Positions 1 through 64,000 of a stretch of DNA of 64,000 nucleotides are shown here, one piece after another. The notes under the pieces were generated by a model. The model did no database searches. It was not told where the DNA came from and worked only from the letters and a program-made list of their open reading frames with translations. The stretch covers positions 30,139 through 94,138 of the forward strand of contig JBFISM010000001.1 of the NCBI GenBank assembly GCA_041608535.1, given 5' to 3'. The stretch comes from Acidimicrobiia bacterium (lineage in GTDB: Bacteria; Actinomycetota; Acidimicrobiia; Spongiisociales; UBA5794). The first letter of the stretch is position 1; each line of letters starts with the position of its first letter. Both the position numbers and the translations under genes were made by a program.

Positions 1-219
1 CCACCCGATGACGGCGATGGCGGTCACGGCGAGTCCAAAACCCACGACGAACAGGGCATCGAAGATGCCCTGTTCGATGGATCCGGCAAGCCGGGACGCA
101 AGTCCGAGAGTGGAGTAGATCGTCGCCACCAGCAGGCCGGCGAGCATCCACAGCCGTCGCTCCCGCACGGAGGCGAGCCACGAGGTCGGCCGCCGATCGC
201 GATCGGAATCGATGTGCAT
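1..219 (-). CDS. hypothetical membrane protein, N-terminal fragment (ORF open to window edge)
   Basis: ATG at 219..217 on minus strand; translation MHIDSDRDRRPTSWLASVRERRLWMLAGLLVATIYSTLGLASRLAGSIEQGIFDALFVVGFGLAVTAIAVIGW is hydrophobic and protein-like with no stop before base 1, so it is absent from the ORF track. Confidence 0.4.
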   Translation of the reverse strand, partial: MHIDSDRDRRPTSWLASVRERRLWMLAGLLVATIYSTLGLASRLAGSIEQGIFDALFVVGFGLAVTAIAVIGW

Positions 220-253
220 GAGGCCACGGTGCCAGGCTTCTCCATTGGCCACC

Positions 254-271
254 ATGGGGGTTGTCCCCCAT
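254..271 (-). terminator. GC hairpin (ATGGGGG-TTGT-CCCCCAT) downstream of ABC ATPase gene
   Basis: 7-bp perfect stem with tetraloop seen in sequence between end of ATPase gene (427) and start of next minus-strand gene (219); no U-run. Confidence 0.3.
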
Positions 272-426
272 TCGGCCGACGTCGGTGTGCGATCGGTTTC
301 GGGCGCCGCCGTTCGGCTCGACCACCGTCGCCTGCCAAGGCCGGTGGATCCCGTGACTCCGCATGCCGTCACTCAGGGGTCGACGTGCAGACCGCCCGCA
401 GGCCGTCGTCGTGGCTCACCCCCTTC

Positions 427-1479
427 TCACCCTGGAGGAAGCCACGCTCGAGTCATCGTGAGCCCGATCCGTTCCCCGATCTCGAACTGCGGCGCTCCCG
501 TGACGCGAGCCGTGAACACCCCGACCGGGGTCGTGACCTCATAGTCTGTGTGCGGACCGCGAAACCAACGAGCACCCACCTCTCCCTTGATGACGCCGCT
601 TGGGGCATCGGTGTCACCGACGACAATCCACTCCGGCCGGATCAGCAGCTCGCCGTGCGACCCGGTTGGCGCCGCACCGTGCACCGCAACCCGCAGCGAC
701 CCGAACCTTGCAACGGTCCTCGTTGCCTCCGTCTCCAGGTCCGCCTCGATCACCGACACCGCTCCGGTCAACGTCGCCGTCCATCGATCGACCGGCCGTT
801 CGTAGATGTCTACGGGGGAGCCGACCTGGACGACTCGACCCTGCCGCAGCACCACCACTCGATCGGCGGCGGCGAGCGCCTCGACCGCATCGTGCGTGGC
901 ATAGACGACGCCTGCCGACCCAGCGGAGGTGCGCGTGGCGATCTCTTCCTGGACGGCGGTGCGCAACGCCGCATCGAGGTGAGCAGTCGGTTCGTCGAGG
1001 AGGAAGAGCTTGGCGGAGCGGGCCAGCGCCCGGGCGAGCCCGACGCGCTGCTGCTGGCCCCCCGACAGCTCTGCGGGCTTGCGTCGTGCCAGCTCTGCGA
1101 TCCCAACGCTGTCGAGCAGGCGGTGCGCCTCCTCGTGGGCCTGGGCCCGCCCCATCCCGCTGCGCAGCAGCGGGTAAGCAACGGTCTCCTCGGCTGTCAG
1201 ATGAGGCCACAGCGCGTAGTTCTGGAACACGAAGCCGATGGCCCGCTCCTCCGGCGGAGCCGCTGTCCTGGTGCTTGCGACCTCCACACCAGCAACGGAG
1301 ATCTCTCCCGCATCGAGATCGGCGAATCCGGCAATCGCATACAGCAGGGTGCTCTTCCCTGAGCCGGATGGTCCGAGCACAGCCACCGTCTCCCCGGGCG
1401 CCACCGAGACGTCCACGCTGTCGAGCGCGACCACGTCGCCGTAGCGCACCGTCAATCCTCGGCACTCGAGCACCGCCAT
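427..1479 (-). CDS. ABC transporter ATP-binding protein (Fe3+/spermidine-putrescine importer type, with C-terminal TOBE-like domain)
   Basis: Walker A GPSGSGKST, signature LSGGQQQRVGLARA, Walker B LFLLDEP; ORF-track N-terminal 124 aa is Arg-rich artefact; ATG at 1479..1477 overlaps TGA of upstream permease (ATGA coupling). Confidence 0.85.
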   Translation of the reverse strand: MAVLECRGLTVRYGDVVALDSVDVSVAPGETVAVLGPSGSGKSTLLYAIAGFADLDAGEISVAGVEVASTRTAAPPEERAIGFVFQNYALWPHLTAEETVAYPLLRSGMGRAQAHEEAHRLLDSVGIAELARRKPAELSGGQQQRVGLARALARSAKLFLLDEPTAHLDAALRTAVQEEIATRTSAGSAGVVYATHDAVEALAAADRVVVLRQGRVVQVGSPVDIYERPVDRWTATLTGAVSVIEADLETEATRTVARFGSLRVAVHGAAPTGSHGELLIRPEWIVVGDTDAPSGVIKGEVGARWFRGPHTDYEVTTPVGVFTARVTGAPQFEIGERIGLTMTRAWLPPG

Positions 1480-3089
1480 CACCCGGTTCCCAGCAGTCGG
1501 CGTGGCAGCTGTCCCAGCACCAGCAGCGGCAGGGCGACGACGAGCAGTGGCACCGTGAGCAACACGGCAAGCGCCGACGAAACCGGAACATCGCCGAGCT
1601 GTTGCAGGTTCAGCACCGCCACAGCCAGCGTATCCGTACCCGGTCCGTAGAGGAGGCTCGACATCGTGAGCTCGTGGAACGCAATCACGAAGACGAGCAG
1701 CCACCCACCGACGAGCGCCGGCCGCAGCAAGGGGAGAACGATCGTGCGCATGGTGGCCACCCGCCCGGCACCGCTGCTTCTCGCCGCACGCACGAGGTCG
1801 GGAGCGAGGTTGCTCGCGGACCCTGCGACGGTGCGGTGCCCGACGGCCCACAGCTTGGCGAGGTAGGCGAGCAGGATGAGCAGCAGCGTATCCCGCAGCG
1901 TTGGGGCATACGACAGCAACATGGCGACAGCAAGCGTCGAGCCGGGCACGGCGAAGGTGAGCAGGACCAACACAGCGGCGACGCCTCGCAATCTACGTTT
2001 GCCGATCGCCGCCACCGCACCCCCGAGCGCAACCGCCGCCGTGGCCGCCACTGCAGCCAGCAGCCCGCTGCGCGCAAGAGCGGCGAGCAACCGACCGTCG
2101 AGCGCCTCGCGGAAATGCTGCAGCGTCCAGTTGGCCGGTGTCGGGGGCACACCGACACCCCGAGTGATCGAGACCAGGATCAAGACGACGAGCGGGAGAA
2201 GTACCACTGCTACGGCCACTCCCCAGGCGACGATGGCAATCCAGGATCGACTGACAGTGCTGTGCCGGAACGGCAAGAGCTGTCCCGCCGTCGCCTCGAC
2301 GCGGCGCCGGCCGAGGAGCCCCTCTGCTCCCGCGGCAAAGACCAGCGCGACCATGACGAGACCCGTTGCCAGCAGCACTGCCCGGCTGAAGGCCTCCGGT
2401 TGAGCGGAGAGAGCCAGGTCTCCGTAGATCTGGGTGGTGGCGACGTCGAACGACGCCGGCGTTCCCAACACCGCCGGAACCCCAAACGAGTTGATCGCCA
2501 GCACGAAGACGAGCGCCGCCGCACCCAAGAGCGCCGGGGCGAGGAGCGGGACCGTGATCGTGCGGACCATGGTGAGCGGGGAGGCTCCCGAACTACGCGC
2601 GGCCAGCTCCAGATCGTGTCGCGCTCGCGTGTTGAGCGCGGTCGCACACACGAGATAGGCGAGCGGCATGGCGTTGACCGAGATGACCATCACGACGCCG
2701 ATCGGTCCCAATACGGCATCGAAACCGAGCCCAACCAAGTCGTCGATGAGGCCGCTCGGACCGTAGGCTCGCAGCCAGCTCATCGCTACCACGAACGGGG
2801 GAATCAGGACCGGCAACAGCACCGCCAGCCGGAGCCAACGGCGCCCCGCCACCACGACCCGCTCGGTGAGCACGGCCGCCCCCACACCCAGCAACGTCGC
2901 CAGCATCGCCGTGACCAGACCCACCCCGATCGTGTTGCGCACCACCTCCCGGGAGATCACCGCGGCATCGAGCGGGAACTGCTCGGCGGCCACCGCAGCG
3001 AGCTCGGTGAGCGGGACCACCACGAGTGCGCCGAGCGCTCCGAACACGGCAGCCACCAGCGTCCACTCACCTACTCGCCGCCGGATCAT
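1479..3089 (-). CDS. ABC transporter permease, fused duplicated (two TMD repeats; FbpB/ThiP-like)
   Basis: 536 aa hydrophobic protein with two similar permease halves; true start taken at MIRRRVGEWTLV (ORF-track upstream 161 aa is non-protein-like). Confidence 0.8.
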   Translation of the reverse strand: MIRRRVGEWTLVAAVFGALGALVVVPLTELAAVAAEQFPLDAAVISREVVRNTIGVGLVTAMLATLLGVGAAVLTERVVVAGRRWLRLAVLLPVLIPPFVVAMSWLRAYGPSGLIDDLVGLGFDAVLGPIGVVMVISVNAMPLAYLVCATALNTRARHDLELAARSSGASPLTMVRTITVPLLAPALLGAAALVFVLAINSFGVPAVLGTPASFDVATTQIYGDLALSAQPEAFSRAVLLATGLVMVALVFAAGAEGLLGRRRVEATAGQLLPFRHSTVSRSWIAIVAWGVAVAVVLLPLVVLILVSITRGVGVPPTPANWTLQHFREALDGRLLAALARSGLLAAVAATAAVALGGAVAAIGKRRLRGVAAVLVLLTFAVPGSTLAVAMLLSYAPTLRDTLLLILLAYLAKLWAVGHRTVAGSASNLAPDLVRAARSSGAGRVATMRTIVLPLLRPALVGGWLLVFVIAFHELTMSSLLYGPGTDTLAVAVLNLQQLGDVPVSSALAVLLTVPLLVVALPLLVLGQLPRRLLGTG

Positions 3090-3099
3090 TGGTGGAACA

Positions 3100-4104
3100 T
3101 CATTGCTCGAAGACAGTCGCATATTCGGCGAGCAGATCTTCCTGACGGTCGAAAGCGGCCGCCCAGTCGACCACGACCTGGAGCCCGCCTCGGGACCATT
3201 CGACATCACGACGTGCGGGCTCCCACCCTGTAGCTGCGATGGCGGTCTGGCCCTCGACACCGAGGACGTGTGTGACGAACGTTTCAGCCGAGTCGCCCCC
3301 GGTGGCGTCCACCACGGCGATGGGGCTGTAGATGGCGATGGCTCCCGAGACCGGCCACACCAGCTCCACCGGAGATCCATCGGCGATGGCGCCCCGCACC
3401 GTGCGATCGAGCGAGATGCCCGCAGCGTAGAGGCCCTCGGCGACGCCGGTGACGACATCCCCCGGTGAACGCACCTCGGTGACTTCGTTTGCGGCAAGTG
3501 CCCGGTAGAACTCGATGCCAAACCCGGCATCGAGCACGAAGAAGGCCAGCGCACCGAACGCCGAACCTGCAAACGCGGGATCCGGCATGGCGACGCCGCC
3601 GCTCACCGTCGTGAGATCGTTCCAATCCGCAACCCCCGCGGCCGCCTCCATACCGGCGACTATCACCAGGTTGAGCACCCGAGTGCCGAAGAACGATCCG
3701 GTGCGATATTCCTCGGGGATCGCAGCAGCCTCGACCGGCTGCCAGCTGCGCAACATCCCCTCTCGGTCGTACTGCTGGATCGACAGCGGGTCGGTCAGCC
3801 ACAGCACATCGGCCTGCAACCCTCCTGCGCGCTCTTCGGCGGCGATCCGAGCGGTGAGCTCACCGGTGGGAGCACGGAACACCTCGACCGTGAGGTCGGG
3901 ATGCGAGGCTGCGAATCCGGCCACCACCGCATCTACCGTGTCCTGGGTCACACTCGTATAGAGCCGCACCACTTCGTCGTCGGGCGTCCCGTTGCCACAC
4001 GTGGCAACGCCCAGAGCCAGCACGACGACCCACGACGCCCGGCGTCTTCGGTTGGTGCGGATTGGGCCCGAGGGGTGAACCCGGCCACCAGTCAACCGAA
4101 CCAC
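3100..4104 (-). CDS. ABC transporter periplasmic substrate-binding lipoprotein (Fe3+/thiamine family 1 SBP)
   Basis: signal/lipobox RRRASWVVVLALGVATCGNG; SBP family-1 like body; start assigned to in-frame GTG at 4104..4102 (ORF track extends to 4194). Confidence 0.7.
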   Translation of the reverse strand: MVRLTGGRVHPSGPIRTNRRRRASWVVVLALGVATCGNGTPDDEVVRLYTSVTQDTVDAVVAGFAASHPDLTVEVFRAPTGELTARIAAEERAGGLQADVLWLTDPLSIQQYDREGMLRSWQPVEAAAIPEEYRTGSFFGTRVLNLVIVAGMEAAAGVADWNDLTTVSGGVAMPDPAFAGSAFGALAFFVLDAGFGIEFYRALAANEVTEVRSPGDVVTGVAEGLYAAGISLDRTVRGAIADGSPVELVWPVSGAIAIYSPIAVVDATGGDSAETFVTHVLGVEGQTAIAATGWEPARRDVEWSRGGLQVVVDWAAAFDRQEDLLAEYATVFEQ

Positions 4105-4108
4105 GATC

Positions 4109-4897
4109 TCAGCCGAGCACGGTCTGTGGCCCTGGGTGCGCCAGCTCCCGATTGGTGTGATCGAGCTGCCGGGCCGAGAAGCGACGCAAGGCATTCAATT
4201 GCACGGGGCTGAGCCGGTCGCAGATCCAGCTCCAGTGCATCGACACCCAGTCTCCGGGATGCAAGGGCTCGAGATGGCCCAGTCCATCGTCAATAGCCGT
4301 CACCACCTCGGGCCGGGGCTCGCCGAGGAAGAGCCGCCCCCCGTCGAATTCCAGCGGGCGGCTGGTCACGACGACGTGGTTCCCTTCGACCGAGGACACG
4401 CGGCCCCAACGGATGCGGCACTGGTCGAGAATCTGCAGCGGTTCGCCGCGATCCGATTCCGTGAGGAGCCCGACCCACGGATAGGTGGCGAACACGTGAA
4501 AACTGTGATGCGGAACGCCTCCCGGGATCGCCGCGGCCATCATCGACCACTTGGAACCGGTTCGGGGCCGGAATCTGGCTTCGACCGTGTTGCCGAAGTC
4601 GATCGTGCCGACTCGATCGAGCAGCTCGTTCCCGACCCAATAGGCCTCGACGATCCGGTGGCTGAACGGCGCACCCGCTCCCGTCGTCTCCGCGAGAAGC
4701 CGCAGGTAGGGCCACGGCCCGTGGAACGACCTGGCCAGCTCGGCCAGACCCGCATCGACGACTGCGGATGTTCGATATTCGAGCAGCGCCCGATGGTCCT
4801 GCGGACCGCAGTAGCCCCGCTCGTTTGGCGGATACGCGTAGCGGGCGAACAGCAGCAGACCCGACCAATCCTCCGTGCCGGCAGACTCGGTCACCAC
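4109..4897 (-). CDS. conserved hypothetical protein
   Basis: 262-aa ORF with protein-like composition, GTG start, 5 nt downstream of SBP gene end; no recognisable catalytic motif. Confidence 0.55.
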   Translation of the reverse strand: MVTESAGTEDWSGLLLFARYAYPPNERGYCGPQDHRALLEYRTSAVVDAGLAELARSFHGPWPYLRLLAETTGAGAPFSHRIVEAYWVGNELLDRVGTIDFGNTVEARFRPRTGSKWSMMAAAIPGGVPHHSFHVFATYPWVGLLTESDRGEPLQILDQCRIRWGRVSSVEGNHVVVTSRPLEFDGGRLFLGEPRPEVVTAIDDGLGHLEPLHPGDWVSMHWSWICDRLSPVQLNALRRFSARQLDHTNRELAHPGPQTVLG

Positions 4898-5007
4898 CGG
4901 GCTGCAATCGATCGGACCTCCGAGGGGTCGTCCCCTGCTGTCGTCACGTCACCAGACATCACGTGGCAACAGCGTACTCCGGCTCTGCTCACGCTCTCCG
5001 TGGGGTG

Positions 5008-5808
5008 TCACTGTGTCACCGGAGGGGCCGCATCGTCGTGCCGAGTGGGATCGACGTGGATGGCGTCGTCCACGAATACGGTGCCGTCATCGACGTGCAG
5101 CAGCGCCGCTCCGTAGGCGGTGGAGAGATGCTGTGGTGTGAGCACCGTCTCGGGGGGTCCACTCGCGATCACTCTGCCCGAGAGCAGCACGACATGATCG
5201 GCCACTTGCGCTTCGGTGAGATCGTGGCTGGTGAAAACGACCGTGCACCCCTCATTGCGCTCGGCGTGGATCACCTTGTCGATGGCCTGCGCCGTGGGGA
5301 GATCGATCCCGGTGAGCGGCTCGTCGAGCAGCAACAGGTCGTGATCCTGGGCCAGGCCCTGGGCGAGAAAGACTCGTTGCCGTTGCCCTCCGGACAGCTC
5401 GTGGAGATGCTTGTCCGCAAAGCCCGTCATCCCGGTGCGTTCCATGGCCCGCTCGATCGCATCGTGGTCTTCGCTGGTCAACCGTTGATGCGCACCTGCC
5501 GATGCGTAGCGTCCCATCGTGACGATCTCGCGAGCGGTCACCGGTAGGGCGTCGCTGACCTTTGTCGTTTGGAACACATACGAGATGCGACGCACATCGT
5601 TGCTCACGGCAGGTACCCGGAGCGTCCCCTTCCGGGGTGGGAGGAGGCCGGCAATACCGTTGAGCAAGGTCGACTTGCCCGATCCGTTGGGCCCGATCAC
5701 GACAGTGATCGTCCCTGCCGGGATGGTGAACGTCGATCGATCGAGCGCCACGGCGCCGTCATAGGCGAGCACGACGTCGGTGGCCTCGACTGCGGTCGTC
5801 AGCGGCAT
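5008..5808 (-). CDS. znuC: metal (Zn/Mn) ABC transporter ATP-binding protein
   Basis: Walker A GPNGSGKST, LSGGQRQRV signature, LLLLDEP; start MPLTT at 5808 overlaps zur stop by 10 nt; sits in zur operon. Confidence 0.8.
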   Translation of the reverse strand: MPLTTAVEATDVVLAYDGAVALDRSTFTIPAGTITVVIGPNGSGKSTLLNGIAGLLPPRKGTLRVPAVSNDVRRISYVFQTTKVSDALPVTAREIVTMGRYASAGAHQRLTSEDHDAIERAMERTGMTGFADKHLHELSGGQRQRVFLAQGLAQDHDLLLLDEPLTGIDLPTAQAIDKVIHAERNEGCTVVFTSHDLTEAQVADHVVLLSGRVIASGPPETVLTPQHLSTAYGAALLHVDDGTVFVDDAIHVDPTRHDDAAPPVTQ

Positions 5809-6239
5809 CGGACGCATCTGCCCTCGATCTCGAGCACGTGGTCGGTGACGTGGAACTGAGCCTGAGCACCGATCTCGTCCACCAGGGCCTGCACCTCCCG
5901 CTCCTGGTCCTCGCCGATCTCGATGTCGTCGACGGACCCGCAGTCGGTGCACACGAGGTGATGATGGTGCCCGGTGAACCACTCGGCGAGCTCGAAGCGG
6001 GTGAGGCCTTTGGCACCGAAATGAGGCACGACGACGCCGGCTTCCTCGAGCACGCCGAGAGAGCGGTACAACGACGACACCGGGATGGATCCGGCGGTTT
6101 GTTCGTGCAACTCTGCGGCCGATCGGGGACCCGCGCCATTGGCGAGCGCGGCGACCACCGTCTCCCGACCGGCGGTGTAGCGGATACCGTGCTCCCGCAG
6201 CCTGCGCTCCACTTCCCGATGCAAGGCGGGTCTTGTCAC
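5799..6239 (-). CDS. zur: Fur-family zinc uptake regulator
   Basis: 146 aa, C-terminal HHHHLVCTDCG...CVRC metal-site motifs typical of Fur/Zur; GTG start at 6239..6237; ORF-track upstream extension is artefact. Confidence 0.8.
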   Translation of the reverse strand: MTRPALHREVERRLREHGIRYTAGRETVVAALANGAGPRSAAELHEQTAGSIPVSSLYRSLGVLEEAGVVVPHFGAKGLTRFELAEWFTGHHHHLVCTDCGSVDDIEIGEDQEREVQALVDEIGAQAQFHVTDHVLEIEGRCVRCR

Positions 6240-6258
6240 TCCATCGTCTTTCTGAGTA

Positions 6259-6312
6259 TGATTCTCACGAGAATAGTAATGGTTCTCATTCTCTTCAAGA
6301 TTCCGAGAATCG
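6259..6312. promoter_or_regulatory. candidate Zur operator cluster in divergent zur/znuA promoter region
   Basis: AT-rich 100-nt intergenic region with inverted repeat ATTCTC-AC-GAGAAT (6261..6274) plus further GAGAAT/TTCTC copies (GGTTCTCATTCTC at 6281..6293; GAGAAT 6305..6310). Confidence 0.5.
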
Positions 6313-6339
6313 GCATGCGGCGCGATTTCGAGTGGAGCA

Positions 6340-7257
6340 ATGCGACAGCTCTCTTCCCTGTTCATCGCAGTGCTCGCGATCCTTCTCGTGGGAGGATGTG
6401 GCGACTCCGGCAGCGACGACACCGGCAACGACGACGCTGGCCCGTCGGTGGTCGTCACCACGACGATCCTGGGGGATGTCCTCACCAACATCGTTGGCGA
6501 TGCAGCTTCCGTCCAGGTGCTCCTCCCGCCGGGAACCGACCCGCACGAGTACCAGCCGAGCTCGCAACAGGTCGCGGCGATCGCGTCTGCTGATCTCGTT
6601 GTCGCCAACGGACTCGGTTTGGAGGAGTCGCTCATCGACGTGCTGGACAGCGCCGCAGAGGACGGGGCCAACGTCGTGGAGATCGCTCCCCTGGTGGATC
6701 CGCTGCCGTTCTCGCGAGAGCCCGCAGCGGGACTCGATCCCCACGTTTGGCTGGACCCACTACGTATGGCCGATGCCGTCCGCCTGATCGCCGTCGAGCT
6801 GGCAGCGGTCGACCAGTCGGGCGACTGGCCGCAGCGAGCGGAGATGTTCGCCGACGAGCTGATCGCAACCCACGACACCATCACTGACATGCTGGCGGGC
6901 ATCCCGACCGATGCCAGGGTGCTCGTCACCAACCACGATGTGCTCGGCTACTTCGCAGAACGCTACGGGTTCGAGATCGCCGGCACGATCGTCCCCGGTG
7001 GGACCACGCTCGCCGATCCCAGCTCGGCCGAGCTCGCTGACCTGGTGACACTGATGGCGCACCGTGACATCCCGGCCATCTTCGTTGAGACCACCGAGCC
7101 CCAGGCGCTGGCCGAGGCGATTGCCGCCGAGCTCGATCACGACGTGGCTGTGGTACCGCTGCACACCGAGTCGGTTGGCGAGCCCGGCTCAGGAGCCGAG
7201 ACACTCATCGGCATGCTGCAGACGAACGCCGCACTCATCGCCGAGGCGCTCGCATGA
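6340..7257 (+). CDS. znuA: metal ABC transporter substrate-binding lipoprotein (ZnuA/TroA family)
   Basis: lipoprotein signal AILLVGGCGDSG; TroA-like SBP body with His/Asp-rich loop; followed by overlapping permease. Confidence 0.85.
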   Translation: MRQLSSLFIAVLAILLVGGCGDSGSDDTGNDDAGPSVVVTTTILGDVLTNIVGDAASVQVLLPPGTDPHEYQPSSQQVAAIASADLVVANGLGLEESLIDVLDSAAEDGANVVEIAPLVDPLPFSREPAAGLDPHVWLDPLRMADAVRLIAVELAAVDQSGDWPQRAEMFADELIATHDTITDMLAGIPTDARVLVTNHDVLGYFAERYGFEIAGTIVPGGTTLADPSSAELADLVTLMAHRDIPAIFVETTEPQALAEAIAAELDHDVAVVPLHTESVGEPGSGAETLIGMLQTNAALIAEALA

Positions 7258-8108
7258 GCTGGGTCGTCGATCCGTTCGCACTCGGTTTCCAACAGCGCGC
7301 CCTCATCGGCAGTTCGCTGGTGGCGATCGCACTGGCCATAGTGGGAACCTGGGTGGTCATTCGGGGTATGACATTCCTGGGTGATGCACTCGTCCACGGG
7401 GTCATCCCCGGCATCGCACTCGCCATCATCTTCGATGTGAACGTCCTGCTGGGTGCTGCCGCCGCGGCGCTGGTGATGATCGCCGGTATCACCGTCGTGC
7501 AGCGGCAGACTCGCTTCACCGAGGACACCTCGATCGGGCTGCTGTTCGTCGGCATGCTTGCACTCGGCGTGATCATCGTGTCGCGCACGCCCTCGTCTGT
7601 GGTCGAATTCAACGACGTGCTGTTCGGTGATGCGCTGGGCGTGACCACCACGGATCTCATAGTCGTGTCGTTCACCGCGGTGGTTGCGCTCGGCGCATCG
7701 CTGTGGCTCTATCGCCCCTTCCTCGTGGTGGCCTTCAACTGGGAAAAGGCTCAGCTCCTCGGGCTCCGGCCGGGTCTGGCCCACGCCGCCTTGCTCGGCC
7801 TGGTGACCCTGGTGATCGTCTCGTCGTTCCAGACCGTCGGCACGTTGCTCGTCTTCGGGCTTCTCGTCGGCCCACCGGCGACCGCCGCGCTGCTGGTTCG
7901 TCGCGTTCCGGCGATGATGGGAGTTGCCGCGCTCATCGGTGTCGGCTCAGTGGTTGTCGGGCTGGCTGTCGGACACCACGCCGGCACCTCGGGCTCTGCC
8001 ACCATGGCCCTGGTCCCCATCGTTGCGTTCTTTGCAGTACTCGCTTCACAACGTCTGCGGATCCGTCTGCGCCAGAACGCACCGCAACCCGCAGCCCGCT
8101 CGCGCTGA
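7254..8108 (+). CDS. znuB: metal ABC transporter permease (ZnuB/TroC family)
   Basis: 284 aa polytopic membrane protein; start overlaps znuA stop (ATGA). Confidence 0.85.
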   Translation: MSWVVDPFALGFQQRALIGSSLVAIALAIVGTWVVIRGMTFLGDALVHGVIPGIALAIIFDVNVLLGAAAAALVMIAGITVVQRQTRFTEDTSIGLLFVGMLALGVIIVSRTPSSVVEFNDVLFGDALGVTTTDLIVVSFTAVVALGASLWLYRPFLVVAFNWEKAQLLGLRPGLAHAALLGLVTLVIVSSFQTVGTLLVFGLLVGPPATAALLVRRVPAMMGVAALIGVGSVVVGLAVGHHAGTSGSATMALVPIVAFFAVLASQRLRIRLRQNAPQPAARSR

Positions 8109-8127
8109 TACGGGCGGGGGCGGCGCT

Positions 8128-8418
8128 CTACTCGACGCGAACGCCCTGCTCTTTGCTCTCTGCGAGGTACTCGGCTGCTTTGCGATGCTCGACCTGGCGA
8201 CCATCGACCAGGTAGGCGAGGACGTGGAACGCCAGGGCGAAGCCCCACACGCCGATGATCCACAGGATCCAGGTGAGCCCGGCAGCGCCGATCGCGTCGA
8301 GCACCACGAAGAACGTATTGATGATCACGAAAGCGCCGACATGCCACATCACGCCCGTCAGATACTTGGCCCGGCGCTGCGCAAGCGCTTCGTGGACCGA
8401 GCTCGGCGTAGTGGTCAC
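8128..8418 (-). CDS. 2TM domain-containing small membrane protein
   Basis: 96 aa, two TM helices (FVIINTFFVVL, LTWILWIIGVWGFALAF); GTG start at 8418 with AGGAGG 6 nt upstream; ORF-track N-terminal 102 aa is Arg-rich artefact. Confidence 0.7.
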   Translation of the reverse strand: MTTTPSSVHEALAQRRAKYLTGVMWHVGAFVIINTFFVVLDAIGAAGLTWILWIIGVWGFALAFHVLAYLVDGRQVEHRKAAEYLAESKEQGVRVE

Positions 8419-8597
8419 GAGCCACCTCCTTCTTGTCAACCCCTGCATCGTGCCTGCCCTCATCGATGCTTGCCAGAGGCGATGGACCTCGAACGGACGG
8501 CGACCCTGACGGTCTCCTGATGGAGCACTAGCGGCCTGACCGACCCTGTGCCAAGCGCCGCGGGTGGTGCGATACAGACCCTCACCAAGGAGACCCG

Positions 8598-9323
8598 ATG
8601 CCCCGTCGTCAACGTCGTGCCCGATTGCCCCGATTACGTGCCCTCCGGCCCCTGGTGGCCGCAACCGCATTGCTGGCGACGCTCGGCGCGATGCCTGCCG
8701 CCGCCGCTGCCGATCCGGTCGCATACACCGAGGAGGTCCGGGTCGCCGCCGGAGTTTGGATCAACGAAACGGAGACCACGTTCAGCGACTTGACGCTCCA
8801 GGTGTACTACATCTCGACCTCGCTCAGCGGTTACGGCAAGAACCACACCAAGATCCCCCAGGTGAAGCTGTACTACGTGCACAAGGAGACCGATCCCGCC
8901 ACGAACACGGTGCTGCGGACCGAGTACGAAGGCTTCGTTGGCAACGATGCGAGCGCTAAGTTCACCTTCGACACGACGCTGTCGGGTGCCAAGGCCACGA
9001 TCGACGTGCCGCTCTCGGGATACCAGTGCATCGACAGCGGTCCCGCCGGCATGGTTCCCGAGGAGCCGTGCGTCGACCTCGAGCCGGTGACCGTCACCCT
9101 CGATCTGGCGTGGACCGGTGTCGGCGAAGTGTTCACCTTCACCGATGGGGTCTCCATCAAAGACATCCCCGGCTTCAAGTTCCATTCCAAGCTGCGGGGA
9201 TCGCAACGCAACGCAGTACTGACCGGGAGCGTCGCCGGTGGCGGGCTCGACCTGGCACAAGGTGATCCCGACATGGCTTTTCTGCTGACCGGGTCATACC
9301 GGGAAGAGACGGTCGCCCCGTGA
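8598..9323 (+). CDS. secreted hypothetical protein (N-terminal signal peptide)
   Basis: RBS AAGGAG 6 nt before ATG; signal LVAATALLATLGAMPAAAAA; lower-GC protein-like body, unknown family; followed by strong hairpin. Confidence 0.7.
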   Translation: MPRRQRRARLPRLRALRPLVAATALLATLGAMPAAAAADPVAYTEEVRVAAGVWINETETTFSDLTLQVYYISTSLSGYGKNHTKIPQVKLYYVHKETDPATNTVLRTEYEGFVGNDASAKFTFDTTLSGAKATIDVPLSGYQCIDSGPAGMVPEEPCVDLEPVTVTLDLAWTGVGEVFTFTDGVSIKDIPGFKFHSKLRGSQRNAVLTGSVAGGGLDLAQGDPDMAFLLTGSYREETVAP

Positions 9324-9352
9324 GACCCACACTCTGCACTGACTGAAGGTTG

Positions 9353-9383
9353 GGGCAGCCCGGTAACGCCCCCCGGGCTGCCC
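9353..9383 (+). terminator. terminator-like hairpin (11-bp stem GGGCAGCCCGG / CCGGGCTGCCC, 9-nt loop)
   Basis: perfect inverted repeat 30 nt after stop of 8598..9323; no U-run (common in high-GC genomes). Confidence 0.5.
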
Positions 9384-9410
9384 ACCACCCCGTCGGGTAC
9401 ATTTGCGGCG

Positions 9411-10652
9411 ATGGTATCCCACGTGCTGGCACCGGATCGGGTGTTCGACGCAGCCACCGGCACCATGCTCACCGATCATGCAATCGTCATCGATGACGGG
9501 CTCGTGCGTGCCGTAGCACCGGTGGCGGAGGTCGCCGACCGTATCACCCAACCACTCCCACACGTGACGCTGCTGCCGGGTCTCATCGATTCCCACACCC
9601 ATCTGGCAGCACCACTCGATGACGGACACGGCTTTGCGTCCTTGGTGCAGCGCAGCGGCGCCCAAGATGCGCTCATCGGCGTGAAACACGCCGCCGAGAC
9701 CGTCCGCGCGGGCTTCACCACGGTCAGAGACATCGGGACCTGGCGCGCCTTCACCGATGTCGCGCTGCGCGATGCGATCGATGCCGGCTGGGTGGCCGGG
9801 CCGAGAATGCAGTGCGCCGGTGCCTACCTCACGGCGCCGGGTGGCGCCGGCGACATCACCGGTCTCGCCGTCGACGTCGATGCCGTGGTCCCCCGCGAGC
9901 TCCGCTTCGGCGTAGCGAGCGGTGCCGACCAGGTTCGCTCCACCGTCCGCCAGATACTCCGCTACGGCGCCGACTTCATCAAGGTGCTCGCCACCGGCGC
10001 GGTGCTCACCTCGGGTACCCGCCCCGGTGCGCCGGAGTTCACCGCCGCCGAGCTGTCGGCTGCGGTGGAGACGGCCACGGACGCCGGCACATACGTCGCC
10101 GCCCACGCTCACGGCACCGACGGCATCAAGCGGGCGGTGCGTGCCGGGGTCCGCTCCATCGAGCACGGCTCGATGCTCGACGACGAAGCCATCGAGCTCA
10201 TGGTCGATACCGGAACCTATCTCGTGGCCGACCTGTACGACGGGGACTACATACTCGAGGTCGGCCCTGAGCGCGGGTACAGCGACGAGGTGCTCCGCAA
10301 GACGGCAGAGACCACCGACGTGCAGCGCAGCGGCTTCACCAAAGCCGTGCACGCCGGCGTGAAGGTCGCCTTTGGCAGCGACGCCGGCGTGTTTCCCCAC
10401 GGATCACAGGGGCGCCAGTTCGCCTACTACGTCGATCATGGTCTCACCCCGGCCCAGGCGATCCAATCCGCAACGGCATGGGCGGCCGAGCTGCTCGGCT
10501 GGGACGACCGGGTTGGCCGTCTCTCGCCGGGCATGCTCGCCGACGTGATCGGCGTGGTGGGGAATCCTCTGGACGACATTCGTCTGCTGGAGACCGTCAC
10601 CATGGTCATGTGTCGTGGTGAGTGGATCGTCCCGCCAGCGACATCGCTGTGA
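9411..10652 (+). CDS. amidohydrolase family protein (metal-dependent hydrolase)
   Basis: N-terminal HxH metal motif LIDSHTHL, later HAHG and conserved Asp region typical of amidohydrolase superfamily. Confidence 0.8.
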   Translation: MVSHVLAPDRVFDAATGTMLTDHAIVIDDGLVRAVAPVAEVADRITQPLPHVTLLPGLIDSHTHLAAPLDDGHGFASLVQRSGAQDALIGVKHAAETVRAGFTTVRDIGTWRAFTDVALRDAIDAGWVAGPRMQCAGAYLTAPGGAGDITGLAVDVDAVVPRELRFGVASGADQVRSTVRQILRYGADFIKVLATGAVLTSGTRPGAPEFTAAELSAAVETATDAGTYVAAHAHGTDGIKRAVRAGVRSIEHGSMLDDEAIELMVDTGTYLVADLYDGDYILEVGPERGYSDEVLRKTAETTDVQRSGFTKAVHAGVKVAFGSDAGVFPHGSQGRQFAYYVDHGLTPAQAIQSATAWAAELLGWDDRVGRLSPGMLADVIGVVGNPLDDIRLLETVTMVMCRGEWIVPPATSL

Positions 10653-10680
10653 ACCGGGCGCCGGCGATCGCGATGCTCCT

Positions 10681-11475
10681 TCAGACCTCGGTCGCCTCCA
10701 GCTGCGCCCGCGCAAAGGCCGTCCGCATGACGGCCTCCGGATAGGGACCGGCGTTCGCATCGAACGTTCCTGCCCGCAATCCCTCACGACACAGCGCAGC
10801 AACGGCGGTCAACTCCTCGACCTGCGTAGCCACCTCGGCGCGGGTCATCGTGTCTCCGTGACCGGGCACCACCCCCCGGGAACCCATGGCCGCCAGCGCA
10901 GTGGCGGTCTCCCGCCACGCCAGCGGGAACCCGTCACCAAACACCGGTGGAGCACCGTTTTCCAGCAGATCGCCGGCAAACAGCACATCGGCATCGGACA
11001 CGGTGACCACCACGTCGCTGTCGGTGTGTCCCCGACCCAGCCACACCAGCGAGACCACCCTACCCCCGATGTCGATGTCGGCCCGCGGGTCGGCGACGTG
11101 CTGCGGGGGGACGATCACCACCTCCTCGACCACTGCCCGCTCCTCCTCCCCCAACCAGGCGATGGCATCGCGCTTCGCCCGTTCCCCCTCGTGCTCGAGA
11201 TACTCCCGGCACCGCACGTGGCCCCAGATGGCAGACTCCGCGAACTCGGCGTTGCCAAACACGTGATCCCAGTGATAGTGCGTGTTCACGACCCAGCGCA
11301 CCGGCAGCGACGTCACCTGCGCGATCTCGGTGAGGAGCTCGCGGGCCTGTCTCTGCGACTGGCGGGTGTCGACGACGAGTGCACCGTCTTCGCCGAGGAC
11401 CAGCCCCACATTGAGATCGAGCGAAGTGAAGCGACGGCGATAGACGGAGTCGGCGATCTCGTCCCAGACGGTCAT
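10681..11475 (-). CDS. MBL-fold metallo-hydrolase
   Basis: HxHxDH motif NTHYHWDHVFG and downstream His/Asp ligands; start at MTVWDEIADSV (ORF-track upstream is artefact). Confidence 0.8.
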   Translation of the reverse strand: MTVWDEIADSVYRRRFTSLDLNVGLVLGEDGALVVDTRQSQRQARELLTEIAQVTSLPVRWVVNTHYHWDHVFGNAEFAESAIWGHVRCREYLEHEGERAKRDAIAWLGEEERAVVEEVVIVPPQHVADPRADIDIGGRVVSLVWLGRGHTDSDVVVTVSDADVLFAGDLLENGAPPVFGDGFPLAWRETATALAAMGSRGVVPGHGDTMTRAEVATQVEELTAVAALCREGLRAGTFDANAGPYPEAVMRTAFARAQLEATEV

Positions 11476-11542
11476 CGCAGCGAGTCTACGGGCGACCCGT
11501 CCCACCCTCCCCCAACGGCCGGCGATCGGTACGATCGACGTC

Positions 11543-11857
11543 GTGAGCGAGCCCGATGTCTCAGCACCCGATATCGCAGAGCCCGAGCTGGCCGAGCTGC
11601 TGCGGCGGACGGGCCACGCCCACCATGCCGCGTACGCTGCCACCAACGGCGCTGATCCGGAGTGGGCGCTGTGGTACGCCGGATATCTCCAGGCGCACCT
11701 CGACACTCGCCTGGGACGAGTTCTCACTCGCAGCGAGCTGACCTACCTCCTCATCGATGCAGAACGCTCCCACACTGCGTCGGGAGCCGACCGACCCTGG
11801 CCCGAGCACTACGCCGCCAGGATCCTCGGCGGCGCCGCCGAGGAGCGCAGGGGCTGA
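11543..11857 (+). CDS. hypothetical protein
   Basis: 104-aa ORF, GTG start, protein-like composition; no family recognised. Confidence 0.5.
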   Translation: MSEPDVSAPDIAEPELAELLRRTGHAHHAAYAATNGADPEWALWYAGYLQAHLDTRLGRVLTRSELTYLLIDAERSHTASGADRPWPEHYAARILGGAAEERRG

Positions 11858-11869
11858 CGCAGCGGCGTA

Positions 11870-13804
11870 TCAGGCCGGCTCGATCTCGCGATCGATGCCG
11901 GCGATCTCGTAGGCCTGATCCTCCTCGAGCGTCTCCTTGTCGAGCAGAGCCGCCGCCAGCGCATCGAGCTTGTCCCGATGTTTCTCCAGCATCTCCCGGG
12001 CACGCTGCTCGCACTTCTCGATGATGCTGCGCACCTCCTCGTCGACCAGGCGCTGGGTGTGCTCCGATACCTGATCTGCGCCGAAGGGTGACGGAGCCGG
12101 GTCGTCCTTGACCACGGCGACCGGACCGATCCGTTCGGACATGCCCCAGCGGCCCACCATGTTGCGGGCGAGCTGAGTGGCTTGGGTGAGGTCGTTCTCG
12201 GCACCAGTGGTCCGCTCCCCGAAGACGAGCTCCTCGGCCACACGTCCGCCGAGAGCACCGACGATGCGGCCGAGCAGGTAATCCTGGGTGTAGGCGTAGC
12301 GATCGGCTTCCGGGCTCTGGAACGTGACACCGAGCGCCCTGCCCCGCGGAATGATGGAGATCTTGCGCACCGGGTCGGCGCCGGGCTCGAGCATGCCCAA
12401 CAGCGCATGACCAGATTCGTGATACGCGGTGCGCTCCCGATCGGCCTGGGTCATCATGATCTTGCGCTCCGCACCGAGCACGATCTGCTCCAAGGCGTCG
12501 GTGAAGTCGGCGATCTGCACCTGCTCATGACCGCGCCGCGCCGCCATGAGCGCGGCCTCGTTGACGAGATTGCGCAGATCCGCACCGACCATCCCCGGCG
12601 TTGATGATGCGATGGTGCCGAGGTCGACGTCGGGCGCCAGCGGTACGTCCCGCGTGTGCACCTCCAGGATCGCTTTCCTGCCGATCTGGTCTGGTGGCGA
12701 AACAGTGACGTGGCGATCGAACCGCCCGGGGCGCAGCAGCGCCGGATCGAGGATGTCGGGGCGGTTGGTGGCCGCGATCACGATCACACCCTCGTTGCCG
12801 GCGAACCCGTCCATCTCGGTGAGAATTTGATTGAGTGTTTGCTCGCGTTCGTCGTGGCCCCCGAACGACATCGCTCCACCGCGTGCCCGACCGATCGCAT
12901 CGATCTCATCGATGAACACGATCGCCGGAGCGGCCTCCTTGGCCTTCTCGAACAGGTCCCGCACCCGGCTGGCTCCCACACCAACCACCATCTCGATGAA
13001 CTCGGATGCCGCCATCGAGAAGAACGGAACGCTGGCTTCCCCGGCGACGGCCTTGGCCAGCAGCGTCTTGCCGGTCCCCGGGGGGCCGCTCAACAGCACA
13101 CCGCGGGGAATCGCCGCACCGAGCTTCGTGTATTTCTCCGGGTTGCGCAGGAAGTCGACCACTTCGACCAGCTGATTCTCGGCGTCGTCGATACCGGCGA
13201 CGTCCTCGAAGGTCACTCTGTCCTTGCTCGGCTCGTACTGCTGCGCCCGACTCGTCCCGAGACCGCCCAGCGCACCCAGTCCCTGGCCGGCCCTGCGGTA
13301 GAAGCTGAAGAACAACCACAGAAGCAGCAGCGTCGGCCCGAAGCCGAAGATGATCTGCTGCCACAGCGGTACGTCGTCGACCGGCTCGGCGTTGACCACG
13401 ACGCCGGCATCGATGAGCCGCTGCAGCAGGTCGTCCTCGGCGAAGACCGGACGGCGTGTCTCGAAGGTGCGGGACGTGATGGTCTCGTCCTCGGGGTCGG
13501 CAACCGGTTCGCCAAATGTGCCTTGGATGGCCTCACCAGTGGTCACGACGCTGTCGACATTGCCGGCGTCGAGCTGCTCGAGGAACGTGGTGTACGGGAT
13601 GCGGATCGCCGCCTCGGGGCCGAGCACCCAGCTCGACACGAACCAGTTGACCACCAGCGCCGCCAGCAGAGCCGCCCAGAACCAGCGCCCACCGGGTGTG
13701 GGCGAGCGCCACAGGGGACGGCGCTCCTCGTCGTCGGGAAGGCCTTCGACGCGCCATTCGGGGTCACGTTTCGTGTTCGTCGTGTTCTTGTTCTCTGTTG
13801 CCAT
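11870..13804 (-). CDS. ftsH: ATP-dependent zinc metalloprotease FtsH
   Basis: N-terminal TM pair, AAA Walker [17 protein letters not shown] zinc site HESGHAL; 644 aa. Confidence 0.95.
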
Positions 13805-13938
13805 ATCCGGGGTCTGCCTGGACGGGGAGCCGACGCGATCAGGGAGTGCTTACCCCGCGCAGGCCGGCGAAAACACCCGCTGTCTCAAGAGTATCGCTCC
13901 GTGGGGACTCCGTGGGGACAAGGCGCACCAGCGGTCGG

Positions 13939-15744
13939 CTAGTTGGGTACCAAGATGACGGCGCTGTATGGACCGAGACCGACGTCGAGCGAGGCCGGCA
14001 TCCCTTCGCGGGACTGCTCGTCCGCCGACAGCTCGGTCGCACCGCTTCCGGTGAAATGCTCGTGATACTGCGGCGCATCGCTGTCGAAGATCACCCGCCA
14101 GCCGCCTGTCTGGGGAACACCGATGGTGTACCGGTCATAACGGCGATCGGCGAAGTTGGCGACGACCACTACATCCCCGCTCTCATCGTCAGCCCAGCGG
14201 TGATAGGCCAGCACCTTGTCGGCGTCGTTGATGTGGTGCACACGAAGATGCTGCCCGGTGAGCCCCGCGGTGGCTCCCGCCCGGTTGCGGCGTAGTGCGA
14301 TGAGGTCGGCGAAGAGTTGAACGATTCCGGCATGTGTCTCCAAGCGGCTCCAATCGATCGGGTCGTCGTCGCGGAACCACTGGTCTTCGAGCAACTCCTG
14401 ACCCTGGAAGATCATCGGCACCCCCGGTGCGGTGAACACCAGCACGGCACCGAGGATCGAACGCTTCACGGAATGCCAGCCGTCGGCGTTGCCCGGCCAG
14501 ATCTCTTCGGGCACCCGCGCTTTGCCGTTGGCAACTTCATCGTGGGACTCGGTGTAGATGATGCGACGGAACGCATCGGCGCCGTAGCGATGATCGAGGG
14601 CCCGGGCCACCGCCCACATGTCGCGGCGGGCGTCGTCAGCCTCGATGAGAGCTGCCCGCACCGGGAAGACGAATTGGTCGTCCCACTGCGCATCGAAGCC
14701 GGCGCCTCCTGCGTCGGTCGGCTCTGTGATCGCAGGATGGCCCCGCAGATCTTCGGCGATCGAAACCTTCCACGGTTGACGCTGGTTGATGGCATCGTTC
14801 ACCTCACGGAGGACTGCCCAGCCGTCGGCTAGCTCCGCTCCCGGATCGGAGCCGCCCCAGACGTTGCGGACGTATGCGGTGGCGTCCCAGCGCAACCCAT
14901 CGATGCGGTAGTCCTCGATCCACATCAAAGCGTTGTCTGTGAGATAGCGCCGCACCTCGGGGCGGCCATAGTCGGGTCGGGTGTCACCCCACGGTGTGGA
15001 CGCACGCCAGTCGTTGTAGAAGTAGATCCCACCGCCCTCGTTCTCGTACCACCCGTCGAAGCGCCACATATCGAGGTCGGAGGGTCCGAAGTGGTTGTAG
15101 ACCACATCGATGATCACCGCCATCCCTCGTTCATGGGCAGCCCGCACGAAGTCCTTGAATGCATCGGGGCCGCCGTAGTCGCTCTCGATGGCGAAAGGAT
15201 GCGCCGGGTTGTATCCCCAGGACCGCTCCCCGGGAAACTCCATCGGTGGCATGAGCTCGATGGCGTTGACCCCGAGTCGTGCGAGATGCTCGAGCCGCGC
15301 GATGGCTGAAGTGAAGTCACCGGGGCCGTCGCCCGGAGGATCGGTGAACGTGCCGAGGTGCATCTCGTAGATGACCATCTCGTGCCAGGGCGGAGAGCGG
15401 TAGTCGTCGGGCACCAGCCAGTCGTAGTCGTCGGTTCGATGGATGACTGCGTTCCCGACGCTGCTCGTGACCTGGCGGGCGTACGGATCGAGGCGATACA
15501 GCGGCGCATCGGCGTGGACGATCAACTTGTACTCATCCCCCGGCTGTGCCCCTTCGATCCAGCCCTCCCACACACCGTCGCCGGTGGCGTCGAGCGAGTG
15601 ACGGCCCTCTTCCCAGGCGCTGAAGTCTCCGACGACCTCCACGTCCGAGGCGTTGGGGGCCCACACCCGGAACGTGGTGCCGTTCTCATCGGGAATCGCC
15701 CCCATCCCCCGAGCGGCCACGACCGAATCGTCAGCCGGCGTCAC
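13939..15744 (-). CDS. GH13 alpha-amylase family glycosidase, TreZ-like (malto-oligosyltrehalose trehalohydrolase-type)
   Basis: N-terminal E-set/CBM48 motif FRVWAPNASDVEVVGDFSAW; GH13 regions DVVYNHFGP, GLRWDAT; 601 aa. Confidence 0.8.
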   Translation of the reverse strand: MTPADDSVVAARGMGAIPDENGTTFRVWAPNASDVEVVGDFSAWEEGRHSLDATGDGVWEGWIEGAQPGDEYKLIVHADAPLYRLDPYARQVTSSVGNAVIHRTDDYDWLVPDDYRSPPWHEMVIYEMHLGTFTDPPGDGPGDFTSAIARLEHLARLGVNAIELMPPMEFPGERSWGYNPAHPFAIESDYGGPDAFKDFVRAAHERGMAVIIDVVYNHFGPSDLDMWRFDGWYENEGGGIYFYNDWRASTPWGDTRPDYGRPEVRRYLTDNALMWIEDYRIDGLRWDATAYVRNVWGGSDPGAELADGWAVLREVNDAINQRQPWKVSIAEDLRGHPAITEPTDAGGAGFDAQWDDQFVFPVRAALIEADDARRDMWAVARALDHRYGADAFRRIIYTESHDEVANGKARVPEEIWPGNADGWHSVKRSILGAVLVFTAPGVPMIFQGQELLEDQWFRDDDPIDWSRLETHAGIVQLFADLIALRRNRAGATAGLTGQHLRVHHINDADKVLAYHRWADDESGDVVVVANFADRRYDRYTIGVPQTGGWRVIFDSDAPQYHEHFTGSGATELSADEQSREGMPASLDVGLGPYSAVILVPN

Positions 15745-16145
15745 GTTGCGGCCACCCGGTCGTCATGCATGGTCACGGCGAGATGGATGGCGGCCGCACC
15801 CGTCAGCAAATGCATCGGCGCCAACCAGATCCGGGACGCCGTGTCGATGACTTCGTCGACGACGATCGGGGTCATCGACAACAACGTGACGACGACGGCC
15901 AGCGCCACGAACACCGGCGTCGCCCACTGCCGCAGCACGCGGCGGAGCAGTGCGAACATCACCATGCTCATCGACATCGGCACCACCGTGGCGAACACGA
16001 CCGCTGCGAGCGGCACTTGCTGCGGCTCACCGGCGCTGGCCGGGGAGACGACGAGGGACACATCGAGCAGACGCGCCGCAAGCCACAGCACACTGTTGAG
16101 GGCTGCTGTCGCTGCGATGACGATTGCGATCCTGCGCCAATCCAT
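15741..16145 (-). CDS. hypothetical membrane protein
   Basis: 134 aa, 3-4 TM helices; stop overlaps start of GH13 gene (ATGA). Confidence 0.55.
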   Translation of the reverse strand: MDWRRIAIVIAATAALNSVLWLAARLLDVSLVVSPASAGEPQQVPLAAVVFATVVPMSMSMVMFALLRRVLRQWATPVFVALAVVVTLLSMTPIVVDEVIDTASRIWLAPMHLLTGAAAIHLAVTMHDDRVAAT

Positions 16146-16319
16146 GTCACCCGTGTTCGAGGGAGTGCTTGCTCGTGAACCGAGCGGCGATCCTGCCGCC
16201 GAGGGTGCACCCTACCCACCATGCGCCCGACCCAACCATCGCGACCGTGCACACGGCAACCCCGGCACGGATTCCACGACATCGGGCTGGGGCAACGGGT
16301 GCCGGTCCGTTTCGTGGTC

Positions 16320-16559
16320 TCAGCGATCGAGCAATCGCCGACCCGAGATCCACGACGCGACAGCGGCCACCATGAGAAGCACACCGGGAACCCATGCTCC
16401 GAACAGGATGGCGAGCACACCGAGACCGCCGAGCGGAGCGGCGAGCAGCGACAGCAGCGTCGCCAGCACGGTCGGCGTGGACGCACCTCCCTCGAGCCAT
16501 TGCGGCGTCTTACGGGTCACGGGACGTGAAGGACTGGAGCACGGTGGCGAGCGTGGCAT
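16320..16559 (-). CDS. small hypothetical membrane protein
   Basis: 79-aa ORF with two hydrophobic helices; weak support. Confidence 0.3.
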   Translation of the reverse strand: MPRSPPCSSPSRPVTRKTPQWLEGGASTPTVLATLLSLLAAPLGGLGVLAILFGAWVPGVLLMVAAVASWISGRRLLDR

Positions 16560-16624
16560 GCATGGTTCGGTGATTGAGTATGGTCGCCTCCTCGTAGGTC
16601 GGGCTCTGCGAATAACCTGGGCGC

Positions 16625-17704
16625 ATGGATCTTCCCGTGATGCCGCCGCTCAAACCCATGCTGGCCAAGCCGGTACCCGAGCTCCCCGAAGGCGACATGT
16701 CCTATGAGCCCAAATGGGATGGATTTCGCTGCATCGTGTTTCGCGACGGGGACGAGGTGGTGATGGGATCACGCAACGAGCGACCGCTCAACCGGTATTT
16801 CCCCGAGATGGTCGAGCCCTTCAAAGCCTCGTTTCCCGAGCGCTGCGTGGTGGATGGCGAGATCTTCGTGAGCATCGACGGCAAGCTCGAGTTCGACGCA
16901 CTCGGGCAGCGGATCCACCCGGCCGATTCGCGAGTCCAGATGCTTGCTGAGGAGACACCTGCCGACTTCGTTGCCTTTGATCTGCTCGCCCTGGACGACG
17001 AGTCGTTCCTGGATCGGCCATTTGCCGAGCGCCGCAGCGCACTCGAGAGCATCGCAGACCGGTTCGCTCCGCCCGTGCATCTCGCCCCGGCCACGACAGA
17101 CCCTGCCGTTGCGCTGGAGTGGTTCGATTCCACCGAGGCTGCGGGTCTCGACGGACTCATCGTCAAGCCGCGCGCAGCCGTCTATGCGCCGAACAAGCGA
17201 ACCCAGTTCAAGCTGAAGCACGTTCGCAGCGCCGACTGCGTCGTTGCGGGGTATCGCATGCACAAATCGGGAGACGGTGTGGGGTCGTTGATCCTCGGTC
17301 TGTACAGCCCCGAGGGTCAGCTGTGGCATGTCGGCGTCGCCGCGAGCTTCACAGCCAACAAACGCAAGGAGTTGGTCACCGAGATGGAGCCGCTGGCGCT
17401 CGAGGATCTCAGCGGTCATCCCTGGGCCGAGTGGATGGACGCCGAGGCGAACGCAGACGGGTCCATGCCGGGCGCCCCCAACCGGTGGAGCGGTGCCGGC
17501 GATCGCGACCACTCCTGGATCCCGGTGCGACCGGAGCGGGTGGTGGAGGTGCAATACACGTGGGCTTCGGCGGGACGATTCCGGGGCACTACCAAGATGC
17601 TGCGGTGGCGGCCTGATCGCGATCCCGAATCGTGCAGTACCACCCAGCTGGCCGATCCACCCCCGGCCGCCACCGACTCCCCCGTCGCCGCCATCGTCGG
17701 TTGA
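16625..17704 (+). CDS. ligC: ATP-dependent DNA ligase (LigC-type)
   Basis: adenylation motif EPKWDGFR (KxDG), OB-fold C-terminus; 359 aa. Confidence 0.85.
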   Translation: MDLPVMPPLKPMLAKPVPELPEGDMSYEPKWDGFRCIVFRDGDEVVMGSRNERPLNRYFPEMVEPFKASFPERCVVDGEIFVSIDGKLEFDALGQRIHPADSRVQMLAEETPADFVAFDLLALDDESFLDRPFAERRSALESIADRFAPPVHLAPATTDPAVALEWFDSTEAAGLDGLIVKPRAAVYAPNKRTQFKLKHVRSADCVVAGYRMHKSGDGVGSLILGLYSPEGQLWHVGVAASFTANKRKELVTEMEPLALEDLSGHPWAEWMDAEANADGSMPGAPNRWSGAGDRDHSWIPVRPERVVEVQYTWASAGRFRGTTKMLRWRPDRDPESCSTTQLADPPPAATDSPVAAIVG

Positions 17705-17712
17705 CCAATTCC

Positions 17713-18225
17713 GTGCCGCCGCGCGATGCGATCCGGGGCGCCCGTCCTGAAGATGCGGAAGCGATTCTCGAGATCTACGCCCCAATCGTGCGGGACACCG
17801 CGATCTCCTTCGAGCTGGAGCCGCCGACGATCGCGGCGATGACACAGCGGATAGCTACGGTCACCCAGGACGATCCATGGATGGTGCTCGAATCGGACGT
17901 CGGGCTGGCCGGATACGCCTACGCCACCACATTCCGGGGGCGCGATGCCTATGACCCGACGCGTGAGACCACGGTCTACGTCCACCCGGACCATCGCCGG
18001 CGCGGTGTCGGAAGACGGCTGATGGTCGCCCTGCTCGACGAGTTGCGCCGCAATGGCACGCATCTCGCCATCGGCGTCATCGCCCTCCCCAACCCAGCCA
18101 GCGTCACTTTTCACGAGTCGCTCGGCTTTCGCCCCGCCGGCAGGCTCCACCAGGTCGCTTGGAAGCTGGGACGCTGGCACGACGAAGGATTCTGGGAGCT
18201 GCTGCTCGAATCCGATAGCAGCTGA
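17713..18225 (+). CDS. GNAT family N-acetyltransferase (phosphinothricin acetyltransferase-like)
   Basis: GNAT motif HRRRGVGRRLM; GTG start at 17713 just after ligase stop; ORF-track upstream Arg-rich extension overlaps ligase and is artefact. Confidence 0.75.
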   Translation: MPPRDAIRGARPEDAEAILEIYAPIVRDTAISFELEPPTIAAMTQRIATVTQDDPWMVLESDVGLAGYAYATTFRGRDAYDPTRETTVYVHPDHRRRGVGRRLMVALLDELRRNGTHLAIGVIALPNPASVTFHESLGFRPAGRLHQVAWKLGRWHDEGFWELLLESDSS

Positions 18226-18299
18226 CCCGGCACACCGGCTCTCACGTCGGCTCTCACATCGATGTGTCAATCTGCTCGCACCCCACAGGAGAACCACCC

Positions 18300-19205
18300 A
18301 TGGACATCCACTCCGACCACGACGACCACGGCGGGCTCGACCGCGACCTGCCCCACCTTCTCGACCGACGCCAGGCGCTGCGCTGGATGGGGGGTGTCAG
18401 CCTGGCGGGTCTGCTCGTCGCGTGCGGTCTCGACGGCGACTCCGCCGAGTCGTCATCGCCCGCACCCGCTACGACGACCACACCGGCGACCACGACCCCT
18501 GCAGCGCCGGCGGCGACAAGCAGCACCACCCAGTTGACGGCTCTTACTCCCGACACCACCACCACGGCGCCGACCGACACGGCGGCCCCCGGCGCCGAGA
18601 TCCCGGACGAGACGGCAGGTCCCTTCCCGGCCGACGGCTCGAACGGACCCAACGTGCTCGCCGACGACGGCGTCGTCAGGGCCGATCTCACCACGAGCTT
18701 CGGCGGCTTGACCGGTACCGCCGACGGTGTTCCCGCGGTGTTCCAGCTCGCCATCGTCGATGCCGCCTCGGGTACCCCGCTCCCCGGCGCCGTCGTCTAC
18801 CTGTGGCACTGCACCGCCGACGGGCGCTATTCGATCTACGAGATCGCCGATGAGAACTACTTGCGTGGTGCGGGAGTGGCCGACGACGCCGGCCGCGTGG
18901 CCTTCACCTCGGTGTTTCCCGGGTGCTACCGGGGTCGCTGGCCACACTGCCACTTCGAGGTGTACCCCTCCCTCGCCGAGGCCACCAGCGGCGGCACGGC
19001 GATCAAGACGTCGCAGCTGGCCCTTCCCCAAGCAGACTGTGAAGTGGTCTACACCGACCCGAGCTACGGGAACAGCGCGGCCAACCTGGCCCGATTGTCG
19101 CTCGACACCGACAACGTCTTCCGCGACGGATGGTCCGAGCAGCTCGCCACGGTTGCCGGGTCGACCGATGAAGGATTCACCGCATCGTTGCTGGTACGGG
19201 TGTGA
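18300..19205 (+). CDS. Tat-secreted intradiol ring-cleavage dioxygenase family protein
   Basis: twin-arginine signal DRRQALRWMGGVSLAGLLVAC; Thr/Pro-rich linker; dioxygenase motif YLWHCTADGRYS. Confidence 0.7.
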   Translation: MDIHSDHDDHGGLDRDLPHLLDRRQALRWMGGVSLAGLLVACGLDGDSAESSSPAPATTTTPATTTPAAPAATSSTTQLTALTPDTTTTAPTDTAAPGAEIPDETAGPFPADGSNGPNVLADDGVVRADLTTSFGGLTGTADGVPAVFQLAIVDAASGTPLPGAVVYLWHCTADGRYSIYEIADENYLRGAGVADDAGRVAFTSVFPGCYRGRWPHCHFEVYPSLAEATSGGTAIKTSQLALPQADCEVVYTDPSYGNSAANLARLSLDTDNVFRDGWSEQLATVAGSTDEGFTASLLVRV

Positions 19206-19277
19206 CCCGGAAAGCCGCTCGGCGAAACAAGGCACCGATCCGCCGACCGGAGGCGGCCGGTCTCCTAGCATCTGCCC

Positions 19278-21011
19278 ATGGATGACCACGGGAGGGCACA
19301 CCGGATGATCGAGTTGATCCGCAACTCGGTGATCGGTGACGATCACGCCGTTCCCGGACCGTTCGGCCCGCATCGGGTGACCTATGCCGACTACACCGCC
19401 TCGGGGCGCGCCCTGAGCTTCATCGAGGACTACGTCCACGACGTCGTGTTGCCCCTGTACGCCAACACGCACACCGAATCGTCGGGAACCGGGCTGCAGA
19501 CGACCCGGTTCCGCGAGGAGGCGCGCAACATCGTCCGGCGCAGCCTCGGTGCATCGGACGAGCACGCGGTCCTGTTCTGCGGCAGCGGATCGACGGCCGC
19601 GATCGACCGGTTGATCAACGTGCTCGGACTGCGCCTGCCGTGCACATTGGAGGACACCTACCGCCTGTCGGATCACATCCCCCCGAGCCAGCGTCCCGTG
19701 GTGTTCATCGGCCCCTACGAGCACCACTCCAATGAGCTTCCGTGGCGCGAGTCGATCGCCGACGTAGTCACGATCGCGGAGGATGCCGACGGCCACATCG
19801 ACCTCGATCACCTGGACAAGGAGCTGGAGCTGTACGCCGACCGGCCGCTCAAGATCGGGTCGTTCTCCGCCGCCAGCAACGTGACCGGAATCCTGTCAGA
19901 CGTTCGCGCCACCTCCATCCTGCTGCATCGCCACGGTGCGCTCTCGTTCTGGGACTATGCGGCTGCTGCTCCGTACGTCGACATTGCGATGAGCCCCGAC
20001 GACGATGGGATCGACGGCCATCTCGCCTACCTCGATGCAGTGTTCATCTCGCCACACAAGCTCATCGGAGGACCGGGCACACCCGGGGTCCTCGTCGCCC
20101 GCAAGGAGCTGTTCACCAACAGGGTCCCTGCGGTGCCCGGCGGCGGCACCGTCGCCTACGTGAATCCATTCGAGCATCGCTACCTGGAAGACATCGAGCA
20201 CCGCGAGGAAGGCGGCACCCCGAACATCGTCGGGGCAATCCGCACGGGTCTCGTCTTCCAGCTCAAGCACGCTGTCGGCGTCGATGCGATACGAGAACGC
20301 GAAGAGCACTTCATCCACCGCGCCATCGAACGCTGGGACCGGCATCCCAACGTCGAGATTCTGGGAAACCGACAGGCCGAGCGGCTGTCGATCGTCTCGT
20401 TCGTGGTACGCCACGGCGCCCGCCATCTCCATCACAATTTCGTGGTGGCGGTGCTCAACGATCTGTTCGGAATCCAGAGCCGAGGTGGATGCTCCTGCGC
20501 CGGACCGTACGGCCACCGGCTTCTCGGCATCGATCTCGAGACGTCGCACGAGTTCGAACGAGAGATCGCCCGGGGGTGCGAAGGGATCAAGCCCGGCTGG
20601 GTGCGGGTCAACTTCAACTACTTCATCTCCGAGGCAGTCTTCGAGTTCATCCTGGAGGCCGTCGAGATCGTGGCCGACGAGGGATGGCGGCTCCTGCCGT
20701 TCTACCGCTTCGAGCCGGAGACGGGACTGTGGCGGCATCGCAAGCCGCTGGCGGACCCTCCGCGCAGCCTCGAGGACGTGGACTACTCGGCAGGCGCCAT
20801 GCGCTACCGGATCGATGCGGCGCCGCTCATCCACGGAGACGATGTGCTGGCTCGTTACCTGGAGGATGGGCGAAAGCTCCTCGACGGTCTCCGCAACACT
20901 CCGCCGCCGCCCGCCGGTGAGGTGTTGATGGTCACCGAGGACTTCGAGCATCTGCGGTGGTTCCCCTTGCCCTCAGAGGCGACCGAGCCGGCTCCTCGAG
21001 ACAGCAACTGA
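19278..21011 (+). CDS. aminotransferase class V-fold PLP-dependent enzyme (577 aa)
   Basis: class-V fold regions (SFSAASNVTGI, FISPHKLIGGPG) ; long C-terminal extension. Confidence 0.75.
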   Translation: MDDHGRAHRMIELIRNSVIGDDHAVPGPFGPHRVTYADYTASGRALSFIEDYVHDVVLPLYANTHTESSGTGLQTTRFREEARNIVRRSLGASDEHAVLFCGSGSTAAIDRLINVLGLRLPCTLEDTYRLSDHIPPSQRPVVFIGPYEHHSNELPWRESIADVVTIAEDADGHIDLDHLDKELELYADRPLKIGSFSAASNVTGILSDVRATSILLHRHGALSFWDYAAAAPYVDIAMSPDDDGIDGHLAYLDAVFISPHKLIGGPGTPGVLVARKELFTNRVPAVPGGGTVAYVNPFEHRYLEDIEHREEGGTPNIVGAIRTGLVFQLKHAVGVDAIREREEHFIHRAIERWDRHPNVEILGNRQAERLSIVSFVVRHGARHLHHNFVVAVLNDLFGIQSRGGCSCAGPYGHRLLGIDLETSHEFEREIARGCEGIKPGWVRVNFNYFISEAVFEFILEAVEIVADEGWRLLPFYRFEPETGLWRHRKPLADPPRSLEDVDYSAGAMRYRIDAAPLIHGDDVLARYLEDGRKLLDGLRNTPPPPAGEVLMVTEDFEHLRWFPLPSEATEPAPRDSN

Positions 21012-21051
21012 CGACCCCGGGGGCGCTGGCGCCCCGAACACAGGAGGTGCC

Positions 21052-21981
21052 ATGCGAGCCATCGACCACCCCGCCGACGTGGCGACGTCGCCCCAACCCG
21101 ATGGAGCGGCCCCAGCTCGCTTGAAATACCGATTCCTCCTCATCCCGCCATTCCGGCTGCCCACGGAGACGGAGTGGGGCTATCAGACCCTCCACTTCGA
21201 CAAGGAGCTGCCCAAGGAAGAGCGGCTGATGAACGCACAGATGACGATGCCGTTTCTCCAGGACGTCGATTGGGACCTCCATCCCGGTGCCGAGCCCAGC
21301 TACGGCGACTGGCCGGTGGAGACCCGGGAGGAGTTCGCCTATGCGGCCAATGCCCGCCTGGTCAACATCCGGGAGGCCTGCGAGAGCGGGCACTACAACG
21401 GAATCGTGCTGCTCGGCGGCGGGGAGCCCGGGTTCCTGGAGGCGCGTGAGCTGTGCCGCAGCTTCGGCATCGTTTGCACCGCCAACGGCCACTCACAGAT
21501 GTATCTGGCCACCATGCTGGGGAACAAGTTCTCGGTGATCGACATCGCCGGGGTGCACAACGTGTACTACCGAGATCTCATCTACCAGCACCAGCTCCAG
21601 GATCGTTGCGCCAGCATCCGCAACATCGGCATGCGTCTGCCCCGACCCGGCGGAGACGGCGGCCCCCAGCTCAAGGCAGAGAGGGAGAAAGCGCTCGCCG
21701 GTGAGCAGTCGATCGCGGTGGACAACGCCATCGAACAGGCCGAGCTGGCATTGCTGGAAGACGGTGCCGAGGTCATCACTCTCGGTTGCTCGGGAGTCTT
21801 CTGGCTGCAGCCGTTCATCGCCAAGGGGCTGGCCGACCGGGGCTGGGAGGTGCCCGTGCTCGAGGGCTACTCGGCGTCGATCCTGCTGGCCAAGCTGTTC
21901 ATCGATCTCGGGGTGAACGCATCGGGTATCACCTACATGGGCGACCATCCGCGGCGGAGGCCCGGCAAGATCGTGATGTGA
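21052..21981 (+). CDS. hypothetical protein, possibly Asp/Glu/hydantoin racemase superfamily
   Basis: 309 aa protein-like ORF with two Cys-containing segments (CTANGHS, LGCSGVFW) reminiscent of racemase superfamily; assignment weak. Confidence 0.45.
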   Translation: MRAIDHPADVATSPQPDGAAPARLKYRFLLIPPFRLPTETEWGYQTLHFDKELPKEERLMNAQMTMPFLQDVDWDLHPGAEPSYGDWPVETREEFAYAANARLVNIREACESGHYNGIVLLGGGEPGFLEARELCRSFGIVCTANGHSQMYLATMLGNKFSVIDIAGVHNVYYRDLIYQHQLQDRCASIRNIGMRLPRPGGDGGPQLKAEREKALAGEQSIAVDNAIEQAELALLEDGAEVITLGCSGVFWLQPFIAKGLADRGWEVPVLEGYSASILLAKLFIDLGVNASGITYMGDHPRRRPGKIVM

Positions 21982-22070
21982 GATAGCTCAGCCACCTCTT
22001 CGCCGGTGGCATTCTTCGTTTCCCCCGGCGACCACCCGGGTAAGTCCCATCCCGACTCCGCAAAGGACGA

Positions 22071-22283
22071 GTGATGGCCCTACCGATGAGTGATCTCCTC
22101 AACCTCGGCCCCATGCTGGACGACGAGAATCGATCCGGGTCCAGCGATGCTGCGGTCGCATGCTATGTCCACGGTCTGGCTCATCTCATCGATGAGCTCG
22201 GCATGGAGGCAGCACTCGAATGTGCCGCAGGGGCGTTGCTGGCGATTGCCGCCGAGGAGACCGACCTCCTGTCGACACGATGA
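22071..22283 (+). CDS. small hypothetical protein (70 aa)
   Basis: AAGGA RBS before ATG; stop overlaps start of next gene (ATGA at 22280) suggesting translational coupling. Confidence 0.4.
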   Translation: MMALPMSDLLNLGPMLDDENRSGSSDAAVACYVHGLAHLIDELGMEAALECAAGALLAIAAEETDLLSTR

Positions 22284-22765
22284 TCCCCACCCAGCCGAAT
22301 CGAGCTCAGAACGACACTGGAGCCGCGGTCGACGACGAATTTCGCGCCTTGCTCGAAGGGCTCCGCACCACGCTCCCCGGGGTCCAGGTCCTGTTCGCAT
22401 TCCTGCTCGCCCTACCCCTGCAGTCGGCATTTGCCGAACTCGCCGGCCCTCCCCGCAGCGCCTACTACGTGGCATTGTACAGCTCCGCCCTGGCCTCGGT
22501 GCTGCTGATCGCACCGAGCGCCCATCAGCGGTTGCGCGCCCCGCACAGCGGGGTTCGCCGTCGCTCCGACGATCACCTCACAACGGCCGTGCGGATGACG
22601 ATCGGCGGGACGATCTTGTTCCTCATCGCGCTGTCCGCTTCCGTCTATCTCGTATCCGACGTGATGCTTCCCCGCAGTGCAGCAATTGCCGCCACCGCGG
22701 TCGTAGCGATGCTGGCCGCCTGGTCGTGGTTCTACGTCCCGCTGGTCAGCTTCCGCCGGCGTTGA
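22280..22765 (+). CDS. DUF6328-like membrane protein
   Basis: N-terminal motif LRTTLPGVQVLFAFLLALPLQ and 3 TM helices; start at MIPTQPNRAQ (ORF-track upstream is artefact). Confidence 0.65.
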   Translation: MIPTQPNRAQNDTGAAVDDEFRALLEGLRTTLPGVQVLFAFLLALPLQSAFAELAGPPRSAYYVALYSSALASVLLIAPSAHQRLRAPHSGVRRRSDDHLTTAVRMTIGGTILFLIALSASVYLVSDVMLPRSAAIAATAVVAMLAAWSWFYVPLVSFRRR

Positions 22766-23183
22766 CCTCGTTTCCGAAGCGCCATGTCTGGATCATGGCC
22801 GGTTCCGGTTCCCCAGCCCCGGCTGCCCGGTAGGTGGCGGTGGCAGCCGTGTTGTCGGGTTCGAGAGGGACCCACATCCCCCGACATCCCATCTCGATCG
22901 CATGGTCACGGAGAGCGGCGGTGAGTGCGGTTCCTATACCGCGACCCCGGAACGGTTCGTCGACGCCGAGCTCGTAGAGGAGCATCTCAACCGGTTTGTC
23001 CGGGTGGGAGACTTCCATCCCGCTGACGAAGCCCGCCGGAGCGGTGTCGACGAGCGCCATGAGCAGGTGATTGCTCCGTTGGGAGAGGAATCGTTCGACC
23101 CAGCTTGCGCGTGGCGGGCCATCGAACACGCCGGCGCCGAGCACGATGGCTGCATCGTCGGGTCCCATCCTTCGAATCTCCAT
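22746..23183 (-). CDS. GNAT family N-acetyltransferase
   Basis: GNAT motif FRGRGIGTALTAAL; 145 aa. Confidence 0.75.
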   Translation of the reverse strand: MEIRRMGPDDAAIVLGAGVFDGPPRASWVERFLSQRSNHLLMALVDTAPAGFVSGMEVSHPDKPVEMLLYELGVDEPFRGRGIGTALTAALRDHAIEMGCRGMWVPLEPDNTAATATYRAAGAGEPEPAMIQTWRFGNEVNAGGS

Positions 23184-23260
23184 GGCTTCTCCCTGTTCTC
23201 CTCACCGCATCGAGGCTAACCCGGGCTGCCTGGAGCGTCGGGTAGGTAGCCTCGTCGTCG

Positions 23261-24346
23261 ATGACGAAGATCGACCGGGTCGAGATCGTGCCCGGGCAAC
23301 TTCCGCTGACCACCCCGATCACGAGTGCGCTGGGCCGCTACACCCACGTCGATCTCGTCATCGTTCGGTTGCGAACCATCGATGGCATCGTCGGCACCGG
23401 CTTCACCGCATGTCTCGGTGGCGCTGCGGCCACCGCCGTCGCCGCCTACATCGAGCACGAGCTGCGACCGCTCATCCTCGACGCAGACGTCTCCGACCCG
23501 GATGCCGTGTGGCATGGCCTGTGGGCAGCCAACAAAGCTCGGCTGCGCGGTGGAATCGGCACGTGGGGTCTCTCGGCAGTCGATGTGGCGGTATGGGACG
23601 CCGCGGCGCAGTCCGCCGGCCAGCCGCTCGTCACGTTCCTGGGTGGCGAGCCCGGTGCGGTGCCGGTCTACGGCAGCGGCGGATGGCACAGCCTCGGTGA
23701 TACCGAGCTCGTGGCCGAAGCCGAGGCCTTTCATGCGCTGGGAATCACCGCGTACAAGTTCAAAACGGGGACGGAGCGGGATGCGGAGCGGACTGCCCTC
23801 TTGCGCGAGACGCTCGGCGACGACATGACGCTGCTCGCCGACGCCAACCAACGGTTCACCGCCGCTGCGGCCATCACCCACGCCGCAATGCTGGCGGATC
23901 ACGGCGTCGGCTGGCTGGAGGAGCCGGTGGTGTCCGGCAGCCTGAGCCAGCTGCGCGCCGTCGCCGCCGCTTCGGCTGTGCCCATCGCCACCGGGGAGAA
24001 CGCCTACCTGCAGTGGGAATTCGAGGACATCGCCGCATGTGGGGTGAAGTACTTGCAGCCGGACGTCGGCAGGGTAGGCGGTGTGACAGCTTTCCGCAGG
24101 GTGGCGGCAATCGCCGAAGAGCGAGGGGTCGCACTCTCGAGCCATCTGTGGCACGAGATCTCCATCAGCGTGCTCGGCTCCTCCCGAGCCGCATATCGCT
24201 GCGAGTACGCCGAACTCTGGCCTGGTGATGTGCTCACCCGCGACTTCACCGTCGTGGACGGTTGTATTCGGATCCCGGACGTGCCGGGCCACGGCGTCGA
24301 GTTCTCCCCGGCCGCCCTCGAATGGTTCCGGGGTCGTGCCAAGTGA
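23261..24346 (+). CDS. mandelate racemase/muconate lactonizing enzyme family protein (enolase superfamily)
   Basis: N-terminal capping domain plus barrel with metal ligands (LLADANQRF, EEP, acid/base Lys region KFK); 361 aa. Confidence 0.8.
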   Translation: MTKIDRVEIVPGQLPLTTPITSALGRYTHVDLVIVRLRTIDGIVGTGFTACLGGAAATAVAAYIEHELRPLILDADVSDPDAVWHGLWAANKARLRGGIGTWGLSAVDVAVWDAAAQSAGQPLVTFLGGEPGAVPVYGSGGWHSLGDTELVAEAEAFHALGITAYKFKTGTERDAERTALLRETLGDDMTLLADANQRFTAAAAITHAAMLADHGVGWLEEPVVSGSLSQLRAVAAASAVPIATGENAYLQWEFEDIAACGVKYLQPDVGRVGGVTAFRRVAAIAEERGVALSSHLWHEISISVLGSSRAAYRCEYAELWPGDVLTRDFTVVDGCIRIPDVPGHGVEFSPAALEWFRGRAK

Positions 24347-24422
24347 GGCGCGGCCCGGCGGCCGGCATCGTCGGTTCGACCGGCCGGTAACCTCGATCGC
24401 ACGTCTACGACAGGAGCATGCG

Positions 24423-25442
24423 GTGGCGACGTCCGTTCTCGAGCTGGTCGAGCAAGGCTTGCCGTGGGCCGGAGTCGACCCTTTCATCTTCACCGTGCAC
24501 CACGTCGACCACTACCCACCCGGCTCGGATGATCTCGGCCCGGCCGCGTCGCTCGAGGGCAGGAACATCGGATCGGATTTCTCCTACCGCGACGGCTGGA
24601 GCATGTATCACGGTGACCGGGTCCCCGGATTCCCGCAACATCCGCACCGGGGTTTCGAGACAGTGACCGTGGTGCGCCGCGGTTACGTGGATCACTCCGA
24701 CTCGCTGGGAGCCACCGCCCGCTACGGCGGTGGAGACACCCAGTGGCTCACCACCGGCTCCGGCATCATGCATGCGGAGATGTTCCCGCTGCTCCGAACC
24801 GATGGCTCCAACCCACTCGAGCTCTTTCAGATCTGGCTCAATCTGCCACCGGAGACGAAAATGGTGCCGGCCCACTTTGCGATCCTGTGGAGCGAGGAGA
24901 TCCCGGTCGTGGCGCCGGCAGCGGGGGTGACCGTGGAAGTGGTCGCCGGATCGCTCGAGGGCGCCGCAGCCCCGGCTCCTCCCCCGGATTCGTGGGCGTC
25001 GCAAAACGGCTCCGCCGTAGCCATCTGGGTGATCCAGCTCGACAGATCAGCTTCCTGGACGATCCCCGCAGCGCCTGCCGGGGTGACCCGGATGCTCCAT
25101 TTTGCCGCCGGGGAAACGGTGACCGTCGACGGCCACACTCTCGACCGCCGGGTGGGCGCCCGGCTCGATCCGGAGGTGCCCGCCGCCCTGAGCAACACCG
25201 GAGACCCCGCCGAGCTGCTCCTGCTCCAGGGCCGCCCGATCGGAGCCCCCGTGTTCCAGATGGGTCCGTTCGTCATGAACACACCTGAAGAGCTGCAGCA
25301 GGCGTTCATCGACTATCGAACCACACAGTTCGGTGGCTGGCCCTGGCCGAGCCGCAGTCACGTCCACCCCCGAAGCGAGGGTCGGTTTGCGGTGCACGTC
25401 GATGGCTCTGTGGAGCGACGCGACATGCAGCCCGTCACCTGA
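24423..25442 (+). CDS. pirin family protein (quercetin 2,3-dioxygenase-like bicupin)
   Basis: pirin motif PQHPHRGFETVT with cupin His ligands; GTG start at 24423 with GGAG 7 nt upstream; ORF-track N-terminus overlaps preceding gene and is artefact. Confidence 0.75.
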   Translation: MATSVLELVEQGLPWAGVDPFIFTVHHVDHYPPGSDDLGPAASLEGRNIGSDFSYRDGWSMYHGDRVPGFPQHPHRGFETVTVVRRGYVDHSDSLGATARYGGGDTQWLTTGSGIMHAEMFPLLRTDGSNPLELFQIWLNLPPETKMVPAHFAILWSEEIPVVAPAAGVTVEVVAGSLEGAAAPAPPPDSWASQNGSAVAIWVIQLDRSASWTIPAAPAGVTRMLHFAAGETVTVDGHTLDRRVGARLDPEVPAALSNTGDPAELLLLQGRPIGAPVFQMGPFVMNTPEELQQAFIDYRTTQFGGWPWPSRSHVHPRSEGRFAVHVDGSVERRDMQPVT

Positions 25443-25524
25443 TACGTCACATGACGAGAGGTGGCCCCTACCCGGCAACGGCGCCGCAGCCGGCTAACGT
25501 CGCACTGCCCGTGTTGGCTCGCAG

Positions 25525-26748
25525 GTGGGGATGGCCATGAGCTTCGTGACGCATCTCGAAGCCGCGATCGACGGCACCGTCGTCCCTCACGACCGCCTGC
25601 AGTCCTTGCACGCCGGCCGCCCCCTCTGGGTGCGCTACGACCTCGATGCCGTTGGCCGAGTGATGACAAAGGAGGCAGTGGCGCGGCGGGCTCCGTCCAT
25701 GTGGCGATACCGCGAGCTGTTGCCCGTCGAGGACCCGACGAAGATCGCAACGCTCGGGGAGGGGATGACGCCCCTGCTGGAATGCCCCCGGTTGGGCGAC
25801 GCCCTCGGGATGCGCCATCTCTGGGTCAAGGACGAGTCGCAGCTTCCGACCGGATCGTTCAAGAGCCGGGGGCTGGCGGTGGCAGTGAGCCGGGCCCACG
25901 AGCTGGGAGCGCAACGGCTGGCGATCCCCACGGCCGGCAATGCCGGTGGCGCACTCGCCGCCTACGCAGCTCGGGTGGGGCTCCCAGCGTACGTGTTCAT
26001 GCCGACGGACACGCCGATCGTCAATCAGTACGAGGCGGCGTTCTACGGCGCAGCTGCGTACCTCGTCGATGGCCTCATCACCGACTGCGGAGCGCTGGTC
26101 CGAGAGGGCACACCACACATGGGTTGGTTCGACGTATCGACGCTGAAGGAACCGTATCGCATCGAGGGCAAGAAGACGATGGGGTTGGAGCTGGCGGAGC
26201 AGCTCGGTTGGAAGCTGCCCGACGTGATCCTCTACCCCACGGGAGGCGGCACCGGTCTCATCGGGATGTGGAAGGCGTTTGCGGAGCTCGCAGAGATCGG
26301 GTGGTTGGAGAGCAACACCATGCCGCGCATGATCTCCTGCCAGTCGGATGGATGCGCTCCGATCAGCACCGCATGGGAGCGGGGAGAGCGCTTCGCCGAG
26401 CCGTTTCCCAATGCAGAGACGGCAGCCAGCGGACTTCGCGTCCCGTCAGCGGTTGGCGACTTCATGATCCTCGATGCCGTCTACCAATCCGGGGGTCAAG
26501 CCCGCTCGTATCCCGAAGCCGAGTTGCTGGCTTGGGCCCAGCGGGCATCTGCGCTCGAAGGCATCGGTTTCGCACCGGAGACGGGAGCATGCCTCGGTGT
26601 GTTGGAGACACTGCTCGCCGAGGAGGTGGTGTCCCCGGAGGAGCGAGTGGTCATCTTCAACACGGGCGCCGCACAGAAGTACGTCGAAGTGATGGGAGCC
26701 GTCCCACTGCGCAAGCTCGAGCGCCCCATCGACTGGTCGACTCTGTGA
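25525..26748 (+). CDS. thrC: threonine synthase family PLP-dependent enzyme
   Basis: PLP-lysine motif TGSFKSRG, fold-type II regions; 407 aa. Confidence 0.7.
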   Translation: MGMAMSFVTHLEAAIDGTVVPHDRLQSLHAGRPLWVRYDLDAVGRVMTKEAVARRAPSMWRYRELLPVEDPTKIATLGEGMTPLLECPRLGDALGMRHLWVKDESQLPTGSFKSRGLAVAVSRAHELGAQRLAIPTAGNAGGALAAYAARVGLPAYVFMPTDTPIVNQYEAAFYGAAAYLVDGLITDCGALVREGTPHMGWFDVSTLKEPYRIEGKKTMGLELAEQLGWKLPDVILYPTGGGTGLIGMWKAFAELAEIGWLESNTMPRMISCQSDGCAPISTAWERGERFAEPFPNAETAASGLRVPSAVGDFMILDAVYQSGGQARSYPEAELLAWAQRASALEGIGFAPETGACLGVLETLLAEEVVSPEERVVIFNTGAAQKYVEVMGAVPLRKLERPIDWSTL

Positions 26749-26823
26749 GACCCACCGAGCCGTCACCGCGGCGGCCGGCTGGACAGGTCATTCGGTGGGT
26801 TGGCGGCGGCGCAGGGAGGCGGA

Positions 26824-28308
26824 ATGAGTGAGGGTGGCGTGCTGAGCAAGCTCGTGGACCGCGACTTGCTGCGCAGCGACGGATACATCGACGGCACCTG
26901 GGAGCCCGCCGATTTTGGAGACCGCTTCGACGTGGTCGACCCTGCTACCGGCGATGTCATTGCGGCCGTGGCAGACATGGGGACGAGCGAGACGAGCCGG
27001 GCCATAGCGGCTGCGGAGAGGGCGCTGTCCCCCTGGGCCGCCCTCACCGGCAAGCAGCGCTCGTCGATCCTCCGCCGCTGGTACGAGCTCATGGTGGACC
27101 ATGCCGACGACCTGGGTCTGATCGTGACCGCCGAGATGGGCAAACCCCTCGCCGAGGGACGTGGCGAAGTGGTCTTCGGAGCCAACTACGTGGAGTGGTT
27201 CGCCGAGGAGGCAAAACGCGCCTACGGCCAGGTGATCCCGCAGCATGACCCCAACCTGCGCCTGGTGGTCATCAAGCAGCCGATCGGCGTGGTTGCGGCC
27301 ATAACGCCGTGGAACTTCCCGTCGTCGACGATGGCGAGAAAGGTGGCCCCAGCTCTCGCCGCCGGCTGCACGGTCGTCGCCAAACCCGCACAGGACACTC
27401 CGCTGTCGTCGCTGGCGCTCGCCGAACTGGCGGGACGAGCTGGTATTCCCCCGGGCGTGTTCAACATCGTGACCGCCCTCGATCCTCGCGAGATCGGGGC
27501 GGAGCTCACCTCCAACCCGGCCGTCAAGAAGATCTCTTTCACCGGGAGCACCCCAGTGGGCAAGCTGCTCATGCGCCAGGGTGCCGACACCGTCAAGAAG
27601 GTTGGCTTGGAGCTCGGCGGCAACGCTCCGTTCATCGTCTTCGACGACGCCGACGTCGAGCAGGCCGTGCCCCAGGCGATCATCGCCAAGTACCGCAACG
27701 GCGGGCAGACCTGCATCTGCGCCAACCGCGTCTTCGTCCAGGACGGTATCTACGACGAGTTCGTCGAGGGCTTCACGGCAGCCGCGAGCCGCCTCCGCGT
27801 CGGACCGGGGGTGTCGACGGCGCCCGACATCGGCCCGCTCATCAACCGGGCGGCGCTGGACAAAGTGACTCGCCTCGTCGAGGACGCCGTGTCGCGAGGT
27901 GCGACGGTCGACCTGGGCGGGTCGCTTCACCAGCTGGGGGGCACCTTCTACCAGCCGACGGTGGTCACGGATGTCACCGCCGACATGCCGATCGCCACCG
28001 AGGAGGTGTTCGGCCCCGTGGCGACGATCTTTCGCTTCGGTAGCGACGACGAGGTGATCGAACTGGCCAACGACACTCCGTACGGTCTGGCTGCGTACTT
28101 CTTCGCCCGCGACGTGGGGCGGATCTGGCGCGTCGGTGAGGCGCTTCAGTACGGCATGGTGGGGATCAACACCGGGTTGCTCATGACCGAGGTGGCGCCA
28201 TTCGGCGGCATCAAGGAATCGGGTATCGGCCGCGAGGGGGCCCACGAGGGTCTCGAGGAGTTCCTCGAGACCAAGTACCTGGCAATGGGTGGAATCGCCT
28301 CAGGGTGA
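26824..28308 (+). CDS. gabD: NAD(P)-dependent succinate-semialdehyde dehydrogenase
   Basis: ALDH superfamily: GGNAP/ELGG region, catalytic Cys in QTCICANRVFV, Glu in LELGG; 494 aa from MSEGG. Confidence 0.8.
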   Translation: MSEGGVLSKLVDRDLLRSDGYIDGTWEPADFGDRFDVVDPATGDVIAAVADMGTSETSRAIAAAERALSPWAALTGKQRSSILRRWYELMVDHADDLGLIVTAEMGKPLAEGRGEVVFGANYVEWFAEEAKRAYGQVIPQHDPNLRLVVIKQPIGVVAAITPWNFPSSTMARKVAPALAAGCTVVAKPAQDTPLSSLALAELAGRAGIPPGVFNIVTALDPREIGAELTSNPAVKKISFTGSTPVGKLLMRQGADTVKKVGLELGGNAPFIVFDDADVEQAVPQAIIAKYRNGGQTCICANRVFVQDGIYDEFVEGFTAAASRLRVGPGVSTAPDIGPLINRAALDKVTRLVEDAVSRGATVDLGGSLHQLGGTFYQPTVVTDVTADMPIATEEVFGPVATIFRFGSDDEVIELANDTPYGLAAYFFARDVGRIWRVGEALQYGMVGINTGLLMTEVAPFGGIKESGIGREGAHEGLEEFLETKYLAMGGIASG

Positions 28309-28338
28309 GTCGCCCCCCACCGGTCACCCATGGAGCCG

Positions 28339-29616
28339 TCATGGGGGTCGAGGCTGGGTAGTGACGGTTTGTCCCAACTTGGTGGTCCAGTGGTGGGTGC
28401 CGTCGGGGAGGCGGGTGTAGGTCCAGCCGTGCTGGTGACGGACGCAATGGTCGTGTCGGCAGAGCGGCGCCATGTCGTCGGGGTTGGTGACACCGGTTGT
28501 GGCGTATGGCGTGGTGTGGTCGAGGTCGGAGCCGATGGCCGGCATGCGGCATCCGGGGAACACACAGGTGCGGTGGCGGGTTTGGATGCGGCGTCGTTGC
28601 GTGAGGGTGGGGCGCCGCCGGGTGGCACCGGTCCCGATGGCATCGCCTGTTGCTGGGTCGGTGATGGTGAAGCGCCATTCGGCATCGGGAGAGTCGCCGG
28701 CGATCTGCCGGGCGATGTCGGCGATGACCGGGCCGTAGCCACCCAAGTCACCACATCGGTCGTCGAGTTCCGCCAGGGTGGCCAAATCCACCCGGAGATC
28801 GATCACCCCACCGCGATCTCTCCCGGTGCCGGTAGTCGACTTGTTCGGTGTGGACGAGTGTCCCTCGAGGAGATCCAAGAACACGTCGGCTCGGAGTTGG
28901 TCGATCGTTCGGGTCTCATCGTGGCGGCGCAGAGACTGCGCGATTCTGTTGATGCGGTCTCGGATACGAGCTACTCGATCCGGGGGCAGATCCCTCCCTG
29001 CGAGATGCACTGTGCCGTCTGGTGATGGGGTGGTCTCGACCCGTCGATCATGGAGGTCGGTGTGGTAGCGGTCCTTGGCATCGTCGGGGTTGGCCTCACA
29101 ACAGAGACGCCGTAACCGGGCACTGATCTGGCCTGTTGTCATCTCGGCGGCGTCGTCGAGGATCTGCGCAACCACCGCTTGCGCTTCGGTCGGCTGCAAA
29201 TGCCCAACGCCGTACATGATGGCTCCGGCGCGTCGCCGATCGATCCGCCCTGCGTGTAACGCGGCCAACACCTCGGGGTGCTCGCTGCCCAAGGCGTCTG
29301 CCATGGTCAGCTCTGCTTCAGCGGCGCGACGCGTGAGGTGTAGCGCCACCCTGATCTCCGCAACCGCCCCCTCACTCGCCGCCGTTGGATTGCGGTCTTC
29401 TGCGGCTACTGCGTCGGCGATGGCGATCATCTGTTCGTACATCTGCGCTTGATGGAACGCAACCTGCCGAGCGTGGTGCTGCAGCAGAGTGACGTGGTCC
29501 AGACCGGTGCGAGGGGTCAGTCCTGACAGCACGATCCCCAAGAACGGCCCCGGTCGCATCGCATCGAGCATCTCTCGGTCGAAGACGTCTGCCGTTGTTT
29601 CTATCGTGTCGAACAT
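28339..29616 (-). CDS. DUF222 + HNH endonuclease domain protein (REP13E12-like family)
   Basis: C-terminal HNH Cys/His cluster (CVFPGC...DLDHTTPY...CRHDHCVRH); start at MFDTIETTADV. Confidence 0.8.
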   Translation of the reverse strand: MFDTIETTADVFDREMLDAMRPGPFLGIVLSGLTPRTGLDHVTLLQHHARQVAFHQAQMYEQMIAIADAVAAEDRNPTAASEGAVAEIRVALHLTRRAAEAELTMADALGSEHPEVLAALHAGRIDRRRAGAIMYGVGHLQPTEAQAVVAQILDDAAEMTTGQISARLRRLCCEANPDDAKDRYHTDLHDRRVETTPSPDGTVHLAGRDLPPDRVARIRDRINRIAQSLRRHDETRTIDQLRADVFLDLLEGHSSTPNKSTTGTGRDRGGVIDLRVDLATLAELDDRCGDLGGYGPVIADIARQIAGDSPDAEWRFTITDPATGDAIGTGATRRRPTLTQRRRIQTRHRTCVFPGCRMPAIGSDLDHTTPYATTGVTNPDDMAPLCRHDHCVRHQHGWTYTRLPDGTHHWTTKLGQTVTTQPRPP

Positions 29617-29639
29617 ACGTTCGTATCGTATCGAACGGG

Positions 29640-30065
29640 TATGACACGAAACCCCCACGGCACACGACAACCGCGAAAGGGGCATCTCGCTTCACAAATC
29701 GCCACAGCTTTGCCAGCCACACCACCCCGCCCCAACGCCCACCAACCCCGACACGCCCTGGCCCACGCCCCCTCGTCGCCGGCACCACGAACCCGGCCAG
29801 GGAAACCCCCACCTACCCGTAACGGCCCCCCAAGCGCCTCCTCCATTCGCCGCACCGCCACCCAGCCCCAGTCCCTCCAACCAAGTCGAGCACCCCAGCC
29901 GTCGCCACCCACACCACCCAACCCCGACACGCCCCGGCCGACCCCGCATGCCTCCTTCGCCGGCCATACCACCCAGCGACCCACGTCCACCACCCTTCAC
30001 GCCCCAAGGCCCACTCCCCCTTTCGCCAGCACCACCGGCGGGAACCCCAGCAACGTCCCATGAAT
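29640..30065. repeat. C-rich/G-poor low-complexity non-coding region with imperfect ~50-nt direct repeats
   Basis: repeat cores cccaccaaccccgacacgccctggcc (29739..29764) and caccacccaaccccgacacgccccggcc (29902..29929); many C3-5 runs on plus strand (G-runs on minus); ORF 29641..30063 is Pro-rich with low GC3 and judged non-coding. Confidence 0.6.
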
Positions 30066-30093
30066 CGGACGGCAACAGGTCGGCCGCAAGAAG

Positions 30094-30123
30094 TTGACAA
30101 GGAAACACAACCATTCGTAACGT
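30094..30123 (+). promoter_or_regulatory. putative promoter of DeoR gene (TTGACA-N18-TAACGT), near-leaderless
   Basis: consensus -35 TTGACA at 30094..30099, -10-like TAACGT at 30118..30123, ATG 8 nt downstream. Confidence 0.35.
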
Positions 30124-30130
30124 CCCGGCG

Positions 30131-30934
30131 ATGGAGGAGGCGATTCCAGCCGAATTGCGGCGCGACCGGATGCTCTCTCTCGTACGGGAACGCGAGTTCA
30201 TGAGAGTCTCGGACCTCAGCTCCATCTTCGGGATCTCCGAAGTGACCGTGCGCGCCGATCTCGCCGTCCTGGCCGACCACGACCTCATCCAGCGGGTGCA
30301 CGGCGGTGCGATCGTGCGGGATCCGGAGTTCCGACGAGAGAGGTCGTTCGAGGAGTCACTCGACGAGTTCTGGGCGGAGAAGGCCGGAATCGGAAGGTAT
30401 GCGGCAGGCACGGTCCACTCCGGCGAAACGATCATCCTCGATGTGGGCACGTCGACGACGGCGCTGGCTCGCGCCCTCGTGCGGCGTACCGACCTGCAGG
30501 ACCTCACCGTGTTCACGTCGAGTCTCACGATTGCGCTCGAGCTGGAGCCCGCCATACCCAGGATCAGCGTCGTGATCACCGGCGGGACCTTGCGCCCGTT
30601 GCAGCATTCGCTGGTCGACCCGATGGCGGGCTACGTTTTCGACAACATCCATGCTTCCGTCGCCTTCATCGGCTGCAACGGGATCCACCCGCGTTCGGGT
30701 GTCACCAACGTGAACCTGCCGGAGGCCGAGATGAAGCGGAAGATGGTGGAGTCGGCGGCACGAACCGTGGTGGTCGCCGACGGTTCCAAACTGGGGCACA
30801 TCAGTGTCGTCAAGATCGCCGATCTCGCCGATGTCGACCAGCTCATCACCGGACCGTCGGCACCCCCAGAGGTCGTCGACCAGCTCGGCGACGCCGGGGT
30901 GTCCATCGAGATTGCCGAGCGAGCGAGCCGCTGA
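30131..30934 (+). CDS. DeoR/GlpR family transcriptional regulator
   Basis: N-terminal HTH (RVSDLSSIFGISEVTVRADL), C-terminal sugar-phosphate-binding DeoR-C domain; 267 aa. Confidence 0.85.
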   Translation: MEEAIPAELRRDRMLSLVREREFMRVSDLSSIFGISEVTVRADLAVLADHDLIQRVHGGAIVRDPEFRRERSFEESLDEFWAEKAGIGRYAAGTVHSGETIILDVGTSTTALARALVRRTDLQDLTVFTSSLTIALELEPAIPRISVVITGGTLRPLQHSLVDPMAGYVFDNIHASVAFIGCNGIHPRSGVTNVNLPEAEMKRKMVESAARTVVVADGSKLGHISVVKIADLADVDQLITGPSAPPEVVDQLGDAGVSIEIAERASR

Positions 30935-30985
30935 CGGCGTTCCGGATCCGGCTCGCCAACCCACCAACGAGAAGGAGACATCAAC

Positions 30986-32389
30986 GTGAAAAGACTGCTG
31001 ATGCTGCTGCTGGCATTGAGCCTCGTCGCAGCAGCCTGTGGAGGAGACGACGGCGGAGGGGACGCGACTGCGGCCCCGGAACCCGGGGCCACCACTGCCG
31101 CACCGAGCGACGACGGCGATGCCGACGACACGACGGCTGCACCCGACACCACTACCCCACCGAGCGACGACGGACAAACCGGCGATGAGGTCAATCTGCG
31201 CTGGATGACCCGGCCGGACAATCCGGAAGAGGCCGCTGTGTACGGCGAGATCTCGGATCAACTCAATGACAGCCTCGAAGGCATCACGCTGACGTACGAA
31301 CCCGGCTCCAACGAGGGCGAGGGGTACCAGCAGACGCTGCTGACCAACCTCTCCGCCGGCACCGCCCCGGACGTCTTCTGGATTCCGGGAACCGACATCG
31401 CAGACTTTGCGTCGCGTGGGGTGATTCTCGATCTGCGCGAATTCGCAGATGCGTCCGGTCACAGCGATGACGACTTCTACCCGGGGCCCATGGCCCATCT
31501 GACGACGGATCTGGAAACCGGCCAGCCGGGTAACGCGCTGTGGGGCCTCCCCCGCGACGTGTCGACGTTCGCCCTGTACGTCAACAAGGATCTCATCGCC
31601 GAAGCCGGCGTTCCCGACCCGCTGGAGCTCGAAGCGACCGGCGAGTGGGACTGGGATGCGTTCAACGAGGTCGTGACCGGGGTCGCCGATCTTGGTGGCG
31701 AGATCAAGGGCTACGGACAGAGCAACTGGTGGGGTCCGTTTGGTGCGTGGCTGAACGCTGCCGGCGGTGGGTTCTTCAATGAGGACCGGACCGCATGTGC
31801 ACTGGACAGCGACGAATCGATCGCCGGGCTCGCCGCATTGCGTGACCTGTATGCGACTGGAGCGACCATCCCCTACGGCGAGGAGCCGGAACCACCATTC
31901 CGCGCCGGCACGGTTGGGCTCTTCCAGAACGGGCGGTGGGCTACTCCCGGCATTCGCACTGTCGATTTCGACTGGGATGTGGTCGGACTGCCACAGGGGC
32001 CGGATGGGCCGGGCAACTGGCTCTTCTGGGGTGCCTACGTGGTGAACGCCACCACGGAGAACCCGGAGGCCGCTTGGGAGCTGGTCTCGGCGCTGACCCA
32101 GGCAGACGTCCAGGCACAGATATCCGAGCTGGGCGCCAACATCCCGAGCCGGGTGAGCGATGATGCGCTCCAGGCTTTCCTCGGCTTCACGCCTCCGGAG
32201 AACAACCAGGCCTTCCTCGACGGGCTGCAGCAGAATCCGACGACGGAGGGTCCGCTGTGGGCAGGGAACTGGCCCGAGTTCTCCAACTTGATGGGCACCG
32301 AAGTGCAGGCCGTGGTCACCGGGGAGCGCGACATCGCCGACTACCAGACAAACATCTGCTCCGAGACGGCGCCGGCGTTCGAGGGCTGA
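30986..32389 (+). CDS. sugar ABC transporter substrate-binding lipoprotein (family 1 SBP)
   Basis: lipobox LVAAACGG, Asp/Thr-rich linker, SBP_bac_1-like body; 467 aa. Confidence 0.85.
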   Translation: MKRLLMLLLALSLVAAACGGDDGGGDATAAPEPGATTAAPSDDGDADDTTAAPDTTTPPSDDGQTGDEVNLRWMTRPDNPEEAAVYGEISDQLNDSLEGITLTYEPGSNEGEGYQQTLLTNLSAGTAPDVFWIPGTDIADFASRGVILDLREFADASGHSDDDFYPGPMAHLTTDLETGQPGNALWGLPRDVSTFALYVNKDLIAEAGVPDPLELEATGEWDWDAFNEVVTGVADLGGEIKGYGQSNWWGPFGAWLNAAGGGFFNEDRTACALDSDESIAGLAALRDLYATGATIPYGEEPEPPFRAGTVGLFQNGRWATPGIRTVDFDWDVVGLPQGPDGPGNWLFWGAYVVNATTENPEAAWELVSALTQADVQAQISELGANIPSRVSDDALQAFLGFTPPENNQAFLDGLQQNPTTEGPLWAGNWPEFSNLMGTEVQAVVTGERDIADYQTNICSETAPAFEG

Positions 32390-32469
32390 ACGATCATCGG
32401 GTGGGGGCCCGGTTCACTTCCGGCCCCCACCCTCAATCATCGAGGACACTCCCGAGCACGGAGATGGGC

Positions 32470-34020
32470 ATGACAACCACCACGGAACGGCCGCCGGCCA
32501 CGGCATCGGCCAGACCTCCGTGGTACGTCCCGTTCGTGGGCTGGAGGGTGATCACGCTGCTCCTGACTCTCGTCGGGATCGCCGCCGTGCTCATGAGACG
32601 CGGCATCGTCGTGAGCGGTCCGTTGCGATGGACTGCAGCGCTCGCCTTCGTCGGCGCCACCGCGCTGGCTGTTGCCGCCCTCGGCTACACGTTGCGCCCC
32701 CGTCATGTGGGACGAGTCGGCGGCTTCTCCCTGGATTTCCTCATCGCCGTCGTCGCCGCGTTCGTCGCCTTCAACCGCATGGACATGTTCACCGGGCTCG
32801 ATGCCGTGGGGGAGGCGTTCAACGACAGTGCCGGCTGGCTGCTCGTCATCGTCCTCGGCTGGCTCGTCTCTGGGTTTCGCAGCGGCCAGAACGCCGCCGT
32901 TCGCACGGCCGCACGGTGGACGATGCTGCTCGGTGTCGTCATCCTCGCCCTGTCGATGGGACTGGTCCCCGGGGTCGTGGAGTTCATCAGCCGCCTGATC
33001 CAGCCGGAAGTCTTCCCGATCGCGGTGCTTGCGGTGCTGGCTGGGACCTCCGCCCGCTTGCTGTGGTCGGATGCGGCTACTCGCTTCTATGGAAGCGACC
33101 AGCGGCAACTCGAAGCACTCGACGGGATGCTCTTCGTCGCCCCCAACGCCCTCGGGTTCCTCGCCTTCTTCGCCGGGCCGCTCATCGTCTCGCTGTTCAT
33201 CAGCTTCACGGAATGGGATGGTCTCACCGACGCGACGTTTGTGGGGTTGCGCAACTACGCCGACCTCCTCTCCGACGATCTCTTCCTCAGGTCCTTGCGC
33301 AACATCGTCGTTTTCGGAGTCATCGCGATACCGCTTGCGGTGGCCCCGGCGGTGCTCCTCGCATCAGTGCTCAACTCCAAGCTGCCCGGCATGAAGTTCT
33401 TCCGGGCGGTGTACTTCCTGCCGTCGATCGCAGGTGTCGTCGGCGTCACGCTGATCTGGAAACAGCTCTTCGACTCCACCGTCGGCTACGTCAACTTCGC
33501 CATCCTCAAGGTGACGGAATGGCTCAATGCGCTCCTGGGCTCCGGCCTCGATGCCCCGCAGCCGCAGTGGATCTCCGACACCAACATCGCTCTCTTCTCC
33601 GTGATCATTCTGTTTGTCTGGCAACAGATCGGGTTCAACACCGTGCTCTTCCTGGCGGGAATGCAGGGCATCGACGGAACCCTGTACGAGGCCGCCGAGC
33701 TCGACGGCGCCGGGCCTTGGAAGAAGTTCGTCAACATCACCATCCCGATGCTTCGCCCCACGACCGTTTTTGTGGTGGCGACGACGACGATCCTCGCCCT
33801 CCAGCTCTTCAACGAACCGTTCATCCTGCAATCGCCATCGCCGCCATCGGGACCCGGCAACGCCACCCTCACGCCAGTCATCTATCTGTATCAGAACGCA
33901 TTCCAGGAGTTCGAGATCGGATACGCCTCGGCTGTGGCGTGGGCGCTGTTCCTCCTCATATTCGGAGTCACGTTGCTCTACTTCCGACGCAGCCGTGAGG
34001 ACGGAGTGCTCACCACATGA
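32470..34020 (+). CDS. sugar ABC transporter permease (MalF-like) with long extra N-terminal multi-TM extension
   Basis: EAA-loop region LYEAAELDGAGPWKKFVNITIPMLRP; ~230-aa N-terminal extension with several TM helices; start ATG 32470 with GGAG 6 nt upstream. Confidence 0.8.
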   Translation: MTTTTERPPATASARPPWYVPFVGWRVITLLLTLVGIAAVLMRRGIVVSGPLRWTAALAFVGATALAVAALGYTLRPRHVGRVGGFSLDFLIAVVAAFVAFNRMDMFTGLDAVGEAFNDSAGWLLVIVLGWLVSGFRSGQNAAVRTAARWTMLLGVVILALSMGLVPGVVEFISRLIQPEVFPIAVLAVLAGTSARLLWSDAATRFYGSDQRQLEALDGMLFVAPNALGFLAFFAGPLIVSLFISFTEWDGLTDATFVGLRNYADLLSDDLFLRSLRNIVVFGVIAIPLAVAPAVLLASVLNSKLPGMKFFRAVYFLPSIAGVVGVTLIWKQLFDSTVGYVNFAILKVTEWLNALLGSGLDAPQPQWISDTNIALFSVIILFVWQQIGFNTVLFLAGMQGIDGTLYEAAELDGAGPWKKFVNITIPMLRPTTVFVVATTTILALQLFNEPFILQSPSPPSGPGNATLTPVIYLYQNAFQEFEIGYASAVAWALFLLIFGVTLLYFRRSREDGVLTT

Positions 34021-35249
34021 CCGCCACCACCGCACAGCGTTCCGCCCACCGGGCTCAACGTAAGCGCCGGCTTCGCCGTCTTGCCGGGCGCAGCAGCGCA
34101 TATCTCGTGCTGGTCGCATTCGCTGCGATCATGCTCTTCCCCTTCGCCTTCATGGTGGCGACCGCACTCAAGACACCCGAGGACACCTTCCGCTACCCGC
34201 CCAAGATCCTCCCTCGCACCGCCGCCACGACCGAGATCTCCGGCGAGACATTCGACGTCTACATGCTCGAAGTACCGGGCGAGGGGCAACGATCCGTCTA
34301 CCTGGCGGAAGCCGGTGTCGACGCGGGGCTCTTTGCGAATCTGGAGGATATCGACACCACGGTTGCATGGCCGTTGGACCTGGCTGCGGATACCGGCCGT
34401 ACCACCACGCTCGGTGGCGAGACCCTGCCGGTGTACGAGGTGCGTCTCGGTGACGAGACGGCCGAGTTGGCTCTCGTGCGCGGCACGGCGGTGGGCCGGT
34501 TCGTCGGGGTGGACGATCCAGAGATGATCACGTACGCAGTGGTGCGCACCGCTCCTGCTGCCGAGACGGTGGAGCCCGAGTGGCAGAATTTCTCGGAGAT
34601 CATCGAGTTGCGGGACTTCGACCGATCGCTCACCAACACGATCCTGGTGACGATCCTCGTCGTTGCCGGGACCCTCTTCACGTCGATCATGGGCGGCTAC
34701 GCCTTTTCCCGCCTGAGGTTTCCCGGTCGCGACCTCATGTTTGTCGGCTATGTCGGCTCGATCATGATCCCCTTCGTCGTCCTCATCATCCCGCTCTTCC
34801 GTCTCATGGTCTCTCTGGGCTGGGTCGACACCCTCGGGTCGCTGGTGTGGCCGTTCATCTTCAACGCGTACGGAACCTTCCTCATGCGTCAGTTCTTCGT
34901 GTCGATTCCGGGGGAGCTCGAAGAGGCCGCCTACATCGACGGCGCAAGCCGATGGAAGATCCTGTGGTCGATTTTCGTGCCGCTGTCGTGGCCGGCGATC
35001 GCAACCCTGGCGACGTTCATGTTCCTCTATGCGTGGAACTCCTTCATCTGGCCACTGGTATCGATCAATGGAGCGAACTCGGAGGACTTCGTCCTCACCA
35101 TCGCACTGCTGACGCTCGGTGGTCAGGCGGGTGAAGGGCCCAACCTCATCTTCGCTGCGATCGTCCTGTCGGTGATCATCCCGTTCGTCGTGTTCGTGTT
35201 TGCGCAGCGCTACTTCGTCGAGAACGTGGCGACCTCGGGCATCAAGTAG
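34017..35249 (+). CDS. sugar ABC transporter permease (MalG-like) with large periplasmic insert
   Basis: EAA motif EEAAYIDGASRWKILWSIFVPL; ATGA overlap with upstream permease; 410 aa. Confidence 0.8.
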   Translation: MTATTAQRSAHRAQRKRRLRRLAGRSSAYLVLVAFAAIMLFPFAFMVATALKTPEDTFRYPPKILPRTAATTEISGETFDVYMLEVPGEGQRSVYLAEAGVDAGLFANLEDIDTTVAWPLDLAADTGRTTTLGGETLPVYEVRLGDETAELALVRGTAVGRFVGVDDPEMITYAVVRTAPAAETVEPEWQNFSEIIELRDFDRSLTNTILVTILVVAGTLFTSIMGGYAFSRLRFPGRDLMFVGYVGSIMIPFVVLIIPLFRLMVSLGWVDTLGSLVWPFIFNAYGTFLMRQFFVSIPGELEEAAYIDGASRWKILWSIFVPLSWPAIATLATFMFLYAWNSFIWPLVSINGANSEDFVLTIALLTLGGQAGEGPNLIFAAIVLSVIIPFVVFVFAQRYFVENVATSGIK

Positions 35250-36486
35250 CCGGTGCGGCCAGGCTCCGCAGCCCCGCAAACAGCATCTGCTCCTGCTCGT
35301 GGAGTGCATGGACCGGAACAGTCCCCGGTGGCGCAAGTGGCTCTTTCACGTAGAAGCTGAGCCAATCCTGGATGCCGTGGCGGCCGCCACGCATGGCCAG
35401 ATCGGTGAACAGGACGAGATCGAGCATCACGGGGGCAGCGAGGATCGAATCCCGGCACAAGAAGTCGATCTTGAGCTGCATCGGGTAACCCAACCACCCG
35501 AACAGGTCGATGTGGTCCCAGCCTTCCTTGTCGTCGCCCTTTGGCGGGTAGTAGTTGATGCGCACCATGTGATCGATCCGGCCGTAGAGCTCCGGATGGT
35601 CTGCGGGTCGGAGCAGGTCTTCGAGCACACCCAGCTTGGTGACTTCCTTGGAGCGGAAGTTCTCCGGCTCGTCGAGCACCAGGCCGTCACGATTGCCGAG
35701 GATGTTCGTGGAGAACCAACCTCGGACCCCGAGACGGCGGCTTCTCAAGCCCGGAGCAATGATCGTCTTCAGGAGCGTCTGGCCGGTCTTGTAGTCCTTT
35801 CCGACGAGGGCCACCCGTTCTCGCTCCGCCAGCTCGACGAGCGCCGGGATTTCGGACGACACGTTGGGCGCGCCATTGATGTAGGCGCAGCCCGACCGGA
35901 TGGCGGCATAGGCGTAGATCTGGGACGGCGAGATCGCCGGATCGTCCTGCTTGAGTCCACGCTCGAATGCACCGAGTTCGAGGTGGGATTCGCTGCCCGG
36001 ACGGTACGCCTCGGTGCTCGCCGACCACAGAACGACTGCCCGATCGCAACGCTGCTTGAAGTGCTCGAGGTCCGCGATGATCGCCTCGGCCTGCTCCATC
36101 TTGTTGCTGATCCGTTTCACGTTGTCGACGGCGGTGAGCCGGCTCACCCAGCGCGGATCGAACACCGCCGGAGTGCTCTCCACACCGAAGAGGTCATCGG
36201 CCGTCTGCTGCAGCATGGCGGCGTCGAGCACACCTGCGGTGCGTGCGGCTGCCAGCGCCGTGGTCGCATACGGATCCCATGCCATGAACTCCAGCGAATC
36301 GAGCGCAGCGAGATCGACGACGTCGCGGATCGGCAGGTCATCGACGTGCCCCAACTCGGCGAGCGAGCCGACGGGGGCGGCGTGGCCGCGCCGGACGAGA
36401 GAGAGGCCGGCGAGCAGTGTCGACGTGGTGGCGCCGAGCCCGACGACGGCGACACCCAGCTTTCCGGTGGCAGTTTCTGTGGTCAT
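35242..36486 (-). CDS. ino1: inositol-3-phosphate synthase (myo-inositol-1-phosphate synthase family)
   Basis: MIPS family regions GQTLLKTIIAPGLRSRRLGVRGWFSTNILGNRDG and WDHIDLFGWLGYPMQLKIDFLCRDSILAAPVMLDLVLF; NAD-binding N-terminus GVAVVGLG; 414 aa. Confidence 0.75.
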   Translation of the reverse strand: MTTETATGKLGVAVVGLGATTSTLLAGLSLVRRGHAAPVGSLAELGHVDDLPIRDVVDLAALDSLEFMAWDPYATTALAAARTAGVLDAAMLQQTADDLFGVESTPAVFDPRWVSRLTAVDNVKRISNKMEQAEAIIADLEHFKQRCDRAVVLWSASTEAYRPGSESHLELGAFERGLKQDDPAISPSQIYAYAAIRSGCAYINGAPNVSSEIPALVELAERERVALVGKDYKTGQTLLKTIIAPGLRSRRLGVRGWFSTNILGNRDGLVLDEPENFRSKEVTKLGVLEDLLRPADHPELYGRIDHMVRINYYPPKGDDKEGWDHIDLFGWLGYPMQLKIDFLCRDSILAAPVMLDLVLFTDLAMRGGRHGIQDWLSFYVKEPLAPPGTVPVHALHEQEQMLFAGLRSLAAPAT

Positions 36487-36534
36487 GAGGCGACGGTAGG
36501 CGCCGGCTCCGATAATGTCTCATCGCTCAACGCG

Positions 36535-36544
36535 TCAAATTTGA
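36535..36544. promoter_or_regulatory. 10-bp perfect palindrome TCAAATTTGA in ino1/LysR divergent region
   Basis: seen in AT-rich 70-nt intergenic region; candidate LysR-type (T-N11-A-like) or other operator. Confidence 0.3.
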
Positions 36545-36556
36545 TAGTTTTTCGTT

Positions 36557-37399
36557 ATGAATCTCGACACCGTGCGAATCCGTCACTTCGCCTATCTCGA
36601 TGCCGTCGCCCGGCTGGGCCATTTCGGAGATGCCGCCGATGCCTTGGACGTGTCCCAACCGGCGCTCTCTCAAGGTCTCGCCCGTCTGGAAGCGGCCGTG
36701 GGGATGCCACTGTTCGAGCGCAGCGGGCGGACGAAGGTGCTCACGCCAGTCGGTTTGGAGCTCGCCGCGCTCGCTGCGCTCGTCGTGTCGGCCACGGGTC
36801 GGACCGAATCCGCCGTCAACGCTCGTCGAACCGGCTCCGGCGGGGTGCTGTCGGTCGGGCTGATAGACGCGGTGGCTCTCTATCTCAAGGCCGAGGCGAT
36901 CGCAGCCTTCCGCAGCGCACACCCCGACGTGACGCTGCGGATCACCATTGCCGGGTCGGGCGATCTGCTCGATGCTCTCGACCGCCACACCATCGATCTG
37001 GCGGTGGTCGTCGCCCCGGCACCGGGTTTCGAGACCAGGCCACTCACGACAGAACCGCTGTTCGTGTACGGCGAGCCGGTGGACTCGCTCGCCGCCGTTG
37101 ATCGTTGGCTGCTCTATCCAGAGGCATCCCACACCCGCAGCGTGATCGATCGAGCGCTCGCCGCCTCCGGTATCACCCCGCTTGTGGAGACCGAGAGCGG
37201 AAACCCGTCCGTCCTCGCCCAGCTCGCCCGTCTCGGTGCCGGTTGGACCGTTCTCCCGGCCGGCATCGCCGAAGCAGGGCCGACTCCGTTGACGAGGATC
37301 GGATCCGCGCTGGGTGAGCGAGACATCGTCGTCGCCCGCCGTAGCACTGCTCCCGCAGATGAACTCGTCGACGTCTTCCTCAACAGCATCGCCGGCTGA
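36557..37399 (+). CDS. LysR family transcriptional regulator
   Basis: N-terminal HTH IRHFAYLDAVARLGHFGDAADALDVSQPALSQGLARLE; LysR substrate-binding domain; 280 aa. Confidence 0.85.
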   Translation: MNLDTVRIRHFAYLDAVARLGHFGDAADALDVSQPALSQGLARLEAAVGMPLFERSGRTKVLTPVGLELAALAALVVSATGRTESAVNARRTGSGGVLSVGLIDAVALYLKAEAIAAFRSAHPDVTLRITIAGSGDLLDALDRHTIDLAVVVAPAPGFETRPLTTEPLFVYGEPVDSLAAVDRWLLYPEASHTRSVIDRALAASGITPLVETESGNPSVLAQLARLGAGWTVLPAGIAEAGPTPLTRIGSALGERDIVVARRSTAPADELVDVFLNSIAG

Positions 37400-37420
37400 A
37401 CCAGCAATCCGCAGGGACGA

Positions 37421-38236
37421 TCACTTCGCCATCAACGTCGGCGATGCGATGTCGAACACCGCACGAGCATATTCGGCGAGTTTGCGTTCTCCGTCCTCGT
37501 CGCCGGCGAGCAGGTCGTAGTGGTAGATCGAGCCCTCCCATCCCTCGGTGTGCCATTCGGCGTCATGAGGAAGCTCGTGACCGAGGAACTCGTCCGCATC
37601 GAACGGCCACGGATTCGAGTAGAAGTACGCCCGGCCGCCCGGGTAGAAACCCAGGTTGAGCTGCGCTGGGAACTCCTGGAGCTCGCCGTGCTCCTCATGC
37701 CGCTCGACACGGGTCCCGAACCATTCCATGGCGAAATCGAATCCGTGCGGCCACAGATGGGGGTGCCCGACATCGCCGGAAAGACCACTGCGGTGCTTCT
37801 CGAAGACAGCTGCCACGTCGTTGAGGGTGGATGCAAACGAGGTCGCCACGTTCGGGTCGTACACCCGTGGCTCATCGCTCTCGAACTTGTCACGGGCATA
37901 CTCACCGGTGAACCCGAGCTCGGCGACGGCCGCGATGAGTCGATCACCAAACTGCGAACCGGTGAGCCCGGCCTCGAGGGAGATTCTCGACGTGCGCTCG
38001 TCCGCCGTGTCGACGACGAGCGTGTGGTCGGCGACGTCGATGCGCAACGTCAGCGAGCCGCCTCCGGGGAGCCGGATACGCTCCGTGGTCCAGCCCTCGG
38101 GACCGACCCGCAGAGCCACGTGCCACCACTTCTCGTGTGGTGTGGCGTGGGCACGTGGAATCACGCTCGCCGCCAGCGCATAGGCATGGAGGGTCGCTCG
38201 GGTGGGTTCGAAATCGGCGGGCAATGGTGACAGCAT
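37421..38236 (-). CDS. conserved hypothetical protein (DUF5996-like)
   Basis: 271 aa, motif HLWPHGFDFAMEWF; no assigned function. Confidence 0.55.
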   Translation of the reverse strand: MLSPLPADFEPTRATLHAYALAASVIPRAHATPHEKWWHVALRVGPEGWTTERIRLPGGGSLTLRIDVADHTLVVDTADERTSRISLEAGLTGSQFGDRLIAAVAELGFTGEYARDKFESDEPRVYDPNVATSFASTLNDVAAVFEKHRSGLSGDVGHPHLWPHGFDFAMEWFGTRVERHEEHGELQEFPAQLNLGFYPGGRAYFYSNPWPFDADEFLGHELPHDAEWHTEGWEGSIYHYDLLAGDEDGERKLAEYARAVFDIASPTLMAK

Positions 38237-38311
38237 GCTCTACTCCTTCCCACCCGAAGCAACCTCGTCGCAGGTGACCATCTTCCCGGCATAACCTCCG
38301 ATTGGCCGCTG

Positions 38312-38857
38312 TTGCGCTCGAAGACGACAGTTTTCTTGGGGAGGTCGATGCCGATGCTCGACGTAGCGATGCTGATACTTCGAGTGGGACTGGGCGGCAT
38401 CTTTCTCGCACACGGGATCAAACACGCTCGCGGGAGGCAGAAGACGAGCAACTGGTTCGCCAGCATCGGATTCCGGAACGCCGAATTCAACTGGTTCATG
38501 TCGACCGCCAGCGAGATAGCGGTGGGCGCCTTCCTCATCCTGGGTCTGTTCACGACGCTCGGAGTCGCCGCTCTCGTCGGGGTGATGACCGTCGCCTTCT
38601 GGGTCGTACACCGCAAGGCTGGCTTCTGGGTGACCGCACGACCCGACGAGGGCTGGGAGTACGTGTTCACGCTCGTCTTCACTGCGGCGGCACTGGCGAT
38701 CGCCGGACCCGGCGAGATCTCCCTCGACCACGTGCTCGGAATCGCCGACGACCTCGACGGCTGGGTGGGCGTGGCGGGGGTTGCTGTCGGCGTTGCGAGC
38801 GCTGCGGGCTTACTGGTGACCTTCTGGCGGCCGGCAACTGTGCGGCAGGATCGCTGA
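38312..38857 (+). CDS. DoxX family membrane protein
   Basis: DoxX-like N-terminal MLILRVGLGGIFLAHGIKH and 4 TM helices; probable true start MPMLDV (38351) after GAGG. Confidence 0.7.
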   Translation: MRSKTTVFLGRSMPMLDVAMLILRVGLGGIFLAHGIKHARGRQKTSNWFASIGFRNAEFNWFMSTASEIAVGAFLILGLFTTLGVAALVGVMTVAFWVVHRKAGFWVTARPDEGWEYVFTLVFTAAALAIAGPGEISLDHVLGIADDLDGWVGVAGVAVGVASAAGLLVTFWRPATVRQDR

Positions 38858-38984
38858 GAGTACCTTTCCCAAACAGAGCGTCTTCAGATCATACATTTGA
38901 GCTAAATCGCCTTAGGTTTCACCGCGTTTTTACTGGCTAGACGAGGTGTCACATCGCCCGCTTGCTGGCGCGCCTGGACGGTGG

Positions 38985-39029
38985 GGTGCACACAATGCAC
39001 CAAATCTGTCGATGATCTAGGTCTGTCGA
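38985..39029. promoter_or_regulatory. candidate operator elements upstream of flp: palindrome GGTGCA-CACAA-TGCACC and direct repeats TCTGTCGA x2
   Basis: perfect 6-bp-arm inverted repeat 38985..39001; TCTGTCGA at 39005..39012 and 39022..39029 (17-bp spacing) in AT-rich pilin upstream region. Confidence 0.35.
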
Positions 39030-39070
39030 CCTATTTGATCCAATTCTGCTGATTCTGGCGCCGCTTTTTC

Positions 39071-39098
39071 TTGATCAACATCCCCGTTGCGATATAAT
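39071..39098 (+). promoter_or_regulatory. near-consensus housekeeping-type promoter of flp (TTGATC-N16-TATAAT)
   Basis: -35 TTGATC 39071..39076, -10 TATAAT 39093..39098; predicted TSS ~39105. Confidence 0.55.
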
Positions 39099-39100
39099 TG

Positions 39101-39113
39101 CCCCCTAAGGGGG
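39101..39113 (+). other. 5'UTR hairpin CCCCC-TAA-GGGGG overlapping the flp Shine-Dalgarno (GGGGGA)
   Basis: perfect 5-bp G:C stem with 3-nt loop; 3' arm is the SD 8 nt upstream of ATG 39122; possible translational control element. Confidence 0.4.
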
Positions 39114-39121
39114 ACTTAAAC

Positions 39122-39316
39122 ATGGGGGAAACTTTCCAGGGCCTCACGGCCTCAGATCCAACGAACCAGCAGCGCCGTCTCTCGGGGGAGGACGGTGAGG
39201 TCCGAGTCGAGTACGCCCTCGTGGCGGCTGTACTCGCTGCGGTGGCAGTCGGCATGCTCACGATCATGGATCGAGGCGTGCAGGACGTCGTGGAGGCCGT
39301 CAAGCTGCTGTTCTAG
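39122..39316 (+). CDS. flp: Flp family type IVb pilin
   Basis: 64 aa; Flp motif G/EVRVEYALVAAVLAAVAVGMLTI (G-x4-EY-ALx hydrophobic helix); SD GGGGGA; monocistronic with promoter and terminator. Confidence 0.75.
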   Translation: MGETFQGLTASDPTNQQRRLSGEDGEVRVEYALVAAVLAAVAVGMLTIMDRGVQDVVEAVKLLF

Positions 39317-39344
39317 GAGCACCGCTACCAACTCGGTGCACTAC

Positions 39345-39390
39345 CGAAGGGCGCATCCCCGACACCAGGGTGCGCCCTTCGCCGGTTTTC
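39345..39390 (+). terminator. intrinsic terminator (11-bp stem CGAAGGGCGCA/TGCGCCCTTCG, then GGTTTTCC)
   Basis: perfect stem 39345..39355 / 39371..39381, T-run 39386..39389, 29 nt after flp stop. Confidence 0.7.
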
Positions 39391-39397
39391 CGGCGCC

Positions 39398-40249
39398 TCA
39401 ACCCGACAGCTCCCGCATTCCCAACAACTCGACTGCTTGACCACCGACCCACTCGACGAACGTCCGCTCGGTGAACAACCGGTATTCGGCCACACGCCAC
39501 CAAGCATCCCGGGGATGGACCGCCTCGATGTCGCCCCGGGCCGCACAATGCAGCGAGACGTAGGTGAAGCCCGGTTCCGCCTCGCTCACCAGCCTGCGGA
39601 ACACGACGGGACACTCTTCATCTCGATAACTCAGCCCCATCCAAAAGCGATCGGCAAAGGCAAGCCCGGCGTCTTCGAGCCGTGCTCTGGCATGGTGCAG
39701 GGCGGAGAGATCGGAGTCGTCCCAGTTGACGTCGTTCACATAACCGGCGACGTCCGCAGGGAAGAGTGTGGGGATCTCGTATTCGACAGCGATCGAAACG
39801 GTGACCTCAGCCAGCTCGGGAACCAGAGCAGCACCCATGTGGTGATCGAGATGGGTCACCGTGATACCCGCATCCAGGGCGGTGTCGAGCTGGCGTCGCA
39901 GCTCCACGTCGGCCGCTTCCGCCGACACATTCACCCGCACCTCGTCGACAGTGGTCCACATGAATCCGTCCTCGTCGGCGAGTCCGGGGATCGATGTGAG
40001 GGGTCGCCACCGGAAGGCCGCGGATTCGCTCGTGAGCGCGAGGTGGACGCCCATGTCGAGGTCCGGTCGTCGGCGGCACAGCGCAGCCGTTTCGGCGAAC
40101 CAGCCACTCGGCACGATCGTCGAACCCGACATGACGAGCCCAGCGTCCCACACCTCCTCCATGGCCACGTTGCTCGCGTGGGAGCAGCCGACATCGTCCA
40201 CGTGGAACGCCAGTTGCGCCGGAGGATGGCCGAGCTGGGTCGAGGTCAT
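39398..40249 (-). CDS. ChbG/HpnK (YdjC-like) family carbohydrate deacetylase
   Basis: N-terminal motif LAFHVDDVGCSHASNVAMEEVWDAGLV matching YdjC-like DDFG...N; 283 aa. Confidence 0.65.
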   Translation of the reverse strand: MTSTQLGHPPAQLAFHVDDVGCSHASNVAMEEVWDAGLVMSGSTIVPSGWFAETAALCRRRPDLDMGVHLALTSESAAFRWRPLTSIPGLADEDGFMWTTVDEVRVNVSAEAADVELRRQLDTALDAGITVTHLDHHMGAALVPELAEVTVSIAVEYEIPTLFPADVAGYVNDVNWDDSDLSALHHARARLEDAGLAFADRFWMGLSYRDEECPVVFRRLVSEAEPGFTYVSLHCAARGDIEAVHPRDAWWRVAEYRLFTERTFVEWVGGQAVELLGMRELSG

Positions 40250-40318
40250 CGGAATCTCGTTGCACGGATCGGCGGCACGGAATCAATCGAGCAGCGTAGC
40301 GAGTCCGGCTCCTGCCGA

Positions 40319-41323
40319 TCAGCCGGCACCGGCCATTGTGGTCGCCGCAGGGTCGCGATTTGCTGCGAACCAGGCGGCGAGCTCGGCAAAACCATCGTCC
40401 AGACTCACCTCGGGGAACCACCCGAGCGCCTGCTGGGTGCGCCGCTGGTCGAACCAGTGGGCGGTACTGAGCTGTTCGGCCAGGAAAGCCGTCAACGGAG
40501 GCTCTCCGCGACGGCCGGTTCGCAGCCATACCTGCTCGATGGCGGCACCGGCCGCTCGGGCCATCGCAGCAGGTATGCGAATGCTCGGCGGTGGCACACC
40601 TGCGGCGCGCAGGATGCGTGCCACCATCTCGGCGACAGGCCGGGGCTGGGCGTTGCTGACCACGAGCGGCTCACCATCGATGGCCGGGGCGCGGTCGAGC
40701 GCAGCGACGAGTGCGGAGGCAGCGTTGGTGATGTAGGTCGTGTCGATCAACGCCATACCGGAACCCACCGTTGCCAACCGCCCCTGTCGGGCGCGAGCGA
40801 CGATCCTCCCCACGAGCTGCGTGTCACCCGGCCCCCATACCAAGTGAGGCCGGATCACCGCAACCGCCATCGCCTGACCCGCCGCCTCGAGCGCAGACAG
40901 CTCGGCCAGAGCTTTGCTTCGGGCGTAGTGCCCGCGAACGCGATCGGGTGCGGCCGGGGTGGCTGGTGCGCCGACCAGAGCGTCGCCGTGATGGGCCACC
41001 GAAGGAGACGAGACATGCACGAAGCGGCCGGCCCCTGTGATCGCTGCTGCTTCGAGCAGGTTCATCGTGCCGATGACGTTGACCGCCTCGAACTCATCCC
41101 AGCCACCGACCACACCGACGCGAGCGGCCAGGTGGATCACGGCGTCGCAGCCAGTGACGGCATGCCGCACCGCAGCTACGTCGGTGATGTCGCCCAGTGT
41201 CTCGTCGCATCGCAGAGCGCTCGGACGGCGCTGCATGACACGCACATCGTCACCCCGCGCCAGCAGCCGCTCGGCGGTGGTGCGCCCGAGTAGTCCGGTA
41301 GCTCCCGTCACCAGCACCTTCAT
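40319..41323 (-). CDS. oleD: NAD-dependent epimerase/dehydratase (3-beta-HSD-like) reductase, OleD-type
   Basis: Rossmann GATGLLG, YxxxK (YARSK); start ATG 41323 overlaps stop of upstream oleBC (ATGA); ORF-track 198-aa N-extension is artefact. Confidence 0.7.
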   Translation of the reverse strand: MKVLVTGATGLLGRTTAERLLARGDDVRVMQRRPSALRCDETLGDITDVAAVRHAVTGCDAVIHLAARVGVVGGWDEFEAVNVIGTMNLLEAAAITGAGRFVHVSSPSVAHHGDALVGAPATPAAPDRVRGHYARSKALAELSALEAAGQAMAVAVIRPHLVWGPGDTQLVGRIVARARQGRLATVGSGMALIDTTYITNAASALVAALDRAPAIDGEPLVVSNAQPRPVAEMVARILRAAGVPPPSIRIPAAMARAAGAAIEQVWLRTGRRGEPPLTAFLAEQLSTAHWFDQRRTQQALGWFPEVSLDDGFAELAAWFAANRDPAATTMAGAG

Positions 41324-43905
41324 GGCGCTGCACTCCGAAGCCCGGCGCACACCTCGCTCGCCCACGAGGCCAACGCGATGCGATCGATCTTCGAGTTGTG
41401 TCTGATGTCGACCGGCAACTCCGGAACAACGAGAACTGCGGCCACATCGACCTCGGTCTCGCCACGAATCGCATCGGCCAGGTCGAGATCGGCCAGTCCG
41501 CTCACCCGCACCGGCATGGCCGGCTCGACCACGACCGCAACCACTTGGGCACCGGATGGACCCACCCCAACGACCGCAGAGCGCATCACCTCGTCCTGCG
41601 CGTTGATCGTTTGCTCGATGGGCACCGGCGTCACCGGGCCGGCCGCAGTTGTGACGACGTGGGCCAGCCGTCCTTCGATCCACAGCCGCCCGTGAGCGTC
41701 GAGATGCCCAACGTCGCCGGTGCGATGCCAGCCCGGAGGCGACGACGCCGCCAGCTCGGTCGCCCACAGCTGGTCGTAGCCGTCCCGCATGTGCTCGGCC
41801 CGCACACAGACCTCCCCGGTGACATCCGGATCCGTCACCAGCTCGACACCGCCGGTGCCTGGTGCGTCGAGGGGTGCGATCGCCAGGTCGACGCCGTCGA
41901 CGGGTCTGCCGACACACACCCCGCGACCCGCTTCCAGCTGCTCGAGTTCCTCCAGCGACACGTCGGCCACCGGGAGCACTTCCGTCATCCCATAGGGGGT
42001 GTGGATCCGGGCCGCCGGCAACACCCTGCGGACCGACCGCAACAGGCTGCGGTCGACCGGGGCTCCCGCGGACAGCACCAGCCGCACCCGGTGCAAAGCA
42101 GCTCGCTGATCGAGCGTCACTTCGCCGGCCGTGGCCACCACGTTGCGGAGTGCTGCGGGTGATGCGAACACCAGCGTGGCGTCGATCGCACTCACGGCCT
42201 CGGCGAGCTTCGTGGCGGTCAGTGTGGCCGGTGCCGTGATGTCCATGTCGGGCACGATCGAGGCGATACCCATGAGCGGCCCGTAGAGGGCGAAAGGTGC
42301 GAAGGCGGCGACAAGCCGGTCGGAAGGCTGGATCCCGTAGAGCTGCATCAGGGCGTCGCGCTGCGCCTCCACCTGGCGATGCTTGTACCTCACTCCCTTT
42401 GCCGGACCGGTGGCCCCTGAGGTGAACGCAACTGCGGCTATATCGTCGGGTGCGGGAAGCGGCAACGGCCCCACGTCGGCGTCACGCAACCCGGTCAGAC
42501 TGGCGGCACTGCGCAACGTGCGACGCAGCGGAGCCGCCAGCTCGGTGACGCTGATGCGCTCACCCGGCCACCGCATCGCGGTCGCCGCTGCCAGAGCCTT
42601 CACCCCGCCGATGAGGAATCGTGGTGCCGCACTTGCCAGCGCTGACGAGATACCGCGCCCGCCCAGACCAGCATCGACGAAGACGGCTACCCCACCAACG
42701 CGCCACACCGCGTGCAGCGCAGCCGCCAGATCGATGCCCGGCTCCACGAGCAGGGCAACACGGTCACCGGGGCACACCCCGTGGCTGAGCAAACCCGCAG
42801 CGACTTCGGTGACCCTGCGCTCCAGCTCGGCGAAGCTCGCCCGGCGTACCTCGCCATCGGCGATCTCGGCGATGGCCAGGTCCTCGTCCTCGGCCCGCTC
42901 CTGCAACGCAAGCCACACCCGACGTCGCTGACCCGTTGCGGAGTGGGCAGAGGCCGGGATGCCGTGACCCTCGTCCACGGGACGGGTGCGTCGGTCGGGC
43001 AACTCTTCCATCCAGCGCAGCACGACGCCGGCCACGTCTGCGTCCTCGGGTACGAGGTGGCCGGCGCCGGCCAAGCGGTGGGTCACGGCCGCGGGAAACC
43101 GCCGCTGCAGATCGCGGAGATACACGTCGTTGAAGATCGGATCCTTGCCTCCCCACACCAGCAGGGCCGGGACATCGGCGAGCTGTGGTATGAAGGCGGC
43201 GATCTCGGCCAGTGTCGCCGCGGTCGGATGATCGGAACGGAACGGGATGTCCGCCACGAAGTCGGCGATTCCCTTCCGCCGGTGCGCCGCCAGATAGGGC
43301 GACTCATACCCGCGGCGAACGGCGGCAGCGGGTCGAGGCCGTGACAGCGCCGTCGCTCCTCTCACGAACCACGGAGTGCGCTGACACAGCAGCCGCCGCA
43401 GCGGGGCGGCCTGGGCCAGTCGCAGCAGGGTCGCCCCGGGTGTCGGCTCCGGTTGGTCCACGGCGGTGTTCATCAGCACGATGCCCTCGAGCTGCGCCAC
43501 GTGCTGCACTGCCCAGCCAACCGAGACGGGTCCGCCCCAGTCGTGCCCCACCGTGACAACCCGACCTTCGATTCCGAGCGCAGCGGTGAGCGCAGACAGA
43601 TCGTCTATCCGATCGGCCAGCCGCCGCCGCCGGCCGGTTCGTTCCGAGAACCCCATCTCGAGTTGGTCGACGGCAACCACCCGGACGTCGGTCGGTGCCG
43701 CCGCCAGTAGATCGCGCCACAGATACGACCAGGTCGGGTTGCCATGCACACAGAGGATGGTCCGCTCCGGATCGACCGGTGCGGTATCGAGCACGTGCCA
43801 GGTGACTCCGTCTGCAACGGTGACGAGACGTGACCACTCGGGGGCGAGACCCGGGAGATCGTCCGGGGGAAGTTCGGCTGCAGCGGATGAACCGGGTATT
43901 ACCAC
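41320..43905 (-). CDS. oleBC: OleB-OleC fusion: alpha/beta hydrolase (haloalkane-dehalogenase-like) + AMP-dependent synthetase/ligase
   Basis: N-domain HGNPTWSYLWR and GHDWGG nucleophile-elbow; C-domain AMP-binding motif FTSGATGPAKGV, YGMTE; GTG start 43905 overlapping oleA stop; 861 aa. Confidence 0.75.
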   Translation of the reverse strand: MVIPGSSAAAELPPDDLPGLAPEWSRLVTVADGVTWHVLDTAPVDPERTILCVHGNPTWSYLWRDLLAAAPTDVRVVAVDQLEMGFSERTGRRRRLADRIDDLSALTAALGIEGRVVTVGHDWGGPVSVGWAVQHVAQLEGIVLMNTAVDQPEPTPGATLLRLAQAAPLRRLLCQRTPWFVRGATALSRPRPAAAVRRGYESPYLAAHRRKGIADFVADIPFRSDHPTAATLAEIAAFIPQLADVPALLVWGGKDPIFNDVYLRDLQRRFPAAVTHRLAGAGHLVPEDADVAGVVLRWMEELPDRRTRPVDEGHGIPASAHSATGQRRRVWLALQERAEDEDLAIAEIADGEVRRASFAELERRVTEVAAGLLSHGVCPGDRVALLVEPGIDLAAALHAVWRVGGVAVFVDAGLGGRGISSALASAAPRFLIGGVKALAAATAMRWPGERISVTELAAPLRRTLRSAASLTGLRDADVGPLPLPAPDDIAAVAFTSGATGPAKGVRYKHRQVEAQRDALMQLYGIQPSDRLVAAFAPFALYGPLMGIASIVPDMDITAPATLTATKLAEAVSAIDATLVFASPAALRNVVATAGEVTLDQRAALHRVRLVLSAGAPVDRSLLRSVRRVLPAARIHTPYGMTEVLPVADVSLEELEQLEAGRGVCVGRPVDGVDLAIAPLDAPGTGGVELVTDPDVTGEVCVRAEHMRDGYDQLWATELAASSPPGWHRTGDVGHLDAHGRLWIEGRLAHVVTTAAGPVTPVPIEQTINAQDEVMRSAVVGVGPSGAQVVAVVVEPAMPVRVSGLADLDLADAIRGETEVDVAAVLVVPELPVDIRHNSKIDRIALASWASEVCAGLRSAAP

Positions 43906-44918
43906 CGGATCTCGGTTGCGGAGGCGTTGATACCCGATCCGATGCCCAAGCACAGCACGCGATCGCCCGGCTGCAGCGTCTCTTGCGCACCGGCCAGAGT
44001 GATCGGCACCGATGCCGGGCCGACATTCCCCAGGGTCGGGAAGGTGAGGGGCACCTTGTCCATGTCGATGCCGAGGTTCTGGCACATCATGGTGGTGTGC
44101 ACCGCCGAGACCTGATGGATGATGTAGCGATCCATGTCGAGCCAGCCGAAGTCCTCTGCATCGACCCACGCCGTCTTCGCCAGCAGGATGCCGGCATCGA
44201 GCAGGCCACGCGAGTCTGTGCGCATCTGCTCGATCGTCCCCACACACAGCTTGTGATGACTGGTATCGGCCCGAGCGATGCCACCGAGCACCTCGTGTCC
44301 CTCCGGGTGGCGCTCGTATGACCCCAGCACCGCGCCGGCGCCACCCGACCCGAGCGTGAGCGTGGCAAACTCGGCGAACAGATCACCGATCTCGGTCTCG
44401 GGCCTCGCCAGCCGCTGCAACGTGCGCTCCTGGGTGTAGCGGCTGCCCTCCCCATCGACGATCAAGGCGTACTCGATCTGCCCGCTGTCGATCATGTTGC
44501 CTGCGATCTGCATCGCATTCATGAAGCCCAGACATGCATTGGAGAGATCGAAGTTGATGCACGAGCTCGGCAGCTCGAGCGCCTGATGCACACTGACGGA
44601 CGACGAGGGCTCGAGGCGCTCACGGCACACGGATGTGTCGATGAGCAGCCCGATCCGCTCCGGATCGATACCGGCAGCGTCGATGGCCTTGCGACCGGCG
44701 AGTGCCGCCGCATCCACGAAGCTCACGCCCTCGGGCCACCAGCGGCGCTCCTTGATGCCGGCCAGCGACTCCAGCAGCCCGGATTGAGCACCAAGCCGGG
44801 CGTACGTCTCGGCGAGCCGCTCATCGAATTCCTTTGATGTGACCACGATCGGCGCTTCGGCGGCAGCCACCGAGAGCAGTGCGGTGTCGGTGTGGGTGAA
44901 CGTGGCGTTTCCGGTCAT
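43899..44918 (-). CDS. oleA: FabH-like thiolase-superfamily condensing enzyme, OleA-type
   Basis: KAS III fold with active-site Cys in NACLGF, His/Asn region HQVS...GNVGPAS; 339 aa; first gene of oleA-oleBC-oleD operon. Confidence 0.75.
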   Translation of the reverse strand: MTGNATFTHTDTALLSVAAAEAPIVVTSKEFDERLAETYARLGAQSGLLESLAGIKERRWWPEGVSFVDAAALAGRKAIDAAGIDPERIGLLIDTSVCRERLEPSSSVSVHQALELPSSCINFDLSNACLGFMNAMQIAGNMIDSGQIEYALIVDGEGSRYTQERTLQRLARPETEIGDLFAEFATLTLGSGGAGAVLGSYERHPEGHEVLGGIARADTSHHKLCVGTIEQMRTDSRGLLDAGILLAKTAWVDAEDFGWLDMDRYIIHQVSAVHTTMMCQNLGIDMDKVPLTFPTLGNVGPASVPITLAGAQETLQPGDRVLCLGIGSGINASATEIRW

Positions 44919-45095
44919 GCGAATCTTTCTGGGGGACGGAAGGCTCTCTGGGGATGAGGAGGGACGGGCCGGCGCAGCTCGTATGGAGAGCCATCTCGTG
45001 CCGGTGCCGGTGAGGCGAGCAGAACGAACCCGGGGATCTTAGCGGGGCTCCGAGTCGTTCCAACAGTTCGCCCACCCGGTGGCTCCGGCTCCGCA

Positions 45096-46586
45096 TCACA
45101 GCCTGCCGTCGGCGATGGCTGCCATCACCTCCGCAGCGCGCTCACGCACCGCATCGACGTCCGACAGCCGGTGCAAAGTGTGATACTGCCGTGCCATTCT
45201 GGCGTTTTCGCCGAGTGTCTCCTCGTTGCGGGCGAGAAAGTCCCAGTACAGCGTGGTGAACGGACAGGCGTCCTCGCCGGTGCGCTTCTTCGGGTCGAAT
45301 CGGCACCCGGAGCAGTAGTCGCTCATGCGATTGATGTAGGCGCCACCTGAGACATACGGCTTGGTGCTCATCCTCCCACCGTCTGCCCACAGTCCCATGC
45401 CCATGACGTTGGGACCCATGACCCAGTTGCCACCGTCGACATAACGTGCCCGCATCCAATCCCGAACCAGCCGGGGATCCATGCCGTACAGGTTGGCGAA
45501 GTTCGCCAGCACCATCAGTCGCTGGATGTGATGGATCCAGGCGCGCTCTTCCAGACCGTCGAGCGCGATCGCGACACACCGTATATCAGTGGTGGCCGTG
45601 CCTTCCCACACCGGCGGCAGCTTGCGGGCGTGGTCGAGGACATTGGCGTCATACTGCTCGGGCCACATCCAATAGATGCCCCAGACGAACTCTCGCCATC
45701 CGATGATCTGCCGGATGACACCCTCCGCCGAATTGATCGGGACGTCGCCGGCCCGGTACGCCGCCTCGACCTCGTCACACACCTCCTCGGGCCCGATCAG
45801 GCCGAGGTTGAGATACGGGCTCAACAGAGAATGAGCCAGATGCCAGTTGTCCGCGAGCATGGCATCTTCGTACGGTCCGAAGATCGGGAGCACTTCGGAG
45901 ACGAAATGACGCAGGCGTGCCAGGGCGGCCCGTCGCGAGGTCGCCCACCATCCCACCGGGTCGGCACCCGGAGCTTCGTCGGGTAGCTCGGCGAGAACCG
46001 TCGCGTCGAGCTCGTCCAGCCGGCTCCGCACCGGCTCCGGCCAGGTTCCTCCGTCGGCCGGCGAGGGCTCGCGGTTGTCCTCGTCGTAGTTCCATCGCCC
46101 CCCCGCGGGATGATCGCCATCCATCAGATAGCCGAGTCGTCTGCGCTGCCACCGATAGAAGTCCTCCATGCGCAGCGTGGTCCGATCCCCGACCCAATCT
46201 GCAAAGTCGTCACGGTGGCAGAGAAACTGGTTGGACCGCGTGAGCTCGATGTCGAGCGCAGAGACGAGCGCAGCAACCTCCCGAGAGTTCGGCTCGGTGG
46301 CCACCACCCGGTCGGGGCTGAACTCCTCACGGTGAGCTTCCAACCCGCGGCGTAGCGTTGCCGCCTTCCGATAATCGACCTCGTATCCCGCAGTGCGCAA
46401 CTCATCGGCGAATCGTCGCATCGCGGTCATCACCAGGTGCAGGCGCTGCCGATGAAAGCCGGGGCGGTTCACCATCGCTGCGCTCTCGACCATGAGGACC
46501 CGATCCTGAGCCGGCTCGGTCGAGTCGAGGGCGCCGATCCCACGATTGAGCTGATCACCGAAGACCCACACGGTGGTTCGCGTCAT
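45096..46586 (-). CDS. cryptochrome/photolyase family protein (FeS-BCP/(6-4)-photolyase-like with 4-Cys cluster)
   Basis: photolyase-type N-terminal alpha/beta domain (VWVFGDQL) and FAD-binding helical domain; Cys in CDEVEAAY, CVAIALD, YCSGCRF...DACPF consistent with Fe-S cluster class; start at MTRTT (46586). Confidence 0.7.
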   Translation of the reverse strand: MTRTTVWVFGDQLNRGIGALDSTEPAQDRVLMVESAAMVNRPGFHRQRLHLVMTAMRRFADELRTAGYEVDYRKAATLRRGLEAHREEFSPDRVVATEPNSREVAALVSALDIELTRSNQFLCHRDDFADWVGDRTTLRMEDFYRWQRRRLGYLMDGDHPAGGRWNYDEDNREPSPADGGTWPEPVRSRLDELDATVLAELPDEAPGADPVGWWATSRRAALARLRHFVSEVLPIFGPYEDAMLADNWHLAHSLLSPYLNLGLIGPEEVCDEVEAAYRAGDVPINSAEGVIRQIIGWREFVWGIYWMWPEQYDANVLDHARKLPPVWEGTATTDIRCVAIALDGLEERAWIHHIQRLMVLANFANLYGMDPRLVRDWMRARYVDGGNWVMGPNVMGMGLWADGGRMSTKPYVSGGAYINRMSDYCSGCRFDPKKRTGEDACPFTTLYWDFLARNEETLGENARMARQYHTLHRLSDVDAVRERAAEVMAAIADGRL

Positions 46587-46656
46587 GACACGTGTCCCGT
46601 ACGAGTTCTCACAACCAACGACTCCCGATAGCGTGACGGCCGACGATAGGACGGTG

Positions 46657-47388
46657 ATGACCACTCCCATCCACCCGGGACGACCGCCCCACCACATCGA
46701 GCATCCGGTGATGATCCAGCAGTGGCGATCCCTGACGTACCTGCACTGGCCATATCCCCCCGAGCAGGTTCAAGCGACACTGCCGGATGGGCTCGAAGTC
46801 GATCTCTTCGATGGCATGGCCTGGGTGGGACTGATCCCCTTTCACATGGTGGACATTGCGTTGCCGCGGATGCCGCCGATCCCGTACCTGGGCACATTTC
46901 CCGAAACCAACGTGCGCACGTATGTGGTGGGCCCGCACGGACCCGGCGTGTGGTTCCACTCGCTCGACATCAACCGTCTCCTCCCGGTGCTGGTGGCACG
47001 GCTGATCTACCGCCTGCCGTACATGTGGAGCAAGATGGCCGTGGTAGAGCGCAACCAGAGCGTGCGGTACACGTGTGTGCGACGCTGGCCGGCCTCGCCA
47101 GGAGCTACTTCGACCATCTCCGTGGAGATCGGCCAGGCGCTCGAAGAGCCGACCGCTTTCGAGCACTTCCTCTCCGCTCGCTGGCGGCTCTACACCAAGC
47201 TCGGGAAAAGACTCCTCGCAGGCGACGTGGAGCATGAGGTGTGGCCGTTACATCATGCCCGGGCGACGCGCGTCGACGACGGTCTCGTCGCCGCCACCGG
47301 ACTACCGGCCCCCGTTGCCGACGCCCACGTGATGTACTCCCCCGGCGTGACGGTTTCGGTGGGATGGCCCAAGATCGTCCGAGGCTGA
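46657..47388 (+). CDS. DUF2071 (YqjF-like) family protein
   Basis: 243 aa; conserved WRSLTYLHWPYP and GLIPF...GTFPETNVRTYV regions; start taken at in-frame ATG 46657 to avoid overlap with divergent photolyase start. Confidence 0.6.
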   Translation: MTTPIHPGRPPHHIEHPVMIQQWRSLTYLHWPYPPEQVQATLPDGLEVDLFDGMAWVGLIPFHMVDIALPRMPPIPYLGTFPETNVRTYVVGPHGPGVWFHSLDINRLLPVLVARLIYRLPYMWSKMAVVERNQSVRYTCVRRWPASPGATSTISVEIGQALEEPTAFEHFLSARWRLYTKLGKRLLAGDVEHEVWPLHHARATRVDDGLVAATGLPAPVADAHVMYSPGVTVSVGWPKIVRG

Positions 47389-47394
47389 CCCGAG

Positions 47395-47823
47395 TCACAG
47401 CACCATCGAGGTCACCAGGGCGCCCCGCAACGACCAGCCTGCAGTCCTCCACCAGTTGCTGGTCACGAGACGGTCGATGAGGCGCGAGTCGTGCCGGTCG
47501 ACCAGTCGGCCGTGGATGGGCGCCTGCACCAACCCGGTCCCGATCCACAACACAGCCAGCACCAATCCGGCGAGGATGACCACACTCATCGTCACACCGT
47601 CCGGGACCATCCAAACGAGAAGCAGCGCAGACACCACCTCGGTGCCCGCAGGGAGCGCCAGCAGACGACCCATACTTTTCGTGTGACCCCGCGCATAGGC
47701 GACGAAATCGCTCTTGGGCAGCAGGGCGAACAGGGGGTAGTGCACGATTTGGACCATCCAGATCATGCCCACCATGAACCAGGTTGCCGCGGCGTGGATC
47801 GCCAGTAACGGGGACACGCTCAC
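47395..47823 (-). CDS. DUF1772-like membrane protein
   Basis: 142 aa, 4 TM helices; stop overlaps SDR start region (ATGA 47820..47823). Confidence 0.6.
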   Translation of the reverse strand: MSVSPLLAIHAAATWFMVGMIWMVQIVHYPLFALLPKSDFVAYARGHTKSMGRLLALPAGTEVVSALLLVWMVPDGVTMSVVILAGLVLAVLWIGTGLVQAPIHGRLVDRHDSRLIDRLVTSNWWRTAGWSLRGALVTSMVL

Positions 47824-48539
47824 TCGAATTGTGATGCCGCCAGCTCACAATCTCCTGCTGTGAGGGCGGCGAGTATCGCATCGGCAACGTCGCCGGGATC
47901 GAGGCCGCGTGGCATCGCCGGGGCCGAACCGGCTAGCGGACGGCTCGCCAGCCCGGTTTCCGTGTGTGGCGGCCGCACATCGAGCACGTGGATCCGCTTG
48001 CGACGCACTTCTTTCGCCAGCGCCCGGGTTGCGGCGCTCAGGGCCGCCTTGACGGCCGAGTATGCAACCATCCCGGGAATAGGCGTCTCGGCAACGACAC
48101 CCGTCACGTTGACGACAAAGCCGCCCTCCAAGTGGGGCAATGCGTGCCGGATGACGCGAAGTGGTCCGACCAGGTCGGTGGCGACCAACTCATCGAGCAC
48201 GGCATCGTCGAGCTCGGCGAGCGGGCCGAACGCCACGACGCCAGCGGCGTTGATCACTCCGTCGAGCCCGCCCAGCATGGCAACCGCCGTCTCGACGACG
48301 TGCGCCGCATGTGCGGGCACGGTCAGGTCGAACTGCACCGAGCGCACCTCGCTCGATATCTCGGTGGCGCGCCTCTGCAGCCGCTCGGCATCGCGTCCGG
48401 CGAGAACCACAGCAGCACCGCTCGCATGGAGCCGTCGAGCCAGAGCGCTGCCGAGCACGCCGGACCCGCCGAGAACGAGGACCCTGGCGCCGCTGAGACC
48501 GACAACCGTGTCCTTTGTCGGTTGCCGGTCATCGGTCAT
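47820..48539 (-). CDS. SDR family oxidoreductase
   Basis: Rossmann LGGSGVLGSALARRL, catalytic YSAVK; 239 aa. Confidence 0.8.
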   Translation of the reverse strand: MTDDRQPTKDTVVGLSGARVLVLGGSGVLGSALARRLHASGAAVVLAGRDAERLQRRATEISSEVRSVQFDLTVPAHAAHVVETAVAMLGGLDGVINAAGVVAFGPLAELDDAVLDELVATDLVGPLRVIRHALPHLEGGFVVNVTGVVAETPIPGMVAYSAVKAALSAATRALAKEVRRKRIHVLDVRPPHTETGLASRPLAGSAPAMPRGLDPGDVADAILAALTAGDCELAASQFE

Positions 48540-48567
48540 CTCGTCACCTGTCGCATAGTGGCGGATC

Positions 48568-48804
48568 TCACACCGAGAACGTCGTCGGGCCGCCCGTGGA
48601 TGTCGGCGTCGCGTCCGGGTCGACCGGCGGATTCACACTGTGCAGCTCGGTCAGACCGCTCTCCCGCAGCTGGATGCGACCTCCAGAAGCCTCGACGTCG
48701 CGATGCCGCAGCTCGTGCATGCGCGACATCCCGAATGAGATCGTGGCCCACGTGGTCGCTACGAACATCACAGATCCGATGCTGAAGATGGCGACTTCGC
48801 TCAT
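48568..48804 (-). CDS. small membrane protein (78 aa, 1 TM)
   Basis: MSEVAIFSIGSVMFVATTWATISF...; ATG 48804 overlaps stop of upstream small gene (ATGA); ORF-track 159-aa version has artefactual N-terminus. Confidence 0.45.
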   Translation of the reverse strand: MSEVAIFSIGSVMFVATTWATISFGMSRMHELRHRDVEASGGRIQLRESGLTELHSVNPPVDPDATPTSTGGPTTFSV

Positions 48805-49025
48805 GACCGCTCTCCGGTCAGGACCAAGGTCCCAAGCGAGTGAATGGCAGGGACCCACAGCCCGACGAACAGGCCCAGCTCGCGGTCCACGAAGAACCAC
48901 AGGCCGACCGACAGCAGGAACGATGCGAACGCAGCTGCGAGAAACACCAGCTTGGTGCGATGGAACTGATCGAGCGATGCGATCAGTCCGGTGGTGGTCG
49001 GGTCTGCAACAGGGGGGGCAGACAT
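48801..49025 (-). CDS. small membrane protein (74 aa, 2 TM)
   Basis: RBS GAGAGGAG before ATG 49025; TM helices KLVFLAAAFASFLLSVGLWFFV and LGLFVGLWVPAIHSLGTLVL. Confidence 0.5.
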   Translation of the reverse strand: MSAPPVADPTTTGLIASLDQFHRTKLVFLAAAFASFLLSVGLWFFVDRELGLFVGLWVPAIHSLGTLVLTGERS

Positions 49026-49128
49026 GTTTCTCCTCTCGACGATTCATCTCGTCTACGAGGAAGCGGCCCGTTGTGGATGACGACGGCGGGGAGTGGCATC
49101 TCTCAGAGGACCTGCGATGCGGTGCGGG

Positions 49129-49395
49129 TCAGCGGTCGCCGACCGCCTGGCAACCGCAGGCACGCGACGGCGGCGTCCCGTCGAGCTCGGCCGCCGCCGA
49201 CGCCAGACCGAGCAGACGAAGTGCAGTGGCCAGAGGCGTAGCGTCCTCATCGGCACGAAATGCCCAGGGTTTGGATCGCCAGCGCTCCAGCTCAACGGCA
49301 AGCGGGCCATCGATGGCCACACCGCAACCGGCTACCAGCCGGGCCATGTCGTCGGTCCACAGGAACATCCGCCACCCCCCGGCGCTCACTACCAC
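49129..49395 (-). CDS. hypothetical protein (88 aa)
   Basis: GTG-start ORF in flp2 upstream region; weak, no motif. Confidence 0.2.
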   Translation of the reverse strand: MVVSAGGWRMFLWTDDMARLVAGCGVAIDGPLAVELERWRSKPWAFRADEDATPLATALRLLGLASAAAELDGTPPSRACGCQAVGDR

Positions 49396-49481
49396 TCTTG
49401 AGAACGTACCGCACGTGTCAACCCCCCCTGGAGCGGTCCTATCGCGACCGACCGCACGAGCGATTTCATCGAAAGTGATGA

Positions 49482-49491
49482 TGACGCGTCA
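49482..49491. promoter_or_regulatory. 10-bp perfect palindrome TGACGCGTCA 43 nt upstream of second flp gene
   Basis: seen in sequence; overlaps second inverted repeat GACGCG-N8-CGCGTC. Confidence 0.3.
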
Positions 49492-49534
49492 CCGCCCGCG
49501 TCTTAGCTTCATGATGAAAGGACGGATACCAGCC

Positions 49535-49681
49535 ATGTCAGTTCCCGACACCCACGGCGAACGCGGCGCCACCATGGTGGAGTACGCCATCATGCTTGCG
49601 CTCATCGCAACCGTATCCATGGTCGTGATCACCACGATCGGCCAGGATGTGCTCGGCGCCTTCGCCTCCGCGAAGTGGTGA
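49535..49681 (+). CDS. flp: Flp family type IVb pilin (48 aa)
   Basis: canonical Flp prepilin motif ERG/ATMVEYAIMLALIATVSMVVITTIG; too short to appear alone in ORF track (it is the C-terminus of artefactual ORF 48515..49681). Confidence 0.75.
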   Translation: MSVPDTHGERGATMVEYAIMLALIATVSMVVITTIGQDVLGAFASAKW

Positions 49682-49731
49682 GCTGAGGCTCCCCCACCAG
49701 GCCTGTCTGACCTTCAGCCAACCCTCAGCTC
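49680..49731 (+). terminator. inverted repeat GAGCTGAGG ... CCTCAGCTC downstream of flp2 (long loop)
   Basis: 9-bp perfect arms separated by ~34 nt, starting at flp2 stop; weak terminator candidate. Confidence 0.25.
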
Positions 49732-49797
49732 CATGACGCACATTGGCGACACGAGCGCAGCGTGCGTCTGGCCGCAGGTGCGAGGGAGGTCGGGATC

Positions 49798-49980
49798 GTG
49801 GATACTTTTGTCGTTCGCATCTACCCGAGCACCGGTTCCAACCGTCCCGGGCGCATCGAACACGTGACGTCGGGCTCTGTTCTCTATTTCCACAGTCTCG
49901 ATGAGCTGCCTCGCGCCGTCGAGGCGGCGTTGCAGGCATCGGGTAGCTCCCTTCAGACCGGCGCGATGAAGGACCGCTGA
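49798..49980 (+). CDS. small hypothetical protein (60 aa) between flp2 and STAND regulator
   Basis: RBS GAGGGAGG 8 nt before GTG 49798; MDTFVVRIYPSTGSNRPGRIEHVTSGSVLYFHSLDELPRAVEAALQA... balanced composition, locally lower GC. Confidence 0.45.
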   Translation: MDTFVVRIYPSTGSNRPGRIEHVTSGSVLYFHSLDELPRAVEAALQASGSSLQTGAMKDR

Positions 49981-50007
49981 ACGAAGAGCGACGCGGGACG
50001 GATAGCA

Positions 50008-53000
50008 TTGCTGCCGTCTCCGATGAGCCATCCAATCGCAACGCCGTTGACCATCGTGGCGAGACCCCGCCTCGAGGAGCTGCACCGCCTTCTCGGCGAG
50101 CGACGGCTCTGCCTGATCTCTGCCGGTGCCGGCTACGGCAAGACGACCCTGCTCGGGGTATGGCGCGAGCAGGCGCCGACGGGCTTTGTGACGTGCACAG
50201 AGGGGCACGGCAACCTCGGTGTGTTCGCCACCACGGTGACGAACGCGCTGCGCGCCTGGATTCCCGGTCTGCAACCGCGAACGACAGGGGTCGAGTCGAT
50301 GAGCGGCCCGGCGGTGGCGTCCGAGCTGATCGCCGCAGCAGCGCCGCTGATGCAACGTCCGATCCGTCTCTTCTTCGACGATGTCGATGAACTTCGCACG
50401 GGTGAGTCGGCTCGCTTTCTCCAATCTCTGGTGCTGCAGGCTCCGCAGAGCCTCGGGATCGTGCTGGCAGGCCGTAGCGAACCTCCTGTACGAATCGCCA
50501 GACTCCGCGGTCGCGGCCAGCTGCTCGAGCTGACGGCTGCCGACCTTCGCTTCACCTTCGACGAGACGACTCGGTTCGTTGCCGCCACGGCTCCGGAGGT
50601 GGCCGGCTACGTCGACGAGATCCATGCAACGACCGGGGGCTGGCCCGCGGCGGTCCGGCTCACCGTCGAGGCGCTCCGCGGCAGCCCAGTCGACGATCGA
50701 CTCCGCGTGCTGGAACGGGCGCGCCGACCCGGGGGTACGTTGTTCGCCTATCTGGCCGATGAGGTCATCGACAGCGAGCCTCCTCCGGCCAGAGAGATGC
50801 TGCGCACGCTGGCGGCGATCGGGGCGGCTCCCGATGCGCTCGTGCTCGACGTGTGTGGAGGAGAAGAGACTCTGCTGGCGGGACTGCAGCGGCGCGGATT
50901 GTGTGTGGCCAGCGGACCAGACATCAGCGTGCCGCCACTCGTGGCGGACTTTCTCGCCTCAGACGCTCCCCTCGAGGCGACAGAGCGGTTGGGTGCGCTC
51001 GAACGTGCCGCCCACTGGTTCTGCGATCACGGAATGCACCGCCGGGCGCTGGAGCTCGCCACCCGACGGGGGGCAACCGAGCTGGCCGCTGCCATCTGTC
51101 TCGAGCACGGGGAGCAGATCGCCGACTCGGGAGGAGCCGCAGCTGTGCTGGCAGCGCTGCGGACGGTCGACGAGAAAGACCTCACACCGGCGCTCTTGCG
51201 ACTGAAAGCCAACGTGCTGCACACCACGGGCGATTGGGATGCGGCCCTGGCGATCTATGAGGGATTGGACGGCGGCGCCGCCAGCATCCCGGCCGACCTG
51301 GCCTGGCGCATGGGTCTGATCCACCTCCTGCGAGGAGATCCCCACACTGCGACTGAGGTGTACCGGCGTGCGGACATCACGGCCCAGGACGCCGATACCG
51401 CCATCCTGCTCGGCTGGTGGGCGTCGGCCGCCTGGATCACTGCGGAGACCGCTCACTGCCGTTCGTTGGCAAATGAATCATTGGCAACAGCTCAGCGGGT
51501 TGGCGATGACCGCGCCCTGGCGGTGGCGCACACGGTGCTGGCGATGGTTGCAGCTGTGGACGGAGACCGCCACGGCAACGAGGCGCACTACATCGCTGCT
51601 CTGGATCACGCCAAACGGGCCGACGACGTCTTGCAGCAGGTGCGAATCCATGTCAATCGCGCCAGCCACCATCTGGAGGAGGGGCACTATCTCGAATCGA
51701 TCGCGGAGAGCGACCAGGCGCTGACGCTCGCCGAGCTCGGCGACATCGTGCCATTCAAGGCAATGGCGCTACTCAATCGCGGTCAAGCGCTGTCGCGGCT
51801 GGGGCGGTTGGAGGCGGCAGACGCCGATTTCGCCGCAGCCCACAGCGAGTGGGAACGAACCCGTTCCCGGCATGTCGCCTATGCATTGAATGCATTTGGC
51901 GAGAGTCGAACCGCACGGGGAGTCCGGTCGCTGGCGCGATCCGCTCACGAGCAGGCGCTTGCCATCGCGGAGGCGAACTCAGACACACAGGCGCTCATCC
52001 CGGCGCTCGTCGGTCTGGCCAAGGTCACCATCGACGACGATCCGGCGACGGCGCGGCTGCTGGCGAAACGAGCCGCCGACCACGGCCCGAGCCTCGGAAC
52101 GGCCGCGGCGCTGCTTGCCCTGGGGTGGGCCGAGCTGGAGCTGGGCAACACCGAGGCGGCGATCGACAACGCTCGCCGTGCCGGTGACATCGCCAGAGCA
52201 CGGCGGGACCGCGCCGCTACCGCAGAAGCGCTGGAATTGGAAGCGTTTGCTGCGCCCGATGAGGCCAAGCCCCTGCTCGACGAGGCGCTGGAGTTGTGGG
52301 GCAGCCTCGACGACCCCCTCGGGCACGCCAAGTCGCGTCTCGCCCGGTGTCGGCTGCTCCACGCTGACATCGAGGAGCTCGATGAGCTGGCGGCTCTGTT
52401 CGGCAGGCTCGGTGCCCGACATCTCGCCGCCGAGACGAGGGCGATGGTCGAGCGTCTCGGTGCGGAACGACGCAACGCCGTCGTCATCGAAACCCTCGGG
52501 GGCTTCCGCGTTGTCACCGGCGGCGAGCCGGTTCCCGCTTCGGCGTGGCAGTCGAGGAAGGCAAGGGATTTGTGCAAGCTGCTGGTGACCCGGCGGGGCA
52601 AACCGGTCCATCGGGAGGTGCTGCTCGAAGAGCTGTGGCCCGGCGAGGACGGGCAGAAAACGGCGAACCGACTCTCTGTCGCCCTGTCGACGCTCCGCAA
52701 CGTCTTCGACCCCGAGAGGACTCACGATCCCGACCACTACATCGCAGCAGACAAGACATCCGTCGCGCTCGTGCTCGAAGCACTCGAGATCGACGTGGAG
52801 CGATTCATCTCCGCCGCTCGTGACATCCTGGAACACCCGGACGCATCCGAGGCGCGGCTGGAACGCATCGAAGCCGCCTATCGCGGAGATTTCCTCGAGG
52901 AGGATCCGTACGCCGACTGGGCGGTATCGCTGCGGGAAGAGGCGCGAAGCCTGTATCTGCGGCTGGCCCGCAGGCTTGCCGAGCTCACCAGCGAGCGTGG

Positions 53001-53229
53001 CGACCACGATGCCGCAGCCCGCTATCACCTCCGGGTTTTGGAACGTGACCCGTACGACGAGCCTGCCCATCTCGGATTGGTGAGCGCCATGGCCGCCACG
53101 GGCCGGCATGGGGAGGCGCGCCGTCTCTACCGAGCGTATTGCGAGCGGATGGCCGATCTCGACGTCGACCCGCATCCATTCCCCGCCGAGGGACACGCCG
53201 CCACCCAGCCGGCATTCAGGAAAACCTAA
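50008..53229 (+). CDS. large STAND NTPase-TPR regulator with C-terminal SARP (OmpR-type wHTH + BTAD) domain
   Basis: Walker A LISAGAGYGKTTLL near N-terminus; central Ala/Leu-rich TPR-like repeats; C-terminus (about 52480..53229) has wHTH FRVVTGGEPV...LCKLLVTRRGKPVHREVLLEELWP and BTAD EAAYRGDFLEEDPYADWAVSLREEARSLYLRLARRLAEL...ARRLYRAYCERMADLDVDP; 1073 aa. Confidence 0.8.
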   Translation: MLPSPMSHPIATPLTIVARPRLEELHRLLGERRLCLISAGAGYGKTTLLGVWREQAPTGFVTCTEGHGNLGVFATTVTNALRAWIPGLQPRTTGVESMSGPAVASELIAAAAPLMQRPIRLFFDDVDELRTGESARFLQSLVLQAPQSLGIVLAGRSEPPVRIARLRGRGQLLELTAADLRFTFDETTRFVAATAPEVAGYVDEIHATTGGWPAAVRLTVEALRGSPVDDRLRVLERARRPGGTLFAYLADEVIDSEPPPAREMLRTLAAIGAAPDALVLDVCGGEETLLAGLQRRGLCVASGPDISVPPLVADFLASDAPLEATERLGALERAAHWFCDHGMHRRALELATRRGATELAAAICLEHGEQIADSGGAAAVLAALRTVDEKDLTPALLRLKANVLHTTGDWDAALAIYEGLDGGAASIPADLAWRMGLIHLLRGDPHTATEVYRRADITAQDADTAILLGWWASAAWITAETAHCRSLANESLATAQRVGDDRALAVAHTVLAMVAAVDGDRHGNEAHYIAALDHAKRADDVLQQVRIHVNRASHHLEEGHYLESIAESDQALTLAELGDIVPFKAMALLNRGQALSRLGRLEAADADFAAAHSEWERTRSRHVAYALNAFGESRTARGVRSLARSAHEQALAIAEANSDTQALIPALVGLAKVTIDDDPATARLLAKRAADHGPSLGTAAALLALGWAELELGNTEAAIDNARRAGDIARARRDRAATAEALELEAFAAPDEAKPLLDEALELWGSLDDPLGHAKSRLARCRLLHADIEELDELAALFGRLGARHLAAETRAMVERLGAERRNAVVIETLGGFRVVTGGEPVPASAWQSRKARDLCKLLVTRRGKPVHREVLLEELWPGEDGQKTANRLSVALSTLRNVFDPERTHDPDHYIAADKTSVALVLEALEIDVERFISAARDILEHPDASEARLERIEAAYRGDFLEEDPYADWAVSLREEARSLYLRLARRLAELTSERGDHDAAARYHLRVLERDPYDEPAHLGLVSAMAATGRHGEARRLYRAYCERMADLDVDPHPFPAEGHAATQPAFRKT

Positions 53230-53433
53230 GACCCAGATGTGAGGATGCGGGGACAGCGAGGACGGGCCCCGGCGCGGTTGCTTCCGTATAGAGGGGGTTC
53301 GAGATTCTCGGTAGTGGGAGCCGTGTCGATGGACATGAGGGGATCTGTCGTCACGTGAGGGGAGGTCGAGCCGGCGCCCGCCATCGCTGTCTTCCTGTCT
53401 CTTCGCCATTCGCCCTGCGGCGATCCCCCATCC

Positions 53434-54516
53434 TCAGTCGAGCAGTTGGTCGAGCGCACCGAGGAGGGCATGGACATTGCGCATTCGCGCCGTGTGACCC
53501 ATGGTTCCGATGCGCCACACCTTGCCGGCATACGCACCCAGACCGCCGCCGATCTCGATTCCATGCTCGTCGAGCAAGCGTTTGCGCACCGATGCTTCAC
53601 CGATGCCATCGGGGACCACCACCGTGGTGAGCTCCGGGAGACGATGACCCTCGGCCGCGAACAAGTCGAAGCCTCGAGCGACGAGCCCGGTGTGCAGGGC
53701 AGCGCCCACATCGGCGTGGCGGCTCCACACGGCCGCCAGACCCTCGTCGAGGATGGCGCCGAGACCGGCGTGCAACCCTTGGATCATGGTGATCGGTGCC
53801 GTGTGATGGTACGCCCGCGCCGATGACTTGCCGACATACTCGGCGATCAGGTTCAAGTCGAGGTACCAGCTGTGTGGCCTCGGCAGCACTCTGGCCAGCG
53901 CCCGGTCGTTGATCGTGAACGGCGCCAGCCCCGGAGCCACCCCGAGGCATTTCTGGGTTCCGGAGTACGCAACGTCCACCCCCCACTCGTCGATTGCCAC
54001 CTCGATCCCACCGAGCGAGGTAACGCAGTCGAGCAGCAGCAGCGCATCACCTTTGGCGGCGCCCAGCTCGGCGACGTCACTGCGCACGCCCGTGGAGGTC
54101 TCGGCATGCACGACGGCCAGCAGGTCCGGCTGCGGATGGGCGTCCAGCATCGCTGCTGCGGTGACCGGCTGTCCCCAGGGCACCTCCACCCGCACCACCT
54201 CGGCGCCGGCGCGTGCCGCCACCTCGCACATCCGCCCACCGAAGACGCCGTTCACGCCCACGACGACCGTCTTGCCCGGGCCGGCCAGGTTCATGATCGC
54301 CGCCTCCATACCCGCCGACCCCGTCCCGCTCACCGGGAAGGTGAGCCGGTTCTCGGTCTGCCATATCCGGCGAAGACGTTCGTTGGTGTCGTCGAGTATC
54401 GCCAGGAAATCCGGGTCGAGGTGACCCAGCATCTCCGAACCCATCGCCCCACGCACCTGCGGGTAGAGGTTGCTGGGTCCTGGTCCCATGAGTATGCGAT
54501 CCGGCGGACGCGACAT
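53434..54516 (-). CDS. alanine-glyoxylate/serine-pyruvate aminotransferase (class V)
   Basis: AGXT-type regions ILMGPGPSN, SGTQKCLG (PLP Lys); start at MSRPPDRILMGPGPS. Confidence 0.8.
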   Translation of the reverse strand: MSRPPDRILMGPGPSNLYPQVRGAMGSEMLGHLDPDFLAILDDTNERLRRIWQTENRLTFPVSGTGSAGMEAAIMNLAGPGKTVVVGVNGVFGGRMCEVAARAGAEVVRVEVPWGQPVTAAAMLDAHPQPDLLAVVHAETSTGVRSDVAELGAAKGDALLLLDCVTSLGGIEVAIDEWGVDVAYSGTQKCLGVAPGLAPFTINDRALARVLPRPHSWYLDLNLIAEYVGKSSARAYHHTAPITMIQGLHAGLGAILDEGLAAVWSRHADVGAALHTGLVARGFDLFAAEGHRLPELTTVVVPDGIGEASVRKRLLDEHGIEIGGGLGAYAGKVWRIGTMGHTARMRNVHALLGALDQLLD

Positions 54517-54608
54517 GCAGTTGCTCCCAGGGTTGTCGGTGGAGCGGGTACGGTAGCTGCCGCACTCGATGCTTCGTCGTGTCACACCTGCGCCGTACGC
54601 TGACCCAC

Positions 54609-55154
54609 ATGAAGACTGAAGTCGTACGGAGCGCTCGCCGCAAGAAGACGGTCGAAGCCAAGCTGATCGACGGAACGCTCAGGGTCTACGTTCCTGCATC
54701 GTTCGATGCGGCCACCGAGGCCTATTGGGTCGAGCAGATGACAGAGCGGATCCGCCGCAAAACCGCAGGTCGCCACATCGACGTGGAGGCTCGTGCGTCT
54801 CGCCTGGCCACCACCTACGCTTTGCCCCGGCCCGACACCATCTCGTGGTCGCACCGCCAGCAGCTGCGGTGGGGGTCGTGCACCGTGCAAACGCGATCGA
54901 TCCGGATCTCGCATCGGGTGGCGCAGTTCCCGCGGTGGGTCCTCGATTACGTGATCGTCCACGAGCTCGCCCACCTCGCTGAACCGAACCACTCGCCTGC
55001 GTTCTGGGAGATGGTCAAGCGCTATCCGCGCACCGAGCGGGCAATCGGATACCTGATAGCCAAGGCGGAGGGCACGGGCGAGCCTGTGCCCGAACCGATC
55101 AGGCCAGCGCCGACCGAACCTCGTCGGCGATCATCGCCCGCTGCGCATCGGTGA
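54609..55154 (+). CDS. YgjP-like (DUF45/M48-related) metal-dependent hydrolase
   Basis: zinc motif HELAHLAEPNHSPAFW; 3' end overlaps convergent DegT gene by ~55 nt. Confidence 0.65.
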   Translation: MKTEVVRSARRKKTVEAKLIDGTLRVYVPASFDAATEAYWVEQMTERIRRKTAGRHIDVEARASRLATTYALPRPDTISWSHRQQLRWGSCTVQTRSIRISHRVAQFPRWVLDYVIVHELAHLAEPNHSPAFWEMVKRYPRTERAIGYLIAKAEGTGEPVPEPIRPAPTEPRRRSSPAAHR

Positions 55155-56223
55155 GGGTCGAGCCGCTGGGGACGCACAAGCCTGTGGCGAACACTCTCTC
55201 CGAAACCGCTCCCCCGAACATGGCGGCTTCCGCATAGAACGGCTGCAGATGCATCGGTTTCCACACCGGACGCGCTTCGATATCGAGAGTCTCCAAGTGG
55301 AGCCGAACCGTCTCCCGGTCGGTCCCGCAGACGTCCGGGTCGATGGTGAAGACCGTGAGCCAGCACGTGGAGACGCATTCCTCGGGTTGGGGCATGAACT
55401 CGATGCCGGCAATATCCTCGAGCGCATCCCGATAGAAGGCGTTGTGGTCGCGACGGCGAGCGACGCGCCGCTCCAGATCTGCGAGCTGAGCCCTGCCGAG
55501 CGCCGCCAGCAGATTGCTCAGACGGTAGTTGTACCCCAGCGTCGAATGCTGGTAATGCGGTGCCGGATCGCGAGCTTGTGTCGCCAGGAATCGGTACCGA
55601 GCAGCCGCCTGCCGGTCGTCCGTCACCAGCGCTCCCCCACCACTCGTGGTGATGATCTTGTTGCCATTGAACGAGAGCGCTGCAACGTCTCCGAAGCTGC
55701 CGGCCGGGCGTCCTCGGTACGTGGCGCCGAGCGCCTCGGCGGCGTCTTCGATGAGCAGCACGCCGTGCTCTTCACACACCTCACGGATACGCCGGTAGTC
55801 GGCACACTGACCGTACAGATCGACCGCGATCGCCGCCCGAATCGGCGCACCGGCGTCGGCGTGGCTCTTGCATGCCTCCGCCAGCAGGTCGGGATCCATG
55901 TTCCAGCTCGACACTTCGCTGTCGATGAACACCGGAATCGCACGGGTGTACATCACCGCATTTGCGGTGGCCGCAAACGTGAGGCTCTGTACCGCCACTC
56001 GATCGCCGGCTTCGATGCCGGCAACCACGAGCGCCAGATGGAGCCCGGCCGTTCCGGACGAGAGGGCAACACCCTCGGTGCGATCGCAGACTGCCGCCAG
56101 CTCCGCCTCGAAGGCATCGACCTCCGGGCCCAGCGGGGCGATCCAACCCCCATCGAACGCACGGAGCAGCGCCTCACGAGACGACTCGTCGACATCGGGT
56201 GGTGACAGGTAGATACGACTCAT
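55099..56223 (-). CDS. DegT/DnrJ/EryC1/StrS family aminotransferase (sugar aminotransferase)
   Basis: PLP-Lys region SFNGNKIITTSGGGAL, family N-terminus; start at MSRIYLSPPD (56223); ORF-track N-extension artefact. Confidence 0.8.
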   Translation of the reverse strand: MSRIYLSPPDVDESSREALLRAFDGGWIAPLGPEVDAFEAELAAVCDRTEGVALSSGTAGLHLALVVAGIEAGDRVAVQSLTFAATANAVMYTRAIPVFIDSEVSSWNMDPDLLAEACKSHADAGAPIRAAIAVDLYGQCADYRRIREVCEEHGVLLIEDAAEALGATYRGRPAGSFGDVAALSFNGNKIITTSGGGALVTDDRQAAARYRFLATQARDPAPHYQHSTLGYNYRLSNLLAALGRAQLADLERRVARRRDHNAFYRDALEDIAGIEFMPQPEECVSTCWLTVFTIDPDVCGTDRETVRLHLETLDIEARPVWKPMHLQPFYAEAAMFGGAVSERVFATGLCVPSGSTLTDAQRAMIADEVRSALA

Positions 56224-56325
56224 GCTTGGTCCTGCGGTGGCCGGGCCGGTTGAGCAATGGTACGGCTCCCGGTCGCCGTCTTCGACCGAGTGCGCCAGAA
56301 TGAGCCCCTCGACCCAGGAGCTCCG

Positions 56326-57531
56326 ATGGACGTGTACATCGCCGATGCCGTGCGCATCCCGATGGGTCGCCGTGGTGGTCAGCTTGCGCATGTGCGTCCC
56401 GACGATCTCGCCGCCCACGTCATCAGGGCGCTGCTGGAGCGCAATCCGCACCTTGCACCCGACGGCGTCGAGGATGTGGTGTGGGGCGCCGCCAACCAGG
56501 CGGGAGAGGACAACCGCAACGTAGGTCGAATGGCGGCGCTGCTCGCCGGAATGCCCGTCGAGACCGGCGGCGTCACCATGAACCGACTGTGCGGATCGGG
56601 ACTCCAAGCGGTGGTGTCGGCCAGCCACGCGCTGTATGCGGGTTGGGGCGATGTGATGATCGCCGGGGGGAGCGAATCGATGAGCCGGGCACCGTACGTG
56701 CAGCTCAAGGCGAACCAAGCCTTCGCCACCGGCACACCGGAGGTGGCCGATTCCGTGCTCGGCTGGCGCTTTGTCAACCCGGAGATGGAGCGCACCTATC
56801 CACCGATCTCGCTGGGGATGACGGCCGAGGTGGTGGCGGAGCGGTACGGGATCACCCGCAAGCAGCAGGACGCGTTCGCGCTTGCCTCACACGAACGGGC
56901 CGTGGCGGCGCAGAAAGAGGATCGGTTCACCGCCGAGCTCGCAGCCATCGAGGCGCCTGCCGATGCACGCGGGCGCACCGTGGTGACGGTCGAGCGCGAC
57001 GAGGGCCCTCGCGCCGACACCAGCCTCGACGCCCTGACCGCACTGCCTCCCGTTTTCAAGCGAGACGGGACCGTGACGGCCGGCAACTCCTCGCCGATGA
57101 ACGACGGCGCCGCGGCACTCTTGCTGACCACCGGCCCGGGTCTCGACCGGCACGGCCTCGAGCCACTGGCACGTGTCGTTGCTGCGGCCGTAGCCGGAGT
57201 CCATCCCGACGTCATGGGCATCGGACCGGTGCCCGCCTCGGAGAAGGCGCTCGAACGAGCCGGTCTCACCGCTGCGGATCTCGACCTGGTGGAGCTCAAC
57301 GAGGCATTCGCCGCCCAGACCGTGGCGTCGATGCAGCAACTCGGGCTCGACCATGGGATCGTGAACGTCGATGGTGGAGCGATCTCTCTGGGTCATCCTC
57401 TCGGCGCCTCCGGCGCCAGGATCCTCACGACGCTCACCCACGGGCTGCATCGTCACGGAGCCCGCTACGGACTGGCCACGATGTGCATCGGGGTGGGTCA
57501 GGGCGTCTCGGTCGTCATCGAGCGGGTTTGA
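56326..57531 (+). CDS. acetyl-CoA C-acyltransferase (thiolase)
   Basis: thiolase active-site Cys NRLCGSGLQA, C-terminal GxGxG CIGVGQG; start MDVYIADAVRIPMGRRGG. Confidence 0.85.
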   Translation: MDVYIADAVRIPMGRRGGQLAHVRPDDLAAHVIRALLERNPHLAPDGVEDVVWGAANQAGEDNRNVGRMAALLAGMPVETGGVTMNRLCGSGLQAVVSASHALYAGWGDVMIAGGSESMSRAPYVQLKANQAFATGTPEVADSVLGWRFVNPEMERTYPPISLGMTAEVVAERYGITRKQQDAFALASHERAVAAQKEDRFTAELAAIEAPADARGRTVVTVERDEGPRADTSLDALTALPPVFKRDGTVTAGNSSPMNDGAAALLLTTGPGLDRHGLEPLARVVAAAVAGVHPDVMGIGPVPASEKALERAGLTAADLDLVELNEAFAAQTVASMQQLGLDHGIVNVDGGAISLGHPLGASGARILTTLTHGLHRHGARYGLATMCIGVGQGVSVVIERV

Positions 57532-57549
57532 CACGACGGCTTTGCGAAG

Positions 57550-58701
57550 TCAGCCGACGAGCTGCACCGTCTCGGAGTATCCGATGTCGTCGACCGCACC
57601 CGAGCCGTTGAGCTTCACCACCATCAAATCCGCTTCCACGGGCGAGGGGAGAAACCGCTGGGCGACCATACCGTCCCCGGCAAGCGTGAGCTGCACCTCC
57701 GCAACGAGGTTGCCGTCTCGGTACAGCCACACAAACGCATCCTCCTCCACATCGACGAGGGTCACATCTGTGACGGTCACCAGACCCGTGTCTCCGAAAT
57801 CCTCGAAGTCGAGCACCAGGGTGCAGTCCGTCGTGATGTCATCGGCGTCCTCGGCATAGCTGGGTGCATCGTTGGCGCTCGCACCCGTGGGGCACGGTCC
57901 CCCGAAATCGTCCGGATCGGATGCGTCACCGTCCTCAGAGATGATGAGCACGCCTCCCTGGCCGGGGAGGAACAGATCGTTGTCTCCACCCGAGCAGTTG
58001 GACGCCGGCCCTCCGCCACAGGTGGCATCGAACACCATCGGACCGAAGGCCGTGTTCGATCCAATGGCCACCTCGCCGCTGATGTGGTCGCCGCTGATGC
58101 CATATCCGGCAGAGACCTCACTCGGCTGATCACCAGCGGGGATTCCCTCGAAATCGATCACGGCGCGACGTTTCAGCGAGATGGCGGTCGCCGACACGTC
58201 ACTGGTTTCGAAGCCGAGGACACGAGCGAAGAGGTGTTCCACCGGGTTGCCATATGCCGCGGAGCGGCGGGTGGTCACTTGCACGGCATTGAGGGGAAGA
58301 CCACTGGCCACGAATGTTCTCGTCGACGTGTCCCAGTTCCCCACCACGACGTCGGGCGCTTTGGTCAGGGGACCAGCTCCGTCATCGTTGCGATCGGCGT
58401 AGTCGATGGCGATCACCTCGGCCACCGTTGCAATTGGCAGCCCGCGCGCTGCGGCCGTCGAAGCAGCGTCTGCCGCCGTCTGCAGCTCGGTCCGCACCAC
58501 ATACAGGTGCCCGACATCAACCGCCAGTGCCGCAAAGCCGAAGATCACGAAGAGGAGCAGGCCCACGAAGATCGCCGTTGTCCCCGATTCCATTTCGCCT
58601 GATGCGACACGCCCCCGATGGAAGGAGCCGGTGGGCACCTTTGTCGAAAGAGGTGTGGCGTCGTCCGACGACCGCACCGGCAGCAGCTGCGTCTCCCCCA
58701 T
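57550..58701 (-). CDS. TadE/TadG-like pilus assembly protein with large C-terminal extension (paralog 1)
   Basis: Tad N-terminal domain TTAIFVGLLLFVIFGFAALAVDVGHLYVVRTELQTAADAAS; start ATG 58701 with GGGGGACGGGG SD; C-terminal domain with DATCGGGPASNCSGGD motif. Confidence 0.7.
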   Translation of the reverse strand: MGETQLLPVRSSDDATPLSTKVPTGSFHRGRVASGEMESGTTAIFVGLLLFVIFGFAALAVDVGHLYVVRTELQTAADAASTAAARGLPIATVAEVIAIDYADRNDDGAGPLTKAPDVVVGNWDTSTRTFVASGLPLNAVQVTTRRSAAYGNPVEHLFARVLGFETSDVSATAISLKRRAVIDFEGIPAGDQPSEVSAGYGISGDHISGEVAIGSNTAFGPMVFDATCGGGPASNCSGGDNDLFLPGQGGVLIISEDGDASDPDDFGGPCPTGASANDAPSYAEDADDITTDCTLVLDFEDFGDTGLVTVTDVTLVDVEEDAFVWLYRDGNLVAEVQLTLAGDGMVAQRFLPSPVEADLMVVKLNGSGAVDDIGYSETVQLVG

Positions 58702-58996
58702 GGTCCCCGTCCCCCAATGGCAGCAAATGAATGGTTGCGCCTCGCAGGGACCACGTAGCTGTGAGGTGCTGTATAGGTCTGAAGACGCATCATAGAGGCC
58801 AATGCGATGTACGACCGACGGGAGAGCGTTCACGCTGGGTTTAGCGGTGTGTCCGTCGTACGAGCGAGGTCAGAAAGACGCTTGGGACGGAAGAGATTCA
58901 CTTCCAACAAGGCACTGGGTCCGGCGTGTACCGGACCCAGTGGCCAGGGAGGTGACATGCGGCCGTGCGGTGACGCCCTCGTCTACCGCTACTGCC

Positions 58997-60097
58997 TCAC
59001 CCGACGAGGGAGACCGTCTCGGAATATCCAATGTCGTCGATGGCGCCCGATCCGTTCAGCTTGACCACCATGATGTCGCCGTCGACCGGCGTGGGCAGCA
59101 ACCGCTTGGCCGCCATGCCGTCACCCGCCAGGGTCAGTTGCACTTCGGCCACGAGGTTGCCGTTCCGGTAGATCCAGACAAAGGCGTCTTCCTCGACGTC
59201 GACAAGCGTGACATCCGTGATCGTGACAACTCCCTCGCCGAAGTTCCGGAAGTCGAGCACCAGCGTGCACAGCGTGGTCACGTCGCTGGGATTGGCGACC
59301 CATGCCGGAGCATCGTTGGCGGCAGCCCCTGTCGGGCAGGGCGTCGGTCCCGCATAGTCGTCCGGGTCGCTGGAATCGCCATCCTCAGAGATGATCAGCA
59401 CCCCGCCCTGGGTCGGGACGAAGAGGTCGCTGTCACCGCCTGTGCAGTTGGAGGCCGGCCCGCCGCCGCAGGTTGCGTCGAACACCATGGGACCGAATCC
59501 CGTGTTGGACGAGATGTCGACGGTACCGGGAATCGGGTCGCCGGAGATCCCGTATCCGCTCGATACCGAATAGGGCTGATCACCTGCCGGAATACCTTCG
59601 AAGTCGATGACGGCGTTCTGCCTCAGAGCAATCGATGCAGCTCGCACATCGGTGGTCGGGTTGCCCAGGATCCCGGCGAAGAGGTTGTCCACCGGATTGC
59701 CGTATGCGACCGAACGGTTCGTGATCACCTGCACCGCGTTGAAGGGGAGCCCGTTCTCGGTGTATGTGCGGGTGGACGAATCCCAGTAGCCCACCGAGAT
59801 GTCAGCGGCGTCCGTGATGTTGCCGTTTCCGAACGAGTTCTCGTTGTTGGCGTAATCGAGTGCGATCGCCTCGGCGGCGATCTCGAGCGGGAGCCCCCGA
59901 GCCCCTGCGGTCGCGGCAGCGTCGGCCGCCGTCTGCAGCTCGGCTCGCACCATGTAGATCTGGCCGACGTCGACCGCCAAGGCGGCAAACCCAAAGATCA
60001 CGGTGAGCAGGAGACCGACGAAGATAGCCGACACTCCACTCTCCGAGCGGAGACGCTCGTCCCCCGTTGCCGGCTCCACCACGTCCAGCTCGTTCAT
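58997..60097 (-). CDS. TadE/TadG-like pilus assembly protein with large C-terminal extension (paralog 2)
   Basis: SAIFVGLLLTVIFGFAALAVDVGQIYMVRAELQTAADAAA; 70-85 percent aa identity to paralog 1 along whole length; SD GGGGG 7 nt before ATG 60097. Confidence 0.7.
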   Translation of the reverse strand: MNELDVVEPATGDERLRSESGVSAIFVGLLLTVIFGFAALAVDVGQIYMVRAELQTAADAAATAGARGLPLEIAAEAIALDYANNENSFGNGNITDAADISVGYWDSSTRTYTENGLPFNAVQVITNRSVAYGNPVDNLFAGILGNPTTDVRAASIALRQNAVIDFEGIPAGDQPYSVSSGYGISGDPIPGTVDISSNTGFGPMVFDATCGGGPASNCTGGDSDLFVPTQGGVLIISEDGDSSDPDDYAGPTPCPTGAAANDAPAWVANPSDVTTLCTLVLDFRNFGEGVVTITDVTLVDVEEDAFVWIYRNGNLVAEVQLTLAGDGMAAKRLLPTPVDGDIMVVKLNGSGAIDDIGYSETVSLVG

Positions 60098-60494
60098 GTT
60101 GCACCCCCTGGCCGGGAGGTCCCATCCCCGAGGTCCGGTTCGTCACCGGAGCGGTCTTCGGATTCCCCCGCTTGGCTCGTATTCCCCTTTGCACACCATC
60201 GGACAGCCGAGATGAGCCGCCCGAGTCTCGATGGGACAGAACAGAAGGTCGTTGGCCCGCAACCGCGGCCGCGTGGGCGCAGCGATCAGCGCGACGTGAT
60301 TCCCCCAAATTCCATTCCCCAGCTCGTCGATTCGCCGAACCGGCGATTGCGGCCGTACGCCGCGTGCTCGACTCGCCTTGTGTGTTCGTAGGTTCCGTCA
60401 GTTGTGAGTTGTCGTGGCCCCGCCGGCCTCCTGCACGAAACGGCGTCGGTGCGGTTCCACGTCTATACGACACATGGCCGTGCCGCTTCTTACA

Positions 60495-61478
60495 TCATTC
60501 GGGGAACATGACCTCGTCGATGAGGCTTTCCTCGACGTGACCGCCCTTGGGCTCGAACCTGTAGTGCGCAAAGTCCTTCTCGAACTCGAGATCGAGACCC
60601 TCGGGTCCGTGGCGGTACTTCTCGAAGCTCAGCACGGTCCGCCGTTTGTGCTCCTCTGCCTTCAAGACGTCGAAGGAGGAGTGCAGCTTGGACACGGCGG
60701 TGAACTTGCTGTTGAGCAGGAGCAAGAGATCGGCTTCGTACCCGACGCCGGATGCGCCGTTGAGGTGGTGCATCCGCAGCCGGCGGATGTTGAGCCCGGA
60801 CGCATCCGAAGCGACGATGGCGAGCACGGCGACATCGGCGCTGAGTGCGATCGACTTGAGCCCCTGAGCGATCTTGGCGACGCGGCTCAGGTCCCCCGTG
60901 GCCGGGTGCGGCACTTTCTGGAGGAAGTCCACGATGAGCAGGCTGCCGGGGCCGGCGTGCTGCGCCGTCTCGGTCAGCGCCTGCAGGTCGGTACCGGTAC
61001 GGCTGGCGTTGATGAACCACAGCCGCTCTCCGTAGTCGCTGATCCTGCTGTACGCGGCACGGAGCAACAGGTTCCGGCTCAACTCGTCCTCGAGCGATGC
61101 CTCACCCAGAGCGATGCTGCGGATCGCTGCCCGCGTGGGACCGGAGGCGCCGGGCGCTCCCTCCACGAGGTCGCCCACCTCGAGCAACAGCAACCGGCTG
61201 AGCAGCGTCAGGTGATCGTGGTCGTAACACGCATAGACGACGTTCGTGCCCTGCTCTGCGGCGTTACGGGCCCATTGCATCGACATCACGGTCTTTCCCT
61301 GGCCGGGAGCGCCACCGAGGATGGTCAAGTCCCTGGGTCGCAGTCCACCTTCGAGCACCGTGTCGAGCGGCTCGAATCCGGTCGGAACGGTATGCACCCC
61401 GCGCGCCTCCTCGTCGACCGACGCCAGGACGGCACTCGCCGACCGGAACTGTGGAGCGTTGGGGTGGACTTCGAGCAT
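60495..61478 (-). CDS. RecA-superfamily (KaiC/DnaB-C/RadA-like) P-loop ATPase encoded 19 nt downstream of tadC
   Basis: Walker A GGAPGQGKTVMS, Walker B LLIVDFLQKV, RecA-like fold features; ATG 61478 with AAAGG SD immediately after tadC stop (61498); alternative GTG 61514 would overlap tadC. Confidence 0.7.
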   Translation of the reverse strand: MLEVHPNAPQFRSASAVLASVDEEARGVHTVPTGFEPLDTVLEGGLRPRDLTILGGAPGQGKTVMSMQWARNAAEQGTNVVYACYDHDHLTLLSRLLLLEVGDLVEGAPGASGPTRAAIRSIALGEASLEDELSRNLLLRAAYSRISDYGERLWFINASRTGTDLQALTETAQHAGPGSLLIVDFLQKVPHPATGDLSRVAKIAQGLKSIALSADVAVLAIVASDASGLNIRRLRMHHLNGASGVGYEADLLLLLNSKFTAVSKLHSSFDVLKAEEHKRRTVLSFEKYRHGPEGLDLEFEKDFAHYRFEPKGGHVEESLIDEVMFPE

Positions 61479-61497
61479 GGGGGTGCGACCTTTCGGC

Positions 61498-62430
61498 TCA
61501 GGGGACGAGGGCACCGCCGAGATCGCGGAAGATCCGGATCACGGCAGGACCGAGCAGGATGATGAACATGGCGGGGAAGATGCACATGGCGAGCGGGAAG
61601 ATGAGCTTGACCGGCAGCTTCATCGCCTGCTCTTCGGCACGCTGGAAGCGCTTGTCCCTGAGCTCGTCGGATTGCACCCGCAGCACGCCGGCCACCGGAA
61701 TGCCGTACTGCTCGGATTGCACGACAGCGAGGATGAAGCTGTCGAGATCCGACACCGCGGTACGGCTGGACAGATTGCGGAGAGCCTGCGGGCGAGGGAT
61801 ACCGAGCTGGATCTCGCGCAGCGTGCGCTGCAGCTCGTCGGCAAAAGGTCCCTCACCGGAGCGGGCCACTCTCGCTAGTGCAGCCTCGAAACCCAGCCCG
61901 GCGTCCACCGACATCCGGATCTGGTCGAGGGTGTCTGGAAGTTCGAGCTGGATGCTGTGCTGACGTGCCTTACCCTTTTGTGCGATCAACAGATCGGGCA
62001 GAAAGAAACCCAACGCTGTTACACCGAGCACAATCAGGGGCTGCAGTCGTGGTACCGACCCAAAGGGTCCCAACAGCCCGAAGGCGAGGCCAGCAGCACC
62101 CAGCCCGAATTTGGTGACCAGCATCCGCTCCACCGATGTGGTGTCGGCGTTGCCGGCCAAAACGAGATTCTTCCGCAGGGAGTCCGTCCACCCCGCCGGA
62201 GTGAGGCTCCGCAGGCGCACGCCCATGGCGCGCAGCATCGGGACACCGACACGCTTGCCGATGCCCTGCTGGAGCACCAGCGACCGGGCGTCGGTGGTTT
62301 CCGGCTTGCCCAGGATGCGCTCCCGGCTGGCGGCGCTTGCCGCGCTCACGCGGGTCGAAGCGACGGACCAGTACAAGACCGGGAGCGAGACGGAGACTGC
62401 GACCGCCGCAAGGATGATCTGGATTGGCAT
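61498..62430 (-). CDS. tadC: type II secretion system F family protein (TadC-like)
   Basis: 310 aa, N-terminal TM, cytoplasmic T2SSF domain, C-terminal TM pair; 9 nt after upstream tadB-like gene. Confidence 0.75.
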   Translation of the reverse strand: MPIQIILAAVAVSVSLPVLYWSVASTRVSAASAASRERILGKPETTDARSLVLQQGIGKRVGVPMLRAMGVRLRSLTPAGWTDSLRKNLVLAGNADTTSVERMLVTKFGLGAAGLAFGLLGPFGSVPRLQPLIVLGVTALGFFLPDLLIAQKGKARQHSIQLELPDTLDQIRMSVDAGLGFEAALARVARSGEGPFADELQRTLREIQLGIPRPQALRNLSSRTAVSDLDSFILAVVQSEQYGIPVAGVLRVQSDELRDKRFQRAEEQAMKLPVKLIFPLAMCIFPAMFIILLGPAVIRIFRDLGGALVP

Positions 62431-62439
62431 GGCGTCCTC

Positions 62440-64000
62440 CTAGTACTCCAACTTGGTGATTTTTCTCATCCACAGGACTCCGACCACCATGCCGAGCAAA
62501 CCGGCGGCGACCATGATCTGGCCCATGGTCGACTCGAACAGCTCGAGGAGGTAGTCCGGGTTGATCATCATGAGCGCTCCCACCAAGAACACGGGAAGCG
62601 ATCCCAGAATCACCCCCGAGAAGCGGCCCTCGGCGCTGAGCGACTTGACCCGACGCCGGATACGGTTCCGGTCACGGACGGTGTCGGTGACCGAGTCGAG
62701 GATCTCGCCGAGATCGCCACCGACCTCACGATGAATCTCGATCGCCTCGACCACCCACCGGAAGTCCTCCGATTGGAGGCGATGTGCCATGGCCTTCAGC
62801 GCCTCGTCCGAGTCCCGTCCGAGATGCGTCTCCAGCTTCACCCGGCGGAACTCCTCCCCTGCGGGATCGGCGATCTCGTTGGCGACAGTGTCGACGGCTT
62901 GCATCAGACCAAAACCGGAGCGGAGGCTGCCGGCCATGAGCTGAAGCGCATCTGGGAGCTGGGCGGCGAAGGACGAACGGCGTTTCGACGCTTTCTGGCT
63001 GAGGAAGGCGTAGATACCCAGGACCGTGAAGACGGCAAGTCCGAGCCCGGCGAGCCCGCTGATGGTGGCGAAGCCCACCGCCAAGGCGCCGAGCATGGCG
63101 GCGCCGGTGAGCACCACGAACTCTGCGGGACGCCACGACAGACCGGCCGCTTCAAGCTTGGTGTTGATGACACCGCGCCGCTCGCCCTTCTCGAGGCTGC
63201 GATCGGCGAACAACGTGGCTTGCTCGGCGAGCGACGACAGGGTCTTGCCCTTCGTCTCGCCGAACTTCTTCGACACCGCCTTGGCGACGAGCTGCACGTT
63301 CCTCGGCTGGCCGATACCGGAGAGGAACACGATCGTCGCCAGCGAGACGAACATCATGCCGAGTCCCGTGTAGAGCAGCCCCGGTCGGTCGAACAACCCG
63401 AGCTGCACTTCGAAGCCCTCACGCAACGCCGGAGCCACCGTGGCCACGGGGGCGACGACCGTGGTGGGGGTCACCGAAACCACGCTTGTCGGGGGTACCG
63501 TCTCGGTCACCGGAGGGGGTTCCGGGTATTCCACGATCCCGACGAGCGACGTCGACTGACCGTTGGCGCTGGCGACCACCTCGAGCTCCGTTGCGTCGAA
63601 CGACGCCGACTCGAACGTCAGCGAGAATTGGTTGACGATGGCCGTGGCCAGCTCATTGAGAACGCCCGTGAGCGCTTCCGGGTCGTCGGCGGACACCACC
63701 CGGCTCTCCCCGGCATCGGGGTGAGCTGCTTCGGCGAGCGCTCGCATCGCCACCGGATCGTTCTCCGTTCCTTTCAGCTCGATGGCGTGATAGGCCACAT
63801 CCGTCACCACGAGCCGCTCCTCCAGCTCGATGAGCGTGAGTGCGCTGGCGGTATCGGCGCCGTCGGAGAGCAACACCACGGTATTGCGGGTGTCCTCGAG
63901 CCCGGCGAACTGATCGAGCCCGAGCGCCAGACCGTCGTACAACGCCGTGTTGCCTCCGGTAGAGATGCCCCGGATGGCCTCGGCCAGCTCGGCCGCATCG
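62440..64000 (-). CDS. tadB: VWA domain - TadB-like (T2SSF) fusion protein, 5' end beyond window
   Basis: C-terminal 310 aa T2SSF membrane domain; upstream in same frame, open to window edge: ...GGNTALYDGLALGLDQFAGLEDTRNTVVLLSDGADT (VWA C-terminal half) then Thr/Val/Pro linker; ORF-track start 63942 is a TTG in a frame with no stop up to base 64000. Confidence 0.65.
   Translation of the reverse strand, partial: DAAELAEAIRGISTGGNTALYDGLALGLDQFAGLEDTRNTVVLLSDGADTASALTLIELEERLVVTDVAYHAIELKGTENDPVAMRALAEAAHPDAGESRVVSADDPEALTGVLNELATAIVNQFSLTFESASFDATELEVVASANGQSTSLVGIVEYPEPPPVTETVPPTSVVSVTPTTVVAPVATVAPALREGFEVQLGLFDRPGLLYTGLGMMFVSLATIVFLSGIGQPRNVQLVAKAVSKKFGETKGKTLSSLAEQATLFADRSLEKGERRGVINTKLEAAGLSWRPAEFVVLTGAAMLGALAVGFATISGLAGLGLAVFTVLGIYAFLSQKASKRRSSFAAQLPDALQLMAGSLRSGFGLMQAVDTVANEIADPAGEEFRRVKLETHLGRDSDEALKAMAHRLQSEDFRWVVEAIEIHREVGGDLGEILDSVTDTVRDRNRIRRRVKSLSAEGRFSGVILGSLPVFLVGALMMINPDYLLELFESTMGQIMVAAGLLGMVVGVLWMRKITKLEY

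Follow-up and report, generated by a model that had tools for sequence, protein, structure and literature searches.

The intergenic DNA described here is, as far as sequence comparison reaches, lineage-specific orphan DNA of ~400 nt between two putative divergent promoters; it is non-coding, and its most conspicuous property, an excess of C over G on the plus strand, is confirmed as real and far beyond chance. We read it, with about even confidence, as a spacer born of duplication at a lineage-specific junction, whose effect, if it has any, would be a rut-like insulation.

Setting and composition of the tract

All coordinates are positions in the window, the 64,000-nt stretch of contig JBFISM010000001.1 (assembly GCA_041608535.1) that was analysed. 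The host is an uncultured actinobacterium (Acidimicrobiia). The C-rich, G-poor and T-poor tract occupies positions 29644–30077 of the plus strand, delimited as an unbroken run of 78-nt windows in which the C/G ratio exceeds 2 and reaches a maximum of 4.6. It lies in a gap of 514 nt between two divergent genes: on the minus strand, an HNH/DUF222 gene (28339–29616), which encodes 425 aa according to the public assemblies and is assigned to DUF222 by Pfam; on the plus strand, a gene for a DeoR-family regulator (30131–30934), the first of a sugar ABC transporter operon. On the far side of the HNH gene, an aldehyde dehydrogenase (ALDH) gene stops at 28292, where reading on the plus strand runs antisense into the HNH gene, and no terminator-like site was found 3′ of the ALDH gene before this antisense entry. 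A terminator-like hairpin followed by a T-run was called on the minus strand just upstream of the HNH promoter (29652–29679), a weak call for which 0.9 such sites are expected by chance. The 64-kb window contains no tRNA genes, and a tRNA-linked integration site was rejected on this ground.

The plus strand of the tract is ~52% C, 18% G and 9% T, and the 426 bases between 29640 and 30065 comprise 220 C, 93 A, 75 G and 38 T. Its GC skew, taken over windows of 400 nt, reaches −0.50, compared with a mean of −0.03 (sd 0.07) over the 64 kb, a departure of more than 6 sd; all 15 of the most negative GC-skew windows overlap the tract. Runs with C/G above 2 do occur elsewhere in the 64 kb, at lengths of up to ~150 nt and with a maximum of 3.2 (78-nt windows). 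The C-rich, G-depleted region recognized by the initial annotation is, by this measure, the site of the most extreme GC skew in the 64 kb.

The tract was recovered in 10 independent assemblies (three NCBI MAGs and seven Logan assemblies, from different runs) with the same flanks and 99.7–99.9% identity, and is therefore no assembly artefact. Four of the 10 contigs begin inside it, indicating that assemblers struggle there. Across the ten assemblies, the 396 nt compared in the tract hold 8 variant positions, a 1-nt insertion included, or 20 per kb, and the flanks hold 21 in 7359 nt, or 2.9 per kb, so that variants are ~7 times denser in the tract (Fisher p = 7e-5); no variant falls in the DeoR promoter (45 nt) or in the 73 nt that precede the HNH gene. 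Six of the eight tract variants come from one assembly, L002, alone, and some of them may be assembly errors in difficult sequence. The tract is without sign of purifying selection and drifts quickly within the species.

Degenerate repeats at a lineage-specific junction

The imperfect direct repeats reported earlier for this region are present, and they belong to a more extensive pattern of six units and a ~100-nt repeat. A 22-nt core (CCAACCCCGACACGCCCYGGCC) occurs exactly twice on the plus strand, at 29742–29763 (CCAACCCCGACACGCCCTGGCC) and at 29918–29939 (CCAACCCCGACACGCCCCGGCC), with 0.01 matches expected by chance, and, in extended form, the match covers 38 nt with 82% identity. Two longer copies, A (29708–29808) and B (29955–30048), give the highest-scoring local alignment within the tract, at 74% identity over 105 columns; its score of 69 lies 9 sd above the 27.4 ± 4.6 obtained in 500 dinucleotide shuffles of the two halves. 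An anchor of the form yTTCGCCrGC..ACCACC recurs at 29708, 29774, 29900, 29955 and 30021, with a looser copy at 29845, and splits the tract into six degenerate units of 55–72 nt that run head-to-tail, all in one orientation, with a mean column identity of 58%. The first unit, U1 (29708–29772), carries the anchor CTTTGCCAGCCACACCACC and is followed by U2 (29773–29844), U3 (29845–29899), U4 (29900–29954), which lacks the middle of the unit, and U5 (29955–30020); U6 (30021–30075), the last and most diverged, merges into the native DNA upstream of DeoR.

This pattern marks the tract as something that arose by local duplication in several rounds and has since diverged, with no clean tandem array, and Tandem Repeats Finder reported no repeat in it because the units are too diverged. 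Duplication alone does not explain the extreme C content, since the less repeated parts of the tract are also C-rich. Two other repeat architectures were considered and discarded. A CRISPR array was rejected because the anchors are degenerate, with 1–3 mismatches in 19 nt, and because the ‘spacers’ are alike in composition, two of them being the same sequence; a diversity-generating retroelement was rejected because the differences between the 38-nt copies are not confined to A positions and because a reverse transcriptase is missing from the neighbourhood. In architecture, the tract recalls MIRU/VNTR-type minisatellites, which are tandem repeats in actinobacterial intergenic regions. Like these, it appears to be built of head-to-tail units of ~50–100 nt in one orientation, between the genes of a high-GC actinobacterium. 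Unlike them, its units are only ~58% alike by column and escape Tandem Repeats Finder, its copy number is identical in the seven full-length strain copies, among which point changes and one 1-nt insertion are the sole differences, and its unit has no dispersed copies in the 64-kb window or in the genome and metagenome collections.

A repeat family with further members, as had been envisaged, did not emerge from the window or from any collection searched. Searching the 64-kb window by nhmmer with the unit alignment returned no other copy, and short-word blastn, run on the remainder of the window and on every fetched locus, returned only words of 12–17 nt. Neither blastn of the tract against plasmids and phages nor an exact 22-mer scan of viral contigs gave a match. 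The same exact scan gave one match in 185,579 species-representative genomes and two in JGI metagenomes; all three sit in ordinary coding sequence with no excess of C and are therefore attributed to chance.

Comparison with other loci, which extends either within one species or to relatives at ≤80% identity, places the tract at a junction peculiar to this lineage. Orthologues of DeoR (78–80% identity) in three other Acidimicrobiia-like genomes have upstream gaps of 79, 123 and 114 nt and different upstream genes, with neither an HNH gene nor a C-rich tract, and the homology of these relatives with the window begins only at ~30085. On the other side, the nearest homologue of the HNH protein is only 58% identical, so that the HNH copy is isolated and apparently single; no relatives of the protein were found in viral contigs. 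Three HNH homologue loci have upstream regions of 110–165 nt without a skewed tract, and a general appendage of HNH/DUF222 genes was rejected on the strength of these short regions. The sequence common to the HNH homologues covers only ~45–70 nt upstream of the ATG, where they share GTGTCATA...GATACG...CGTATG, and it ends by about 29650–29685. In a search for the empty site through ALDH orthologues, synteny with one locus (L026) ended at 28292, and the neighbour there is unrelated; since synteny ends right after ALDH, lineage specificity extends to the entire ALDH / HNH–tract / DeoR junction.

The DUF222-HNH, or REP13E12, sequences are given as repeated elements of mycobacteria in a passage of PMC10589994 that cites Gordon et al. 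1999. The tract adjoins a gene of this family, in keeping with the earlier suggestion that it might border a repeat element. As in REP13E12 / DUF222-HNH elements, the adjoining gene encodes a DUF222 protein and is inserted at a lineage-specific position; unlike in those elements, the tract is not part of the sequence that the family shares, and the HNH copy appears to be single. In the history that we favour, the tract would have grown as a C-rich unit of ~60–100 nt was duplicated locally (in tandem) time and again, and the HNH/DUF222 cassette would have taken up a position upstream of the native promoter of DeoR, with the tract at the junction.

Putative flanking promoters and possible transcription into the tract

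The promoters on both sides were assigned by consensus, a generic sigma-70 scan having reported none. The putative DeoR promoter (30094–30123, plus strand) consists of TTGACA, 18 nt and TAACGT, ends 7 nt before the ATG and is conserved in relatives: in a four-genome alignment, TTGAC(A/G) is followed by 17–18 nt, TAAnnT, 6–7 nt and then ATGGAGGAG. Roughly one in four transcripts in mycobacteria is leaderless with a TANNNT −10 element (PMC6448022). Because the TANNNT-type −10 of DeoR ends 6–7 nt before the start codon, its mRNA is probably leaderless, and, if the promoter assignment holds, the tract therefore lies outside the DeoR transcript. The proposal that the tract forms an unusually long 5′ UTR of DeoR is accordingly not supported, given a conserved promoter 7 nt from the ATG and relatives that do without the tract.

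At the opposite end, the heptamer TATCGTA (29624–29630) combines overlapping −10-like hexamers on both strands: TACGAT on the minus strand for the HNH gene, and TATCGT on the plus strand directed into the tract. TACGAT sits 8 nt before the HNH ATG, so that the HNH gene also looks leaderless, with a predicted leader of ~2 nt. For bacterial bidirectional promoters with start sites 18 bp apart, a reciprocal pairing of −7T and −11A has been described (PMC10268837); when compared with these, the TATCGT/TACGAT pair has −7T and −11A in the same reciprocal pairing, a bidirectional-promoter geometry. Both genes look leaderless, and the tract would then belong to neither mRNA. A scan of both strands from 29631 to 30117 found no TANNNT hexamer where ~3 are expected from composition, a mildly notable absence.

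The tract is neither a structured nor a known RNA. An Rfam search of 28000–31500, with E-values of up to 10 admitted, left the tract without a match and yielded only a chance snoRNA-like match inside the DeoR gene. The plus-strand RNA folds at −76.7 kcal/mol for 396 nt, more weakly than the shuffle mean (z = +1.36), with 92 of 100 shuffles folding at least as well, and the fold of the G-rich minus-strand RNA is no different from what composition leads one to expect (z = +0.11). The structured C-rich RNA suggested by the initial annotation finds no support on either count, there being no Rfam match and a fold no better than that of shuffles.

Loading of Rho at rut sites takes place on untranslated, unstructured RNA in which C exceeds G, over at least 70–80 nt, and RhoTermPredict applies a threshold of C/G > 1 (PMC6407284). 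Over the 434 nt of the tract, C/G is 2.3–4.6, and YC dimers number 32 per 100 nt, compared with 17 in the whole window. The tract is thus like rut regions in being C-rich, G-poor, unstructured, YC-dense and untranslated, and agrees with them on the three criteria that can be tested on a sequence (PMC6407284). It differs from them in extending over ~430 nt rather than ~80 nt, in being made of degenerate repeats and in being known from its sequence alone. From this likeness, we infer that Rho-dependent termination may take place in the tract. A plus-strand transcript entering it would be ~430 nt of untranslated, unstructured, C-rich and G-poor RNA; such a transcript could arise by read-through from the ALDH gene, which lacks an intrinsic terminator, or from TATCGT, the mirror-image −10 of the HNH promoter. 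Rho would load on the tract RNA, and transcription would end before the DeoR promoter and the sugar operon. The quality that composition gives to the plus-strand RNA is the sole property of the tract that would act without further assumption. The composition may nonetheless be unrelated to Rho, because the tract is more than five times the minimal rut length, beyond what termination needs. To our knowledge, termination in Acidimicrobiia has not been studied so far, and the tract would offer a clean natural test piece for Rho loading: long, untranslated, unstructured and set between two probably leaderless promoters.

A duplication-born spacer might also have no effect of any kind. As wholly inert filler, never usefully transcribed, the tract would be what is left, between two promoters, of a C-rich unit that expanded locally and is decaying, a reading that we consider somewhat unlikely. 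It accounts well for a variant density ~7 times that of the flanks, indel included, for the absence of the tract from all relatives compared, for the lack of any −10-like hexamer inside it, and for short motifs that all occur at the frequency expected from composition, with no structural signal. It accounts less well for a composition that has no equal in the 64 kb and stays even along more than 400 nt, which should be eroded by neutral decay where the genome has 66% GC and balanced strands, and for the plus-strand transcription, some of which probably enters the tract because the ALDH gene is without a terminator. On present evidence, the tract matters little, as one more lineage-specific, repeat-derived piece of intergenic DNA beside a selfish HNH/DUF222 gene.

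G-run motifs, an inverted match and the open frame

A different kind of effect, at the level of DNA, would follow if the G-rich minus strand folded into G-quadruplexes (G4) upstream of the HNH promoter or behind that of DeoR, or the tract into an i-motif element, tuning the HNH and/or DeoR promoter or causing local instability; we regard this as distinctly unlikely. With a canonical G4 or i-motif defined as four runs of at least 3 G (C) and loops of 1–7 nt, three motifs of this type lie on the minus strand, at 29725–29772 (a C-run motif on the plus strand), 29908–29945 and 29993–30020, so that the G4 potential ascribed to the minus strand holds at the level of sequence. The tract contains 3 of the 6 canonical four-run C3+ motifs of the 64-kb window and 96 of its 196 G4Hunter windows with |score| ≥ 1.5, about half; it is located between two divergent promoters, and four of the ten assemblies break inside it. 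Against this stands the number of C3+ runs in the tract, 28, compared with 27.5 ± 2.7 in shuffles of the tract: since the count equals the shuffle expectation, the C runs follow from composition. CCTCC, similarly, occurs 4 times with 2.7 expected. Composition alone accounts for the G4/i-motif-type runs and for the CCUCC words, and there is no sign of selection for C runs or for anti-Shine-Dalgarno words. Moreover, the tract is not conserved in any relative that has the same promoters, and the promoters of those relatives function without it. Like the promoter-proximal G4 motifs of GC-rich bacteria, the tract bears canonical G3+ four-run motifs on one strand upstream of a promoter; unlike them, its motif density is explained by composition, and it is not conserved with the promoter in relatives. 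The earlier idea of G4 structures on the template of the HNH gene is weakened: motifs of the G4 type are present, but the G runs are no commoner than expected from composition and are upstream of the promoter and on the coding strand, not on the HNH template.

The tract also contains a match to the beginning of the DeoR gene. Positions 29831–29851 of the plus strand are the reverse complement of the DeoR start region, 30126–30145, with one mismatch and one indel (AAGCGCCTCCTCCATTCGCCG versus CGGCGATGGAGGAGGCGATT). This 21-nt inverted match scores 30, compared with 17.4 ± 2.5 in shuffles, 0 of 300 of which reach it, and the repeat-unit anchor TTCGCCGG forms part of it; a second match, of 12/13 nt, lies at 29951–29963. 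The 21-nt match may record how the tract arose, the DeoR 5′ end having been duplicated in inverted orientation and the duplicate amplified; another possibility is that it permits RNA pairing. A direct-orientation copy of the DeoR promoter in the tract was rejected, its match being not above shuffles (93 of 300 reach it).

If pairing were the explanation, the tract would give rise to a regulatory C-rich RNA whose CCUCC segments pair with G-rich start regions, especially the putatively leaderless 5′ end of DeoR, and repress DeoR, which we judge very unlikely. Besides the 21-nt inverted match and the second match of 12/13 nt, a possible plus-strand −10 at 29624–29629 speaks in its favour. However, the start of the unrelated ALDH gene pairs as strongly in silico, the predicted pairing with the tract being −44.9 kcal/mol for the ALDH start versus −42.3 kcal/mol for the DeoR start; CCTCC is not enriched; and in the second site the L002 assembly has CCGCC in place of CCTCC, through the variant 29953 T>G. 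Such an RNA would also be without a defined terminator or 3′ end, without conservation and without an Rfam match. The C-rich small RNAs known from other bacteria, 6C RNA and the RsaE/RoxS type, are conserved and present C-rich loops on stable hairpins. The tract resembles them in having C-rich segments that could pair with ribosome-binding regions rich in G and is unlike them in its lack of a hairpin scaffold, an Rfam match and conservation. A more elaborate version, with a truly remote chance of being correct, has the symmetric −10 of the HNH promoter firing a ~450-nt unstructured C-rich RNA that would silence or sponge G-rich starts through the 21-nt DeoR complement and the CCUCC segments. 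If true, the ~450-nt RNA would couple the selfish HNH cassette to the control of the neighbouring sugar operon.

That the tract instead encodes the Pro-rich protein of ORF 29641–30063, or is the decayed remains of a gene, either HNH or a former neighbour, has next to no chance of being right, in spite of an open frame of 140 codons and of short words that the core shares with HNH coding sequences. At a T content of 9%, few stop codons arise and long open frames are expected in all three plus-strand frames, so that the ORF carries no weight by itself. The C/G asymmetry, the long Pro-rich frames and the G4 clusters can all stem from one compositional cause and therefore do not qualify as independent signals, and the striking composition makes the tract look more special than the evidence allows. 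Searches by tblastn with the HNH protein and with the genes upstream of DeoR in relatives gave nothing significant in the region. A decayed inverted HNH fragment, an idea raised by word matches of 13–15 nt, was rejected on a best E of 0.05 in a 514-nt target, and a remnant of the relatives’ gene upstream of DeoR (DUF6937/6938, molybdopterin oxidoreductase) was rejected because tblastn found nothing in the tract.

The earlier description of the overlapping ORFs as non-coding is supported by several lines of evidence. A Pfam search of ORF 29641–30063 gave no match, and HMMER found no real homologue among 1.84 billion representative proteins; its sole match is borderline (E = 7e-4) and consists of 14 stretches in a low-complexity protein of 1005 residues. 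Public assemblies have no gene calls across the tract. The alternative expectation, a translated Pro-rich protein under conservation, finds no conserved homologue and a frame that is broken in one strain, the L002 assembly having a 1-nt frameshifting insertion inside the ORF. Finally, the GC content of the ORF at codon positions 1, 2 and 3 is 0.66/0.74/0.69, with no codon periodicity, compared with about 0.67/0.48/0.84 in the neighbouring genes, whose values span 0.66–0.69/0.45–0.52/0.74–0.86, and with 0.66/0.45/0.84 in DeoR.

Assembly breaks in the tract and its inverted match to the DeoR start

The tract, a C-rich, G-poor and repeat-built non-coding spacer (29644-30077, plus strand) between the HNH/DUF222 gene (28339-29616, minus strand) and the DeoR-family regulator gene (30131-30934, plus strand), is a recurrent point of assembly breakage. 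In four of the ten independent assemblies that carry it with the same flanks, the contig ends inside the tract, with left ends at window positions 29728 (L008), 29815 (L009), 29863 (L010) and 30030 (L007). In a fifth assembly, L002, 6 of its 17 differences are concentrated there. Taken together, the breaks and the clustered differences suggest either that the population hides variation in length or sequence at this site, or that DNA of this composition is poorly covered. A 21-nt inverted repeat, with one mismatch and one indel, links the tract (29831-29851) to the first codons of DeoR (30126-30145), with a score reached by none of 300 shuffles. This match may have been left by an inverted duplication of the 5' end of DeoR from which the repeat units arose.

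Promoters on either side of the tract

Four diverged genomes keep the DeoR promoter, TTGAC(A/G), 17-18 nt, TAAnnT, 6-7 nt, ATG: the window (30085-30133) and the loci of three DeoR orthologues of 78-80% identity (L011, 5920-6003; L012, 5900-6003; L013, 4880-4978). Given this conserved arrangement, with the -10 only 6-7 nt from the ATG, the DeoR mRNA is predicted to be leaderless. The words (A/T)TCGTAA(C/G) recur in the same region, one of them overlapping the -10, and are candidate operators for autoregulation.

On the opposite side, at 29612-29646, the HNH start is marked by a near-palindrome, TTCGTATCGTATCGAA, and by overlapping -10-like hexamers, TACGAT (minus strand) and TATCGT (plus strand), whose reciprocal -7T/-11A pairing matches the geometry of bidirectional promoters. 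The word GTGTCATA upstream of HNH is common to the HNH homologues in loci L019, L020 and L023. Directly upstream of the HNH promoter lies a terminator-like hairpin followed by TTTC (29652-29679, minus strand), statistically weak (one site found against 0.9 expected), that could shield the HNH cassette against incoming transcription. A similar GGGTTTT word occurs in L023 at the matching position.

The HNH gene and its junction with ALDH

The aldehyde dehydrogenase (ALDH) and HNH genes are convergent, their stops only 30 nt apart, and no terminator-like site was found between them (28293-28339). Compared with the closest relative at this locus (L026, 4584-4640), homology around ALDH stops at 28292, where L026 carries an unrelated convergent gene; position 28292 marks the far boundary of the junction that is specific to this lineage. 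The stretch 28200-28780 ranks second in the window for strand asymmetry, with a plus-strand GC skew of up to +0.31. In it the HNH/DUF222 gene has a C-rich coding strand over its 3' half, and across the gene as a whole the skew switches sign.

Follow-up and report, generated by a model that had tools for sequence, protein, structure and literature searches.

Background

Prepilins of the Flp/Fap family are proteins of 50 to 80 aa in which a G/xxxxEY motif precedes a hydrophobic stretch of about 20 residues, and the tadV gene is typically unlinked in actinobacteria (PMC4322843). Examples of the family (PF04964; Tad, or type IVc, pili) are Flp1 of Aggregatibacter actinomycetemcomitans, PilA of Caulobacter and Flp of Micrococcus luteus. 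Genes of this type are also found outside the tad locus, namely flp3 and flp4 of Bdellovibrio bacteriovorus, of which flp4 is functionally required, and a second flp gene of Agrobacterium tumefaciens; these genes are too divergent for BLAST and were located by motif search (PMC5430801). With respect to gene expression, the form CGN-TANNNT is common in actinobacterial promoters, the -10 hexamer normally occupying positions -12 to -7 (PMC3898074). A canonical intrinsic terminator consists of a GC-rich hairpin and an immediately following U-tract of 7 to 9 nt, and mycobacterial RNA polymerase is reported to require the U-tract at intrinsic terminators (PMC3993855).

The gene described here lies in a stretch of 64,000 nt (hereafter, the window), and encodes a 64-aa protein that resembles the Flp/Fap prepilins in its length, its G/xxxxEY register, its hydrophobic stretch, its single long predicted helix and its specific profile similarity to two canonical Flp proteins, with a Tad machine encoded in the same genome segment. 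Unlike those prepilins, the protein scores far under the curated HMM threshold, has an unusually conserved leader, carries Glu or Gln at +1 and an invariant Arg at +3 in a segment that is normally apolar, and has one orthologue without Glu at +5. It shares with the tad-unlinked genes of Bdellovibrio and Agrobacterium (PMC5430801) a position elsewhere on the chromosome and regulation of its own; it differs from them in belonging to a different phylum, in being unrelated in sequence beyond the motif, and in that here even the canonical flp gene lies outside the tad operon, the usual slot being empty.

The locus and its orthologues

Features of the locus are listed in Table 1. The ORF translates as MGETFQ...GEDG/EVRVEYAL... 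(64 aa), and public gene calls place its start at the same ATG. The region upstream is AT-rich, as the preliminary description of the window had stated, with a GC content of 0.44-0.46 at 38850-39100 compared with 0.66 for the whole window, and the GC content upstream of the ORF ties for the lowest 100-nt value in the window. An alternative TTG start at 39098, which overlaps the -10 hexamer and which gene callers do not choose, was rejected. Sites for Dam-type methylation (GATC) are not enriched near the gene (7 sites in 459 nt, compared with 9.0 per kb window-wide), and those upstream of it are not conserved. No Rfam match was found at a permissive E-value in the interval 38700-39500.

Table 1. 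Coordinates of the Flp-like gene, its putative signals and related genes in the window
Feature	Position	Strand	Remarks
DoxX gene	ends at 38857		Upstream neighbour; PF07681, 65 bits
Dyad GCAC-N4-TGC	38988-38998		Part of GTGCACACAATGCAC (38986-39000); candidate site for a transcription factor, expected start about 110 nt downstream
16-bp palindrome TAGGTCTGTCGACCTA	39018-39033		Candidate operator/activator site, centred about 80 nt upstream of expected start
-35-like hexamer TTGATC	39071-39076	+	Promoter scan; TTGCCx or TTGTCT in orthologues
-10 hexamer TATAAT	39093-39098	+	Preceded by CGA; invariant in six loci
C-run CCCCC	39101-39105	+	Proposed 5' hairpin arm; 3-7 nt after -10 hexamer
Shine-Dalgarno sequence AAGGGGGA	39107-39114	+	TAAGGGGGA invariant in six loci
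CDS, predicted divergent Flp-like prepilin (64 aa)	39122-39316	+	ATG 39122; stop 39314-39316
First 3'UTR hairpin GCACCG...CGGTGC	39319-39339	+	Immediately 3' of stop codon
Main 3' stem-loop	39345-39381	+	39345-39355 paired with 39371-39381, 11 bp
Small hairpin GCCGG-TTTT-CCGGC	39381-39394	+	Window-specific; predicted fold; loop is TTTT at 39386-39389
YdjC-type deacetylase gene	39398-40249	-	Convergent; PF04794, 140 bits
Canonical flp gene, MSVPDTHGERG/ATMVEYAIMLALIA...	49535-49681	+	Motif scan; outside tad operon
Tad pilus assembly genes	57550-64000	-	Pfam: two TadG-like, one KaiC/DnaB_C-like ATPase, two T2SSF (TadB/C-like)

Relatives of the protein are few and remote. A word-indexed homologue search with the single protein as query recovered only the window protein itself, and an exhaustive phmmer search of 1.84 billion representatives yielded one true relative together with low-complexity noise; a profile of three sequences was required to reach the seven members of the family, which were obtained as seven clusters (90% identity) of 63-65 aa among 5.8 billion sequences. 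The closest orthologue of the window protein is P0002. Comparison of these sequences indicates that the ORF is a real protein-coding gene, because the six further clusters, which without exception come from uncultured Acidimicrobiia-type contigs, agree with it in length and frame, the dN/dS ratio is 0.31, and 16 of the 29 invariant residues are synonymously variable. The start and stop are also kept among the orthologues (63-65 codons), and the differences at codon positions 1, 2 and 3 number 14, 15 and 26, respectively.

The gene order DUF5996 - DoxX - Flp-like gene is kept wherever the upstream side is visible (the window, L001-L009, L013/L018, L014 and L015), with a conserved spacer of 264-345 nt between DoxX and the Flp-like gene, and synteny spans the whole block from an inositol-phosphate synthase gene to DoxX. 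The downstream neighbour differs among loci; the only conserved neighbour is DoxX, and no tad gene is among the conserved neighbours. The orthologue in L015 has a canonical Flp_Fap gene (44.2 bits) directly upstream, between it and DoxX. A scan of genome contigs with the neighbouring YdjC gene found only distant YdjC genes of Devosia and Vibrio, and was uninformative as to synteny.

Relationship to Flp prepilins

The predicted leader comprises residues 1-25, and the predicted cleavage after Gly25 would release a 39-aa mature peptide, EVRVEYALVAAVLAAVAVGMLTIMDRGVQDVVEAVKLLF. The motif reads G25/E-V-R-V-E30-Y31 and continues as ALVAAVLAAVAVGMLTIM, and the hydrophobic stretch beyond it spans about 19 residues. 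Residues 24-63 are predicted to form a single helix, and the AlphaFold model is one helix of moderate confidence (mean pLDDT 64), too featureless for fold comparison. Within the family, all seven sequences have Gly at -1 and Tyr at +6, Arg at +3 is likewise invariant, and +1 is Glu or Gln. Six of the seven have Glu at +5, the exception being P0006, in which Gly replaces it (VGY) in an identical sequence obtained from two independent samples. Conservation of the leader (MGDTFQG..ASDP) almost equals that of the mature part.

The comparison with the Pfam model Flp_Fap (PF04964) that had been proposed as a check counts in part against the preliminary description, as the protein falls below threshold, with 15.4 bits against a gathering cut-off of 32.2; P0007 and P0008 score about 14 bits, and P0002, P0006, P0009 and P0010 have no match to Flp_Fap even at E <= 10. 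A search of NCBIfam with the window protein gave no match, and BLASTP gave no alignment between it and the canonical Flp protein of the window. The best Pfam match by a margin is DUF4244 (PF14029), which we take to be a family of small actinobacterial proteins with a Flp-like motif; it covers the same motif-plus-helix region (residues 17-46) at 15.8 bits, short of the 27-bit cut-off, and the other members of the present family do not match it.

With hhalign, the seven-sequence profile matched the Flp protein of L015 over the full length (94% probability, E = 1.4e-7) and the canonical Flp protein of the window (87% probability, E = 3.9e-6). The two Flp proteins scored 30.3 and 38.3, both more than 9 SD above 281 membrane segments used as controls (9.9 +/- 2.2, maximum 16.6), and reversed Flp sequences scored 9.5 and 11.6. 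The similarity to Flp is judged to be specific, beyond generic hydrophobicity, because the membrane-segment controls score so much lower than the two Flp proteins. Weak profile matches to the Tad pilins 8u1k and 8u2b in the PDB align V29-E30-Y31 with mature positions 4-6. These comparisons identify the protein as a remote Flp homologue. The name Flp prepilin given in the preliminary description is thus supported by the G/xxxxEY register, the size, the hydrophobic helix and the profile similarity, but is overstated in view of the score against the Flp_Fap model.

Tad genes and the canonical flp gene

The tad cluster runs off the end of the window. Its genes are about 18-25 kb from the Flp-like gene (the nearest begins at 57550), in agreement with the distance of about 20 kb given previously. 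Pfam and motif scans of the window found no pilin ORF at the place in the tad operon that flp usually occupies, and no gene for a prepilin peptidase (Peptidase_A24) was found in the window. A canonical flp gene (Flp_Fap 31.6 bits, E = 1.4e-7), the start codon of which was assigned from an upstream GAAAGGA, is present elsewhere in the window, so that the Flp-like gene, which had been described as alone, is so only locally, between DoxX and YdjC. It differs from typical tad-linked flp genes in lying 18 kb from the tad operon, beside DoxX and YdjC genes.

Promoter and upstream elements

A conserved promoter of the sigma-70/sigma-A type belonging to the gene itself is well supported by comparison of the orthologous loci. 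The sequence TTGATC-16-TATAAT at 39071-39098, recognized already in the preliminary description, matches 10 of 12 consensus positions; its TTG and its 16-nt spacing, which falls in the 16-18 nt of such promoters, are kept in six loci in a gap-free alignment, and its -10 hexamer, an exact TATAAT found nowhere else in the 64 kb on either strand, is invariant in all of them. Two upstream palindromic elements are also conserved. The GCAC and TGC of the dyad are invariant in the six orthologous loci while their flanks diverge, and the 16-bp palindrome, of which TAGGTCTGTCGACCTA is the one copy in the window, has the consensus TAGGTCG-NN-CGACCTA with half-sites that are invariant or nearly so in the six loci. 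Candidates for a regulator that would bind the two elements include the LysR-type regulator encoded nearby (36557-37399) and the BTAD regulator (50008-53229).

Shine-Dalgarno sequence and leader

The run GGGGG at 39109-39113, proposed earlier as the Shine-Dalgarno sequence, ends 8 nt before the ATG and is invariant across the six loci, as a Shine-Dalgarno sequence would be. It is preceded by CCCCC and TAA, and the preliminary description had the 5'UTR begin with the C-run and fold as CCCCC-TAA-GGGGG, with sequestration of the Shine-Dalgarno sequence and possible structural control of translation. Hairpins of the 5'UTR that sequester this sequence, RNA thermometers among them, are a known form of such control. 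Like an RNA thermometer, the G-run here can pair with an upstream C-run: the 5-bp, all-GC pairing exists in the DNA, with an energy of -9.1 kcal/mol for the isolated hairpin in the window, L013 and L015; conservation of TGCC..CCTAAGGGGGA is strong; and a transcript reading through from DoxX would carry both arms. Unlike in RNA thermometers, the upstream arm is in the discriminator, is probably untranscribed, and is unmaintained in three of six orthologues.

The geometry of the promoter places the expected +1 at about 39105, plausibly between 39104 and 39108, which is inside or beyond the 5' arm because the arm begins only 3 nt past the -10 hexamer (PMC3898074); therefore, at most one or two C of the arm are predicted to be transcribed. 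A 5'UTR beginning with CCCCC also clashes with the transcription start near 39105 that accompanied the proposal. In L014 and L016 the 5' arm reads CCACC, and in L017 it reads CGGCC, so that the central pair of the hairpin is broken in three of six loci and the second pair in one, with no compensatory change in any, and the energy of the isolated hairpin falls to -3.8 and -1.7 kcal/mol in loci with a changed arm. The C-run competes as well for a second G-run at the start codon, and the mean pairing probability of the Shine-Dalgarno sequence is only about 0.3 even when the C-run arm is included. Folding in silico, a check suggested together with the hairpin, gave a structure no better than those of shuffled sequences (z = +0.41 and -0.23). 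Control of translation by this hairpin, for instance as an RNA thermometer, is not supported and is considered highly improbable, and the C-run is more likely to be a G+C-rich discriminator or start-site region that is largely untranscribed. The C-run/G-run palindrome was also rejected as a repeated element or operator, being unique in the window and having lost its symmetry in three of six orthologues.

Structures at the 3' end

Two stem-loops follow the stop codon in the orthologous loci. The first is formed in all six orthologues out of differing sequences, with one pair alternating between A-U and G-C. The main stem starts about 30 nt past the stop codon, between convergent genes, and has a length of 10 to 13 bp and z of -5.1 to -6.4 in the six loci, where none of 200 shuffles folds as well; its 10-bp core, GAAGGGCGCA/TGCGCCCTTC, is invariant, and three inner pairs are kept via one-sided changes. 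A conserved GGT 3' of the stem pairs with an ACC 5' of it in several orthologues. The core is single-copy in the window, and the stem was rejected as a REP-type dispersed repeat. The small hairpin with the TTTT loop is absent from L013-L017, in which the sequence after the stem is ATAGGTTTTCGG, ACAGGTTCCTCG, ATAGGTCATGGG, ACAGGTTTCTGG or ATAGGTTTCTTG.

As a GC-rich, very stable hairpin the main stem resembles a canonical terminator, and the 11-bp GC stem of what had been called a textbook intrinsic terminator is indeed present. It is unlike one in its U-run, which is of no more than 4 nt (39386-39389), lies 4 nt beyond the stem and is missing from L014 and L015; a scan for consensus terminators found none around the Flp-like gene. 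The structure may protect the 3' end rather than terminate transcription, because mycobacterial polymerase is reported to require the U-tract (PMC3993855). The main stem-loop probably serves either to terminate transcription with at most a short U-tract or to stabilise the 3' end.

Interpretation of the locus

The Flp-like gene is probably a monocistronic, divergent unit of the Flp family with its own promoter, short leader and 3' stem-loops. Its product would belong to the Flp (Tad, type IVc) prepilins as a divergent paralogue confined to a narrow group of Acidimicrobiia. Transcription would proceed from a sigma-A/sigma-70-type promoter, TTGnnn-16-(CGN)TATAAT, probably regulated at the DNA level via the two conserved upstream palindromes, and would start at about 39104-39108 to give a leader of about 14-18 nt, essentially an exposed AAGGGGGA positioned 8 nt before the ATG, the C-run being promoter discriminator DNA and not an arm of an RNA hairpin. 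The transcript would end in the very stable, sequence-conserved pair of 3' stem-loops, which would either terminate transcription with at most a short U-tract or protect the 3' end. The prepilin is predicted to insert into the membrane, where a TadV-type peptidase encoded outside the window may cut it after Gly25, and the Tad machinery (57.5-64 kb) may use the product as an alternative or minor pilin beside the canonical Flp.

Alternatively, the protein may be Flp-derived or Flp-resembling and no longer a pilus subunit, that is, a small single-pass membrane protein, maybe uncleaved, with another role that is possibly tied to the neighbouring DoxX/DUF5996 membrane redox genes. We regard this as somewhat unlikely. 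The upstream gene order that is kept while the downstream gene varies would fit such a role, as would a leader almost as conserved as the mature part, the invariant Arg at +3, the loss of Glu at +5 in P0006 and the HMM scores under threshold; but the gene possesses a conserved promoter of its own, a conserved spacer separates it from DoxX, another flp gene intervenes between the two in L015, the linkage may reflect common descent in a narrow clade as the block from inositol-phosphate synthase to DoxX is syntenic throughout, and the G/xxxxEY register exactly matches the Flp processing site. A clade-specific Flp offshoot that has acquired a new role, as a specialised tip or priming pilin or as a small peptide that is exported or resides in the membrane, and that is expressed from a stand-alone unit under tight regulation whose sequence-invariant 3' stem-loop and two palindromes are specific recognition sites of regulators and not generic signals, is a speculative reading to which we give rather little credence; the features that distinguish it are the invariant Arg at +3, the conserved leader and the dispensable Glu at +5.

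Two further explanations are very improbable. The short, hydrophobic, single-helix product, the unusually strong appearance of the promoter and the very stable 3' structure are reminiscent of a type I toxin-like peptide encoded by a highly structured mRNA, but the similarity to Flp is specific and not a matter of generic hydrophobicity, a promoter scan of the opposite strand at 38300-40300 gave no promoter-like site, Rfam offers no match and the predicted leader is unstructured. It is equally hard to credit that the ORF is spurious and that the conserved block represents a regulatory region or a non-coding RNA: the CDS is less conserved than the non-coding elements that flank it on either side, and the protein lacks a family match above threshold, yet frame, start, stop and length are conserved, the dN/dS ratio is low with an excess of third-position changes, the Shine-Dalgarno sequence is invariant and correctly spaced, and the Rfam search was again negative.

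Conclusions

The advance is a modest one: flp genes that are stray or multiple have been described before, and the present analysis demonstrates no new mechanism. The locus is a cautionary case in which what appears to be a C-run/G-run hairpin over a Shine-Dalgarno sequence can be a promoter discriminator beside a G-rich Shine-Dalgarno sequence, and six orthologous loci were enough to expose the discriminator nature of the C-run. The family described here is an additional Flp-like subfamily, very divergent and narrowly distributed, that goes undetected by curated HMMs. Both pilin-type genes of the window are outside the tad operon, which matters for the annotation of Tad systems in environmental actinobacteria and bears on the supply and regulation of major and minor Flp pilins.

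An Flp-like gene confined to a narrow clade

All of the sequence elements listed in the preliminary description are physically present in the window, which has a G+C content of 65.9% overall; the 264 nucleotides preceding the Flp-like ORF tie for its most AT-rich stretch (0.44 G+C per 100 nt). Public gene calls from ten contigs of the same population agree on the start codon, and these contigs, being 99.4-100% identical, carry no comparative information. A profile search of 5.8 billion proteins yielded seven 90%-identity clusters, all of 63 to 65 amino acids and one of them labelled Acidimicrobiia bacterium, and an exhaustive phmmer search of 1.84 billion representatives turned up only one true relative cluster. 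Five diverged orthologues could be compared at the DNA level (loci L013/L018, L014, L015, L016 and L017), in every one of which frame, start and stop are kept. Between the coding sequences of the window and L013 (59% amino-acid identity), dN/dS is 0.31, with 14 differences at first, 15 at second and 26 at third codon positions; across all six coding sequences, 16 of the 29 invariant residues show synonymous codon variation. The gene is almost certainly genuine. Its upstream neighbours are kept in order across loci (inositol-phosphate synthase, LysR, DUF5996, DoxX, with Meth_synt_2 between LysR and DUF5996 in L014 and L018), and the gene on its 3' side varies (YdjC, epimerase or LVIVD protein).

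Features of the Flp-like locus and of the pilus-related genes in the window
Feature	Position	Strand	Remarks
DoxX gene	ends 38857		upstream of Flp-like gene; Pfam, 65 bits
GCAC-N4-TGC dyad	38988-38998		
Palindrome, 16 bp	39018-39033		TAGGTCnnnCGACCTA; one copy in window
Promoter TTGATC-16-TATAAT	39071-39098	+	in AT-rich stretch 5' of ORF
CCCCC, TAA, GGGGG	39101-39105 (C-run), 39109-39113 (G-run)	+	5' of ATG
Flp-like ORF, 64 codons	ATG 39122, stop 39314-39316	+	product MGETFQGLTASDPTNQQRRLSGEDGEVRVEYALVAAVLAAVAVGMLTIMDRGVQDVVEAVKLLF
Main 3' stem arms	39345-39355, 39371-39381		CGAAGGGCGCA pairs with TGCGCCCTTCG; downstream of ORF
TTTT	39386-39389	+	3' of main stem
YdjC-type deacetylase gene	39398-40249	-	convergent to Flp-like gene; Pfam, 140 bits
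Canonical flp	49535-49681	+	MSVPDTHGERG/ATMVEYAIML...; Flp_Fap, 31.6 bits
Regulator, 1073 aa	50008-53229	+	TPR, Trans_reg_C and BTAD; 3' of canonical flp
Tad genes	57550-64000	-	two TadG-like, KaiC/DnaB_C-like ATPase, two T2SSF
KaiC/DnaB_C/AAA_25-like ATPase	60495-61514	-	in usual flp slot, between TadC-like and TadG-like genes

Promoter and leader

Between the -35 element and the ATG, the upstream regions of all six orthologous loci can be aligned gap-free. The -10 hexamer TATAAT, which has no other exact copy in the 64 kb whichever strand is read, is unchanged in all six and directly preceded by CGA or CGG, the -35 TTG and the 16-nt spacer are retained, and TAAGGGGGA is invariant; the common actinobacterial -10 form is CGN-TANNNT (PMC3898074). 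Transcription of the gene is probably strong. Farther upstream, two dyad-symmetric blocks, GCAC-N4-TGC and the palindrome, are conserved in all six loci amid diverged sequence, and both are probably binding sites for transcription factors or other proteins. A LysR-type gene (36557-37399) is situated near these candidate sites.

The preliminary description proposed that a CCCCC-TAA-GGGGG hairpin opens the 5'UTR and sequesters the Shine-Dalgarno sequence (SD), a proposal that fails on geometry, ortholog comparison and thermodynamics. Because a -10 hexamer occupies positions -12 to -7 (PMC3898074), +1 is expected at about 39105, with purines at 39107-39109; therefore at most one or two bases of the 5' arm would be in the RNA, and a start near 39105 is incompatible with a leader beginning with CCCCC. 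Three loci have CCCCC as the 5' arm, two have CCACC and one has CGGCC, and the GGGGG, which ends 8 nt before the ATG, is constant, so that the central pair is broken in three of six loci and the second pair in one, without compensation; where the arm is changed, the hairpin folded by itself has an energy of -3.8 or -1.7 kcal/mol, compared with -9.1 kcal/mol for the CCCCC form. Folds that include the C-run arm are no better than shuffles (z = +0.41 and -0.23), and the mean SD-paired probability is about 0.3 because the C-run can pair either with the SD or with another G-run, located at codons 1-3. Leaders from the expected +1 are predicted to be essentially unstructured. Control of the SD by this hairpin is very probably absent, and the simplest reading of the two runs is a G+C-rich discriminator beside a G-rich SD; read-through transcripts from DoxX, which would contain the hairpin, are a residual possibility.

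Conserved structure at the 3' end

What had been described as a textbook intrinsic terminator is a real and conserved structure, but it lacks a U-tract and has no match in the consensus terminator scan, which reported none at the 3' end of this gene. Two hairpins are found in all six 3' regions (z = -5.4 to -6.4; 0/200 shuffles as good). The first keeps its shape with differing sequences, one pair alternating between A-U and G-C. The second has a 10-bp core (GAAGGGCGCA/TGCGCCCTTC) identical in all six loci, including L013, from which the window differs by a coding-sequence dS of about 0.8; three inner pairs are retained through one-sided changes, and a conserved GGT pairs with ACC before the stem in several orthologues. 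The invariance of the core exceeds what structure alone needs. The stem is followed by CCGG-TTTT-CCGG in the window, where TTTT is the loop of a window-specific hairpin, by GGTTCCTCG in L014 and by GGTCATGGG in L015. Canonical terminators need a U-tract of 7-9 nt directly after the hairpin, and the label "textbook" is therefore wrong. The title of PMC3993855 states that mycobacterial RNA polymerase requires a U-tract at intrinsic terminators. The structure may be a transcription terminator, a 3'-end stabiliser or a binding element.

Canonical flp and the tad genes

About 7.9 kb separate the TadG-like genes from the canonical flp, which is situated at the end of a long open frame; neither a consensus promoter nor a consensus terminator was found around it. 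Actinobacterial tad operons usually carry flp after tadC and before tadE/F/G (PMC4322843); this slot in the window (60098-61514, minus strand) holds the ATPase gene and then a gap of 397 nt that contains no pilin-like ORF, and therefore both pilin-type genes are encoded elsewhere. Location outside the tad locus is shared with flp genes already described in Bdellovibrio and Agrobacterium (PMC5430801). No prepilin peptidase gene was found within the window, as is usual for actinobacteria (PMC4322843). In one TadG-like gene (57550-58833, minus strand), the Tad domain begins only at residue 84 of the longest open frame, and an internal methionine starts MGETQLL..., resembling the MGETFQG start of the Flp-like protein.

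Relationship to Flp pilins

Flp pilins are defined by a length of 50-80 amino acids and G/XXXXEY followed by a hydrophobic segment roughly 20 residues long (PMC4322843), a register that the window protein satisfies (G25/EVRVE30Y31). Among the seven family members, Gly -1 and Tyr +6 are invariant and Glu +5 is present in six. The AlphaFold model predicts a disordered leader and a single helix across residues 24-63. The profile of the seven sequences aligned end-to-end by hhalign with a canonical Flp of L015 (probability 94%, E = 1.4e-7), and also matched the canonical flp product of the window (probability 87%, E = 3.9e-6). Scores were 30.3 and 38.3 for these two Flp proteins, compared with 9.9 +/- 2.2 (maximum 16.6) for 281 control segments of 60 amino acids from membrane proteins of the window, and 9.5 and 11.6 for reversed Flp sequences. 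Matches to the Tad pilins 8u1k and 8u2b in the PDB are sub-significant, with V-E-Y at mature positions 4-6. The window protein scores below the Pfam cut-offs for Flp_Fap (15.4 versus 32.2 bits) and DUF4244 (15.8 versus 27 bits) and has no match in NCBIfam; four family members have no Flp_Fap match at E <= 10. Unlike the Flp family, this family has an invariant Arg +3, Glu or Gln at +1 and a well-conserved leader. Homology of the window protein to Flp is likely, and the chances that it is a processed Tad pilin are about even. A metagenomic protein from outside the window (P0004, 418 amino acids; weak phmmer match, E = 1.8e-4) has four tandem Flp-like modules separated by spacers, each G-x-G-x-V-E/L-Y followed by a hydrophobic helix.

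The L015 gene just mentioned (784-981; 65 amino acids, 44.2 bits, passing the Flp_Fap model) lies between DoxX and the orthologue, an arrangement that suggests an origin of the family by tandem duplication of flp at this site. In one family cluster (P0006; L013 2895-3086 and L018 6530-6721), VGY replaces VEY, leaving Gly instead of Glu at +5; this is not a sequencing error, since the identical protein comes from two independent metagenomes. In other type IV systems, the filament tip is capped by subunits without Glu5 (PMC10191384), and by analogy a minor-pilin role for the Flp-like protein may be taken as a lead. The protein is best read as a remote paralogue of Flp, probably derived by duplication, and its gene is independently transcribed, divergent and confined to a narrow clade of Acidimicrobiia.

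Follow-up and report, generated by a model that had tools for sequence, protein, structure and literature searches.

Does an uncultured Acidimicrobiia bacterium encode a complete pathway for the head-to-head synthesis of long-chain olefins? The question is raised by three coupled genes that were read from the open reading frames on the minus strand, between positions 40319 and 44918, of the 64,000-nucleotide stretch of DNA analysed here (the window). A preliminary description had seen in them a complete OleA/OleB/OleC/OleD pathway, and the family matches, the catalytic residues and the synteny presented below support this reading. Judging from the sequence, they very probably form a chromosomal, vertically inherited oleA-oleBC-oleD operon that encodes the complete pathway.

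The first gene, oleA (43899..44918), starts with ATG and codes for 339 amino acids, a predicted head-to-head (non-decarboxylative Claisen) condensing thiolase. It is followed by oleBC (41320..43905), with a GTG start, which codes for a single fusion protein of 861 amino acids, and by oleD (40319..41323), with an ATG start, whose product of 334 amino acids is an extended SDR and a probable 2-alkyl-3-oxoalkanoate reductase. The gene structure, like the family placement, the residues and the synteny considered below, is directly observed. The genes and the motifs NACLGF, HGNPTWSYLWR and FTSGATGPAKG lie where the preliminary description had placed them, all on the minus strand, for which it had given no indication. 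It had also proposed overlapping stop and start codons between oleA and oleBC and an ATGA coupling between oleBC and oleD, and both are present: at the first junction (...CG GTG GTA A), the GTG start of oleBC overlaps the last 7 nucleotides of oleA, and at the second the ATG of oleD lies over the stop codon of oleBC.

Sequences identical to each of the three proteins, with identical starts, have already been called as genes in public assemblies, and independent public contigs carry those identical genes in unchanged order. Full-length homologues cover 97-100% of the query, which indicates that the ole genes contain no frameshifts or truncations. The domain matches of the Ole proteins, with E-values between 1e-130 and 1e-22, are far beyond chance, and at the catalytic residues and the motif positions examined there is little or no variation among 73 OleA and 81 OleBC homologues.

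The condensing enzyme had been described as FabH-like and assigned to OleA, an assignment that the search of solved structures confirmed. Its closest solved relatives are the OleA structures of Xanthomonas campestris (3ROW, 4KU3 and others; E 6e-81, 275 bits), whereas FabH enzymes reach at most 75 bits (E about 1e-20 for the closest FabH-type entries). With the FabH of E. coli it shares 26% identity, and its score with solved OleA is 200 bits above that with FabH. It also matches NCBIfam NF006720 with 434.9 bits (cutoff 285). In OleA, roles have been assigned to a Cys-His-Asn set and to an OleA-specific glutamate (Glu117 in X. campestris) that is contributed by the partner subunit (PMC8180931). 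Here, Glu103-Pro104, Cys129 (within the NACLGF motif), His268 and Asn298 align with E117, C143, H285 and N315 of the X. campestris enzyme; the glutamate, cysteine, histidine and asparagine are invariant in the 73 homologues, and E. coli FabH has a phenylalanine in the position of Glu103. By these comparisons, the condensing enzyme is grouped with the characterised OleA of Xanthomonas, not with FabH.

The second protein was expected to be a haloalkane-dehalogenase-like hydrolase fused to an AMP-dependent synthetase, and a single open reading frame of 861 codons does carry both Pfam domains (Abhydrolase_1 and AMP-binding) and a full catalytic pentad. In its AlphaFold model (pLDDT 87, pTM 0.81), two confident domains are separated by a low-confidence, flexible linker (residues 307-324; 42934..42987, minus strand; pLDDT <50), in which the consensus of 39 homologues contains no conserved residue. 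The OleB domain (residues 20-302; 43000..43848, minus strand) is an alpha/beta hydrolase resembling the subfamily-III haloalkane dehalogenases, with HGNPTWSYLWR at residues 54-64. Its closest solved relative is DhmeA (8CKP, subfamily III; E 7e-34), with whose N63/D129/W130/D258/H286 its pentad (Asn56/Asp122/Trp123/Asp255/His283) aligns; the pentad is invariant in the 81 homologues. Xanthomonas OleB is likewise a member of subfamily III, with the pentad conserved (PMC10503415). For the domain described here, no model specific to OleB came up in NCBIfam; dehalogenase models alone matched, and all of them below their cutoffs (113.5 vs 466, 109.3 vs 241 and 84 vs 265 bits). A true haloalkane dehalogenase was rejected on these scores, and the substrate expected by analogy with the Xanthomonas enzyme is a beta-lactone, not a haloalkane; the domain would be a beta-lactone decarboxylase.

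The OleC domain (residues 348-851; 41353..42864, minus strand) is an adenylate-forming (ANL) enzyme (Pfam AMP-binding, 2e-51) and a likely ATP-dependent beta-lactone synthetase. All the adenylate-forming-enzyme motifs tested are present, namely FTSGATGPAKG at residues 494-504 (TSGATGPAKG from 495), YGMTE at 638, TGD at 729 and the C-terminal Lys839, and the tested core positions are conserved in the 81 homologues. Its top NCBIfam match is NF006754 (387 bits), followed, among 100 matching families, by the olefin beta-lactone synthetase models NF045786 and NF045785 in second and third place. These are the sole function-specific matches near the top; they are matched in full length, with 293 and 273 bits, far below the cutoffs of 900 and 850 of these Proteobacteria-trained equivalog models. 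OleBC of Rothia, Microbacterium and Arthrobacter does not exceed these scores, and both models therefore appear to be too narrow for Actinomycetota. When the OleBC model was used for a fold search, generic ANL enzymes alone came up (target-normalised TM about 0.8), a result that does not discriminate function.

The assignment of the third protein, a 3-beta-HSD-like reductase, to OleD also held. It contains a glycine-rich dinucleotide motif (GATGLLG, residue 7) and a YxxxK motif (YARSK, residue 133), matches the Pfam families Epimerase and 3Beta_HSD, and has as its top two NCBIfam matches, both full length, NF042422 (oxyalk_red_OleD, 297 bits) and NF042423 (241 bits). These scores are far below the curated cutoff of 580 of models that, again, are Proteobacteria-trained equivalogs, and the OleD proteins of the Micrococcales controls obtain 267-282 bits on the OleD models. 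More generally, the families rank identically for the Ole proteins from Rothia, Microbacterium and Arthrobacter, and in the comparisons made none of these scores higher than its counterpart here except the three OleA proteins (444 bits in Microbacterium, 436 in Rothia and 459 in Arthrobacter, vs 435 here). No solved OleB, OleC or OleD was found in PDB sequence searches or in the OleBC fold search. As there was also no OleB model, the assignments of these three activities are based on homology ranking, motifs and context.

The context was examined in 80 related genomes, that is, genomes with an OleBC relative, a set that includes Rothia, Microbacterium and Arthrobacter and leaves out M. luteus. 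The preliminary description had named generic hits without ole synteny as the result that would speak against it, and the opposite was found: besides the OleA-type match, oleBC is immediately followed by oleD in 80 of 80 loci and preceded by oleA in 76. Metagenome contigs show the identical ole gene order, and acI and Nanopelagicales metagenome-assembled genomes carry the full three-gene unit. Each of the 120 best OleBC matches listed is a fusion of full length (810-1041 amino acids) with both Pfam domains; where the source gives lineage names for these 120 matches, they are only Acidimicrobiia or the higher ranks Actinomycetota and Actinomycetia. By contrast, none of the 15 neighbouring genes in the window (8 on the low- and 7 on the high-coordinate side) is linked to ole across the 80 loci and, consequently, the YdjC-like and photolyase-related neighbours are not part of the system.

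The cluster looks native to its host. In trees, OleA and OleBC fall among Acidimicrobiia sequences, in agreement with the FtsH-based taxonomy. Peptide patterns from the window did not find the source genome among 185,579 species-representative genomes, where the best match had 56% identity. With any relative retrieved from beyond their own 90%-identity clusters, the Ole proteins share no more than about 60-64% identity. One relative, with a 60%-identical OleBC, shares an adjacent regulator (72% identical) and a Flp pilin gene. Horizontal transfer was considered because the GC content is raised at 40-44 kb of the window. However, the excess is found in codon positions 1 and 2, while the GC3 of the ole genes (0.76-0.83) is normal and similar to that of the adjoining genes; this, the phylogeny and the shared neighbourhood support vertical descent, and transfer was rejected.

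Regarding expression, the sole non-coding gap on the 5′ side of the operon is the intergenic region of 177 nucleotides upstream of oleA (44919..45095, minus strand), which is presumed to hold its promoter. Neither a sigma-70 consensus (sought with a scan that was not built for the promoters of high-GC Actinomycetota) nor a terminator, an Rfam motif or an inverted repeat of at least 8 nucleotides (arms up to 40 nucleotides apart) was found in this gap, and the regulatory scan yielded no tRNA. The sole inverted repeat of at least 8 nucleotides in the stretch spanning the gap, of 9 nucleotides, is inside the upstream gene.

We infer the enzymatic activities, the expression and the product chain length of the operon, and a model of the pathway may be outlined by analogy with the Xanthomonas and Micrococcus systems. 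Cys129 of OleA would be acylated by one fatty acyl-CoA, Glu103 of the partner subunit would deprotonate the alpha-carbon, and a second acyl-CoA would be joined without decarboxylation to produce a 2-alkyl-3-keto acid. OleD would then use NAD(P)H to reduce this compound to the 2-alkyl-3-hydroxy acid, whose carboxylate would be adenylated by the OleC domain, closing a beta-lactone. Finally, the OleB domain (Asp122/His283/Asp255) would open and decarboxylate the lactone, releasing CO2 and leaving a cis internal alkene with n+m-1 carbons. The overlapping stop and start codons may couple the translation of oleA, oleBC and oleD, and the fusion would tether the last two steps, with the labile lactone presumably passed on directly. 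The order of the pathway and the three-gene oleA/oleBC/oleD layout match the published description for Actinobacteria, in which oleBC fusions have been described (PMC7064751). The OleA/OleC/OleD chemistry is common to the olefin and the beta-lactone pathways (PMC7064751).

Olefins have been measured in Rothia, Microbacterium and Arthrobacter, and those of Micrococcales derive from branched C14-C17 fatty acids; however, strains of Arthrobacter, Pseudarthrobacter, Curtobacterium, Clavibacter and Dermacoccus were reported to make only traces despite their ole clusters (PMC7158056). In the literature searched, there is no report of an olefin test on any member of the Acidimicrobiia. The earlier statement that the locus predicts alkene production has to be toned down, since in several genera of Micrococcales an intact cluster goes with mere traces of olefin. 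The C27-C29 size that was also suggested was borrowed from the Micrococcales and is not predictable from sequence.

Three other explanations have to be weighed against a functional olefin operon. The one with most in its favour, although still unlikely, is that the genes are intact and yet the operon stays silent or gives no more than traces here, with little physiological or environmental effect. The five trace-producing genera and the lack of a recognisable promoter upstream of oleA are in line with it, but the latter comes from the sigma-70 scan, with the limit mentioned above. Additionally, the conserved catalytic residues and a strong purifying conservation (mean column identity of 68%) imply selection for function, and the cluster occupies the same chromosomal locus in the relative with the 60%-identical OleBC. 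Considerably less probable is the synthesis of a beta-lactone lipid of the lipstatin or nocardiolactone type by the OleA, OleD and OleC homologues, with a hydrolase domain that is inactive or otherwise employed. This possibility arises from the shared chemistry of the two pathways, between whose outcomes, lactone or olefin, the fold and motifs of OleC cannot separate. Nevertheless, the lack of oleB is what defines beta-lactone clusters (PMC7064751), and here an OleB-type domain with all five, invariant pentad residues is covalently fused to OleC; membership in the oleACD-type clusters was rejected for this reason. In addition, a search of the window for a lipstatin-type LstA/LstB pair found no second OleA-like gene, there are no adjoining tailoring genes (P450, glycosyltransferase or formyltransferase), and the architecture is identical in genera that have been measured as olefin producers.

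The remaining explanation, a chance adjacency of three enzymes with no role in olefin synthesis (a FabH that initiates fatty-acid synthesis, a fatty-acyl-CoA ligase fused with a haloalkane dehalogenase, and a sugar epimerase), owes what appeal it has to generic names ("3-oxoacyl-ACP synthase III" for NF006720, "fatty acid CoA ligase family protein" for NF006754 and the public "alpha/beta fold hydrolase"). The comparison of OleA with FabH in identity, score and the glutamate in place of phenylalanine, the dehalogenase models below their cutoffs, and a translational coupling and near-universal three-gene synteny that are incompatible with chance run against it, and it is effectively refuted by the first and the last of these.

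The annotation of the locus can be considered secure, which is of use because public names such as "alpha/beta fold hydrolase" and "3-oxoacyl-ACP synthase III" hide a complete predicted olefin pathway. The understanding of the pathway itself is unchanged by this operon, but the OleBC-fusion type, which the literature searched calls typical of Micrococcales, is extended to deep-branching, uncultured Acidimicrobiia. It may even be that the operon is ancestral and widely retained in these bacteria and in neighbouring freshwater lineages of the acI/Nanopelagicales type, instead of being a speciality of Micrococcales. We advance this idea tentatively, and slightly on the doubtful side, on the grounds that the lineage names given for the listed fusions are only Acidimicrobiia, Actinomycetota or Actinomycetia, that acI and Nanopelagicales metagenome-assembled genomes carry the unit and that the trees are congruent with taxonomy. 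If it were true and the operons active, the "cryptic" hydrocarbon cycle would be fed with long-chain alkenes by some of the most abundant Actinomycetota in waters and soils, a source that has gone unrecognised; the locus as it stands offers a hint that biogenic alkenes may come in part from abundant Actinomycetota of the environment. OleA is the enzyme that sets the chain length of the products, and enzyme engineering motivates much of the field, so the divergent OleA found here is a candidate for such work. With regard to the hydrocarbon cycle, a recent lake study placed Nanopelagicales among hydrocarbon degraders only (PMC10176705).

One of the closest known systems is the ole operon of Micrococcus luteus and other Micrococcales (PMC7158056), with which the locus shares the gene order, the OleB-OleC fusion and the overlapping, coupled genes. 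Its Pfam and NCBIfam profile is also that of the loci of Rothia, Microbacterium and Arthrobacter, at similar scores, and the identity to proteins from Micrococcales and Kineococcus (a set that leaves out M. luteus) is 42-55% for OleA, 45-53% for OleBC and 49-59% for OleD. The three-gene operon of M. luteus and other Micrococcales was reportedly described by Beller in 2010. The preliminary description had called the fusion characteristic of Actinobacteria, "as in Micrococcus"; the type of fusion is indeed the same, but the analogy holds at the level of the phylum only, since the host belongs to an uncultured Acidimicrobiia lineage whose product profile would be set by its own acyl-CoA pool.

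In the OleABCD system of Xanthomonas campestris, OleA aligns end to end with the protein described here and all four catalytic residues are kept, the OleC and OleD parts match Xanthomonas-trained NCBIfam models in full length, and the OleB pentad is common to both. By contrast, OleB and OleC are separate proteins there and one polypeptide here, and the phylum-level divergence from Xanthomonas explains scores well below the equivalog cutoffs. The oleACD-type clusters for lipstatin (LstABCD) and nocardiolactone share with this operon the OleA-, OleC- and OleD-type enzymes that lead through a 2-alkyl-3-hydroxy acid to a beta-lactone, but they are devoid of OleB and the lipstatin cluster has two OleA homologues (LstA/LstB), while here there is a single OleA and a fused, intact OleB. 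The subfamily-III haloalkane dehalogenases (DhmeA 8CKP, DmbC and DrbA) are the closest solved relatives of the OleB domain and have an identical pentad, although the domain differs from them in being fused to an adenylating enzyme within an ole operon and in scoring below the cutoffs of the dehalogenase models. In any case, the operon is of a known type and departs from the usual only in belonging to an uncultured member of the Acidimicrobiia instead of a relative of Micrococcus.

The three olefin-pathway genes lie on the minus strand, in the order oleA (44918 to 43899; ATG start, 339 aa), oleBC (43905 to 41320; GTG start, 861 aa) and oleD (41323 to 40319; ATG start, 334 aa). The GTG start of oleBC overlaps the end of oleA, 7 nt inside it (…CG GTG GTA A), and an ATGA is common to the stop of oleBC and the start of oleD. 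NACLGF (with Cys129) is found in OleA, and HGNPTWSYLWR (residues 54-64) and FTSGATGPAKG (494-504) in OleBC. The coordinates of the preliminary description (40319-44918) are exact, and its motifs and both overlaps are present. Public assemblies call the three identical proteins as genes, with identical starts, and the gene order is repeated on independent contigs, including one of NCBI assembly GCA_041634275.1.

By sequence, the closest solved proteins to OleA are those of Xanthomonas campestris (Xc) OleA (3ROW, 3S21, 4KU3, 5VXF and others), which align end to end (E 6e-81, 275 bits), while the best FabH-type synthases reach at most 75 bits, so the suggested check against characterised OleA places the condensing enzyme nearer to OleA than to FabH. 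It also passes the NCBIfam model NF006720 (434.9 bits, cutoff 285), which control OleA proteins from the ole loci of Rothia, Microbacterium and Arthrobacter match at a similar level. In the alignment, Glu103, Cys129, His268 and Asn298 correspond to Xc Glu117, Cys143, His285 and Asn315 (numbered as in the 358-residue PDB chains). Of these Xanthomonas residues, Cys143 serves as the nucleophile that becomes acylated, the oxyanion hole is formed by His285 and Asn315, and the base is proposed to be Glu117, contributed by the partner subunit; the E-P motif containing this glutamate is a mark of OleA enzymes (PMC8180931). E. coli FabH (sequence identical to 1HN9_A) is 26% identical to the window OleA and has a Phe at the Glu position. 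Glu103, the Pro that follows it, Cys129, His268 and Asn298 are invariant among 73 OleA homologues from related loci.

Synteny points in the same direction. Among 80 loci with an OleBC relative, retrieved from species-representative genomes and with flanks checked by tblastn, an OleD homologue lies directly downstream of OleBC in every case (80) and an OleA homologue directly upstream in 76, so the ole-type synteny whose absence would have counted against the cluster is present. The set takes in Rothia, Microbacterium and Arthrobacter, in which olefins have been measured by GC-MS (PMC7158056). The idea that generic enzymes are adjacent by chance is consequently rejected as extremely improbable, given the OleA-type match with Glu103 and the near-universal three-gene arrangement. 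As none of 15 flanking window genes, on both sides, is linked to ole in the 80 loci, the three genes form a self-contained module.

In OleBC, Pfam recognises an alpha/beta-hydrolase (approximately residues 49-290), followed by an AMP-binding domain (348-710). In a confident AlphaFold model (39 homologues; pLDDT 87, pTM 0.81), a linker of low confidence (residues 307-324) connects two folded domains. Among solved proteins, the N-terminal domain comes nearest to DhmeA (8CKP; E 7e-34), a haloalkane-dehalogenase-like enzyme of subfamily III; X. campestris OleB has been placed in this subfamily too and conserves the catalytic pentad (PMC10503415). Asn56, Asp122, Trp123, Asp255 and His283 align with the DhmeA pentad (N63, D129, W130, D258, H286) and are conserved in all of 81 OleBC homologues. 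The domain falls far below the cutoffs of true dehalogenase models, and NCBIfam returned no OleB-specific model for it.

The OleC domain carries adenylation motifs (TSGATGPAKG, YGMTE, TGD and a C-terminal lysine); in the 81 homologues, the sole substitutions at the tested positions are Thr729 to Ser (five) and Gly730 to Ser (one). Its NCBIfam ranking is headed by NF006754, with two olefin beta-lactone synthetase models next; the matches to all three are full length, although the latter two reach 293 and 273 bits and miss their cutoffs (900 and 850). Similarly, OleD is an extended short-chain dehydrogenase (Pfam Epimerase and 3Beta_HSD; GATGLLG, YARSK), as expected from its earlier description as a 3-beta-HSD-like NAD reductase, and its two top NCBIfam matches are full-length 2-alkyl-3-oxoalkanoate reductase models (297 and 241 bits), whose 580-bit cutoff it and the Micrococcales controls do not reach. 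Since control OleBC and OleD proteins, from loci of the three genera named above, show an identical family ranking with equal or lower scores, these values probably reflect narrow, Proteobacteria-trained models and not a different function. A fold search with the OleBC model returned generic ANL enzymes only (target-normalised TM approximately 0.8), and no OleC structure was among the matches of this search or of the sequence search against solved proteins.

Family ranking, catalytic residues and synteny thus favour the OleA/B/C/D pathway originally suggested, whose chemistry is borrowed here from characterised systems and not from the window enzymes. By analogy, OleA would condense two acyl-CoAs head to head in a non-decarboxylative reaction, to give a 2-alkyl-3-keto acid; OleD would reduce it to the hydroxy acid; OleC, with ATP, would form a beta-lactone; and OleB would decarboxylate the latter, leaving a cis alkene with n+m-1 carbons. 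Translation of the genes would be coupled through their overlapping codons, and the OleB-OleC fusion would keep the two final active sites on one protein. The one biochemical alternative to be taken seriously is that the pathway yields a beta-lactone natural product instead of an alkene. Clusters of that kind lack OleB by definition, and the lipstatin system has paired OleA homologues (PMC7064751); by contrast, the window operon has an OleB domain with its pentad, and a single OleA-like gene was found in the 64 kb, so we consider this alternative very unlikely. Somewhat less improbable, but still unlikely, is that the operon is silent or active at trace level in this organism. If an alkene is made, its length depends on the acyl-CoA pool and the OleA channels. 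The C27-C29 size proposed previously cannot be transferred, as it stems from Micrococcales with C14-C17 fatty acids (PMC7158056).

Upstream of oleA, 177 nt away and on the same strand, is a photolyase-related gene of the DPRP family (45096-46697, -), which shows no linkage to ole in the 80 loci. The longest ORF of this gene (533 aa) and the DUF2071 ORF that faces it (46573-47388, +) share 125 nt; as public gene calls give shorter proteins (496 and 243 aa), the true starts of both genes are probably internal. Downstream, a YdjC-like gene (carbohydrate deacetylase family; 39398-40249, -) may be co-transcribed with oleD, given the shared strand, the 69-nt gap and the lack of a terminator motif between them; its position next to ole is not conserved in the 80 loci. 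Farther away are a Flp-type pilin gene (49535-49681, +; 48 aa), the adjoining BTAD/TPR/winged-helix regulator (50008-53229, +; 1073 aa) and, beyond it, Tad pilus genes (57550-63942, -; two TadE/G-like, a KaiC/DnaB-like ATPase and two T2SS-F). Elsewhere, no obvious tie links a DUF222 protein (28339-29685, -; 448 aa) to the genes beside it (an aldehyde dehydrogenase; a DeoR regulator and a sugar ABC transporter). A myo-inositol-1-phosphate synthase gene (35242-36486, -) is in keeping with a host from the Actinomycetota. Searches of the whole 64 kb for tRNAs and Rfam-recognised RNAs gave no hit.

The named best matches of FtsH (11870-13804, -), at 65-77% identity, are all Acidimicrobiia MAGs, bar one labelled no more closely than Actinomycetota. 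Beyond its own 90% cluster, the nearest OleBC relatives are 55-60% identical, the named ones being Acidimicrobiia or Actinomycetota MAGs. Unbootstrapped neighbour-joining trees place both OleA and OleBC within a clade of MAG sequences labelled mostly Acidimicrobiia, whose sister is a freshwater acI/Nanopelagicales-type group, with Micrococcales and Kineococcus outside. Additionally, the neighbourhood of the window operon, from a BTAD-TPR regulator (72% identical) through a Flp pilin gene to oleA-oleBC-oleD, recurs on a metagenome contig with a 60%-identical OleBC. GC is slightly raised at 40-44 kb, an excess contributed by the first and second codon positions; third-position GC of the ole genes (0.76-0.83) is like that of neighbouring genes. 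Trees, shared neighbourhood and native codon usage support a probable vertical inheritance of the operon in the Acidimicrobiia lineage, not a recent transfer from Micrococcales. Smith et al. (PMC7064751) indeed give OleBC fusions as characteristic of Actinobacteria, chiefly Micrococcales; the host itself, judged by FtsH and the trees, is of Acidimicrobiia, and the comparison with Micrococcus holds at phylum level only. FtsH has unnamed relatives of up to 85% identity in the protein collection, against 60% for OleBC outside its own cluster and 72% for the regulator beside that relative, which suggests either comparatively rapid evolution of the Ole proteins or their absence from closer relatives.

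Freshwater acI-Baikal/Nanopelagicales-type MAGs (loci L011-L017) also carry oleA-oleBC-oleD, complete in most and truncated where the contig ends in L012, L014, L016 and L017, with OleA 60-64% identical to that of the window. We found no mention of ole genes in Acidimicrobiia or Nanopelagicales in the searchable literature; a lake metagenome study assigned oleC to the Deltaproteobacteria and to the PVC group, with Nanopelagicales treated as hydrocarbon degraders only (PMC10176705). The four closest genome-derived OleBC relatives (L003, L004, L005 and L020; 56% identity) have oleBC-oleD, but a canonical oleA is missing from the 8 kb upstream of oleBC. Downstream of oleBC-oleD in L003 (11844-14583; Acidimicrobiia MAG JBBQTI010000003.1), and similarly in L004, is a convergent gene pair. 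In L003, one gene encodes a 364-aa KAS-III-like protein, 27% identical to the window OleA and keeping the OleA-type Glu-Pro, Cys, His and Asn, and the other a separate 544-aa AMP-binding enzyme; the pair may represent the divergent OleA and the additional adenylating enzyme of a variant ole system. The labels of three records (L013, L016 and L020; CAMDKJ010000087.1, CAMBQX010000031.1 and CAZJSY010000061.1) clash with their tree placement: two MAG records titled 'Bifidobacterium breve' have ole loci that group with acI/Nanopelagicales sequences, and one titled 'uncultured Burkholderiales' groups with Acidimicrobiia. Wrong taxonomic labels or mis-binned contigs are the likely cause.

The actinobacterial operon has been described as a three-gene unit of oleA, oleBC and oleD (PMC7158056). 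The window operon shares this layout and is a new, divergent member of the well-understood ole system.
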